Source: Raja brachyura (lineage: Eukaryota). Taken from it: DNA of 64,000 nt. Made by a program: the position numbers and the translations under genes. The stretch covers positions 39,866,001 through 39,930,000 of the forward strand of contig OY740791.1 of the NCBI GenBank assembly GCA_963514005.1, read 5' to 3'. This document shows positions 1-64,000 of this stretch, one piece after another; position 1 is the first letter of the stretch, and every line of letters begins with the position of its first letter. The notes beneath the pieces were generated by a model, which saw only the letters and a list, made by a program, of their open reading frames with translations, was not told where the DNA came from and made no database searches.

Positions 1-169
1 AGGTAGAGAGTTAGATGAGATTGGAAATGCCTTTATTTCAGAAAAAAAACCCAGTTAATTTGAAATTGTGAATTTGGGAAGATAGATTGGAACAATTGGG
101 AATAATGTTTTAATTGTTTTTTCCTCCTAATATGATCGATTTTTAAAGAGTCTGCCTTGTAAGTAGTTA

Positions 170-730
170 AAGAGTGATCTCACATCCCCCACCATCCGTA
201 GAGTTCTGGATTAGTGGAGGGAATGAATAGGACACTAAAGAGTTTAAGTAAAGCCATGACCAAGACTGTGCAGGAATGGGTTAAGGTATTCCCAGCCATT
301 CTGATGGTTCAGAATTACCCCACCTAAAGAGATTGGGTTAACGCCTTTTGAACTGATAGCAGGACAAGCAATGAACCTACCAGAAGATGGCCCACTTTAA
401 AATGAGGGTGACCCCACGCTACATACCCCCTGGGGTGCGACTAGAATGTGGAATTTAGTTTTGACCTACAGGCCCTCAGTGATTAATTAATTACATACGC
501 ACAGCAATTAACCCAAACCTTGTCAGAGCGAGACAGGCATTGGAAGCGCAGAAGCCATTACCAGTTGAACACAGGGACAACCCATTCTACCGGGAGACTG
601 CGTACTGATAGGGTACTGGGATCGGACGAAATTGGGACTGCATTGGAAGGGACTGTACCAGATGCTGCTACGACAACAACCGCCATGAAGATTGAAGATC
701 ACCCCCGTTGGATACATCTGATTGACTGTA
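170..730 (+). pseudogene. Degenerate endogenous retrovirus integrase, core and C-terminal part
   Basis: Hand translation across stops and frameshifts gives HIPHHP*SSGLVEGMNRTLK, GLTPFELIAG, LHWKGLYQMLL and TTTAMKIEDHPRWIHLIDCK, matching the retroviral IN core end and GPY-type tail. Confidence 0.75.
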
Positions 731-1291
731 AATGGATCGGAGAAACAAGAAAGGACAATGGGGCTATTGACCCTCCTTTTTATCCTGGGGTTGGCCCAGA
801 TGGGCTGGACTTGGGGAACAACTCCTGCACCAAGACATCCTCAATGAGGCTGACAACTGTCCTTACATTTATAACACTGACCAGAGGAACACTGACCAAG
901 ATAGATCCATTTCCACAGTTTCTTGAAACACTTCGGCAACTCAGTTACAGAACTGGATTGAGGTAAATCCCAGCCGGGATCAAAGTGAGGGGCTGAGTTG
1001 GGATGGATCAGGCAGGCAGTTGGCATTGATGGAGGAGAAGAATGCTGCTTTCACACGCTGATGGACAACTTGGGAGCAAAGAACGTCTTTATAGATCAGA
1101 AGGAAGTGCAAAGCATTTGGTCACAACTTTGGAAAGACGAACCACATTTTATCAACAATGTTTAACAAAGCTTCGGATTTGAACTTTCTAAGTCAGAAAC
1201 TAGCAGAAAAGCTGAAGATTAAAGAGCGAGAACAGGAAGAGCTCTCCCTGAGCAACAGCAGGTTGGAGAAAGAGCTGGAAGAGCTGCTCGG

Positions 1292-2415
1292 TGAAATTTT
1301 TGCAAAGTAATTAAAAATAAATAACTGAAATATCACATTTACATAAGTATTCAGACCCGTTACTCAGTACAGGTTGAGGCACCTTTGGCAGTGATTACAG
1401 CATCATGTCGTGGGATGCTACAAGCTTGGCACACCTGTATTTGGGTAATTTCTCCCATTCTTCTCTGCAGATCCTCTCAAGCTCTGTCAGGTTGGACGGG
1501 GAGCGTCGATGCAGAGCAGCTTCAGGTCCCTCCAGAGATGTTTGATCAGGTTCAAGTCCATGCTCACACTGGGCCACTCAAGGACATTCACAGACTTGTC
1601 ACAAAGCCACTCCTGCGTTGTCTTGGCTCCATCTTTTCCTCGATCCTGACTAGTGTCCCAGTTCCTGCCACTGTAAAACATCCCCACAGCATGATGCTGC
1701 CACCACCTTGCTTCACCATAGCTATGGTATTGGCCAGGTGATGAGCGGTGCCTGGATTCCTCCAGACGTGACGCTTGGCATTCAAGCCAAAAAGTTTAAT
1801 CTTGGTTTCATCAGAGCAGAGAATCTTGTTTCTCGTGCCTTTTGCAAACTCCAAGCGGGCTGTCATGTGCCTTTTACTGAGGAGTGGCTTCCGTCTGGCC
1901 ACTCTACCATCAAGGCCTGATTGGTGGAGTGCTGCAGATATAGTTGTCCTTCTGGAAGGTTCTCCCATCTCCACAGAAGAACTCTGGAGCTCTGTCAGAG
2001 TGACCTGGTTACTGTCACCTCCCTGACCAAGGCCCTTCTCCCCCCGATTGTTCAGTTTGGCCGGGCGGCCAGCTCTATGAAGAGCCCTGGTGGTTCCAAC
2101 GTTCTTCCATTTAAGAATGACGGAGGCCACAGTGCTCTTCGGGACCTGCAATACTGCAGAAATTGTTTTATACTACCTTCCCCAGATCTGTGTCTCGACA
2201 CAATCCTGTCTCGGAGGTCTACGGACAATTCCTTCGTCTTCATGGCTTTTCTTTGCTCTGACATGCACTATCAACTGTGGGACCTTATATAGCCAGGTGT
2301 GTGCTTTTCCAAATCATATCCAATTCATTTAATTTACCACTGGTGGACTCCAATCAAGTTGTAGATACATCTCAAGGATAATCAATGGAAACAGGATGAA
2401 CCAAAGCTCAATTTT
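1292..2415 (-). mobile_element. Tc1/mariner transposon, left part, degenerate transposase
   Basis: ORFs 2052-2264 (MKTKELSVDLRDRIV) and 1588-2151 (VARRKPLL, ILCSDETKI, GGGSIMLWGCF); ORF 1487-1687 has LEWPSVSMDLNLIKHLW; inner repeat aagtattcagaccc near 1345. Confidence 0.92.
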
Positions 2416-4882
2416 AAGTACGCCATTAAACTAATACATCCAGATCAAACGGGGTTTATCCCTAAGAGACATTCATTTAATAATTTGAGACATCTGCTTA
2501 ACATAATGCACTCACACCAAACTAAAGATCCAAATCTCGCAAATATTTCGCTGGATGCAGAGAAAGCATTCGATCAGGTTGATTGGAAGTATATGGTTAA
2601 GGTATTGCAAAAATTTCAACTGGGAGAGAATTTCATTCAATGGATTAAATTAATACATAATAAGCCAACGGCCAGAATATTAACTAATAATATATTATCC
2701 ACGAAATTTCAACTGTCAAGGGGTAATAGACAAGGTTGTTCATTATCACCATTGTTATTTGCCCTCATAATTGAACCACTAGCGGAAATAATTAGAACTC
2801 ATATGATATCCATGGATATAAGACAAAATATTCAAACAATACAATATCATTATACGCTGACGATGTACTTTTGTACATCACAAACCCTTATATCACTATA
2901 CCCAACATTTTAAATTTAATTGAGGATTTCGGTTCATTTTCAGGTTATAGAATAAACTGGAATAAAAGTGAAATCCTGTCAATAAAACCAAAAGATTCTA
3001 CACATCTCGTACAATTTCCTTTTAAAATAGCTGTGGAAAAATTTAAATACTTGGGTATTGAAATTACTAGAAGATATCAAGACGTGTTTCAAGCAAACTA
3101 TAACCCTGTACTTAAGAAACTACATAATTTAATTAAATTCTGGAAAACGCTTCCGATGTCCTTAATAGGTCGAATAAACACCATAAAAATTATTTTTCTA
3201 CCACAAATTCTATACTTGTTCCAATCAATCCCACTATATCTACCCAAAAAGTAAAAAAAAAAAAATTGGACTCAGATATTACAAATTTTGTTTGGGATTA
3301 TAAGACCCATAGAATACAAAGACCACACCTGATTAAACCCAAGGTAGTAGGGGGATTAGCACTCCTTAATTTTATGTATTATTATTGGTCGGTAAATATT
3401 AGAAATATGATTCAATTGATGGATAATTCTCTTCATCAACCGGAATGGGTCATTATGAAGAAAGAGTATTGCTCTCCCTTTAATATTGGTGTGATCCTTC
3501 TTTCACCAATGACGGTGAATAATACAAACTACAACAAAAACACAATTATACATAGTACAATCAGAATTTGGAAACAAATAAAATACAATTTAAAATTAAG
3601 AAACTTATCTCTCCTGTCTCCTATTGCTAAAAACCCTCTGTTTAAGCCCTCAATTATAGACAAAGCAGTTATATAATGCAAAAGAGCAGGAATTAAAACG
3701 TTGGGAGATTTGTATGATACAGGAAAATGATTATCATTTAAACAATTACAACTAAAATACAATCTGGGTAACAATCAGTATTTTAAATATTTCCAAATAT
3801 GTGATTATTTGAAAAAACATGCACATGAATTTCACAAAATGCCATTAGACTTACTAGATGAAGTAATGAATACAAAGGCGGAATCAGCAAATTTAATTTC
3901 ACATATATATAATATTATACTAAATGCAACAACTGAAGGTATTAGAGGTGAGTGGGAAAACAAACTAAGCATAACAATTTCCAATGAAAGGTGTAAAGAA
4001 TACTTATTAAATGTGCACGTGCTCAATTAACGTAAGACACACTTTAATACAATTTAAAATTATACACAGATTATATTACTCAAAAACTAAATTAAATAAA
4101 TGTTTCCCTAACGTTTCACCAATTTGTGATAAATGCCAGTGTCAAGAAGCTACTATAGTGCACTCATTCATCTTTTGTACAAAAATTCAAAGGTTTTGGA
4201 TTGAAATCGTTGAAATTTTCACAAAACTGTTTAAAATAAAAATGACACCAAAGCCAGAATGGATTATTTTCGGAATGACAGAAGGTAGTTCGGAATTAAA
4301 TGTGTATCAAAAGAATTTATTTGATTACAGCTTAATAATAGGAAAAAAAATAATCTTAAAATTCTGGAAAAATGTTCCTATACCAACATTAAATATGTGG
4401 ATTTCAACTATGTTTGAAACACTACATCTGGAAGATATGAGACTCCGCCTGGAAGGAAAATCAGAACGCTTCTATCAGATGTGGACTACATTTATAGAAT
4501 TACTACAAAGATAGGGTGCAGGAGTACCTCGGCCTTGGTAGGGGGGGATGAAAAACTATCGAGTTGGTGGATTCCTTTTGCGTGATATATATAACATAGT
4601 AACTGTTTTTTTGTTTTTTTTTTCCTTTTTCCTTTTCTTTTTTTAGGGTCTATCTCTTAACCCCCTTTCTCTAATTCTTTGACCAAGGGTTTCTTCTCGC
4701 CTTTGGCACGCTCTTTCACTATCACAACTCTTTTCACCTATTTCACTCTCTTTCTTTCTATTCTTTTTCTTTAAAAGCCATAAAATTATGGGGTACAATG
4801 ATTGTAACAATATATATGTGAAGTACATTGATGTATTTACCTCTAATAAATAAAATAAATAAAAAAAATTTAAAAATAAAAA
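2416..4882 (+). mobile_element. 5'-truncated L1-clade LINE (ORF2 RT and zinc knuckle, frameshifted) inserted in the Tc1
   Basis: KLIHPDQTGF, SLDAEKAFD, RQGCSLSPLLF, SGYRINWNKS and SPICDKC...HSFIFC in ORFs spanning 2485-4514; T-rich 3'UTR and A-rich tail at about 4845-4882. Confidence 0.93.
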
Positions 4883-5181
4883 TTACCACTGGTGCACTCC
4901 GATCAAGTTGTAGAAACATCTCAATGGAAACAGGATGAACCAAAGCTCAATTTTGAGTGTCATAGCAAAGGGTCTGAATACTAATGTAAATATGATATTT
5001 CAGTTATTTCTTTTTAATTCCTTTGCAAACATTTCTAAACACCTGTTTTTGCTTCGTCATTCTGGCGTACTGTGTGTAGATTGATGATGAAAAAAAAGAA
5101 TTTAATCCATTTTTAAATAAGCCTGTAACACAACAAAATCTGGAAAAAGTGAAGGGGTCTGAATACATTCTGAATGCACTG
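4883..5181 (-). mobile_element. Tc1/mariner transposon, right part with terminal inverted repeat
   Basis: Resumes the Tc1 sequence and ends ...gggtctgaatacattctgaatgcactg followed by TA. Confidence 0.88.
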
Positions 5182-5767
5182 TATATTCTCTTCACAAGTT
5201 GCTCCATGTGTCTAAGCCCACTTTACCTATAAATTAAAAATAATAACCATGACATTTTGATTCCCACAACTATCTTTATCAATTGTCCTTCTCACCTAAT
5301 ATCAGCATGTTTGTTCTGTAAACATTAGCACAAAAAAGATGCTTTGATTGAGAAAAGTTTGAGTTCATCAGTACACTAAAAATACGAGTAGTTAATGAGT
5401 ACTACTATACATTCTCTTATATTTACACTTGCAAATGTCTGCTGAAGCCAGCCTCAGTTACATTGATCCATCATATTAGTTACACAATGACCTGCTATTT
5501 TGGGTACACTGTCACATAGCAGAAATCCAGAAGAAAAGTTCATACAAACAAAAGTTTCCACAAACAATACATGGAGTCTCTCTTGCAATCATGCTGTTCT
5601 TGTTCACAAAAGTGAAGTTTGAGCCTGTGTAATACAAAGATGGCTGATCACTGGTGAATGGACCTTCGATGTTCTGCTTGAACTAGACAGGCTGCTGTGC
5701 ATGGTGTGATGATGAGAAAGCATAGAACTATTACAGAATGAATGAAACACTTCTACGATGAAAAATG

Positions 5768-5787
5768 TTAATTTTCTACTTGCTTAC
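5768..5787 (-). CDS. Probable last coding exon of the TIM-family gene (C-K-Q-V-E-N-stop)
   Basis: Acceptor ttatgtttctgattcatag|GT AAG CAA GTA GAA AAT TAA; phase 1 matches the TM exon donor. Too short to confirm from sequence alone. Confidence 0.45.
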
Positions 5788-6658
5788 CTATGAATCAGAA
5801 ACATAAATCTTAATGATCTTCGATCAATTCGAAATATTAATGATCTTTCAAGCATGTTTCGCAAAATTTATATATTAACCTGAAGCACAAAATGTTCCCA
5901 ATATTGATTTGGATTTTTCAGTAACAGAAACATCTTCATAAATTCAGTATTAATACCATAAAATTCTGAACTGCTATCAGACTTTCCATGTGGAAGTAAT
6001 TCCTGTATTCTATCCTGAAAGATCCAGTTTCAGTTTTAGCAATGCCATTTAATCCTATTCTCCCAATTCATTAGAAAATATTTCTTTCAATATCCGTCAA
6101 TTTACTTTAACACCTTGAAGACATTCGTGCAGGGTTTTACAATTGCTAAGATTACATAAACTTTCACCTAGAAATAGTTTCTTCCCACATTTAATCCAAT
6201 ATCATATCCTTCTCCCCAATATATCTTGCCTCGTCAACTTGCCAACCTCTATTACATATCTGTTCTCCATGTCTTTAAAATCATTTCTGCACCCCGTCCA
6301 TGATCTCTCCTCATTGTAAACCTGAATCATTCTCGAGCTCTGCCTCCTAGCATTAGTCTCCCATTCTTTTAATTCTCCTAATGTGCTGTCATTCCCCATC
6401 TCCACGATCAAAGGCTGGGGCCTTGGCCAATATAGATGGATGCTTTGAAATCCCCATCAATTTGGTTACATCTTTCCTATTTCTTCAAATGTGTAATTTT
6501 AATTCTTAAAATGTATTTTCTAATTAACCTAGCATTCATTCCCCTCCCCTGCCTTAACTCACATCCATGGTCACATGTTCCAAGTTAACAATAACTTGCA
6601 CAAATATCTCAACAAAGTGTTTTGAGTAAAAGGCAGGTTCCTAGACAGTGATACTTAC

Positions 6659-6767
6659 ATTTCCATTGACAAAGGAGCAGAGTGATTGAAAGAAAGCAGA
6701 TGAAAACTGAGACACGGGCTGCCCAGGCAAAATATGAAATCAGGATGTTTACCAACTCATCGGGAAC
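6659..6767 (-). CDS. Transmembrane exon of the TIM-family gene (VPDELVNILISYFAWAARVSVFICFLSITLLLCQWK)
   Basis: Acceptor tatctatttcag|GTT and donor AAA T|gtaagt; 109 bp; hydrophobic stretch followed by WK; phase 0 entry matches the phase 0 exit of exon 15459-15520. Confidence 0.75.
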
Positions 6768-6849
6768 CTGAAATAGATACACAATATCAGAGAACAAGCT
6801 TTTCTTCACTATTTTAAATCTAAAATGCAAGAACTGCAACCATTGACCA

Positions 6850-7145
6850 TTATAAGGTCAAAAGGTCATCAGGCCATTCGGTCTTATGCTCCACCGATAC
6901 TCCACCAATCAATCATGATTGAATCACAGGTCACCCTCCGAACCCTATTCTCCTGCCTACTCCCCATAACTTCTGACACCTGTACTAATCAAGAATGTTT
7001 CTATTTCTACCTTAAAAATATCCGCTGACTTGACTTCCCCAGCCTTCTGTGGCAAGGAATTCCACAGATTCACCACCCTATGACAAAATAAATGACTCCT
7101 CATCTCCTTCCCAAAAGAACGTCCTTTAATTCTGTGGCTAGGACA
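6850..7145 (-). mobile_element. CR1 LINE 3' fragment
   Basis: RVVNLWNSLPQKA motif in ORF 6957-7211 plus CR1-type 3'UTR. Confidence 0.75.
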
Positions 7146-7148
7146 TCT

Positions 7149-8270
7149 AAACATAGAAACATAGAAATTAGGTGGAGTAGGCCATTCGGCCCTTCGAGCC
7201 TGCTCCGACATTCAATATGATCATGGCTAATCATCCAACTCAGTATCCCGTACCTGCCTTCTCTCCATACCTTCTGATCCCGTTAGCCACAAGGGCCACA
7301 TCTAACTCCTTCTTAAATATAGCCAATGAACTGGCCTCAACTACCCATTGTGGCAGAGAGTTCCAGAGACTCACCACTCTCTGTGTGAAAAAAGTATTTC
7401 TCATCTCAGTCTTAAAGGATTTCCCCCATATCCTTAAGCTGTGACCCCTTGTCCTGGACTTCTCCAACATTGGGAACAATCTTCCTGCATCTAGCCTGTC
7501 CAACCCCTTAAGAATTTTATAAGTTTCTGTAAGATCCCCTCTCAATCTCCTAAATTCTAGACAGTATAAACTGAGTCTATCCAGTCTTTCTTCATAAGAC
7601 AGTCCTGACATGCCAGGAATCAGTCTGGTGAACCTTCTCTGCACTCCCTCTATGGCAATAATGTCCTTCCTCAATTTTGGAGACACAAACTGTACGCAAT
7701 ATTCCAGGTGTGGTCTCACCAAGACCCTGTACAACTGAAGTAGAACCTCCCTGCTCCTATACTCAAATCCTTTTGTTATGAATGCTAACATACCATTCGC
7801 TTTCTTCACTGCCTGCTGCACCTGCATGTCTACTTTCAATGACTGGTGTACCATGACACCCAGGTCTCGCTGCATCTCCCCTTTTCCTAATTGGCCACCA
7901 TTTAGATAATAGTCTGCTTTCCTGTTTTTGCCACCAAAGTGGATAACCTCACATTTATCCACATTATACTGCATCTGCCAAACATTTGCCCACTCACCCA
8001 GCCTATCCAAGTCACCTTGCAGTCTCCTAGCATCCTCCTCACAGCTAACACTGCCCCACAGCTCAGTATCATCCGCAAACTTGGAGATATTGCCTTCAGT
8101 TCCCTCATCCAGATCATTAATATATATTGTAAATAGCTGGGGTCCCAGCACTGAGCCTTGCGGTACCCCACTAGTCACTGCCTGTCATTGTGAAAAGGAC
8201 CCGTTTACTCCTACTCTTTGCTTCCTGTTTGCCAGCCAGTTCACTATCCACATCAATACTGAACCCCCAA
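7149..8270 (-). mobile_element. 5'-truncated CR1 LINE with RT C-terminal ORF
   Basis: ORF 7240-8178: SGVPQGSVLGP, KFADDT, RPHLEYC, LWNSLP; (aaacatag)n tail at about 7149-7167. Confidence 0.95.
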
Positions 8271-8274
8271 TGCC

Positions 8275-8630
8275 TAGACTCTCCCACTCGTGGAAACATC
8301 CTCTCCACATCCACTCTCTTGAAGCCTTTCACTATTCTCTAAGTTTCAATGAGGTCGCCCCTCATTCTTCTGCACTCCAGCGAGTACAGGCCCAGTGCCG
8401 ACAAACACTTATCATAGATTAACCTACTCATTCCCTGGAGCATTCTCGTAAACCTCCTCTGGACCCTCTCCAGAGCCAACACATCCTTCCACAGATACAG
8501 TGCCTAACATTGCTCACGATATTGCAAATGTGGCCGTGCCAATAGAGCCTCATAATTACATTCCTGTTTTTGTATACACGACCTCTTGAAATAAAAGCTA
8601 GCATTGAGTTTGCTTTCTTTACTACCAATT
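8275..8630 (-). mobile_element. Decayed CR1 fragment
   Basis: VKKANSMLAFISRG in ORF 8428-8628. Confidence 0.75.
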
Positions 8631-9034
8631 ATTGTAAGTAAAGTGCAATTGGAACCAAACAAACAGATAACAGAAGAACATAACACTAAGAGCAAGAAGT
8701 CCCTCAAGTAATCTCTGGTGTTCAATAAGACCATGTCTGACTGAGCTGTGGCCACAACTCTTTCCTCCCCGTGTGATGCTCAATGGCCAATCAATCGATA
8801 ACCCTTATTATCCAATTGCCAGCATTTGGCTTGGAATGATAAAACTGCCAGGCCACATATTTGGAAAATAAAATAGTTAACCTTTCAGGTCAATTGAATG
8901 ATAGATCATCCACCTGAAACATAAACTCTGTTTCTCCCTTCACAAATTCTGTATAACCTGGTCAGTATTTTTGGCCTTTTGTTATTAACTTTCAGATGAT
9001 CAGAAACACAGTAAATGTCCTCATGTACTCCATA

Positions 9035-10618
9035 ATGTACCCCTCCATAATGTCTGTGACAAAGACCCATCATTTATTTATTTGCCTCTGTACTCCACAA
9101 TTTGAGATTTGTAATATAAAAAATCACTTGTGGTTAAAGTGCACATAGTTAGATTTTAATAAAGGCAATTTTTATATATTTTGGTTTCACCATGTAGAAA
9201 TTACAGCTGTGTTTAGACAGTCCCCCCATTTCAGGGCACCATAATGTTTGGGACACAGCAATGTCATGTAAATGAAAGTAGTCATGTTTAATATTTTGTT
9301 GCATATCCTTTGCATGCAATGACTGCTTGAAGTCTGCAATTCATGGACATCACCAGTTGCTGGGTGTCTTCTCTGGTGATGCTCTGCCAGGCCTGTATTG
9401 CAGCCATCTTTAGCTTATGCTTGTTTCGTAAAAGGCATGCTCAATTGGGTTCAAGTCAGATGATTGACTTGGCCACTCAAGAATTGATTATTATTTTGCT
9501 TTGAAATACTCCTTTGTTGCTTTAGCAGTAAGTTTGGGATCATTGTCTTGCTGTAGAATGAACCGTCGGCCAATGCATTTTGGGGCATTTGTTTGAACTT
9601 GAGCAGATAGGATGCGTCTATACACTTCAGAATTCATAATGCTACTACCATCAGCAGTTGTATCATAAGTGAGCCAGTACCTTCAACAGCCACACATGCC
9701 CAGGCCATAACACCCCCACTACCGTGTTTCGCAGAAGAGGTGGTATGCATTGGATTTTGGGCAGTTCCTTCTCCCCTTCATACTTTGCTCTTGCCATCAC
9801 TCTGATATAAGTTAATCTTTGTCTCATCTGTCCACAAGACCTTTTCCATAACTGTAGTTGCTCTTTTAAGTACTTCTTGGTACACTGTAACCTGGTCATC
9901 CTATTTATGCAGCTAACCAGTGGTTTGCATCTTGCAATATAGCAATATGTATTTCTGCTCATGAAGTCTTCTGCGGACAGTGGACATTGACAAATCCACA
10001 CCTGATTCCTGAAAAGTGTTTCTGATCTGTCAGACGGTGTTTGTAGTTTTCCTTCATTATAGAGATAATTCTTCTGTCATCAGCTGTGGCCGGCCAGTTC
10101 CTTTGTGATTAGTAAGCTCACCAGTGCTCTTTCTTTTTAATGATGTTCCAAACAGTTGATTTTGGTAAGCCTAAGTTTTGCTGATGTCTCCAACAGCTTT
10201 ATTCTTGTTTCTCACTCATAATGGCTTCTTTAAATTTCATTGGCACAACTTTGGCCCTCATGTTGATAAACAGCAATAAAAGTTTCCAAAGGTGATGGAA
10301 AGACTGGAGGAAAGATAAGGTGTTGAGAGCTCTCTTATACCTGCATTAAGGAGGCAATTAAACGCACCTGAGCAATTACAGATTCCTGCGAAGCCATATG
10401 TCCCAAACATTATGGTGCCCTGAAATGGGGGGAATATGTATAAACACAGCTGTAATTTCTACAAGGTGAAATCAAAATATAAAAAAATACAATTTAATAA
10501 AATCTGACATTATGCACTTTAACTACATGTTTTTTTTAATTACAAATCTCAAATTGTGGAGTACAGAGGCAAATAAATAAATGATGGGGCTTTGTCCCAA
10601 ACATTATGGAGGGCACTG
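9035..10618 (-). mobile_element. Second Tc1/mariner transposon, degenerate, with long TIRs
   Basis: Inverted repeats of about 220 bp (ccctccataatgt...gacaaagacccatcatttatt at left, ...cattatggagggcactg-TA at right); ARCKPLVS transposase remnant in ORF 9663-10001. Confidence 0.9.
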
Positions 10619-11199
10619 TAAATGCAAAAAAAAGAATGTCCCTATTTATTTATTTATGTACGTTTTCTCTTTATCTAAATAGGTAACATGCTTGTCAGTT
10701 TCTCAAACCCTTGCTGTGCTAAATTTAACATCTAATATTCAGTCCAATGGCCTCTGATTATCACTCAGTTTGTATCACCTTCATCCTATACCACAACCGT
10801 CTACTTTTAATGTTTGAATGAAATCAGCTCCAAATTTACATTTTTCTCTGTCTTGTACTTGCTCATTTAAAACAGCAAGATCCAACAGATCTGATAAGGT
10901 CCTCTGTGTGAATTTTGTCAGAGAAAGATAATGATATTCCTCCTCTAAAAAAAGAAGTGCCCATTTCTCTATATGAATGATCACAATCCAAATAAAATCT
11001 AATTCTCAGTTGTTTCACAACAGAGCTGTAGATTCCTTTGATTACATTTATTATTTGTTGTTCTTCTTCTTCTAAAGAAGATTATACGTTAATGATGGAG
11101 ATACATTCTCTTGTGTAAATTAAAATAATTTTAAGGGGGGGGGGGGGGGGGGGTTCAAAATGCTGACAATACCAGGAATCCCAAAATGTCTCCTGCTTT

Positions 11200-11560
11200 T
11201 AGAAACATAGAAACATAGAAAATAGGTGCAGGAGTAGGCCATTCGGTCCTTCGAGCCTGCACCCCCATTCGATATGATCATGGCTGATCATCCAACTCAG
11301 TATCCCTTACCTGCCTTCTCTCCATACCCCCTGATCCCTTTAGCCACAAGGGCCACATAACTCCCTCTTAAATATAACTACCTTCTGTGGCAGAGAATTC
11401 CAGAGATTCACCACTCTCTGTGCGAAAAATGTTTTTCTCATCTCGGTCCTAAAAGATTTCCCCCTTATCCTTAAACTGTGACCCCTTGTCCTGGACTTCC
11501 CAAACATCGGGAACAATCTTCCTGCATCTAGCCTGTTCAACCTCTTAAGAATTTTGTACG
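11200..11560 (-). mobile_element. CR1 LINE 3' fragment
   Basis: SRTRGHSLRI...RVVNLWNSLP and (aaacatag)n tail. Confidence 0.88.
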
Positions 11561-11816
11561 TTTTGGATGTGCAGATGGTTCTGCTATCACAAATGTGTCT
11601 GTTACTCAAATTGAATATTGCATGAGTGATGAATTAGGGAACAATAATTGCATTATGTGCCTAATTGGTTAGAACCTAATTTTGATGGGGAACCAGAGAA
11701 CTACTTAGAAATTACTTTGGAACTCGACAAGCAGAAGAAAAGATGCCTTGCATTTAAACAGTATTGGGGAAAAACATCTGTTTTCATGTAATCTTCCAGC
11801 AGTACTTAGACAACAT

Positions 11817-12111
11817 ACTTGCTGGGCCCGTCAGCCGTGCCTGCGCAGTTGGGGGAGGGTTGCCGGGTGTACTTCACTGGCGCCACAACGGGGTTTTGTT
11901 CGATTTAACAAAGTAATTTCCTTTATAAACTTTAATTTACCATTTGCTGGGCCCGTCAGCCGCGTCACAATTGAAAATGGAGCCGGGCTCGCCAACCCTC
12001 CCCTAACTGCGCAGGCGCGGCTGACGGGATGAGATCGCCATTTTCAGATCGCCTCGAGGATCTCCGAAACTGGCATCACAACGAGGACCCAACGGGTCCA
12101 CGGGTCGTATA
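11817..12111 (+). mobile_element. Non-autonomous Helitron 3' fragment
   Basis: Hairpin ggacccaacgggtcc about 10 nt before a degenerate ATAG|T end, resembling the Helitron ends at 47283 and 49541; internal inverted repeat at about 11825-11865 and 11990-12028. Confidence 0.5.
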
Positions 12112-12357
12112 GTTACCTCCAAAGAACACAGCTGACACTTTAACTGCAGCCGGACACTGAAATTGACAAGCAATCACTCCTATGGACATGTGTAACAATA
12201 CTCATTATGTGTGATCAGAACAGTATAGGTTTTAATAATGTTTGAATGGGGATAAGTCTGGATCTTGCAGGAAGGTACTAAATTGGAGCAAGGCAAATTA
12301 CAACATTATTAGGCAATTGTTCAGAAAGATACATGGGAAGCAGTCATTAGTGGGTAA

Positions 12358-13711
12358 AGGGCCTGTCCCACTTAAAAGACCTCCATCTGTTGGATCTTTT
12401 GCTGATTTAAATGAGACCAAGATTAAGGTCGCGGTCACCTACGACCTCCTACGACCTTCCTCGACTATGTGTACGACCTCCTACGACCTTCCAAGATTAT
12501 GTTGAAGACTTGCTACGACTATGTTGAAGACCTCTCTCGACTATGAAGAAGACCTCCTTCGACCATGTACGTTGGTCTCTGGCAAATCATTGTAAACAAT
12601 GCAAGCAAGGAAGGAACTAGTTTGGAGGGAGTTAGTAAAAATACAACTACTGCTGTTTGCAGTAACCCTTTTGTTTCAACAGCCTTTTAAGAAAGGCAGA
12701 AGGGGAAGAGCAAGGGTGAAGAGGAAGCACAAGAAGAGGTCTCAATGGGTGAATAGAGGTGACGTAATGGACTGTCCCAGTACACCAGATGACTGGATGA
12801 GAGTGGCGCTGGGCTTTGACAAAACTGTAAGCACACATGTGGCACAGTGGATGGCAAACATGCCATTCTTGACCCTGTCCCTGTAACCCTCATTTTCCAT
12901 TTCATACAGGATGGCATTCTGCTGGAACCATTCCTCAACTACCCCCTCCTGTTGCCTGGTGAAGGTGTAGGGCACAACCTTCCTCCAGCCCTCACTCACC
13001 ACAAATGGGGCATCTGCCTCTGATGCTGTGTCAGACACAGGAGAAAGGGCTGCTTTGCTGCCTTCAAATGAGGCAGTGAAGAATGGGGTGGTGGTGGGGA
13101 CATATACTACCACCCTGGTCTCCTCCTCCATGGGTCTCTCATGCAGGGCTACCTCCCCCTGCACTATCATTTCCTGTGGCATCACCTCCTGCCACTCCTC
13201 CTCCTGGGTGGGCAATATCTGCATGGCTGTTTTTTTTTAAGGTTGTGCCCTCCCCTAGCGCTGCTGCCTTTTTGGTGCCATCTCTTAAAACACAAGTCTC
13301 CTCTCCAAAAAACTCTCCAGCTATGAATGAACATGCCTTGGAGTGAAAGGGGTGACGTTCTGCTGTTTAAATTACCTTTGTTTTCTACTGACCTTTTTTT
13401 TCACCCCGGAGCTATTACCTTCGACCACCTACGACGAGCATCACGACCTACTACGACCTACCTATGACCTACCTACGAGTAAAAAGTATTGTTTTTTTCC
13501 ATGGCGACCTTTTTTACTCGTGGACATTTTTTATCAGGCTGGGAAAAAATATGCGACCTACTTGAGGCCACTAGTACACGGAGACCACTTACGAGCATGA
13601 GGAAGAGTTACGAAGACCTCCTAAGACCTCGTGGCGGCCATGCTGCGAGAATGAGTCAAGGACAATCTCGGCAGAGGTCGCCAATTAGGTTGTGAAAGTG
13701 GGACAGGGGCT
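12358..13711. mobile_element. PIF/Harbinger deletion derivative with remnants of both genes
   Basis: TIRs agggcctgtcccactt / aagtgggacaggggct with TAA/TTA-like flanks; + strand transposase remnant (CPSTPDDWMRVALGF, then CGTVDGKHA in another frame); - strand Myb/MADF-like remnant (EEWFQQNAILYEMENEGYRDRVK). Confidence 0.8.
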
Positions 13712-14410
13712 TTAGTCCCCATCTGACATGTAGGAGTTGTCTTAAGGCAAATTCATCAAAGTTCATGACTGGCATATTCCAGGAAGGAGGAGGGATAAGG
13801 ATAGCAAATTAAGGGAACCTTGGATGACCAAAAAATTGGATGATTGAGAAATTAAACCCACACATGTAGTAATTTGTATTTTCCCCAAAACACTGTGCAA
13901 ATTAGCACAGGGAAGATAAAAGCAGAGAATTAAATGTTTGACTCAAATATTGGTGCGGAAGAAATGGGTTTCAATTAGAGACATAGAAACATAGAAAATA
14001 GGTGCAGGAGGAGGCCATTCGGCCCTTCGAGCCAGCATCGCCATTCATTGCGATCATGGCTTTAGTCCCCATCTGACATGTAGGAGTTGTCTTAAGGCAA
14101 ATTCATCAAAGTGCATGACTGGCATATTCCAGGAAGGAGGAGGGATAAGGATAGCAAATTAAGGGAACCTTGGATGACCAAAAAATTGGATGATTGAGAA
14201 ATTAAACCCACACAGGTAGTAATTTGTATTTTCCCCAAAACACTGTGTAAATTAGCACAGGTAAGATAAAAGTAGAGAATTAAATGTTTGATTCAAATAT
14301 TGGTGCGGAGGAAATGGGTTTCAATTAGAGACATAGAAACATAGAAAATAGGTGCAGGAGGAGGCCATTCGGCCCTTCGAGCCAGCATCGCCATTCATTG
14401 CGATCATGGC
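13711..14410. repeat. 350-bp direct tandem duplication containing a CR1 3' end
   Basis: 13711-14060 is repeated at 14061-14410; both copies start tttagtccccatctgacatg and differ by only a few substitutions. Confidence 0.95.
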
Positions 14411-15001
14411 TGATCGTCCCCAATCAATAACCCGTGCCTGCCTTCTCCCCATATCCCTTGATTCCACTAGCCCCTAGAGCTCTATCTAACTCGCTCTTAA
14501 ATCCATCCAGCGATTTGGCCTCCACTGTGGCAGGGAGGTCAAATTCATGGGACAGTGGCGGCAGAGTTGCAGTGAAAGGAGAAATTGTTCCACTGGGGCA
14601 GGTTTTATTTGATCATGCTGAGACAATTTCCCAGGCTTCAAAATTGTAACTATGAGCAGTGTGTCCAAGGGTTTTGATGCAGATGAATGCACTGTTTTTC
14701 CATCTTCAAAATTCCATGGATTCAGGATAGTTCCCACAGATAGGAAAATGAATAACAGAAATTGACAAGAACAAACCAGTTGATCAAACATACTTGTAAT
14801 TTTAGGTTTTCAATAAATTGCCACAATTTAATTATTAAATAAAAATAAAATGCATATTATAAGAAAATGTATTTATATCAATACCGTTTTATAATTAATT
14901 TTTTCAGACATTTCAAAATGCGGCTTTACATTCCCTTCTGTGGAATTTAACCACTAAGTCAGTAAGCAATGGATAACTAGAAAAATTGAAAACTGATACT
15001 G

Positions 15002-15350
15002 TGTAGCGGCACCCGGTGGTTGGGCCACGAGCTACACGAACCCTAAGCAGTCGGGGGTTGGGTCACGTGACTGGGCAAGGGAGGAGTTGTCACGGGGTAC
15101 AGCGGTGTGTCCTAGTATGTATAACGAACCCCGGGTCAACCCTCTCTCTCTCTCACTGCGAGCTGACCAGCTCTCTTCCCTCTTCGGGTGAGTGGCCTGC
15201 CACCTCAGCAAGAGCTCAACTCAAGTCCACAAGACAACAGCCTCGCAGCAGCAACAATGACTTTTGTGTTAGAGGACCAACGTGTATGTATATCTACATA
15301 TAATGCCTGTATAAAGAAACCATTTATTCACGACGTTTGGTGCCGCTACA
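15002..15350. mobile_element. Solo LTR (349 bp)
   Basis: Termini tgtagcggcacc...ggtgccgctaca (TG..CA with 12-bp inverted repeat); 4-bp target duplication actg on both sides. Confidence 0.9.
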
Positions 15351-15458
15351 ACTGGGTCGTTGCTGAGAGACTGATTTATTGCAGCATCCATAACACCTGT
15401 TCGATGTTCTAGATATACTTTAGATTTTATGCAGTTTGAACCTTTGATATATGCTTAC

Positions 15459-15520
15459 TTGTTCAGAAGTACTGTTGATTCCATTCGTAGTTATCGTAGA
15501 CCTCAGAATTTCTCGGGTAC
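15459..15520 (-). CDS. Stalk exon of the TIM-family gene (GTREILRSTITTNGINSTSEQ)
   Basis: Acceptor tattctttttcctcag|GT and donor CAA|gtaagc; 62 bp, phase 1 to 0; Ser/Thr-rich with an NST sequon; bridges the mucin and TM exon phases. Confidence 0.72.
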
Positions 15521-16112
15521 CTGAGGAAAAAGAATACAATTCTGGCTGATATCACTGGCAAGGAATCAGCTATGTTGTCTAAAAACACGGCAAGGTATAG
15601 AAGGTCTTGGATCCAAAACATCACTATTTTCCAAGATTCATTCTAACAATAATTTTCCACATAAGGCAAAACTGACATTATTTCTGTGATTCCCTAAAGC
15701 AAATCTTGCTATTCTGACAAGAATCTCCAGCCCACGTGTCAATAAATGTTCCAAAATAGTAGGTGGTGCTGGGAGCCACAGGGGCACAATTTTCCTAGGA
15801 TAGCCATAGGTTGTGCCAACACATTGTAACCACTTATGGGTTAGTTTCTGGGTTTACATTTTCTGGCTGTTGTGTTATTAATTTACATTTACCCCTTCAG
15901 AGAATTGGATCTGGTATTCTGTTAACTCAAAGAGGTGCAACAGCTACTGAGGACATTTTATTTACTTCTAGTTTTCAGCACAAACCAGTTGTGCCAGATG
16001 TGGGAACACAGGTAGTCGCTTTCCCCATGGAATTCCCCGTGACCGGGAAGATGGGTCTTACTCACTCAGAGTAGGACATACTACTGGTAGAGGAGAGAGA
16101 GAAGGGGATTAG

Positions 16113-19100
16113 AATAGTAAGATTAAATGAGAACTTACCCATTTGAAGTTTGATCTTGATTTTATGAGGAGTTACGTTGGTGATTACGAGAAGAAGACCC
16201 GTCAGGCCGCATGCGTGTCAATCTTCAAAGCAGCGGTATGAAATCACAAATAACAATCACCGAAGTGACATAGTAAGATGCGTGACTCGAGAACTACCAG
16301 ATGATCTTTTATGAGAGAGGGTTGGGCGTGGCGGGCACGTAATCACCAATGGATCTCCTCATAAAATCAAGGTCAAACTTCAAACTGGTAAGTTCTCATT
16401 TAATCTTACTAATTTACTTCAGAGTCACGTGTGTGATTCCGTGAAGACTTCAAAGCTTTGTGATTTCATGCCGCAGATCAAAATCTCGGCGTCTCACTGC
16501 ATCGATTGACTCAGGATGAGTGAATAATCAAATGCATTAGCATGATATTGATTCAATATTAATGGTTTAAGTTAATAAAGAAATCAATAGCAACCCCTGT
16601 AACTCAGGGGAGGCTAAAGTGGACGCAAACAGAATGGGCAAAACCCCGGGTCAGTAACCGGCCTATCGAATAAAAAATTAAAAATCAATTTAGTTGACCA
16701 TCCTGCGGTCGCAAGGATATAGTCGATGGGCATGTCCATTGGCCTGGCTGCTGATGTTGATGCTAACCTGGTGGAATGAAATATACAATTGTAAGTGTTA
16801 ACACCTGTATAACCCAAAACCTGCTGCTGCCACTTTGAAATAGTCTGAACCGACCTTCCTTTGTGTAGTTGTTTGTTGATTAATAAACAATGCTGATTCC
16901 ATACTTCTTAGGATTCTGGTGGCCTTGATAACATAGACGTGAGACCGTGGGGTATCCGAAAATGATCTTAAATCATGCCACCCCTGGTCTACTCTGCTTG
17001 TGTGGACCAGAATGTAAAATGTAATGGCACCTGCAGCCAATTCCATCCTATCTAGCCACAGCGTTTGCAATGTTTGCCATCGTTGTGCTGATATTAGTGT
17101 CACTATAACTGAATTATTGTCAAATACCATTTAAAATTAACTGGAAAATGTCAGTAATCTGTACCGTATTAAATGTAACATTAACATTTAAACAAAAACA
17201 CTTTTGATCCCCTCAATAGGAATATACTGCTTTTTTGGGTACTATCCCTGCACACTGCAGTGAGCACCTTCATGGCTTGATGTGACAACCTGTGGCATAA
17301 GTCAATCCATTCAAAATGTGTAAATCAATAATTGTTTTATTGTGCAAACGCCAGTTTCCTGAACCACAGTTTGAACCAGCAAGTTCTTGTTTTTTTGAAT
17401 AACCGTATACCATTGTGCCATAATGCCTGATGAAGCAGGCTACATGGAAGCAAGCTTCGCCTGTCCGACAGTACGAACCCAAACAAGGTCATGCTGACTG
17501 TTTTAAGACATGGCTAATGAGGCAAAAATGAGGAAGACATAAAAGAACATTCCTCGTATTGAAGCGAGAATGTATTTTTCCGCACTGTTGTGCCACATAT
17601 TTTTGCAATCAGTGAAAAACATGTACCAACATGTCGACATTCGATCCAGTATTGAACCATACTTTCATAATACTTTGAGATCCAACACATATTCTGTGTT
17701 ATCATTGATCTGAACTGGATGATACACCAGTGTCAAAGGAGATTTAGGTAATTATTACAGGATACTTTTGCTTGATTACCATGTGACTAACATATGTCAC
17801 CATCGTAGAGCAGCAACTTGAATTTGAGCATGTAGAATATGTATATTCGCTTAATAGCCCCTTACCCACGGGGTGCATCTAGTGTATATATTTAGTTGAT
17901 ACCAACAATTGAAGAATTGGTAACTCATGCAATCTCCAATACCTCCAAGTAGAGATGGTATTCGGAACTTCTCATCTTAGAGTCCTTAGCATCAGTTTGT
18001 AATAAGTGAATTCGACCGACCACACTACTGTAGCGAGTTTCAAGTTCAAGTTCAAATGATTTACTTCATCATTGTGACTGAGGTAGCTTCAGCTGACAAT
18101 AGCATAGGGCTCTTAACAATGGTTTAATTGCTACTTACACAATATCAGTTCCTTGATTTGCTCGGCTGAACACATCTGATATATTGCCAATTACTCATGA
18201 TGAAAATAAAACTCAGTTTTATAACAGATTGCTATAACTCCAATCTCTTGCCACAGGGCGGAGTCAAGGCTAATAATAATTAAAGGTAAATCCCAATGAC
18301 CAAAGAACAGTTTATCCCATACCGCAAAGCTTTACTGTTATATTACAGTTATATTGTCTTTGATAACCTCTGTAATGGGATTTGCATAGCATGGATCTCT
18401 GACCCTTATGAATCTGTTGTTAGTCAGGAAAAATAAGTTTTCATATTCGGAAAGCTCATATGCCCGACACTCTCCATTCTTCATAATAACATGCCACTCC
18501 TGCCTTATTCCATGGGTGGTTTGCATGAGAACGTTTTCCCAATTTCCAAACCTTAATTTTTTTTTTAAATAATCCTGGCCATGTGTGTTGTACAAAACAA
18601 ATGTAAATATTACAACTTGTGAAGGGTGCATTACCCATATTTTGGAAGTGCTAGACCCATTTTGTTGAGTAGGATTGGTACGTTGCATGGAATTTCTGAG
18701 CTATCATGCTGCCCCCAGCTCCAGTGAACCGCTTACTGCCGATGAGCGCCTGGGGTGCATTCTGAAACGATGACTTTTGCCCGCCATTGGCCTAATTGAT
18801 TCGTCTGCCAGGCTTTCTTCCCCTGTTGAATAGGCCTACCTGAATAACAGATTCAGCGGCTGGCTCTCACAACCCCCTGTTGGCGCTGTTCACTGCCGGC
18901 ACATATGTGCTTTAGTGTGTTGACTTCTTTAGAGCCTGGAGTCAGTTATATCTTGACCTTTTGCTCTTCCCTCCTCAGAGAGGGTGATTCGTATGCAGCC
19001 GTAAACAGGCGCTGCCGCAGGCCGCAGGATACCAATACTGATAAGAACCCATTGGATTTAACTCAAATAGAATATTCTGTTGGGATGGCAACTATGTTGT

Positions 19101-20052
19101 CAGGAAAAAGGTACCTCTGACACTTGCCCTTCATCCCTTGGGGTATACCCCACAGCCATACCCTGAGACTCAGTGTCAGCAGGATACTGTCCCGTCTTGG
19201 TCTCTGCCTCCAAGAGGGAGACCTGTAGCAGCTTTGTAACTGGAGCAGCTGGTGCGGCCTGCGGAGGTGGACTACTGTCTCATCCTACCATCAGAGTCGA
19301 TGTCCGATCTAATCCTCATCTATGAAGGTACTATCACACAGCTCTCTACCAGATACTGCTGCCGCCTTTTTTGTACATGATGGTGCTGACACTCCTCTTG
19401 TTGCCGTGTGCCCTGCTGTAGCAATGTATGCAACTGTTGCTGTATTTGGGATAGTCGTTTCAAACGTACTATCCAGCCCCGGTGAGGAAATCATCTCCCA
19501 ACTCCGTGGGCATAGCAGATTATGTGTGAACTTGAGTAACCCTGTCTCAGGCATTGCTGGCGCCGCCTTCTGTAAAGGCCAGCGCTTTTTGACATGAAAC
19601 AGCCCTATACCAGGTTCTGCTAGCACGGTTCTCTCATATGCCAGTAATGTCACCAATGAAGCAGCCCTGTATCAGGCGCTGCTGGCACGGCTCTCCCGTA
19701 GGCCGGCACTTTCATACATGAAGCAGCACTGTCAGGCACTGCTGACGCGGCCTGTCCCATAGGCCCGCACTATTACAGTGTAAGCTCACTAAATCAACAT
19801 TTTTAGTGTACAGCTTTAAGCCCATAACCGGCACACTCGTCGGGCTGCAAAACTGGCAGGAAAACCTCTGTGAAGAGGGGCTCCTGCCTGAAAAAACCTG
19901 GTAAGTAAAAACAAACTTACCTTCTAGGTTTAACTTACTGCTGGTAGGAGCGCTGCCCTGCCAGTCTGATGCTTGCGCCAGTGCGGCTGACGTACTGACG
20001 CGCATGCGGCCTGACGGGTCTTCTTCACGGAATCACTCACGTGACTCCGAAG
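16113..20052 (-). mobile_element. Old, degenerate DIRS1-type retrotransposon
   Basis: Inverted termini (gaagaagacccgtcaggccgcatgcg near 16190 versus its complement near 20000-20027); ICR at about 16335-16448; recombinase remnants FHSTRLASTSAA...LATAGWS and LISAQRWQTLQ. Confidence 0.88.
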
Positions 20053-20542
20053 TAAAATAGTAAGATTAAACGAGAACTTACCAGTTTGAAGTTTGATCTT
20101 TATTTTATGAGGAGTTGTGATGAGGGATTTCGTGAAGAACCCGCCAGCACGCATGCGCGACATTCTTCAAAGCAGCGGTGTGGAATCACAGAACCTACAA
20201 CAAAGAAATGACTTGTTATAGTAAGATTGAAGAGACTCTATTTACCAGTTGACCTTATGATAGAGGGTTGGGAGCGGAGGGCACGAAATCCCTCATCGCA
20301 ACACCTCATAAAATAAAGATCAAACTTCAAACTGGTAAGTTCTCATTTAATCTTACTATTTCATTTCTGAGTCACGTGAGTGACTTCGTGAAGACTTCAA
20401 AGCTCTGTGATTTCATGCCCTGGACCACGTCCATGCTCTCACACACGCCACAATATGGATGGATAGGAGTATAATCATGTTTCAGACTGGATGTACTGAA
20501 AAAAAAAATAATGTTTATTAATTATAACAAAGAAAAAAACGC

Positions 20543-21622
20543 TCACTGGGGAATAGCTGTATGCTCTTGACCCGCATTCAGCATGGCCTCCGCGAACATA
20601 ACAGGAGCGGCAACAGGTTTGTTATAAAACCGCTGAAAAGTGGCTTCACTAGCCCATCCCACTGTGGCAAGAATATGGTCCATGGGCACCTCCACGACCC
20701 CTGCCGCCGACGTCGATGCAGCCCTGGTGGAATGGGATTTAAAGACATTAATGTCAATACCTGCTGCATCCAAGACGACCCTGAGCCATCTGGAGATCGT
20801 CTGAACCGACACTCTATGATGTGGTTTTTTGTGGCTAATCAGCAAATATTTCTCCATTCCCCTTAGAGTCCGCGTCACTTTAATATAGTGACGGATATGG
20901 GTGGCTATACATAGCCTCACATCAGCGGGGTATGCCGGAAACACCAGCTGCAGCCCTATAAACCCAGGTCTATGCTGCTTTAGTAACTCATCAATGTAAA
21001 AAGTTACTTTTTCTGGGGTAGAGACCATTCTGTCAATCTTGATTTTTTGTAGTGTCTGTACCCGTTGTGCTGAGGTAATTGCCAATAACATCACCAACTT
21101 CAAGGTGAGTTTGTCCAAAGCGAGTCCAGCCATGGGTGACCATGTCCTGAGCAGGGTTAAAACTATCCCAATGTCCCAGGTAACATTGTAACGAGGTCGG
21201 GGTGGATTTGAATTGAATATGCCTCGCATCAATTTGGACACTAGCTTATTAGATCCTACCTCAATAGTAAGGTAGCATGATAGCGCACTCCTGGCACTAT
21301 TAATGGCACTGTAGCTGAGGTGTTCATCATGGTACAACCCCGCAAGGAATTCCAGCACATCTGATATGGTGACGGAGTCATAGGCAATGTTCATGCGGCC
21401 GCAGTAGGCTTTCCATTTCCTTATTTGGGTCAGATATTGCCGTCTTGTAGACTTCCTGCATGATGCTCCAATTGTATCCATGGTCCTTGATGAGAGACCA
21501 TACTGCAGCAATGGTCTATTCAAAACCTGCAAGCCAATAATTTCAGATGACTGTGGCAGGGATGGTGTTCCCCTGTAACAGGGTTCGTCACCAACTGTGG
21601 GCAATTCTCCAAGAGAGCCCAT
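20543..21622 (-). CDS. DIRS tyrosine recombinase
   Basis: 359-aa ORF with catalytic motifs SAQR, HSTR, GW and FQRFY. Confidence 0.93.
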   Translation of the reverse strand: MGSLGELPTVGDEPCYRGTPSLPQSSEIIGLQVLNRPLLQYGLSSRTMDTIGASCRKSTRRQYLTQIRKWKAYCGRMNIAYDSVTISDVLEFLAGLYHDEHLSYSAINSARSALSCYLTIEVGSNKLVSKLMRGIFNSNPPRPRYNVTWDIGIVLTLLRTWSPMAGLALDKLTLKLVMLLAITSAQRVQTLQKIKIDRMVSTPEKVTFYIDELLKQHRPGFIGLQLVFPAYPADVRLCIATHIRHYIKVTRTLRGMEKYLLISHKKPHHRVSVQTISRWLRVVLDAAGIDINVFKSHSTRAASTSAAGVVEVPMDHILATVGWASEATFQRFYNKPVAAPVMFAEAMLNAGQEHTAIPQ

Positions 21623-23448
21623 GGTTCACTTATCATTCCAAGGACCACCGGATACCATGGTTGTGTAGGCCAGTCGGGTATGATAAGAATGCCTTTTGCA
21701 GAATCTGATTGGATTTTCCGCAATACCCGACTGATGAGGCAAAATGGAGGAAATGCATAGAAAAACCATTTCCCCCAGTCTAGCAAGAAAGCGTCCATTG
21801 CCATTGCCCCAGGATCTGGTTCCCATGATACATATGTTGGTACCTGATGGTTTAACCGTGACGTGAAAAGGTCAATATCCGGTTTACCAAATTTGGCTAC
21901 GATTTTGGTGAATATTTGGGGATTTAACATCCGTTCAATGTTGTCATTAAATATTTTTGACCTGGTGTCCGCCACTGTGTTGAGCTTACCTGGGAGATAG
22001 GTAGCTGATATCCAAATATTCTGTTGTATGCACCAGAGCCAAATTGTATTAGCCAATTCATCACATGAAATTGACCTGGTACCGCCCATATGATTTAAAT
22101 ATGCCACCACAGTGGTGTTGTCCATTTGGAGACGGACATGAATGTCAGTAAATTTTGAACAATAAGCTCTGAGTCCGTGGATTGCCCCAAGCATCTCCAA
22201 ATAATTTATCCCTTGTGATAACAAAAGGGTAGATTCAAGTGAGTCCCATCTGCCCCCACAACTAGAGTTGTTATCAGTAGCTCCCCAGCCATGGGAGCTT
22301 GCGTCAGTTTGTAAATACACCGACAGATGAGGCACAATGATGGGTTTGAATGAGTTACGGATGTTATCAATCCACCATTGTAACTCAATTTTTGCCCTGA
22401 ATGGCAGCTGCATGGGTCTATCAAAATGTCCAGCATTCAATTTTAATGCTGAAATCTTGGATCTTTGCAAATTTTGATAATATAAAGGTCCAAATTGTGC
22501 AGCTGGAAAAGCTGCTACCATTTTCTCAATTACCTTAGCAGCTTGTCTAATTGATGGTGTACTGGCGCAGACCAGATTATTACATGCTTCAATGATATCC
22601 CCAACTTTGTTAATTGGAATGGTGGTAATCATTCTATTGGAATCAATCGTAAACCCCAGATAGTCCATGACCTGTGAGGGACAGAACTTTGATTTATCTG
22701 GATGGATAATGAATCCCATTTTCTGAAACAATGAAACAGTGGCTGTAACTGCCAAATTTGTTGATTCCAAAGTATTTCCAATAATTAGGATATCATCCAA
22801 ATAAGCCATAACCGTATGGTTTTGCTTCCTCAGTGTTGCTAACACTGGCTTTAGTAATTTGGTAAACAATCTGGGAGCTGTGGTAAGCCCATTGGGCAAA
22901 GCTCTATATTGCCAAAGTTGATCCATCCAAATAAATTTTAAGAACTTCCTGTGATGTTTCTGAATGGATACCGAATAGTATGCATCTTTTAAATCAATGC
23001 ATGCCATGAAGCAGCCCTTAGAAACCAAAGATTTGGCTGTTTCAAACGTGTCCATTTTAAAATGGGTATATTTTACAAAAGTATTCAAATGGGTTAGATC
23101 TATGATAACCCGGCATCCACCATCTTTCTTAGTTTTTGAGAAGATGTTGGATACGAACTCAACTGGTTTGTGGATTGTCCTTTCTATCACCCCTTTTTCT
23201 TGTAATCTCAAGATTTCAGCATAGCCTTCTGCTACTTCCTTATTGGAAAACGCAAATTTGCGATTCGGCATGTGCTGAGGTGGGGGAAGTTGTCCATTTA
23301 TGAACTCAATCTCATAGCCTTGAATACTTTGTAAGATAAACTCATCTGAAGTGATGGTATCCCATGCCTCCTTTAAAAACCGTAATCTCCCTCCAACATG
23401 TGAGGTTAAACATGCAACTGCATGAAATCCAGACCGCCTTACCTCCAT
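21520..23448 (-). CDS. DIRS reverse transcriptase, RNase H and methyltransferase-like domain
   Basis: From accATGG at 23448: IDLKDAYY, LPNGLTTAPRLF, YLDD, TDASSHGWG, INYLE, DNTT, IDLF...YAFPPF; uninterrupted. Confidence 0.93.
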   Translation of the reverse strand: MEVRRSGFHAVACLTSHVGGRLRFLKEAWDTITSDEFILQSIQGYEIEFINGQLPPPQHMPNRKFAFSNKEVAEGYAEILRLQEKGVIERTIHKPVEFVSNIFSKTKKDGGCRVIIDLTHLNTFVKYTHFKMDTFETAKSLVSKGCFMACIDLKDAYYSVSIQKHHRKFLKFIWMDQLWQYRALPNGLTTAPRLFTKLLKPVLATLRKQNHTVMAYLDDILIIGNTLESTNLAVTATVSLFQKMGFIIHPDKSKFCPSQVMDYLGFTIDSNRMITTIPINKVGDIIEACNNLVCASTPSIRQAAKVIEKMVAAFPAAQFGPLYYQNLQRSKISALKLNAGHFDRPMQLPFRAKIELQWWIDNIRNSFKPIIVPHLSVYLQTDASSHGWGATDNNSSCGGRWDSLESTLLLSQGINYLEMLGAIHGLRAYCSKFTDIHVRLQMDNTTVVAYLNHMGGTRSISCDELANTIWLWCIQQNIWISATYLPGKLNTVADTRSKIFNDNIERMLNPQIFTKIVAKFGKPDIDLFTSRLNHQVPTYVSWEPDPGAMAMDAFLLDWGKWFFYAFPPFCLISRVLRKIQSDSAKGILIIPDWPTQPWYPVVLGMISEPWALLENCPQLVTNPVTGEHHPCHSHLKLLACRF

Positions 23449-25207
23449 GGTTACCGGCGGTCCCTGACATGTTTGGTGGGACGTGGAGGTGCTAGGTTTT
23501 GCAGGGGGTGCGGGTGCCGCATCTTCCAGTCGTTGCGGGCCTTGCCCTAAAAAAGGCCTCGGCTGATGGTATTGTTGGAATTGCGGAGGCGCCGGCATGT
23601 AGGTCCTTGCTGGTCTCTCGGGTTGACCCCGCGGTCTGGAGTATAGTAATCTCCTAGCCGCTTGTCTACTCGAGGGGTGTGACCTCATGAGTCCCACTGT
23701 TTTCGCATGGTCATCTAGATCTTTGACCTGCTTCGGTAGGTCTTCCCCGAACAATTGTCTAGGTGGTGGCGTCGGAGATGCTCTACATAGCCCCGCAAAC
23801 TTAGGATTTAATGTGGGCTTGATGGTAGATTTACGAAAAGCGTTTATTTCGTATTGTGTATTGCATAATAATGCAAGAGCATCTTCCTGTTCAGTGGTCA
23901 AATCCACACCATCCACTGATCTCGCAAATGCAGTGATCCCAGACGTGAGCAACTTCAGGATTCTTTGTAGCTTTATTTTCTGTGCTCTGATGCCCGGGCT
24001 TATATTACCCCAAATAGGTATATTCACTGTGGGCACATTAACCGAGTTACAATTGCTCGGCGCCTTGTACCTGTTCATAGCTTCAGCAAGGACCTGATCC
24101 TGTAACTGGTGGTTCGTCAGAAAATCAATGGTGGCAGCTAGCTTGGGTGTCAGAGGTTGACCCGAAGATTTGGGTAAAGCAAATTTGGTTGCCACATCCA
24201 ATAGCTCCTCCTGAGGAATCTCAGGTGCCACAGGTTCATGTACCAGTATACCCTCCTCTTCCCCTGGCTGCCTCAAACTTCCCATTGATGATGGGGATAT
24301 ATCCAATAAACCCCTGGAACTGGGAATTTCCTGCTGTTGATTCTGCTGCAGGATGCGTTCCATTATTCTTTCCATTCGTTCTATGCGACCTTCATCGTAT
24401 GTGAATGGGAGATCGGAGCCCTCATGCCCGAAGGAACTTCTGAGGCTCCTATCACTGGCCCGTACCTCGTCGAGGTAAGAATCTCGGTGCCGTGACATAA
24501 AGCCGCTGCCTGCCGCTTCTGCGGGGCTATGCGACTCCCGCGCGGATCTGCTGCTCGTTCGCCTCCAAGGCCATATGCGGTGTATTGTCGGCACCTGCCG
24601 CCGCAGCGTGGTGACTCGAAGTCCGCGCGGGCTTGCCGCCTGTCCTTCTCCTGGACACAGGCGACGTACAGTCACGTCCTGCCGCTAATGGGGGGTGCGG
24701 TGACCGTGGTGAGATGCCACCTGCACGACTTCTGCCGGATCTGCTGGGTGGTGAGTCAATACTGGCCCTCCCTGTCATGCCAGTAGACTCGGGTCTCGAA
24801 AAATCACCAGTCCGCAGTCTTGCCGCTTTTGGTGAGTATTCTGTCCTGGTAAGGCTTGGCTGTTGAGCAGCTCTATCCCTGGCTCTTCCTCGAGTAGCCG
24901 GAGAGAAGGGCCGTGCAGCAGCACGGGTAACCCGTTTGCTCATTTCAGCCAATGTCTCTCTTCCAGTGGGAGACAAAGAAATAGAGTCAGGGTCTACCTG
25001 CTCAGGCGCTGTCCCACTTTGCTGTTCTGCGGCCTCGCCGTCTGTACACAGCTGTGTCGGTGGGTCGGGTCCTGTAATCACAAGGCTGCCCGACTTTCGC
25101 GCCTTTTTCCCGGCCCGACTAGCGGGTGCTGCTGATGTAGAGAGCTCCGGGAATAGTGGTCGACGACTCCTTTCGGAAGTCCTGCGACCCATACTCCTCC
25201 TATCCAT
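23449..25207 (-). pseudogene. DIRS gag-like ORF1, apparently with two frameshifts
   Basis: ORF 24527-25222 plus the N-terminal part of ORF 21520-24675; an alternative frame ends WKMRHPHP...RDRR-TAA immediately before the RT ATG. Confidence 0.65.
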
Positions 25208-25679
25208 AGTCCCTGTGAACAAAAAAGATTCAATAACAGGAACAACCAGCTCAAGGTTGCCTTATACTTACCTGAGCGGTCCTTATGAAGGGCTGGTGGT
25301 GAGCCGCGCTCCACCTCCAGCCGTCGACTGCAAATGCGAGCGACGACATGTCGCGCATGCGTGCTGGCGGGTTCTTCATGAAGTCACTCACGTGACTCCG
25401 AAATGAAATCCATATCCGTGCAGGGCCAAACTCATTTCCATAAAGTTTTTTCACTGAAATCTGCCAACTAATCCAGGCATAACTACACATTCAACATGAA
25501 CAAGTCTACCTGTGGATGTAAAGTGATGAAAGCTTCATCCAGCTGAAGTTGGAAATAAGTTTGGTAATCACTGTTGCATTAAATAAATATTTCATTCCAT
25601 TTGTCAGAACCCACAAGGAAGATACAGTATGCAGCTATGCTGGACCAAATACGGACCAACCCCTGAATGAAATAGTTGT

Positions 25680-38083: not shown

Positions 38084-40300
38084 CACGATGCGTGATGAAC
38101 GACGTGGGGTCACCAGTGTAGTGGCCTGGTCAAGGTCAGGAAACGACCGAACGCCAGGCAGATTCGAAAGGAGCTTTTTAATTCTTACCGCTCGAGAGCA
38201 CACAAGGACACCTTATCTCTAACCGCTCGAGAGCACACCAGGACACCCTTATCTCTACCCCTGGAGAGTCTCAACAGCAAACCCCGTAGCAGACCAACGC
38301 CCCTGTCCTTCCATCGGCGAGGGGGATGATCCAAGGAGTGGCCTACCCCCCAGGGACTGCCACACCTTACTGTTGATGAAACGCAGTGAGCAAACGTGAT
38401 AATTCACAATATTTTCAATTCCGATATATGCACGGCCAATGTTCGCCAAGCACTTTAGCTGTTGTTGTCCCTTCAGCTCTCGCTTCTCTTTACCTTCATT
38501 TCGCTTCACTTTTGGAATTCTGAAGTTGGGTACGTGTCTCTCACACTTACCCCAACTTCCACAATTTTTTACAGCGCAAAAATTCAACATTTTGGTGGTT
38601 TTTAACAGGTAGGAAAGTACGCGTTTCTTGTATTAATAACATATGCCGGAAGTTACGGATGTCCTCCAGATGCATTGAGCGGCTCCGTGCATCAAGCCCT
38701 ATGACCCAGTGACCTTACGTGCAACCCCACTATAATTTCAATCTTGATATCTGCACGGCCAATGTTCACCAACCTCTTTAGCTGTTGTTGTCCCTTCAGC
38801 TCTCCGTTCTCTCTACCGTCATTTCTCCTCACTTTTGGAATTCTGAAGTAGGATAAATGTCTCTCACAATTACCCTGATTTCCACAATTATTGACAATAA
38901 ATGACAATTTCAGCGGTTTATAACGGGTAAGAAAGTATGCGTTTCGTGTATTAACAGTATATGCCGCAAGTGTCCATGTACTCCACATGGATTGAGCTGC
39001 TCCGTGCGTCACGCCCTTTGACCCGATTACCTTACGTGCAACCCCCGCTATAGAGAGGTTTCATGGCAGTCGGGTCACAACCCAAGACCCGTACAGTTGC
39101 TACGCTACACTAAGTGGAGTACACGCGATGAACTGCAGGTAAGCACTTATCATTGTTTCCAGCGCAGTGGCCCGTTAAAACCCGCCGAAATTGTCAATTT
39201 TTGCGCTGTAAATAATTATGGAAATCGGGATAAGCATGAGAGACATTTAGCCTACTTCAGAATTCCAAAAGTGAGGAGAAATGACGGTAAATAGAAGCGA
39301 GAGCTGAAGGGACAACAACAACCAGAGTGCTCGGCAAACATTGGCCGTTTGCTCACTGCATTTCATCAACTAAGGCATTATTTGTGTTTTTTCTTGATTC
39401 CTTTAGCATCTAAAAAGTTTCAGAAGTGATACATCTGGCTGTAACATTTTAAAATCGCCCATGATTCTCGTGGGTTTTTAGATACAAAAAGAAAACGCCT
39501 ATGAAGCAAAATTTACAGCCAGATTTATCACTTCTGAGACTTTTTAGATACCAAAGGAATCAAGAAGAAACACAAATAATGCCTTACTGTTGATGAAATG
39601 CAGTGAGCAAACGCGATAATTCACAATATTTTCAATTCCGATATCTGCACGGCCAATGTTCGCCAAGCACTTTAGCTGTTGTTGTCCCTTCAGCTCTCGC
39701 TTCTCTTTACCTTCACTTCGCTTCATATTTGGAATTCTGAAGTTGGGTACTTGTCTCTCACGCTTACCCCGACTTCCATAATTTTTCACAGCGCAAAAAT
39801 TCAACATTTTGGCGGAATTTAACAGGTAGGAAAGTAAGTGTTTCTTGAATAAATAACAAATACCGGAAGTTACGGATGTCCTCCAGATGGATTGGAGGCT
39901 CCGTGCGTCAAGCCCAATGACCGAATGACCTCACGTGTAACCCCCCTATATGCCGGAAGCTGCCATGTACTCCACATGGATTGAGTTGCTCCATGCGTCA
40001 CTCCCTTTGACCCGATGAACTTACGTGCAACCCCCCCCCCCCCCCCCCCTCCCCATATCCCTGGAACCTGTCGATCTGCTCCCCGCTCTTCTGCACAAGA
40101 GGCAGCTCAACCCACTCGCATATTCTTCGAACCTGGGAGAAAACCAGAACACGAGGGGAAACTGGTGGAGAACCTGCGAACTCCACACAGGTGGCACTGG
40201 AGGTTCGGATCGCACCTGGGTCAGACAGCTGTGAGGAAACTTTGTCAACAGCAACATCGTTGCGACACCAGAAATGAGACAGAAATATTGAGCTGCTTAC

Positions 40301-40648
40301 CATCCAAAACCAGGAGATTCAAATTCACTTTCACATCATTAAACGGTCCAGGGATCTCCACACGGCAGCAATACCAGCCGCCGTCTTCTTTCCGGGGCTG
40401 CTTCATCGTGAGCGACACGTCTCCTTGCTCAATGTTACCACCAAGCTGATATTTCTCGGATCCTGCTGAAGTTACTGTTGCTCCGTTTGTTTTAATCAGT
40501 TCAGCTCTACAGCCCGAGTAAGGGCACTCTCCCCGACCCCAGCACATCGCAGTTTTACCATACTTTCGGACAGAGTAGTGGCACGGCAGAGTGATCGCCT
40601 GTCCCGGGTATCCTCGCACTGGTGATCCGGTGACAAGGGCCACTCGAC
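40301..40648 (-). CDS. IgV exon of a TIM/HAVCR-family receptor (TIM-1/TIM-4-like)
   Basis: Six-Cys TIM signature LPCHY...MCWGRGECPYSGC...GDVSLT...YCCRVEIPGPFND; acceptor ctgtttcag|GT and donor GAT G|gtaagc; 348 bp, phase 1 to 1, no stops. Confidence 0.95.
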
Positions 40649-42619
40649 CTGAAACAGTCCGGGAAAAGACAGTTATAGCCGGCGCTGAGTGATGAGATGG
40701 GAAGTGGCCACAGTGTGACAACCCGTCCCAGCGCTGAGAAAATGAGCCCGTTACCGCTGGCGGCAATTGGGAATATTGTGAAAGGGTTTCTATTTATCGG
40801 GATGTGCGTATTGCAGGCAGATCCAGTATTTACCCCCCAACCCCATTTTATCCCAGGGTAAGTGGTGGCGAGCGGCCGTCTCCAATCGCTGCATTTCTGT
40901 AGCAGCTTTGACACAACCGGTCGGCTTGTGAAGCAATTTCAGGGACGGACACGGGGACATATGGGACAGGGACTGACACACATTGTGTTCCCTGAATGAC
41001 TCATGGGAAGCAAATATTTTCCTCTCTTGACATTTTGTTCACATTTCATTTCATTCGATTCCAAACTCCCCGGGTAGGACCGGAACAAACAATTCGGACC
41101 ACAGCTCCAGCCTTTGGTCTATTTGTCGTTAACAAACCCATCGAGCTGCCAAAACCAGTGGAACAGATTCGGAGCCGAATATCCTCAATGCCGTCAGATC
41201 AGCGCCGACCTGAACTTCAACTCCAACCCCGTTAGTTCACCCCTCGCCCTTCTCAACTCCAGGGGATGGAGCCCGTCCTCACGATCAGACCCGGCATCAC
41301 TCGGTGACTCGGCTGGACCCCCTCGGGCCCCTCGGTTACGCACAGACAGACACATCTCACTTACTGCATTCCAGGGAGTTTGAATAACACGATTTGACAA
41401 AACAATTCAATTCCTGACTCGGAAACGTACCTAAAATAAGAGATACTACGATCAAATGAGCCACACCACCAGTAACAACCATCGCGCTGGAGTAACTCAG
41501 CGGGTCAGGCAGCTTCTCTGGAGAGAAGGAATAGGTGACGTTCCGGGTCGGGCCCCTTCTTCAGACTCGAAGGCACTGTCACGGCCGCTCTCTGACCTGT
41601 TGCTGGGCCACATCCTGTCCTGTGGCTGTTGCTTCCTACTCGACGAGGACACGAGTTTGCTTCGCAGTATTGTTAACCAACACCCCGGTGAATTGAGGCA
41701 AATTATATCAGCCACTCGGTTCCTGCTCTGGCGTTACATCAATGTCCAACGCGCATAAATTACAACCTCCTTCAGCGTTGCTGTCAGTTTAGATCCTCAG
41801 ATCACTGGTGACAAAATGCACCGAGCAGATCTCGTGTCTGTCCTGTGCAGTAGCAGCAGGAGAAGTGGAAATGTTGCCAAGTGCCGGACTGGCTGGGTCG
41901 CTGCTCCACCTGAGTCCTGGGATTTAGTGCCACTTTTCAATGTTTTATTTGTGAAGAGATGGCGATGAAATGGGGAGAAAGCGAGAGTCTCCGGGCATTT
42001 TGTGTCTCCGGGAGACTGAGATAGCATTTTCATAATCATACTTAATTAGCCAAGTATGTTTTGCAACATATGAGGAATTTCATTTGCCATATAGTCATAC
42101 CAATAAAAAGCAACAGAACACACAAAATACATTTTAACATAAACATCCACCACAGTGACTTCTCCACATTCCTCACTGTGATGGAAGGAGAAAAAAAGTT
42201 ACATTTCTTCCGCGTCTTTGGTCTTCCGCAGTCGGGGGCCTCAAGCCTACCGTTGACGGGATGATCTTGGCTCCCTTAGCCAGTGGTCGGGCCCTCCGCA
42301 TCGGGGCAATCAAGCTCCTGCATCGGGGGGGGGGGGGGGGGATCTCAGCTCCCCCGCGACGGGCGATCTGACCCCGGGTCGGGGCTGGTGTGAGCTCCTC
42401 GATGGTGAAATCTGCAGTTGGAGCGTCGATCCCAGGCAAGGGATTGGCTCCAATGGTAAGTCCACATCCCCGTCTGTTTCTATTATCATTCCATTATCAT
42501 TATCATTAACGGTTTCATTCTGCACACCCTGTACAACACTGGAGTCTCTAAACTGGAATAATGTGAGCCCCAAACCTGGTTTATCCTGGGCTGTTGTTAT
42601 AACCATGACATTAGAAGTG

Positions 42620-43270
42620 GTAATACAAGTGGATATAGTGGTAAAGAAGGCATCTGATATGCTTGTTTTCATAGGTTGGGGCATTGAGTATAAGAGTCAA
42701 GAGTATAAGATGTAACTTTCCAGAACTTTGGCTGGACTGCATTTAGAGTATTGTGTGCATTGCTAGTTGTCCCTGTGACAGGAGGGACGTGGAGGCTTTG
42801 GAAAGGATGCAGAGGAGATTTACCAGAATGATGCCAGAATGATCAGGAGGTTTTAGCTGCTGGGAGAGGTTGGACAAACTTGGATTATTTTCTGTGCAAC
42901 ACTGGCGATTGCGGGCAGAGATGATAGAAGTATGACCAATATGAGGTGTAGATAGGGTGGATGGTCAGAATCTCTCTCCCAGGTTGGTAAAATCAAATAC
43001 TGCAGGGCATAGTATTAAGGTGAGAAGGGCAAAGTTTAAAGGAGATTTGCAGGGCAAGTTTTGTACACAAAGATGGTGAGTACCTGGAATGCGCTGCTGA
43101 AGGTAAAGGTTGAAGCACATACGTTAGTGGTATTTAAGAGACTTTCGGATAGGCATTTGGATATACAGGGGATGGGGGGATATGGTTTATGTGCAAGTAG
43201 ACGAGGGTTGGTCTTGGCATCATGTTTGGCTCAGACGTTGTGCTGACCTGTTACATGTTCTATGTTCTAT
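42620..43270 (+). mobile_element. Decayed CR1 3' half
   Basis: Recognisable VVKKA, RRFTRM and STWNAL segments; (atgttct)n tail. Confidence 0.7.
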
Positions 43271-43949
43271 GACTGATCCCTGTGCTGGGGTCAGACCCAG
43301 GTTCTCTTGGATATGAAAGTGGGTGTATCAGGTACATGGTGCACTCCACCCCCACTCCCCCACCCCCACTCCCCCAGGCAGCTCACTGCTAAAGATTAGC
43401 TGAATATCAGATCAGCAAGTAGGGGAATTGATTGGGAGATGAACGGCAGAGGTGTGAGGAATAAGTGGTGTGAGGTGAGTGAGGAATTGGGGAAGTAATC
43501 GAAAGTGTGAGGATTGAGAGAAGTAGATGATCCACGATGATAAGTTGAAGGAGTCCAAAGAGACTGCAGAACAAAACAATGGATTTGGTTTTGAGAGCCA
43601 TTCAATTTCCTTTGAGGTGAAACAACATGTCAAGCTGTGAAATGTGATGTGGGGATGATCACGGGGATCTCAATACAGAGAAGCAAAGGGAGATGAGGAG
43701 GAGTTTTGGGAAAAATCAGCAGGATTCAATCACAGTTGGCAACACTTTCTCCACAACACGTCAACAAAAATAAAACTTCTAAAACAGCAGCAGAGTAATG
43801 CTGGGTTTTCATTTGCACACTGCACTGGGTGGTGATGTGGAAGGTGGCATAGGGATAGCAGAAACAGTTACGCAATGGCTTCTTACGTCAGTATCATTGT
43901 CACATTGCTGGGGTCAAAAAGGAAACCTTGTGTTTACATGAACAAACAT

Positions 43950-44400
43950 TTCATAAGTGACAGAAGCAGAATTAGGCCATTCTGCCCATCAAGTCTACTC
44001 TACCATTTAATCATGGCTGATCTATCTTTTCCTCTTAAACCCATTCTCCTGCCTTCTCCCCATAACCCCTGACACCTGCACTAATCAAGAATCTACCTAT
44101 CTCTGCTGTAAAAAATATCCATTGACTTGCCCCACAGCCTTCTATGGCAATGAATTCCACAAATTCACCACCCTCTGATTAAATAAATTCCTCTGCATTT
44201 CCTTCCAAAAGGTACGTTCTTTTATTCTGAGGCTACGACCTCTGCTCCAAGACTCTCTCACAAGTGGAAACATTCTCTCCACATCAACTCTATCCAGGCC
44301 TTTCAATATTCAGTAAGTTCCAATGAGGTCTAAACTACAGCGAGTAAAGGTCCAGTGCCGTCAAATGCTCAACATATGTTAACTTACTCATATCTGGATC
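43950..44400 (-). mobile_element. Decayed CR1 3' fragment
   Basis: Similar to 6850-7145 and 8275-8430. Confidence 0.7.
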
Positions 44401-46259
44401 AATCTCTTGCAATTTAATACCACTCTCCAAACATAGCAAACATAACCCATCTCTGTGGATCCCTTCATTGACCTTGTAGCATCAGTTTTTGTACACTTCC
44501 AGGTTTTCTATATTTTATAAAATTACATACCTGCTGTAGGAGGACATTTTAGCTTTATACATGTACCCTGGATCTGGCTTTGCTTGGGACCTTGCTCAGA
44601 TAGAAGGAGAAACAAATAAAATATCTCCTAGTGGTAGTTCCTAAAATAATTTGGTTTCTTGAAAGCTTAATAGTGCACACTGGGAAACAATCTGAGAGAA
44701 TTCAAAATGTTTCAGTGATTCACAGCACTCACAGCATTTTTATTTTCTCATGACACAATGGTTACTTGTGGAAGCTATATTTTTGAAATAATTCATAATT
44801 GATCAATGTCTCAGTAACCTTTCATCTTTGTCTTTCCCCCGTTATCTTTAACCTTATGTTCCCTGCTATTTACAAAACCCCTCTCTCTTTTGTCTAACAA
44901 CCCCAATGTTTATTTTACCTAAACTAGCTGTGCTGTGGAACATAAACACCATGATAAATCTATTTATTGCCTCACTAACATCCTTAAGTTTAGTTTAGTT
45001 TAGCTTAGAGATGCAGCTCGGAAACAGACACTTCAGCCCACCAAGTCCGCACCGACAAGCAATCCCGCAAATTAACATTATCCTACACAATCTTGGGACA
45101 ATTTTACACATACACCAAGCCAATTAACCTACGTACCTGCAGGCCTGTACAAAGCTTTCCAAAAAGGGTGGTGGCATGACAGGATTACAAAAAATCTAAT
45201 GTGAAATAATGTGTGCGCTGCGCACATCACGAGTGCGAAGCGTGAAGTCCCTCGATGCCAGGGTCCAGGAACTGCTTTAAGGGCCCTGGAAGCTCTGGGA
45301 TTTTAGATGCTCCCAGATGCATTCTGAGCCTTATTTTGGAGCATTTTTGCACCAAATTTATGACCAATATTTCAGAAATTAACAGGAATCTGAGAGGTAG
45401 CTTTTTCACACAAAGGGTGCTGGGTGTATGGAACGAGCTGCCAGAGGAGGTAGTTAAGGCTGGGACTATCCTAATGTTTAAGAGACATTCAGACACATAC
45501 ATGGATAGGACAGATTTAGCTGCTGCCTTGGGTGATGCAGATCAGGACACAAGCTTTGGGACACGGTGTGAAGCTGTTGCCGTCTGTCCCAGCCTGGTAA
45601 AAACCTGGATGGAATGGATGTGGAGAGGATGTTTCCACTAGTGGGAGAGTCTAGGACCAGTGGCCACAGCCTCGGAATTAAAAGACATTCATTTAGGAAG
45701 GAGATGACCAGGAAATTCTTAAGTCAGAGGGTGGTGAACTGTGGAATTCATTGCCACAGACAGCTGTGGAGGTCAAGTCAATGGACATTTTTCAGGAGGA
45801 GATTGATAGATGCCAAGAAAGAATAGCTAGAATTGTGGCATGGTGCCAAATCATAATATTTTGGATTACACTTCACATGACTCTGATCAGGGAACATATT
45901 TTACAGGGAAGGTGATTGAGGAGACTTCTCCTGAATGGCATAATATCTGTAGAGAGCTGGCAGTGCTGTAACCATCCTGGTAAGTGGATAGAATTTTACT
46001 GCAATTCTGCTTTGGGACAAAGTGGAAAAGCCTGGGGTATCTGGGAATAAGTCCCAAATTACAATGCACTGGCTATTTCAAACTCTAGACCAGCAGGCGT
46101 ATCTAGGTCATCTTTCAGCTGCTTCTTCGCCTTTACATGTTCAGTCCACTAGCAAGGAAATGCTTTAAAAAGATCAGCGTTTAAGCTGCTAGCAAACATA
46201 GTTGTGGTGCAGCAGTCAAACACACACTTTCAGTGTGCAAAAGTAAGAACAGGTTGTAA

Positions 46260-46990
46260 TCTTATGAGTTGCAAGTTACTGAAATGTATTCTGAGGGATA
46301 GGATATACAGGCATTTGGATTGGCAAGGTATGATTGGGGATAGTCAGCATGGTTTTATACTTGGGAGGTCGTGTCTCACAAATCTGCTTGATTTTATTGA
46401 AGGCGTAACCAAAAAGGTTGATGAGGGCAGAGCTGTAGATGTTGTGTACATGAACTTCTGTTAGGTGTTCGACAAGGTTCCGCATGGTAGGCTGCTCTGG
46501 AAAGTTAGATCACATGGCATCCAAGGAGAGAAAATAGCAAATTGGCTCCATGTGAGGAAACAGAGGGTAATGGTGGAAGGTTGCTTCGCAGACTGGATGC
46601 CTGCGACTAGTGGTGTTCCTCAGGGATCGGTGCTGGGCCTGTTACTGTTTGTCATCTACATCAATGATTTGGATGAGAACATACAGGGCAAGATTAGCAA
46701 GTTTGCTGATGATACAAAAGTTAGTGGTTTTGCAGATAGTGAAGATGGTTGTAAACAATTGCAGCAGGATCTGGATCGATTGGCCAGGTGGGTGGAGGAA
46801 TGGTTGATGGAATTTAATACAGAGAAGTGTGAGGTGTTGCATTCTGGGACATCGTACAAAGACAGGGCCTAAACAGTAAATGGTAAACCTCTGGGTAGTG
46901 TTGTAGAGCAGGGAGATCTTGGAGTACAGGTGCATGGTTCCTTAAAGGTCGAGTCACAGGTAGATAAGGTAGTCAAAAAGGCTTTTGGCA
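46260..46990 (+). mobile_element. CR1 RT fragment
   Basis: SQHGF...SCLTNL, FDKVPHGRLL, GVPQGSVLG, KFADDTK in ORFs 46204-46872. Confidence 0.9.
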
Positions 46991-47089
46991 CTTCGGTCAA
47001 TGGGTACAATGACAACACTGACCCATTAGCTACCCTCTAACTTTTAATATACTTGTAGAATATTTTATGATTCTCCTTTATCTAGAATT

Positions 47090-47282
47090 TACTCAGATAT
47101 AGGAAAACATGGACTTATTAAAGATAGTCAGCAAGGGTTTCTTTGTGTGAGGTCCCTTCTCACAAATTTGATACCATGTTTTTTGAGGAGCTGACAAAGA
47201 TGATTGATGAGGATAGGGCAATGGATGTTGTCTGCATCTACATTGGCCCTCATGGTAGGCTGATCCAAAAGATGAAGGCATA
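47090..47282 (+). mobile_element. Left half of a CR1 fragment split by the Helitron composite
   Basis: Ends HGRLIQKMKA-TA and continues in frame at 54841. Confidence 0.85.
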
Positions 47283-49449
47283 CTAGACCAAGTGCAGACC
47301 CGTTGGGTCTGTTCCCCCATCGCATGGTTGCGAGGGGAGGGTGCGGCCTGAGGCGTCATACACACACTAACCAACCTCACACACACACACACACTAAGCA
47401 CCCCCCCCCACACACACGCACACACACACTAACCACCCCATTGATGTTATATTAATATTATTAATTCACTCCTTTTACCCCATGCCCTGCCCTATCCACT
47501 CACACATAGCCCCCAATTCGCAGGCACGGAGAGGGAGACACGGAGGCACAGAGAGGGACACGGAGGCACACAGAGAGGGACACGGAGGCACACAGAGAGG
47601 GACACGGAGGCACACAGAGAGGGACACGGAGGCACACAGAGAGGGACACGGAGGCAGAGAGGGACACGGAGGCACACAGAGAGGGACACGGAGGCACACA
47701 GAGAGGGACACGGAGGCACACAGAGAGGGACACGGAGGCACACAGAGAGGGACACGGAGGCACACAGAGAGGGACACGGAGGCACACAGAGAGGGACACG
47801 GAGGCACACAGAGAGGGACACGGAGGCACACAGAGAGGGACACGGAGGCACACAGAGAGGGACACGGAGGCACACAGAGAGGGACACGGAGGCACACAGA
47901 GAGGGACACGGAGGCACACAGAGAGGGACACGGAGGCACACAGAGAGGGACACGGAGGCACACAGAGAGGGACACGGAGGCACACAGAGAGGGACACGGA
48001 GGCACACAGAGAGGGACACGGAGGCACACAGAGAGGGACACGGAGGCACACAGAGAGGGACACGGAGGCACACAGAGAGGGACACGGAGGCACACAGAGA
48101 GGGACACGGAGGCACACAGAGAGGGACACGGAGGCACACAGAGAGGGACACGGAGGCACACAGAGAGGGACACGGAGGCACACAGAGAGGGACACGGAGG
48201 CACACAGAGAGGGACACGGAGGCACACAGAGAGGGACACGGAGGCACACAGAGAGGGACACGGAGGCACACAGAGAGGGACACGGAGGCACACAGAGAGG
48301 GACACGGAGGCACACAGAGAGGGACACGGAGGCACACAGAGAGGGACACGGAGGCACACAGAGAGGGACACGGAGGCACACAGAGAGGGACACGGAGGCA
48401 CACAGAGAGGGACACGGAGGCACACAGAGAGGGACACGGAGGCACACAGAGAGGGACACGGAGGCACACAGAGAGGGACACGGAGGCACACAGAGAGGGA
48501 CACGGAGGCACACAGAGAGGGACACGGAGGCACACAGAGAGGGACACGGAGGCACACAGAGAGGGACACGGAGGCACACAGAGAGGGACAAGGAGGCACA
48601 CAGAGAGGGACACGGAGGCACACAGAGAGGGACACGGAGGCACACAGAGAGGGACACGGAGGCACACAGAGAGGGACACGGAGGCACACAGAGAGGGACA
48701 CGGAGGCACACAGAGAGGGACACGGAGGCACACAGAGAGGGACACGGAGGCACACAGAGAGGGACACGGAGAAGGGAGGGGGAAGAAGGGAGGGAGGAGA
48801 GGGGCCCAGCAGCCTTCGGCCTCAGAGTGAGCCTCAGCGCCGTGGCCTCGCATCATCGGCACTTCAGACCCCGAGTATGGGGGGGAGGGGTGGAGTGGGC
48901 GGGTGGGCATGATCCCGAGTGAGCCTGCGGGCCGGCAGCGAGAACGGCGAAAAGCAGCGGGGGAACCAGCCGATCTCTGGCTTCCGCCAGCGTGTATGGG
49001 GAGAGGAGGGGGGCGGTGGAGGAGTGCCGGGCGGCAGCAGGCGTTACCGTCGCGCGGGGCACGGGCGGGTCCAGCTGTGGGAGGAGTGGCGCAAGCGTAC
49101 TTGGAGCCAGAGGGGAGGGGGAGAGTGGAGGAGAGCCGGGCTGTCAAATGAAGAGAAAGGGAGAAGCGGCTTGGATTGGTCGCCATTTGGGCATTGTGAT
49201 GTCAGCAGCTGGTAAGAGCCGTTTAGATTTTAAAACTTGAGTTTTGTTTGAGTTTTGTGATCAATTGTACTCAAAATCTGAGGAAATAATTGACCAAGGA
49301 GTGGGTATGCAAATGTAACAGTAAAATCGCGAGCGAAATGGTAATAATCTCAGTGTTTTTGCGTCTGGTTTTCGCGGAGTAATGAATCAAAGGCAAAATC
49401 AAAGGCAAAATGACATACACACACACACAGAGTTGTAAAATTATATAGA
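47283..49449 (-). mobile_element. Non-autonomous Helitron H1, providing the 3' end of the composite
   Basis: 3' CTAG|T at 47283-47286; hairpin cagacccgttgggtctg at 47295-47311; 5' A|TC at 49449. Confidence 0.85.
47525..48770. repeat. 22-bp minisatellite (cacggaggcacacagagaggga)n, about 56 copies
   Basis: Directly visible near-perfect array inside H1. Confidence 0.98.
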
Positions 49450-49540
49450 TATATATCTCTATCTATCTATCTGTCTCAATATATATATTATATGTGCGTG
49501 TGTGTAGGAAGGAATATATATATATATATATATATATAGA

Positions 49541-51379
49541 CTAGACTAAGTGGGACCCATTGGGTCCCATGTTCACACGGGGGAGAGCTGGTGACCTTAC
49601 GCAATATTCCACCTCTCCATCAATTCCACTATTGGTAGCCAGTTGGGGGGGGGGGGGCGCTTTCTGGAGTGCCAGTATGGGAATTATCGGCTGAAGGGAC
49701 TGGTTTCCAGAGGGCTAATATGGATATTGTGGGCCAAATGAATTCTTGGGGTGGCAGCTCAGTCAATCAAGCCTGATGTGCTGGCAGCTCACTCACGGCT
49801 GGGATGGCTGGCAGTTGACTCACGGCTATTCCTTGAAATTCCATTTCAAACAGGGTGCAAGGCCACCAAATTCAAGCACAGTTTCATGCCACTTCATGCA
49901 AGATGTAATGTCACCAAATATAAGTGCAGTTTCATGCCACTTCAAGCAGGGTGCAAGGCCACCAAATTCAAGTGCAGTTTCGTACCACTTCAAGCAGGGT
50001 GCAGGGCCACCAAATTCAAGTGCAGTTTCATGCCACTTCAAGAAGGGTTCAAGGCCACTAAATTCAAGTGCAGTTTCATACCATTTCATGCAGGATGCAA
50101 CCACCATAAAACCACCATAAAACCACACAAAAGACCACATAAACACCACACTCACAGTTCAGTAGACATTCAGTGTGTTCAGAACATTCACAGCTCAGAC
50201 AAAGTCGTGACCTCTCCCTCCTTCACCCTGCAGAGACTGAGCCACACCCACACTTCCGGGTTTTATAATCCCCCTCCCACCAGAAGGGGCATGGACTTCA
50301 TGGCATGACTGACAGGACAGAGATTCTCAATATTTTTAAAACTCCAATAACACTTTTATTTTTCATTGATGGGAAGAATCATCTGCACCTGATGAACGGA
50401 GGGGGACTGAGTAAGTTGGCCAAAAATCACAGCCGTAAGTGGTAGCGTTTTATCTAAAATCAATATACAAACAGGAAGTTGTCAAGTTTAGACTTTTAAT
50501 CATGCTTTATTTCAAACCAACTACCACCAACAACTATTTGCAGTGTTTTATTTCAATCCCACCACTACCAACAACGATTTGCAGTGCTTTATTTCAAACC
50601 AACCATCACCAACACCCATTTGCTGTGCTTTATTTCAAAACAACCACCACCAACAACCATTTGTTGTGCTTTATTTCAAACCAACCACCACCAACAACCA
50701 TTTGCAGTGCTTTTTTTTCAAACCAACCACCACCAACAACCGTCTGCAGTGCTTTATTTCAAACAACCACCACCAACAACCATTTGCAGTGCTTTATTTC
50801 AAACCAACCACCACCAACGACCATTTGTAGTGCTTTATTTCAAACCAACCACCACCAACGGCCGTTTGCAGTGCTTTATTTCAAACCAACCACCACCAAC
50901 AACCATTTGCAGTGCTTCATTTCAAACCAACCGCCACCAACAATCATTTCCGGTGCTTTATTTCAAACCAACCACATTTTCATTTTCAAACCACATTAAG
51001 GGCACTCAAGGTCAGTAAAACCACACTCACAGTTTAGTAGACATGTGTTCAGTGTTATTCACAGCTCAGACTGAGAGACGTGACCATCTCCCCCCCCCCC
51101 CCCCCCCCCCATCTTGCAGAGACTGACTGAGGCACTCAACATTTCTGGGTTTATTGTCCCTCCGGAAGGGGCATGGCCTTCAGGAGAGAGAATCTCCACA
51201 TTTATTAAACACCAATAACTCTTTTATTTTGCATCAATGGGAAAAATCCTCTTGGCCTGCGCAGCGGAGGGGGACTCTGAGTAAGATGGCCAAAAATCAC
51301 AGCCATAAGTGGCAGCGTTTTTTCCAAAATCAATATACAGAACAGGAAGTGGTCAAAATCCGACTTTTAGTAATATAGA
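49541..51379 (-). mobile_element. Non-autonomous Helitron H2 with internal 48-bp and 41-bp tandem repeats
   Basis: CTAG at 49541; hairpin tgggacccattgggtccca at 49551-49569; 5' TC at 51379; arrays at about 49845-50100 and 50505-50975; diverged internal duplication about 50140-50500 versus 51020-51370. Confidence 0.85.
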
Positions 51380-51558
51380 TAACTAATACTAAAAATCTAT
51401 ATATATATATAATGATATTATATATACAATTTTAGTTTTAATGCAATATTTGAGTGTATATATATATATTTATATTTCACTAAACAATATATTATATATA
51501 TTAGATATTAGATGATCATATCATTATATTATATAGATTATATATTTCATATGATATA

Positions 51559-51590
<32 letters not shown>

Positions 51591-52264
51591 TGCACTCAAA
51601 AATACATACAAACTAAAACATACATAAATTAGAAATACATAAATTAGATCAGCTCATAACCATAAACCTGTAAGCATTAACCTATGGAGATTTATAGTAA
51701 GCATCTTACAATGTTGCACAAACAATATTTGTTTATCATGAGGGCTTTCATGACAAGGATGAATATAACTATGTAAATAATTAAATACCGTATAGTAAAC
51801 AATAAAAGGAATGGGAGATAATTAATATGGAGCAGCTGTTGAGTGGAAAAGTTAGAGGGTTTGTGAGGAAAAAATACTACATTAAAGCTAGGATTAAAAC
51901 TTGAACTTATTTAGGCATATAAAGTATATAAGGCTCACTATATAGCTGTGGTGAATGTCTCAGATACACATCCTGATCTGCTCGTGGGGTTGTCAATAAA
52001 GTGTGTCTGTCCAGTTACTTTATCTATGACACATTATATAAGTAAGTATTGAATTAAGAGAAAAAACAGTCCATTGGATTTTACTCCATGAACTGCAAGG
52101 TAACCTGGGAAGTACAGCTTTGTTAATATCTGCTCAGAGAAATGTGACCCCTAAAATACATTATCATGATAATTTTATAGCTTCCCCAAATAATAATCTT
52201 CATACAATATATGGAACGATTCATCATGCAATTATTTGGATGCTTGAAATGGTTGCAGACATAC

Positions 52265-52621
52265 CTGTAAATATAACAGTGATGTTTGTTTTATTTGCTT
52301 TATTGATGTTAACAATCTCTGCAACTGAAAGCAGTTCACAACCATATGTTCCAGATTCATTCTTCTTCAGTTGCTGAATTGACATTGTCGCTATGTTCGT
52401 GTCAAGGTCCCATAACAATTGGATTTGGTCATTAGCAGATATGTTGCTGGTCTTTAAACGGATTTCTCCAACCTTGGTTGGATTCCCCAATGTATACTTG
52501 TACCACACCAGGCCCATGTCATCAGTGAAATGTCCTTTTGATAGCTCACAGTAGATGGTAGCTGATTCCCCATAGTTCTTCATGATGGTTGGTGGGTACT
52601 GCGACAGTGCAAGAGAGTCAC
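52265..52621 (-). CDS. Isolated IgV exon, PD-1 (PDCD1)/CD28-family-like
   Basis: GESATIYC...LVWYKYTLGNPTKVGEI...MSIQQLKKNESGTYGCELLSVAEIVNINKANKTNITV parallels remembered human PD-1 (GDNATFTC...LNWYRMSPSNQTDKLAAF...ARRNDSGTYLCGAISLAPKAQIKES). Acceptor tttttattggtag|GT, donor ACA G|gtatgt; 357 bp, phase 1 to 1. The IgV call is firm; the PD-1 assignment is by eye. Confidence 0.7.
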
Positions 52622-53419
52622 CTACCAATAAAAACAACAGATAGTGGGATGAGGAAGATTATTGTCTTTTTACGGTTCATAAATGTGGTCAGTCAGCAGT
52701 CAAGCCAAATGAATTAATTTCATGCCATTCAACCTTAAAGAATAAATTAATTATCGAAATGAACCAAAATTGTATGGGTGGTTACCAGTAACCATTCTCC
52801 ACTCTCTAACTCATAAAGCAGGATAGTTCACGACTTCTGACTTCAATCGATTAAATTGATCTCTGCTGTAGTGTCCTTTTTCTAGAAATCGAATACAATG
52901 AAAGCGCTCAAGAAGATGGATATTGCTAGATAATCATATACTTATTCAAATTCTGATCTTGTTAGTGTGTTTAGATGGTTGTCTTTACATCTTTGCGGTA
53001 ATGATTACATTTTTACATATTCCGGTTGACATTTTTCTTGTCGAGGCCGGGATCACCTAATCTGAACATTTCATGCTTTATTTCTCCACATTACTGATTA
53101 AAGTTTTAAAACATCAAAAGACTTTGAAATTAAAAGCACCAGGTTCAAATGATGACGTCACAATGGCTCAGCTAGCAGAGACCACCCTGAATGAAATTTC
53201 ATCCAATATTTAACACGTTATTCGCGATTATATAGCTTTAAAAATGCCAACTTTCACAAGATCTTTACATATTCTGATTCACCTTTTTCCCCTCGTGGCC
53301 AAGATCACTTTCACTGCACATTTTATGCTGTATACCTGTATTAAATGCACGTGCGTTATTCCAAAAATGAATAAATCAAACATGCGTAACCTGTGAAGTG
53401 CATCCACTGGACATCTATG

Positions 53420-53719
53420 CCAAAAGTAAAAAGTTCTGAAAATACAGTTCACAGTTTCGCCAGCGAAATAAGAAAAATGGCGGCGTTTTTGGAGGAGACT
53501 GGGCGGCAGCAGCCGTTATGGTGGCTGGCCAGCAGGAGGCCACAAAATAAATGAGTGTCGGGGGGGGGGGGGGGGGGGGAGGATTTTATTTTAAAATGTG
53601 TACATAAAAATGTCTAAATGTAATGAGGAGTGCATTAGTGAATGTAAAAGTATAATGTCTAGCGAAATGGAAACATTTTGGTGGACCATGAAATCAAAGG
53701 GCAAAAATCTGACACACAT

Positions 53720-53754
<35 letters not shown>

Positions 53755-53766
53755 TTTAAAAGTATA
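53420..53766 (-). mobile_element. 5' fragment of a Helitron of the H1/H3 family
   Basis: Shares aaaatgtctaaatgtaatgaggag, agcgaaatgga, atcaaagg and (ca)n-attttaaa with about 54650-54835. Confidence 0.7.
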
Positions 53767-54840
53767 CTAGACCAAGTCTGTTCCCCCAATGCGCGTATGC
53801 GGGGTTGGGGGCATGCGGCGTGACACACACTAACCACCTACACACTAACTACCCCCTTGATATTATATTAATATTATTAATTAGATCCTTTTATTCCATA
53901 ACCGCCCTAGTCACTGACGCATAGCCCCCAACTCGCAGGAGTGTCTAGAGAGGGAGAGGGGGGTAGAGAGTGAGGGCAGAGAGAGAATGGGAAGAGACAG
54001 TGAGAGAGGCAAAGACAGGTAGGGGGAGGTGGGGGTGAAGGGAGGGTGTGGAGGGGATGGGGCAGGGGAGAGAGGGTGAGAGGGGTAGGGGGAGAGAGGG
54101 GGAAGAGTGGGAGGGAGGGAGGGGGAAAGGGGTGGGGCCAGTCCATCTATTCCCCACTCACTTTCACCCCCACTCCTCTCCCTCTATTCCCACACTCTCC
54201 CTGCTCACCTCCCCCATTCGCCCCTCTCCCTCCCTACTCCCTCCTCTCCCCCAATCCCCCGACTTCCCCTCTTCACCTCCCCAGGATCAAGCCTTACCCC
54301 GCCCGCCCGTCACCTTATTTCATCTCCCGATCTGCAGAGCATGCCGGCGTGAGAGCGGAACTGACGCTTTATCTCTCCTCCCAATCGGCAGAGCATTTTG
54401 TGAACGGGGGGGGGGGGGGGGGGGTTTGAGCGGGCGCGCGCGTGGGCGATTCCAGCCAAAGGAATCTTTGATTCCAGCTGCGGGAGGCGCGAGTGCAGTT
54501 GGAGGGGTAAGGGAGGGGAGGAGCCGGGCTGGCAGACAAATGAAGAGAGAGAAGCGGCTTGGGATTGGTCGGCATGTGTGATTGGGACGTAAGCAACTCG
54601 TGAGGTGCCGTTTCGATTTTAAATTGAGTGAGTGTGTGATTTTATGTACATAAAATATGTACATAAAAATGTCTAAATGTAATGAGGAGTAAATCCATGC
54701 ACGTAGAAGCGAAATCGCTAGCGAAATGGAAAAAATAACGGCGTTTTCGCGGACCATGGAATCAAAGGCCAAAGATCTTATCTGAAAAAAAATGGAATGT
54801 GACATACACCCACACACACAGAATTTTAAACGTATATAGA
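53767..54840 (-). mobile_element. Non-autonomous Helitron H3, providing the 5' end of the composite; 3' hairpin deleted
   Basis: ctagaccaagtctgttcccc versus H1 ctagaccaagtgcagacccgttgggtctgttcccc; 5' TC at 54840 flanked by A on the minus strand. Confidence 0.82.
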
Positions 54841-55080
54841 TGGGATCCACAGAGACTCGGTAGATTGGATTCAAAATTGGCTTATCCATAGAAGACAGAA
54901 TGTAGTGGTGGAGGAGTGTTATTCTGACTGGAGGTGTGTGACCAGCAGTGTTCCAGAGGGGTCGGTGCTGTGAGCTCTGTTAATTGTGATATATATAAAA
55001 TATATATATGATTTGGATTTGGATGAAAACGTAGGTAGGCTGGCAAACAACATAACAATTGGTGGAGTTACAGAAAGTAT
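54841..55080 (+). mobile_element. Right half of the split CR1 fragment
   Basis: (Y)GIHRDSVDWIQNWLIHRRQNVVVEECYSDWRCVTSSVPEGSVL. Confidence 0.88.
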
Positions 55081-55147
55081 ACAAAGGCAAACCTATACTT
55101 GCTCCACTTGTCTGTGTTTGGCCCACATTATTCTGAACCATTTTTAT

Positions 55148-55745
55148 AAAGTCAAGTCAAACAAACTTTATTGTCATTTAGAAATACATTGATATATGCA
55201 GTTCCAAACGAAATTACGTTGCATTTGGCTCCCTGTGCAACACAATAAATTAACCGAAGGATAGGCATGGATGAAAAGGATAAATAGACAATGGTGGCAG
55301 CCCATTACATGGCATTCAGGAGTCTGATGGCTCGTGGGAAGAAGCTGTTGCGGAACCTTGATGTTCTGCTCCTTATGCTGCGGTATCTTTTTCCCGAGGA
55401 CAGCAGAGTGAACAGTCCGTGATGGAGATGTGTGGGGTCCTTTATAATACTGCTGGCCTTAGACACACAGCGTTTGGTCGCAATATCCCCGATTGAGGGG
55501 AGAGAGGTCCCGATGATTTTTTCCGCTGTCCTCACCACTCTCTGCACAGACTTCCAGTCGGAGGCTCTACAGTCCCCAAACCAGACAGAGATACAGCTGG
55601 TCAGAATACTCTCTATGGTGCCCCTGTAGAAAGTAGTGAGGATGGGATGGGGGAGATGAGCTCTTCTCATCCGGCGCAGAAAGTGCAACCGCTGCTGCGC
55701 TCTCTTAACAGTTGATGAGATGTTATTCGACCAGGTCAGACTGTT
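55148..55745 (-). mobile_element. Rex1/Babar-type LINE 3' end
   Basis: ORF 55305-55688: FLRRMRR...FYRGTIESILTSCISVWFG...NSFFPRAIRLLN; (aagtc)n tail. Confidence 0.85.
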
Positions 55746-55764
55746 AGTGATCTGTTAGTGATCT

Positions 55765-56800
55765 AAAATGGTACAGCACAGGAACAGGCCCTTTGGCCCA
55801 AATGATTGTGCCAAACATGATGCCCAGTTAAACTGATCTCATCTGCCTGTACATGATCCATATCCCTCAATTCCCTGCACTTCCATATGCCTATCTAAAA
55901 GCCTCTCATATGCCATTATCATATCTGCCTCCACCACCTGCCCTGGCAATGCTTTTCAGGTCCCAACCACTCTCTGTTTAAAAAACCTTGCCCTGTACTT
56001 CTCCATTAAACTTTACACCTCTCATCTTATAGCTATGTCTTCTAGTCTTGGACATTTCCACCCTGGGAAAAAAAATTCTGACTGTCTACCCTAGCTATGT
56101 TTTTCATAATTTTATATAATTCAAACAAGTCTCCCCTCAACCTTTGACATTCCAGAGAAAACAATCCAAGCCTATCCAACCATTCCCTGCATCTGAAACC
56201 CTCTAATCCAGGCAGCATTCTGGTAAACCTACTCCACACCCTCTCCAAAGCCTTGACATCTTCCAATAATGCATGATCAGAACTGCCACATTACTCCATA
56301 TGTGGCCTAACCAAGATCCTACAGAGCTACATCATGACCACCTGACTCTTATATTCAATGCCCCTAACAATGAAGGGAAGCATACCATACACCTTCTTCA
56401 CCACCCTATCTACGTGTGCTGCTATCTTCAGTGAGCTATGAACTTGGACTCCAAGATCCCTCTGCACATCAATGCTGTTAAGGATCTTGCCTTTAACTGT
56501 AGTCTCTCCTGACATTCAACCTCCCAAAGTGCAACACTTCGCACACGCTCAGGTTTAAATCCATCAGCCATTTCTGCAACTAATCTATATCCCACTGTAT
56601 CTTCTCACAGCATTCCTCACTGTTTGCAACTCCTCCAATTTTGCTGTCATCAGCAAACTTACATCTAGGTCATTGATATATATCACAAACTGCAGAGGTC
56701 CCAGCTGAGATCTCTATACAAGACCACTGGTGTCAGACCTCCAGCCAAAATATCTACCTTCCGCCACAATAATTTTCTATGAATAAGCTAGTTCTGAATG
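55765..56800 (-). mobile_element. Old CR1 fragment shared with duplicate copy A
   Basis: QRDLGVQVHSSLK and FTRMLPGL motifs; homologous to 28700-28850 plus 29948-30400. Confidence 0.8.
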
Positions 56801-57026
56801 CAAATCTATGTATCTGTCCAAATGTCTTTGACATTTGTTCCTGTACGGTACCTACCTCAACTACTTCTTGCAGCAGCTCGTGCAATTTCTCTGAGGTGAA
56901 TATGAAACATCCCAAGGTATTATTTCAAAGAACAAGAAATAACCTCAGTTCTTGTCCAATAATTAGTCCGTAATTAAAATCAATTAAAAAATCGACATCA
57001 CAATCTCATCATCGCCACATTCTTGC

Positions 57027-58975
57027 CCGTTGAACAGTGTTTCCACTTTGAAGGAAATTACCCGAAATTCGGGAAATTCTGGTTGTCTTTTAGGGAAATT
57101 GAATAGTTTAGGCAAATTTCCGCATCCGGCCCACAAAGGGGTGTAAAGGTAATATACACAACACTGCCGGTTTGGCGCTCAAAAGTTTAAACAGAGCGCT
57201 GTCAGTTTAATGCGCGGGAATATAAACAAAGAGCTGTCGACTGCAGCACTGTGGGTTCCAAATATAGAGCTACCTCCTGCAGCGCTTTGAGCTTTAAACA
57301 TAGCGCTATGGCCACAGCACTATGGGTCACAGACTGTTCTGGAAAATGCTCGTATAACAATGAGTCTTTGGAATTCTCTTTCTCAGTGGAAGTTGAGCCT
57401 ATGATTATTTTTAAGGCAGCGGTAATATTCTGGATAAGCCGAGTGGTTAAAGGTTCCCAGTGGATGGTGGGATTACAGTTACATTGGGATTGGCCTTGAT
57501 TTTACAGAATGATGGGTGGGCTCTAGGGGCTGAGAGGGAGAGAGGGAGGGGTGGAGAGAGGGAGAGAGGGAGGGGTGGAGAGAGGGAGAGAGGGAGAGAG
57601 GGGGGGGTGGAGGGGTGGAGAGAGGGAGGGGTGGAGAGAGGGAGAGAGGGAGGGAGGGGAGGGAGAGTGGGAGAGAGGGAGGGAGAGAGTGAGAAGGAGG
57701 GAGGGAGAGAGGAAGGAGGGAGGGAGAGAGAGGGGGAGAGGGAGGGGGAGCGAGAGGGAGGGAGAGAGGGAGGGGAGGAATAAGAGAGGGAGAGAGAGAA
57801 AAAAGGAAGGGCGAGAGAGAAGGGGAGGAAAGAGAGGGAGGAAGGGAGGGAGAAAGAAAGGGAGGGAGAGAGGGAGAGGGAAGAAGGGAGGGAAGGAGAG
57901 AGAGAGCAGGTTGAAAAAATGAAGACAGCGAAAGCTATTGGAGACAACGAGAGCTGCCTTGTACAAGTGAGCAACAGAAGAAGGCAGTTACAGTGTAGTT
58001 ACTTGTTTGATTTGCCTTGTTCTTCTTTGTGTTGTTAACGTTTCCCTGTGAAAAAAACCCAACAAATAGCGTGCAGGAAGCATTTTTGAAAATTTCAAAC
58101 TCCCTCTCCTCCTCTTCATGTGTGGGGGCGGGAGGGACGGTTGTGGGGGCGGCGGGGATTGTGAGGACAGGGGAGTTGAAGGGGTGGGGGGGGTGGTTGT
58201 GGGGGTTGTGGGGGACGGGGGGGACAGGGGGATTGTGGCGGTGGAGAGGGTTGTGGAGGCAGGTGGGGGTTGTGGGGGCGGGGAGGGTTATGGGGGCGGG
58301 GAGGGTTATGGGGGCGGGGGGGGGTAGTTAGGGCGGTGGGGTTGGGGGCCAGCGAGGGCGACCAGCGGGGTAGTGGCTGGAATTGGTGGTGCGATGAGCT
58401 CACATCGGGCGCTGGTCGCTGGTTGTTCTCCTCTACCGTGATGAGAGTCACCGCTTTCCATTTGGCGACATCGGCGACACCTCCAACTCCGGGCTGGGCT
58501 GGACTGGGTCTCCGACTCTGGGCTGGGCTGGGCCGGGTCTCCGACACTGCTGCTTGGGGCTGGGCTGCTGCTTGGAGCGAGGCTGCTGCTTGGGGCGGGG
58601 GGGGGGGGCTGCTTCGGGTCCCTTTGAAAGTCCGGTTGGAAACCTCCACCAGCCACTCTCAGCTCCAGTAAAGACGCGATGGCGCAGGAAGGGGTGGACT
58701 GTCCGGGGGAGTGACAGCAGAAGAGACTAATCCGCGCGGCGCCGACTGGCAGTGGAAGGGATCGATCTGCGCACGTGTGGTTTTTAAGATTTTTAAACCT
58801 CGCTAACCTTTACAACATTCAACTGACCGGAACGATCGGCGCACTAATAGGAAACGGTGATGGAACTGGCAAAAAATCATAGTGCTATCGCAAACCGTTT
58901 TTGAGCAAAGAGAAAGACCGCCAAACCGGAAGATAACAAGATCAGAGTTTTAGTTATGTATAGATAGATAGATAT
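57027..58975 (-). mobile_element. Helitron-like insertion with purine-rich and G-rich low-complexity tracts
   Basis: Ends ...gagttttagttatgtatagatagata like the other Helitron 5' ends; replaces about 30630-31215 of copy A; no CTAG or hairpin end seen. Confidence 0.5.
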
Positions 58976-59269
58976 AGATAATAATCCATTGGATTGTAGT
59001 TACTGATGTGCACTCGTTATAAAAGTCAAAACAGGGTAGGAGTAAGCATTTTATTTTGGATTGGAAGCCTGTTGGTGGTTTGTGCAATGGGTCTGCCAGG
59101 ACAGTGCAGCTGGTTGATCTCGGGGAAGCACTGGAAGTGGAACTGTGTGTGATGACGGGACTAGAAGCTGTCCAAGAGTAAGAGGATGTAGGCGAGGCAC
59201 TAAATGCTAACTTTGCATCTGTATTCATCAAGTAGAAGGACATGGAGGATATTGGTCTATGACTTATGA

Positions 59270-59500
59270 AAACGGAAACACGAGGGGAAACCGAGGCAAT
59301 GAACTCCACGCAGGCGGCACTGGTCAGGATCGAACCTGAATCACTGCAGCTGTGAGGAAACTGCGAACAGCAACATTTTGTTACGACGCCAAGATTGATA
59401 CAGAAATATGTAACATTGAGCTGTCCACAGTCCAAATTCACTTTCACATCTTGAGACAGTCTAAAGGTCTCCACATGGTAACAAAACTAGCCAAGTCTTT
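59270..59500 (-). pseudogene. Second copy of the decayed TIM IgV remnant
   Basis: G*FCYHVETFRLSQDVKVNLD; paralogous to 31500-31732. Confidence 0.85.
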
Positions 59501-59563
59501 GGCTATTTTTAAAGTGGAGATTAACAAGCAATAACATATTATTGTTTCTAGATTAATTGTTAA

Positions 59564-60245
59564 CTCTAATAAGTGAGTTCGGTATTCCAAATGCACATGC
59601 CCAGGTCAGAGATCACAAGCGAAAAACATTCTTGGCGGCCATGCCACGGCATGGACACAGGCCTGCGCCTCTTCTGCAGCCAGGATCGAACCCGGTCTCC
59701 GGCGCCGCAATCGCTGCCGAACCGCCACTGGATCATCCCCGTCCCCTTCGAGTGCCCCTGTCTGGGGGCGGCCAGAGACGTCGGGATGCTGACGGGAGTG
59801 GCGCCCCCAGCTCTCCACAGCCAGCGTGGAGAAGCAGCGCTAAATCCAGCTCAACTCTGCCTGTCTCGCCAGCTAAACCTACCAGCCCTGCCTGGAATTA
59901 GGGGAATGACAGCCCAGGCTTACAGCCAGCGCAGAGAAGCAGCGCTAACTCCACGGCTACGAGCTGGTGTCTCGTAACGCCAGGCAGGGCTGTAGGTTAA
60001 CCCGGCGAGACAGAGTTGAGCTGGAATTAGTGCTGCTTGTCCGCGTTAGCTATGGGCCTGGGGGCGCTGTTCCCATCTGACTCCGGTGTCAGAGACCCGG
60101 ATTTGGTCCTGGCTGCAGATGAGGCGCTGGTCTGTGTCCATGCCGTCGCACGGCTGCTGAAAGTTTTAAAATCGCTTGTGACCTTTGACAAATCCCATGA
60201 TTCCCTGCGTTTTTCAGAATACCAAACTCACTTATTAGTAAGGTG
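59564..60245. mobile_element. Foldback MITE between TTAA sites (piggyBac-like)
   Basis: ctaataagtgagttcggtattc at left versus gaataccaaactcacttattag at right; arms inverted over most of their length. Confidence 0.65.
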
Positions 60246-61792
60246 TTAAAGGTTATGGGGAGATGACAGGCTTCACCAAGTCTGCTCCTATTTCTCTTAC
60301 ACTTCATTCTCTGACCTCACCCCTGACTCTCGGGCTAAAGAAAGGTCTCGACCTGAAATGTCACCCATTCCTTCTATCCAGAGATGCTGCCTGTCCCGCT
60401 GAGTTATTCTAGCATTTTGTGTCTATCTTTGGTGTAAACCATCATCTCCAGTTCCTTCCTACACTGCTCCTGTCTCTTGTAGTTTAAAGACATGGCTATA
60501 AACGCCAGAATGGGAAACACCCAATGTTTCTGTATTATATACCTGATGTAAAATACTAAACGTTCTTCCTCACAATATCTCTGGCAATGGACTCGTTGTC
60601 CATATTACATTCTACCGGCCTGCTATCTTCACCTGCACTTTATTCATAGTGCTGGATATTCAACGGACTTTTTAATTGATTGATTGAAAGTTACAGCATG
60701 GAATCAGGCCCTTCGTCCCACAGAGTCCACGCCGACTATCTATCACTAATTCATATCAAATCTACGATATCCCATTTTCTCATCCACACCCTGCACAATT
60801 TGGGGCATTTTTACAGCGGCGAATTCACCCTTTGCTTAACAATGTTAATTAGAGTTAACAATGAATCTAGAAACAATAACATGGTGTTCCATATTTCCCT
60901 AAGGGGCAGAAGAGGGACATTCAGCCCAACAAGACCGAGTCACCTGGTCAAGCGTTCCCAGCGATGCACCCCCTACTTATAGGGAGGTTGCACGGCAGTC
61001 GGGTCACGACCCTTGACCCGTACTGTTGCTACGCTATGCAAACTGGAGTACACGCGGTGAACTGCAGGTAAGCACTGACCATTGTTTCCAGCGTAGCGGG
61101 CCCGTTAAAACCCGCCGAAATTGGCAATTTTTGCGCTGTAAATAACTATGGGAATCGGGATAAGCGTGAGAGACATTTAGCCTACTTCAGAATTCCAAAA
61201 GTGAGGAGAATTGACGGTAAATAGAAGCGAGAGTTGAAGGGGCAACAACAACCAGAGTGCTCGGCGAACATTGGCTGTTTGCTCACTGCATTTCATCAAC
61301 TAAGGCATTATTTGTGTTTTGTCCTGATTCCTTTGGCATCTAAAAAGTTTCAGAAGTTATAAATCTGGCTGTAACATTTAAAATCGCCCATGGTTCTCGT
61401 GGGTTTTTACATACAAAAAGAAAACGCCTATGAAGCAAAATTTACAGCCAGATTTATCACTTCTGAGACTTTTTAGATACCAAAGGAATCAAGAAAAAAC
61501 ACAAATAATGCCTTACTGTTGATGAAATGCAGTGAGCAAACGCGATAATTCACAATATTTTCAATTCCGATATCTGCACGGCCAATGTTTGCCAAGCACT
61601 GTAGCCGTTGTTGTCCCTTCAGCTCTCACTTCTCTTTACCTTCACTTCGCTTCACTTTTGGAATTCTGAAGTCGGGTACATGTGTCTCACGCTTACCCCG
61701 ACTTCCACAATTTTTTACCGCGCAAAAATTCAACATTTTGGCGGTTTTTAACAGGTCAGAAAGTACGCGTTTCTTGAATTAATAACATATGC

Positions 61793-62827
61793 TAGGTATG
61801 TTACAATACCTACCTTTAGCAGCGCTGCAGTTCTGCCGCTCCCCGTGTGCGTGACTTTGGCGCCTTTCAGAGGGGGGCGGGTTTAAAATGCCGTTTTTCC
61901 CTCGACAGTCCAAATCGATCCATGTCGGGCGATTTCGTCGCTAAAGAGAAATCACTCCGACATTTCATTCATTAAGCTATTTTTAAACTACGCTAGATTA
62001 TTTATTAACTAGAGTAGTTTAAAAATTACCTTCTAAACCCGGTGAAAGCTGATAGCAGAACAGACCTAACGTACGCGATAAAAGAAGGTACACAGTTTAT
62101 TTTTACATAAAAACGTGGTTCTTAGGAAGCATTTAATCACATTTTCATGTTGCGAAAAGGGGACAAACAAAATGTATGAACCAGCTGTATTTTTCATACC
62201 GACTTCACCGCAAACCACAACGTTCCAATCCACCACATTCCACTAAAACCCACTTGCTAGTTGATTTAAATGGCCATTAATTTACAGGCATTACACACTA
62301 AATTCCTTCCATTTGGCCTATAAATTCATGAAAATGAGATTTTAAAATCATGTTATATTGTGGATTATTGTGTGAATGTTATTTGGACACTTAGGCAATT
62401 TAAAAAAGTTTATTTTTTCTTAAGAAATGGATAGATGTTTAGATCTAGTAATTGAATTTTGTAATTAGCAACAATTAGATAACTAACTAATTATATGCTT
62501 TAATTTCAGGTCATCCAAGTAAGATTGTTTCATATTTGTTTCAGAATGCTTCAATCTATAATAACTGAAATTTTCATTGCGTTCTCTTAATTTTTAAGAA
62601 AGTTATGGGCTTTTGACCGTTCTAGATCACAGCTTTTGAGTTAAGTCAATGGAAAGGCAATGGGGAACAAGATGCTAATTTTCGAGTATGAAAATGGCCA
62701 TAAATTTTTTTAATACTGAAGATATGAAAGTGAATTAGGTTTCAAATTAAACTGCTTTTTATGCCTTATCTGATTGGATAAATTGCAGACTTGATTTTTT
62801 AAATCTCAAAATTTTGTAACATTGCTA
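61793..62827. mobile_element. Non-autonomous cut-and-paste DNA transposon nested in the foldback element
   Basis: TIRs taggtatgttacaa / ttgtaacattgcta; flanking duplication catatgc / catttgc; the empty site aataacatatgccggaag is seen at about 38635. Confidence 0.8.
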
Positions 62828-62906
62828 CATTTGCCGGAAGTTAGGATGTCCTCCAGATGGATTGAGCGGCTCCGTGCGTCACGCCCTTTGACCCAGTGAC
62901 CTTCCG

Positions 62907-64000
62907 TGCTCCCCGCTCTTCGACACAAGAGGCAGCTTAACCCACTCGCATCTTCGAACCTGGGAGAAAACCAGAACACGAGGGGAAACTGGTGGAGAAC
63001 CTGCGAACTCCACGCAGGTGGCACTGGCGGGTGGGATCGAACCTGGGTGACTACAGCTGTGAGGAAACTGCCGGGTATCCTCGCACTGGTGATCCGGTGA
63101 CAAGGGCCACTCGACCTGAAACAGTCCGGGAAAAGACAGTTATAGCCGGCGCTGAGTGATGAGATGGGGAGAGGCCACAGTGTGACAACCCGTCCCAGCG
63201 CTGAGAAAATGAGCCCGTTACCGCATGCGGCAATTGGGAATATAGTGAAAGGGTTTCTATTTATCGGGATGTGCGTATTGCAGGCAGATCCAGTATTTAC
63301 CCCCCAACCCCATTTTATCCCAGGGTAAGTGGTGGCGAGCGGCCGTCTCCAATCGCTGCATTTCTGTAGCAGCTTTGACACAACCGGTCGGCTTGTGAAG
63401 CAATTTCAGGGACGGACACGGGGACATATGGGACAGGGACTGACACACATTGTGTTCCCTGAATGACTCCTGGGAAGCAAATATTTTCGTCTCTTGACAT
63501 TTTGTTCACATTTCATTTCATTCGATTCCAAACTCCCCGGGTAGGACCGGAACAAACAATTCGGGTCACAGCTCCAGCCTTTGGTCTATTTGTCGTTAAC
63601 AAACCCATTGAGCTGACAAAACCAGTGGAACAGATTCGGAGCCGAATATCCTCAATGCCGTCAGATCAGCGCCGACCTGAACTTCAACTCCAACCCCGTT
63701 AGTTCACCCCTCGACCTTCTCAACTCCAGGGGACGGAGCCCGTCCTCGCGATCAGACCCGGCATCACTCGGTGACTCGGCTGGACCCCCTCGGGCCCCTC
63801 GGTTACGCACAGACAGACACATCTCACTTACTGCATTCCAGGGATTTTAAATAACACGATTTGACAAAACAATTCAATTCCTGACTCGGAAACGTACCTA
63901 AAATAAGAGATACTACGATCAAATGAGCCACACCGCCAGTAACAACCATCGCGCTGGACACTGTAGTGCTGGAGTAACTCAGCGGGTCAGGCAGCATTTC
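62907..64000 (-). pseudogene. TIM paralog (copy B) with most of the IgV exon deleted
   Basis: Near-identical to 40078-41520 but lacking about 40241-40603; junction gtgaggaaactg|ccgggtatcc; only the acceptor and GRVALVTGSPVRGYP remain. Confidence 0.92.

What the first reader, a model, noticed from the sequence alone, without database searches (positions are those of the whole stretch)
47283..54840. Composite Helitron carrying a PD-1-like IgV exon, inserted precisely into a CR1 LINE
Seen: removing 47283-54840 restores a continuous CR1 RT frame (AAG GCA TA|T GGG ATC, HGRLIQKMKAYGIHRDSVDWIQNWL) with no target duplication or loss. On the minus strand the 7,558-bp insert reads A|TC...hairpin-CTAG|T. 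Between its Helitron modules lies about 1.8 kb of non-repeat-looking DNA (about 51600-53400) holding an intact IgV exon with both splice sites but no evident leader or TM exon. Established: Helitrons insert at A|T without a TSD and capture gene fragments. Inference: an immune checkpoint-like exon was moved from another locus into the TIM cluster by rolling-circle transposition, or by recombination between Helitron copies.
Basis: partly seen in the sequence, partly recalled or inferred. Interest (0 to 1): 0.92.

Follow-up and report, generated by a model that had tools for sequence, protein, structure and literature searches.

The report
Helitron stack carrying PD-1 exon
In a skate genome, rolling-circle transposons (Helitrons) copied the ligand-binding exon of the immune checkpoint gene PD-1 and placed it inside an old LINE element in the TIM gene cluster: a clear natural case of transposon exon shuffling, most likely with no function.

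Summary
Removing 47283-54840 rejoins a CR1-like reverse-transcriptase frame exactly at A|T, with no duplication or loss.

On the minus strand the insert is a head-to-tail stack of non-autonomous Helitrons, named here D, C, B and A:
- D (54840-53767) has lost its terminator hairpin through a 15-nt deletion.
- C is a truncated 5' module.
- B and A are complete, with 5'-TC, a hairpin and CTAG-3'.

Between C and B lies about 1.35 kb of low-copy DNA with one intact, splice-competent, phase 1-1 IgV exon (52621-52265). This exon is PD-1 exon 2 in the strict sense: 81% identical to thorny skate PD-1, 80-86% to two other skates. No other PD-1 exon is in the window.

PD-1 and TIM genes lie on different chromosomes in eight other cartilaginous fishes, so the exon was imported.

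Contigs from public runs show the exon block is low-copy while the Helitron modules are highly repeated. They hint at a second, more ancestral copy in the likely source species.

The best reading is Helitron read-through capture, a known mechanism. Unresolved: one event or serial stacking, the donor locus, the junctions in reads, and expression. Only about 1.35 kb, not 1.8 kb, is non-repeat.

This is a new member of a known kind, of moderate interest.

The parts
46267..47282 (+). Left half of the interrupted CR1-like LINE (RT region); the last base is the A of the A|T target
   Evidence: The frame continues across the join; tblastx to other CR1-like copies
47283..49449 (-). Helitron A (non-autonomous): 5'-TC at 49449, 57 copies of a 22-bp satellite (47522-48771), hairpin plus CTAG-3' at 47283. 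This is the terminator used at the outer 3' end
   Evidence: 5' and 3' homology to D
49450..49540 (.). TA-rich spacer between the 5' end of A and the 3' end of B
   Evidence: homology of A to D stops at 49449/49450
49541..51379 (-). Helitron B: 5'-TC at 51379, 48-bp and 41-bp internal satellites, intact 8-bp-stem hairpin plus CTAG-3' at 49541. Flanked by A and T. Very high copy in related genomes
   Evidence: depth
51380..51599 (.). AT-rich low-complexity stretch, probably part of the imported intron
   Evidence: contigs of other species end here
51600..52960 (-). Low-copy imported block: about 340 bp of PD-1 intron 1, exon 2, and about 665 bp of intron 2
   Evidence: Single-copy-like contig depth. 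Single colinear contigs of 1329 and 1408 nt in two other organisms at about 93-94% identity
52265..52621 (-). PD-1 exon 2 (IgV domain): 357 nt, phase 1-1, AG acceptor at 52623-52622, GT donor at 52264-52263, no stop codon
52961..53400 (.). Mid-copy repeat of two diverged ~250-nt units. Either the body of Helitron C or a repeat native to PD-1 intron 1
   Evidence: Depth 100-1000 times the single-copy level; units aligned; direct repeat D10
53401..53766 (-). Helitron C 5' module. Compared with D it lacks the first four bases (TCTA). It directly abuts the CTAG of D
53767..54840 (-). Helitron D, the lead element: 5'-TC at 54840 next to host A, CTAG-3' at 53767, with a 15-nt deletion that removes the terminator hairpin. 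Its interior is a long purine/pyrimidine palindrome
54841..55250 (+). Right half of the interrupted CR1-like LINE; the first base is the T of the A|T target

Best explanation
A non-autonomous Helitron sat in intron 1 of the PD-1 gene, on another chromosome. It had lost the hairpin that tells the RepHel transposase where to stop. Transposition began at its 5'-TC and ran through the dead 3' end into host DNA: the rest of intron 1, exon 2 and part of intron 2. It ended further downstream. The copied strand was pasted between an A and a T inside a CR1-like LINE, which lies in a degenerate copy of a TIM gene. The result is a 7.56-kb head-to-tail Helitron stack (D, C, PD-1 fragment, B, A) with one intact PD-1 IgV exon on the same strand as the TIM genes.

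Shown: the exact A|T insertion, the Helitron termini, the missing hairpin, the PD-1 identity of the exon, its lone-exon status, its low copy number, and the fact that PD-1 is foreign to TIM clusters.

Inferred: the donor locus, the read-through itself, and whether the stack arrived in one event ending at A's terminator or was built by successive insertions at the same host A|T. The exon is most likely an unused passenger.
For: - Exact rejoining of the RT frame, ungapped against an independent LINE copy.
- 5'-TC and CTAG-3' ends. The 10-mer CTTRGTCTAG occurs exactly three times in 64 kb, all on the minus strand at the three Helitron 3' ends.
- Hairpins fold in A (-6.7 kcal/mol) and B (-8.6 kcal/mol) but not in D, which has a 15-nt deletion relative to A.
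- Experiments with Helraiser showed that deleting the hairpin increases 3' bypass and transduction of flanking DNA, and that natural bat Helitrons abut each other head to tail (PMC4778049).
- The exon is 81% identical to Amblyraja radiata PD-1, 80% to Rhinoraja, 86% to a Logan skate fragment and 50-62% to rays and sharks. Those proteins carry the PD-1 ITIM/ITSM tail. XP_032887962 is accepted as skate PD-1 (PMC12151841).
- No other PD-1 exon is in the window.
- PD-1 and TIM proteins map to contigs of different length in 8 cartilaginous fishes.
- The Helitron modules are 10^3-10^5 times deeper than the exon block in four runs. The exon block is single-copy-like.
- Organism A has pieces identical to the window, plus one piece (52467-52672) with 9 substitutions and 6 gap letters. 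At five listed sites that piece carries the letters of the other species, and these restore the residues of other skates' PD-1 (T4, N30). This looks like a second, donor-like copy.
Against:
- B has an intact hairpin and a CTAG closely related to A's. A single read-through from D to A would therefore also have had to pass a good terminator, unless B inserted later.
- One single-copy-depth contig in each of two other organisms joins a B-like 5' end to the right CR1 flank (joint 51382->54850, shorter side only 25 nt). If this is the orthologous locus, the stack was built in steps and the PD-1-bearing unit ends at 51380 without a CTRR end.
- The 'second copy' in organism A could instead be a divergent haplotype.
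- The exon shows no faster protein change than real PD-1 exons (4 unique replacements against 2, 8 and 2), so decay is not demonstrated.
Confidence: 0.7

Rival explanations
1. Serial stacking in place. An older Helitron (A, then B with a short TA-rich transduced tail) sat in the CR1. Later the hairpin-less D/C unit, carrying the PD-1 fragment as a 3' transduction with a de novo end at 51380, landed in the A|T formed by the host A and the first T of B. The exon still arrives by Helitron capture; only the number of events differs.
For: - B keeps a working-looking terminator.
- The joint 51382->54850 occurs at single-copy depth in two other organisms.
- Bat Helitrons are known to insert right next to resident ones, and hairpin-less ones make de novo 3' ends (PMC4778049).
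Against: - The joint rests on a 25-nt side at 85% likeness, with unknown letters between the two sides.
- It requires three hits at one dinucleotide.
- The contig sequence could not be read.
Confidence: 0.3
2. Ectopic recombination or long-tract gene conversion. A single D/A-type Helitron already in the CR1 recombined with D- and A-type Helitrons flanking PD-1 exon 2, copying the interval without transposition.
For: A and D belong to one family and bracket the insert. The final product would be indistinguishable from a transposition.
Against: - A and D are only about 67-82% alike in their shared parts, which is poor substrate for recombination.
- The hairpin deletion in D gives a direct mechanistic reason for read-through instead.
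Confidence: 0.08
3. The exon is in use here. It is spliced into transcripts starting at the intact leader exon of the degenerate TIM copy (63997-63896) and/or running into the downstream TIM gene, giving a chimeric or decoy PD-1-V protein.
For: - Same strand as the TIM genes.
- Phase 1-1 exon with good AG and GT sites.
- The upstream TIM copy has an intact leader but has lost its own IgV exon.
- The open frame is kept, with no excess of replacements.
Against: - No RNA run holds the stretch.
- A replacement sits at the V-domain hallmark Asp (D88E), and a Cys shared by three skates is lost.
- The exon lies inside repeats 11 kb from the leader.
Confidence: 0.05
4. Assembly chimera: repeats caused a PD-1-locus segment to be stitched into a CR1 of the TIM region.
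For: Both sides of the exon block are high-copy repeats at which short-read contigs break. No junction read was seen.
Against: Both outer junctions are exact Helitron ends at one A|T of a continuous codon. A mis-join would not produce this.
Confidence: 0.04

Closest known systems
Helitron gene capture by 3'-end bypass (read-through/transduction), as shown with Helraiser and seen in Myotis Helibat and maize Helitrons
   Same: 5'-TC/CTAG-3' termini, a subterminal hairpin terminator, A|T insertion without TSD, a lead element lacking the hairpin, host DNA carried downstream of it, and Helitrons abutting head to tail
   Different: The host is a skate (cartilaginous fish). The cargo is a complete internal coding exon with both splice sites from an immune checkpoint receptor, not a promoter or first exon. 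The stack contains up to four Helitron units and may have been built in steps
PD-1 (PDCD1) of cartilaginous fishes, e.g. Amblyraja radiata XP_032887962
   Same: The IgV exon is 81% identical, with the same exon phases and V-domain hallmarks (Cys pair, Trp, G-x-Y-x-C)
   Different: Only exon 2 is present. There is no leader, stalk/TM, ITIM or ITSM exon. It has D88E at the hallmark Asp and lacks the extra Cys shared by the other skates. It lies in the TIM cluster rather than in the conserved PD-1 neighbourhood
HelibatN3 / NUBPL-type chimeric transcripts from captured fragments
   Same: A captured gene piece with a splice site is placed near or within other genes and could be spliced into them
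   Different: No transcript evidence here. The cargo has both an acceptor and a donor, so it would act as a cassette exon rather than a new first exon

Membership tests
Canonical Helitron (non-autonomous) | 5' terminus TC and 3' terminus CTRR | tested here: met
   A, B and D start with TC and end with CTAG on the minus strand. CTTRGTCTAG matches exactly only at 47283, 49541 and 53767. C lacks its first four bases.
Canonical Helitron (non-autonomous) | Hairpin about 6-12 nt upstream of the 3' end | tested here: met
   A has a 7-bp stem (-6.7 kcal/mol) and B an 8-bp stem (-8.6 kcal/mol). D has lost its hairpin through a 15-nt deletion.
Canonical Helitron (non-autonomous) | Insertion between host A and T without target-site duplication | tested here: met
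   The CR1 codon TA|T is rejoined exactly, with an ungapped alignment to another copy. B is also flanked by A and T.
Canonical Helitron (non-autonomous) | Repeated family mobilised by a RepHel-encoding partner | tested here: inconclusive
   The modules are 10^3-10^5 times deeper than single-copy DNA in contigs of four runs. No RepHel ORF is in the window, and the genome could not be searched.
Helitron read-through gene capture | Donor locus where the same Helitron lies just upstream of the captured DNA | not testable with these tools
The only indirect hints are a second version in organisms A and B, and contigs of other species that end at the same repeat borders.
Helitron read-through gene capture | Defective terminator in the element that leads the captured DNA | tested here: met
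   15-nt hairpin deletion in D. C has no recognisable 3' end before the PD-1 block.
PD-1 (PDCD1) gene | IgV domain closest to PD-1 orthologues | tested here: met
   81%, 80% and 86% identity to skate PD-1 and 50-62% to other elasmobranch PD-1. The next families are at or below 32%.
PD-1 (PDCD1) gene | Leader, transmembrane and ITIM/ITSM cytoplasmic exons in the same locus | tested here: not met
   tblastn of two full skate PD-1 proteins finds only exon 2 in the 64 kb. This is a gene fragment, not a PD-1 gene.
TIM (HAVCR/TIMD4) cluster as the host locus | TIM-type IgV, leader, mucin and TM exons around the insert | tested here: met
   Copy 1 exons lie at 41512-41429, 40649-40302, 31021-30935, 15521-15456 and 6770-6654. 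Copy 2 has its leader at 63997-63896. Identity to skate TIMD4-like/HAVCR1 is 83-91%.
CR1 LINE as the target | Non-LTR reverse transcriptase; assignment to the CR1 clade | tested here: inconclusive
   Pfam RVT_1 on paralogous copies and RT motifs across the join. Clade assignment (CR1 versus L2) was not tested.

The most novel reading that the evidence does not exclude
The imported PD-1 IgV exon is exonised. Transcripts from the intact leader exon of the IgV-less TIM copy (63997-63896) would splice into it and on to downstream TIM exons. All junctions are phase 1, so the frame is kept. The product would be a PD-1-V/TIM chimeric or decoy receptor: domain shuffling between two checkpoint families, caught at birth and driven by a Helitron.
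Probability: 0.05. Interest if true: 0.85.

Novelty: new member of a known kind. Interest (0 to 1): 0.42.

Why it matters
Immunoglobulin-superfamily receptors are thought to have diversified by shuffling phase 1-1 domain exons, but the vehicle is rarely visible. Here the vehicle is visible: a rolling-circle transposon with a broken stop signal moved the ligand-binding exon of one checkpoint receptor (PD-1) into the cluster of another (TIM). It landed in the same orientation, with both splice sites intact, in a lineage that holds the oldest known PD-1 genes.

The finding also shows that Helitrons have been very active in skates and capture host exons there; other first-stage notes on this genome report further cases. 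The mechanism itself is already established in bats and maize, and the exon is probably inert, so the value is as a clean natural example and a testable lead rather than a new principle.

Tried and rejected
It was redone from the session files.
- Search for a local donor: no second copy of the exon, of the 2-kb block or of any Helitron module elsewhere in the 64 kb.
- 'The exon block belongs to an amplified Helitron family': rejected, because its contig depth is single-copy-like while the modules are thousands of times deeper.
- 'PD-1 lives natively next to TIM in cartilaginous fish': rejected, because the genes lie on different chromosome-size contigs in eight species.
- Accelerated decay of the captured exon: not supported.
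- Rfam scan of 46000-56500: only sub-threshold miRNA-like hits, caused by the long palindrome inside D.
- RNA evidence: no listed run is on record as RNA and none holds more than 0.30 of the sampled words.
- Scan findings by sequence: blank, which means nothing.
Only the single exon was searched, by reference.
Full report
**1. The observation**

The + strand reads ...GCATA|CTAGACC... at 47282/47283 and ...TATATAGA|TGGGATCC... at 54840/54841. Joining 47282 to 54841 gives one open reverse-transcriptase frame across the join. A tblastx alignment of the joined sequence to an independent LINE copy at 8283-8119 runs through the join without a gap. The adjacent copy at 46465-46872 has the same motif order and scores as Pfam RVT_1. 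The 7,558-bp insert therefore sits between the A and T of one codon, with nothing duplicated or lost. This part of the finding is confirmed.

**2. Anatomy of the insert on the minus strand, 5' to 3'**

| Unit | Coordinates | Features |
|---|---|---|
| D | 54840-53767 | 5'-TC next to host A; ends in CTAG |
| C | 53766 to about 53400 | 5' module homologous to D's 5' end; lacks the first four bases; abuts D's CTAG directly |
| Mid-copy repeat | 53400-52960 | two ~250-nt units |
| Low-copy block | 52960-51600 | holds the IgV exon |
| AT-rich stretch | 51599-51380 | low complexity |
| B | 51379-49541 | TC...hairpin...CTAG; flanked by A and T; 48- and 41-bp satellites |
| TA-rich spacer | 49540-49450 | 91 bp |
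| A | 49449-47283 | TC...57 copies of a 22-bp satellite...hairpin...CTAG\|T |

- A and D share both end regions (67-82% identity). B is a different family, but its last 30 nt are closely related to A's.
- The 10-mer CTTRGTCTAG occurs exactly three times in the window, all on the minus strand at these three 3' ends.
- As single-stranded DNA, A's and B's subterminal hairpins fold at -6.7 and -8.6 kcal/mol. D has a 15-nt deletion that removes the hairpin. Another first-stage note (s1-880973) said the same, and this was verified here.
- No copy of any module lies elsewhere in the 64 kb.

**3. The exon**

- The exon spans 52621-52265 on the minus strand. It is 357 nt, with an AG acceptor, a GTATGT donor, phase 1 at both ends and no stop codon. 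It scores as Pfam V-set at 4e-8.
- An exhaustive HMMER search gave three strong hits, all uncharacterised proteins of cartilaginous fishes with a PD-1-type tail.
- A search with the basking-shark protein recovered the family in 16 species. Against these, the exon is 81% identical to Amblyraja radiata 'programmed cell death protein 1', 80% to Rhinoraja, 58-63% to rays and 50-58% to sharks. A Logan-derived skate fragment is 86% identical.
- A 2025 paper accepts the Amblyraja protein as PD-1 and lists the V-domain hallmark residues (PMC12151841).
- The window's host is therefore a skate, and the exon is PD-1 exon 2.
- tblastn with two complete skate PD-1 proteins finds only this exon in the window.
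- Compared with three skates, the window copy has four unique replacements: N30H, C36G, I48T and D88E. D88E falls on the hallmark Asp of the D-x-G-x-Y-x-C motif. The other sequences have 2, 8 and 2 unique replacements, so decay is not evident.

**4. The host locus**

- A TIM gene (copy 1) runs on the minus strand. Its leader is at 41512-41429, its IgV exon at 40649-40302, and further exons extend down to 6654.
- A tandem second copy has an intact leader at 63997-63896. It has lost all but the first 45 nt of its IgV exon through a 362-nt deletion, and its mucin exon was not found.
- The Helitron stack lies between the two leaders, on the same strand.
- PD-1 and TIM proteins of eight other cartilaginous fishes lie on contigs of different, chromosome-scale lengths. 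The PD-1 neighbourhood is conserved from shark to human. The exon is therefore foreign to this locus.

**5. Public reads**

No run held more than 0.30 of the sampled words, and all runs were served as contigs. They were laid on 51100-55400 at 85% likeness.

- Depth: 51600-52830 has single-copy-like depth. 52830-53400 is 100-1000 times deeper, and the Helitron parts are 10^3-10^5 times deeper.
- Organisms C and D: each has one contig (1329 and 1408 nt) colinear with 51600-52990 at about 93-94% identity. Each contig ends exactly where the repeats begin.
- Organism A: three pieces are identical to the window. One piece (52467-52672) has 9 substitutions and 6 gap letters. At five listed sites it carries the letters of the other species, and translated these restore residues of other skates' PD-1. 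This fits a second, donor-like copy in the likely source species, though a divergent haplotype is not excluded.
- Organism B: two versions are present over parts of the block.
- Unexplained joint: one contig in each of organisms B and D, at single-copy depth, joins a B-like 5' end (up to 51382) to the right CR1 flank (from 54850). The shorter side is only 25 nt and the letters between are unknown. If this is the orthologous locus, the stack was built in steps.

**6. Mechanism**

- Helraiser experiments show that the 3' hairpin is the terminator. Deleting it increases bypass and transduction of downstream DNA. De novo 3' ends then arise, and natural bat Helitrons often abut each other head to tail (PMC4778049).
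- The hairpin-less D, followed by a terminator-less C and then by PD-1 intron-exon-intron DNA, is the expected product of such a read-through at the PD-1 locus.
- Two variants fit the data: a single event ending at A's terminator, with B inserted later or bypassed; or serial insertions at the host A|T. Recombination between Helitron copies is less likely, given 67-82% identity between A and D.
- An assembly chimera is unlikely, because both outer junctions are exact Helitron ends within one codon.

**7. Verdict**

The mechanism is a known one, so this is a new member of a known kind, found in an unusual host with notable cargo and destination. The exon is most likely an inert passenger. A small chance remains that it is spliced into TIM-locus transcripts.

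Not done: donor locus, orthologous empty site, junction-spanning reads and RNA evidence.

Noticed in passing
window 62907-63116 compared with 40077-40649: The upstream tandem TIM copy keeps an intact leader exon (63997-63896). It has lost 362 nt that cover all but the first 45 nt of its IgV exon, together with the splice donor. Its mucin exon was not found either. It is probably a pseudogene.
   Followed up: partly
window 51382 / 54850 (contigs of runs X2 and X8): In two other organisms, one contig each at single-copy depth joins a B-like Helitron 5' end to the right CR1 flank, skipping 3,467 bp. This may be an orthologous intermediate state without the PD-1 block.
   Followed up: partly
window 53940-54300: Helitron D contains a long imperfect palindrome: a purine-rich arm followed by its pyrimidine-rich complement. 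It draws many sub-threshold plant-miRNA-like Rfam hits.
   Followed up: no
window 33337-38364: A Gypsy-like LTR retrotransposon, with 763-bp LTRs 98.7% identical and long pol ORFs, is inserted in an intron of TIM copy 1. A DIRS-like element with a tyrosine recombinase ORF lies at about 20.5-25.2 kb.
   Followed up: no
window 31662-31724 and 59268-59492: Degenerate remnants of a further TIM-type IgV exon (with a stop codon inside the G-W-Y-C-C motif) lie in both tandem copies. This points to an older internal duplication.
   Followed up: no
window 47522-48771: Helitron A carries 57 copies of a 22-bp satellite at 98% identity. This is much more homogeneous than the rest of the element, so the array expanded or was homogenised recently.
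   Followed up: no

What the first reader, a model, noticed from the sequence alone, without database searches (positions are those of the whole stretch)
53767..53790. Terminator hairpin deleted in the lead Helitron, a mechanism for read-through capture
Seen: H3, which supplies the 5' TC end, reads ctagaccaagtctgttcccc, lacking about 15 nt of the cagacccgttgggtctg hairpin present in H1. Established: the end-bypass model predicts that loss of the 3' hairpin lets transposition run into flanking DNA until a later terminator. Inference: this lesion caused capture of the IgV exon, with termination at H1. H2, which has its own hairpin, must have been bypassed or inserted later.
Basis: partly seen in the sequence, partly recalled or inferred. 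Interest (0 to 1): 0.7.

Follow-up and report, generated by a model that had tools for sequence, protein, structure and literature searches.

The report
Helitron read-through copied skate PD-1 exon
In a skate genome, a chain of rolling-circle transposons (Helitrons) carrying a stray copy of one exon of the immune-checkpoint gene PD-1 splits an old repeat cleanly in two, and its lead element has lost its normal stop hairpin; this likely let copying run on through the exon, a known mechanism, though that the loss came first is untested.

Summary
Observation confirmed. H3 (minus strand, 54840-53767) lacks exactly 15 nt, removing 12-14 of the 17 nt of the terminal hairpin kept in H1. H3 heads a 7,558-nt block (A|TC at 54840, CTAG|T at 47283) that splits one CR1-like fossil with no base lost or duplicated. 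The captured IgV exon is the V exon of PD-1, with its intron flanks, lying in a TIM/HAVCR duplication; no other PD-1 exon is in the window. Not shown: that the deletion preceded the jump. H3 has a precise CTAG|T end and keeps a second stem; intact ends are also bypassed (11.7% versus at least 36% in Helraiser); no genome, donor or sister-copy sequence could be read. Termination at H2, with H1 already at the target, remains possible. The mechanism (end bypass, compound Helitrons, palindrome-less bypassed ends) is published for bats and maize. Verdict: real, partly supported, a new member of a known kind; probability about 0.5 for the full causal story.

The parts
53767..54840 (-). H3, 1,074-nt non-autonomous Helitron, lead element: A|TC at 54840, CTAG|T at 53767
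   Evidence: 81-85% identical to H1 in alignable parts; repeat-level contig depth in 4 of 4 runs
53775..53778 (-). Site of the 15-nt deletion of the terminal hairpin (three registers, GT microhomology)
53783..53811 (-). Residual interrupted GC stem in H3, now 12 nt before CTAG; possible weak substitute terminator (untested)
52932..53766 (-). H4: Helitron 5' end of the same family lacking its first four bases (TCTA), followed by repeated DNA with a ~250-nt internal duplication; no hairpin-CTAG end. Whether 52932-53420 belongs to H4 or to another repeat is not settled; left limit lies between 52932 and about 53000
   Evidence: 81% to H3 5' end; depth step at bin 52932; CTAG scan
51599..52931 (-). 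Low-copy host segment: PD-1 intron DNA on both sides of the V exon
   Evidence: one 1,408-nt contig of run X6 covers 51599-52961 at low depth; intron read-through matches P0095
52265..52621 (-). PD-1 (PDCD1) IgV exon, 357 nt, AG/GT intact, phase 1-1, open frame
   Evidence: 96 of 118 aa identical to XP_032887962 and 100 of 118 to XP_055501532
51380..51598 (-). TA-rich tract before H2
49541..51379 (-). H2, 1,839-nt Helitron of another subfamily, A|TC ... 8-bp hairpin ... CTAG|T
   Evidence: loose ends of unlike sequence pile up at 51379/51380 in 3 of 4 runs among the rows shown
49450..49540 (-). 91-nt TA-rich spacer between H2's CTAG and H1's family start; itself begins TCTATATA
47283..49449 (-). 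H1, 2,167-nt Helitron with internal 22-mer array; 7-bp hairpin at 47295-47311; supplies the outer CTAG|T
47110..47282 (+). Left half of the CR1-like LINE reverse-transcriptase fossil split by the block (label CR1 recalled; Pfam RVT_1 on the reference copy)
   Evidence: aligns to reference copy up to 46514; RVT_1 at 46465-46869
54841..54972 (+). Right half of the same fossil
   Evidence: aligns to reference copy from 46515 onward

Best explanation
The 7,558-nt block 47283-54840 begins at H3's TC, ends at H1's CTAG and splits a LINE fossil at A^T, and it likely moved as one compound non-autonomous Helitron from the PD-1 gene: a transposase supplied in trans would have started at H3, run past H3's end (likely because the hairpin was already deleted) and past the end-less H4, copied the PD-1 V exon and stopped at an intact hairpin-CTAG, likely H1's. 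Shown: the deletion, the ends, the clean split, the PD-1 identity of the exon, the lack of a terminator between H3 and H2. Inferred: that H3 had landed inside H4's first bases (TCTA^TATAC) at the donor, which would disable H4's start and make H3 the lead (about 0.85); that the deletion is older than the jump (about 0.7 of that); that this jump was the first capture and not a second move (about 0.8). H2 likely arrived later in the TA-rich tract, or was bypassed; a stop at H2 with H1 already at the target gets about 0.25 and does not change the H3 step.
For: Flanks align end to end on a third LINE copy, left to 46514 and right from 46515; all three complete elements have A before TC and T after CTAG, 6 of 6 junctions. 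H4 lacks exactly TCTA and no spare TCTA stands before H3: this needs no further mutation if H3 was nested at the donor and then led, but a precise 4-nt loss if H3 came later; the local background is 18 indels in 4,091 aligned nt, one of 4 nt and one of 15 nt. None of the 5 CTAG sites between H3's end and H2's end is followed by T or has a stem (-2.7 to 0 kcal/mol). The exon is PD-1 V with no other PD-1 exon in 64 kb; PD-1 and TIM proteins of two other skates come from contigs of different length. Two versions of the segment appear in runs X1 and X2, one long contig in X6. In Helraiser, hairpin deletion raised read-through from 11.7% to at least 36% (PMC4778049). A 15-nt deletion placed at random in H3 would take 5 or more hairpin bases in 23 of 1,074 positions.
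Against: No donor, sister-copy or empty-site sequence was read (no genome; one search listed no row on this indel and no empty-site joint, with most rows cut), so the order of deletion and jump is not shown. H3 has a precise CTAG|T end, so it once terminated there. A second stem remains 12 nt from the CTAG. H1 and H3 differ by three gaps of 13 nt or more in about 510 aligned nt, hairpins are deletion-prone (recalled), and the site was picked by eye, so the 2% chance figure is too generous. Hairpin deletion cut Helraiser's total activity to 8.8-35%, so by my arithmetic the absolute yield of read-through (0.03-0.13) is no higher than wild type (0.12). [quoted passage not shown]
Confidence: 0.5

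Rival explanations
1. H3 led the jump with its hairpin intact (ordinary leakiness of the terminator), and the 15-nt deletion is later decay at the present site, a slip across a stem-loop with 2-nt microhomology.
For: Intact Helraiser ends are read through in 11.7% of events. The copy has had time to decay: a donor-like contig in run X1 differs at 9 sites plus 6 gap letters in 200. The GT microhomology fits hairpin slippage. If H1 was the stop and H2 was present, an intact hairpin was bypassed anyway.
Against: 15-nt deletions are rare locally (1 in 4,091 aligned nt), and the one end that had to be passed is the one of four that lost its hairpin.
Confidence: 0.2
2. Stepwise capture: H4, which has no 3' end, captured the PD-1 exon first; H3 was added afterwards, at an intermediate site (then re-mobilising the block) or here, so its lesion did not cause the capture.
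For: No terminator lies between H4's start and the exon. Helitrons insert near or inside others, and nested intermediates transpose from the inner 5' end in maize; 5'-to-3' abutting insertions occur in bats.
Against: Addition at the present site needs a precise loss of TCTA. An intermediate copy predicts a third version of the segment; at most two contigs per site are listed, though contigs drop variants.
Confidence: 0.15
3. No read-through: one H1/H3-family element inserted into the LINE, and the PD-1 segment was copied into it later by double-strand-break repair (filler DNA or ectopic gene conversion between related Helitron copies).
For: H1, H3 and H4 are homologous (71-85%), which offers homology for template switching; filler-DNA capture is reported for insect Helitrons (PMC6544945).
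Against: H3, H2 and H1 each have both of their own ends with A|TC and CTAG|T, and all parts point the same way, as one pass of rolling-circle copying would leave them.
Confidence: 0.1
4. The exon is at its native place, or the block is an assembly artefact.
For: No run holds half the words of the stretch (best 0.23), and no listed contig bridges any junction of the block.
Against: No PD-1 leader, transmembrane or tail exon in 64 kb; a TIM gene surrounds it; the LINE flanks join in register; two contigs of run X1 match the window's version with 0 of 206 and 1 of 298 other letters.
Confidence: 0.04

Closest known systems
Helraiser hairpin-deletion mutant and the Myotis Helibat exemplar with a bypassed palindrome-less CTAG (PMC4778049)
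   Same: TC...CTAG ends, A^T target, hairpin about 10-12 nt from the end, loss of the hairpin with DNA beyond the CTAG included in the element.
   Different: There the order was set by experiment or backed by empty sites; here it is inferred from one copy. Here the new end is another Helitron's intact terminator about 6.5 kb on, not a cryptic motif.
HelibatN539 compound Helitron (PMC4224331)
   Same: 5' end of one Helitron and 3' end of another with the host DNA between them captured; cited as support for end bypass.
   Different: Skate instead of bat; four elements in the chain; the cargo is an intact coding exon of an immune receptor; low copy number.
Maize multi-terminus helA elements such as helitron_mc2 (PMC3288121)
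   Same: Nested Helitrons transposing from the inner element's 5' end, leaving damaged internal (pseudo) 3' ends; timing of the damage open.
   Different: Maize pseudo-ends lack CTAG (99 of 100); H3 keeps CTAG and lost the hairpin, and H2's internal end is intact.
Skate PD-1 (XP_032887962, XP_055501532; PMC12151841)
   Same: V exon sequence 81-85% identical, splice sites and downstream intron kept.
   Different: Only the V exon is here; no leader, transmembrane or ITIM/ITSM exon in the window.

Membership tests
Canonical Helitron (non-autonomous) | 5' TC | tested here: met
   H3, H2, H1 start TCTATAT; H4 lacks its first four bases
Canonical Helitron (non-autonomous) | 3' CTRR | tested here: met
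   CTAG at 53767, 49541, 47283; none found for H4
Canonical Helitron (non-autonomous) | 16-20-nt palindrome 10-12 nt from the 3' end | tested here: met
   H1 17 nt, H2 19 nt; deleted in H3, which is the finding
Canonical Helitron (non-autonomous) | Insertion between A and T, no target duplication | tested here: met
   6 of 6 junction bases; flanks in register with none lost or doubled
Canonical Helitron (non-autonomous) | Dispersed repeat with sharp ends | tested here: inconclusive
   Repeat-level depth for H2, H3, H4 and loose ends at H2's 5' end; rows for H3's ends not shown
Canonical Helitron (non-autonomous) | An autonomous RepHel partner with matching ends | not testable with these tools
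   No genome; no RepHel family among 24 of 138 window ORFs scanned
End-bypass (read-through) capture | Host DNA lies 3' of a lead element, inside outer Helitron ends | tested here: met
End-bypass (read-through) capture | Donor locus shows the lead element upstream and the new end downstream | not testable with these tools
   No genome; the X6 contig stops at 52961, short of H4's alignable part
End-bypass (read-through) capture | Terminator defect older than the transposition | tested here: inconclusive
   No row on the indel; pattern scans found no copies
Empty-site-validated insertion | Orthologous or paralogous site without the block | tested here: inconclusive
   TIM copy A lacks the whole region including part of a flanking LINE, so it is no empty site; LINE continuity stands in
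PD-1 (PDCD1) gene | V domain orthologous to skate PD-1 | tested here: met
   XP_032887962 named as skate PD-1 in PMC12151841
PD-1 (PDCD1) gene | Leader, stalk/transmembrane and ITIM/ITSM exons | tested here: not met
   None in the window: a gene fragment, not a PD-1 gene

The most novel reading that the evidence does not exclude
Hairpin-loss read-through shuffled the ligand-binding V exon of PD-1 into a TIM/HAVCR locus, where it lies in sense and in phase 1-1 between the leader exon of the partial copy B (which lost its own V exon) and the complete copy A; it would be spliced into a chimeric TIM-leader/PD-1-V/TIM receptor, a PD-L1-binding decoy without ITIM/ITSM, kept in more than one skate species.
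Probability: 0.07. Interest if true: 0.75.

Novelty: new member of a known kind. Interest (0 to 1): 0.35.

Why it matters
The mechanism is established in bats and maize, so the lesion is an illustration, not a discovery. Its value is that it is a natural case whose order of events can be tested outright: the donor gene is known (PD-1), the junction predicts specific donor sequence, and a related skate seems to share the duplicate, so one orthologous read decides whether the lesion came first. It also extends Helitron exon capture to cartilaginous fish, for which my searches (listings only) showed no report, and puts an immune-checkpoint exon inside another immune-receptor locus.

Tried and rejected
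No whole genome is held, so donor, empty site and family survey could not be run. Pattern scans for deleted and intact ends found 0 matches in metagenome contigs and viral contigs; these collections are not expected to hold skate DNA, so this says nothing. The look-up of sequencing runs: no RNA holder listed. Read laying covered only 51000-55800, 4 of the 23 listed runs; it gave no row on the 15-nt indel (53708-53762 skipped as a repeat; 74 indel, 368 joint and 5,218 loose-end rows not shown). Its joints 53673/53677 to 54743 link homologous parts of H4 and H3 and were rejected as empty sites. TIM copy A was rejected as an empty site: it lacks 46252-56025 and starts again inside a LINE that is longer in copy B. 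The MAFFT alignment of the two non-overlapping flanks misplaced the junction; pairwise alignments were used. My first reading of the H2/H1 junction as simply head-to-tail was corrected: a 91-nt spacer lies between. CTAG at 52926 was rejected as H4's end: no stem, followed by C, and outside the repeat-depth bins. Conservation of the second stem is not shown: H1 and H3 pair it in different registers. No chimeric TIM/PD-1 protein among 4 hits of 195 candidates and 2 of 7; weak evidence. No selection test on the exon was possible: 579 difference rows were cut. Earlier findings: nothing by place, sequence or relatives.

Full report
Observation. The sequence is as described. At 53767 the plus strand reads CTAGACCAAGTCTGTTCCCC; at 47283 (H1) it reads CTAGACCAAGTGCAGACCCGTTGGGTCTGTTCCCC. 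The gap is exactly 15 nt, with GT at both sides so that three registers fit, and removes 12-14 of the 17 hairpin bases. Elsewhere the 3' regions match at 147 of 173 positions. The hairpin core is found at three other places in the window (12086, 47297, 49554), so the loss is in H3. H3 still has an interrupted GC stem (53783-53811, -9.6 kcal/mol against -5.7 for H1's hairpin and -8.0 for H2's), which the deletion has moved to 12 nt before CTAG, 16 nt from the end, a little beyond the usual 10-12.

Anatomy. On the minus strand the order is H3 (54840-53767), H4 (from 53766), host DNA with an IgV exon, a TA-rich tract, H2 (51379-49541), a 91-nt TA-rich spacer, H1 (49449-47283). H3, H2 and H1 each have A before TC and T after CTAG (6 of 6). 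The DNA left of 47283 and right of 54840 aligns end to end on another LINE reverse-transcriptase copy in the window: the left flank stops at 46514 and the right flank starts at 46515 (RVT_1; the name CR1 is recalled). So 7,558 nt were put into one fossil at A^T with nothing lost or doubled, the Helitron signature (definition quoted in PMC3288121). The reference copy is only about 70% alike, so the register rests on ungapped blocks of 47 and 15 nt at the junction.

The cargo. The exon (52621-52265, 357 nt, AG/GT, phase 1-1, open) is a V-set domain. Its only long homologues among 195 candidates are four batoid proteins, the best named programmed cell death protein 1; identity is 96 of 118 residues to XP_032887962 and 100 of 118 to XP_055501532. 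PMC12151841 names XP_032887962 as thorny skate PD-1 (passages). No other PD-1 exon is in the window. The window instead holds a complete TIM/HAVCR gene (leader 41512, V 40649, mucin 31021 and 15521, transmembrane 6770) and a partial upstream duplicate, in which the block lies. PD-1 and TIM come from contigs of different length in two skates (62.05 versus 66.07 Mb; 55.77 versus 60.43 Mb), which I read as different chromosomes. The exon is therefore ectopic.

Related genomes. No assembly is held. Contigs of 4 of 23 listed runs were laid on 51000-55800. Depth is low from 51644 to 52931 (15-21 in X6) and hundreds to thousands of times higher from 52932 up and below 51380; the tool warns that this is no copy number, but it separates host DNA from repeats. 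In X6 one 1,408-nt contig covers 51599-52961 and ends there. In X1 two contigs match the window with 0 of 206 and 1 of 298 other letters and a third differs at 9 sites (Fisher p = 7e-5), three of which it shares with X6, so two versions exist; depths are only 3-5. In X2, at 5 listed sites where its two contigs differ (51789, 51800, 52187, 52222, 52229), one has the window's letter and the other X6's. That suggests the duplicate is older than the split of these species, but 579 rows were cut and old alleles are not excluded. Nothing listed bears on whether the 15-nt deletion exists in other copies.

Mechanism. H4 is a further 5' end of the same family (147 of 182 to H3) that lacks just TCTA, and no spare TCTA stands in front of H3. 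If H3 inserted at the A^T inside TCTA^TATAC at the donor and the block then left from H3's TC, this junction follows with no extra change, and H4's own start would have been broken. If H3 came later at this site, a precise 4-nt loss is needed; between the two TIM copies there is one 4-nt and one 15-nt gap among 18 in 4,091 aligned nt. I therefore infer that H3 led and that its end was passed (about 0.85). From there no terminator stands in the way until H2: the 5 intervening CTAGs have no stem and no following T. So capture needed two missing ends, H3's and H4's. The spacer between H2 and H1 favours a stop at H1 with H2 inserted later or bypassed, but it begins TCTATATA, so H1 plus spacer may have been at the target first and the block may have stopped at H2; abutting insertions are reported in bats.

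Did the lesion come first? For: it hits the one end that had to be passed; a random 15-nt deletion in H3 would take five or more hairpin bases in 23 of 1,074 positions; in Helraiser, hairpin loss raised read-through from 11.7% to at least 36%. Against: H3's own end is a precise CTAG|T; a second stem remains; H1 and H3 differ by three gaps of 13 nt or more; intact ends leak; hairpin loss lowered overall activity to 8.8-35%, so read-through events were not more numerous in absolute terms by my arithmetic, though an intact terminator downstream might restore activity. My estimate, not a tool result: about 0.5 for the full story, 0.2 for later decay, 0.15 for H4-led stepwise capture, 0.1 for repair-mediated copying.

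Comparison with what is known. PMC4778049 (passages and two sections read; its supplementary figure 4 not seen, and it may hold a closer parallel) shows the hairpin is the terminator and reports one natural bat copy whose palindrome-less CTAG was bypassed. PMC4224331 (passages) describes a compound bat Helitron made of one element's 5' end and another's 3' end with captured DNA between. PMC3288121 (passages) describes nested maize elements that left from an inner 5' end and carry damaged internal ends. PMC6544945 (passages) gives the filler-DNA alternative. The elements meet the structural tests for canonical non-autonomous Helitrons; the autonomous partner and the donor were not testable. Searches for Helitrons with skate, elasmobranch, immunoglobulin or PD-1 terms (listings only, open-licence library) showed no report of this case. 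Two earlier scan notes on plant Helitron captures were judged ordinary by their writers; I did not test them.

Verdict. A real lesion in a real exon-carrying compound Helitron, fitting a known mechanism; the causal order is plausible and unproven. New member of a known kind, interest 0.35. The bolder reading, a spliced TIM/PD-1 chimera, rests only on orientation, phase and intact splice sites.

Noticed in passing
63997-63896, 63116-63072, 52621-52265, 41512-41429 (minus): TIM copy B keeps its leader exon but only 15 codons of its V exon (40241-40604 of copy A has no counterpart) and no mucin exon; the PD-1 V exon lies in sense and phase 1-1 between leader B and leader A, so it could be spliced into a TIM transcript.
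   Followed up: partly
27975-41513 and 45809-63995: Tandem partial duplication of a TIM/HAVCR gene; divergence is uneven, 6.8-9.1% in five segments but 1.9% around the leader exon, hinting at gene conversion.
   Followed up: partly
12086-12118 (+): Fourth family-type 3' end with an intact hairpin but ending ATAG|T instead of CTAG|T.
   Followed up: no
57035-58977 (minus): Another Helitron-like 5' end near 58975 with no hairpin-CTAG end found; it stands where copy A has its first mucin exon.
   Followed up: partly
50142-50498 and 51017-51369: H2 contains a 73% duplicate of its own 5' region plus 41-mer and 48-mer arrays; H1 holds 57 near-perfect copies of a 22-mer.
   Followed up: no
33337-38364: LTR retrotransposon (RT, RNase H, integrase, protease) with 763-nt repeats 98.7% alike, set inside another repeat.
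   Followed up: no
20543-25261 (minus): Element with long RT and tyrosine-recombinase frames, DIRS-like (label recalled).
   Followed up: no
31662-31757 (minus): Decayed fragment of a TIM V exon (stop codon) inside an intron of copy A.
   Followed up: no
P0094: An annotated thorny skate PD-1 isoform lacks the stalk and transmembrane part and joins the V domain to the tail.
   Followed up: no
38365-39950, 60965-61792, 32655-33235: A repeat family with long internal inverted repeats, in several nested copies.
   Followed up: no
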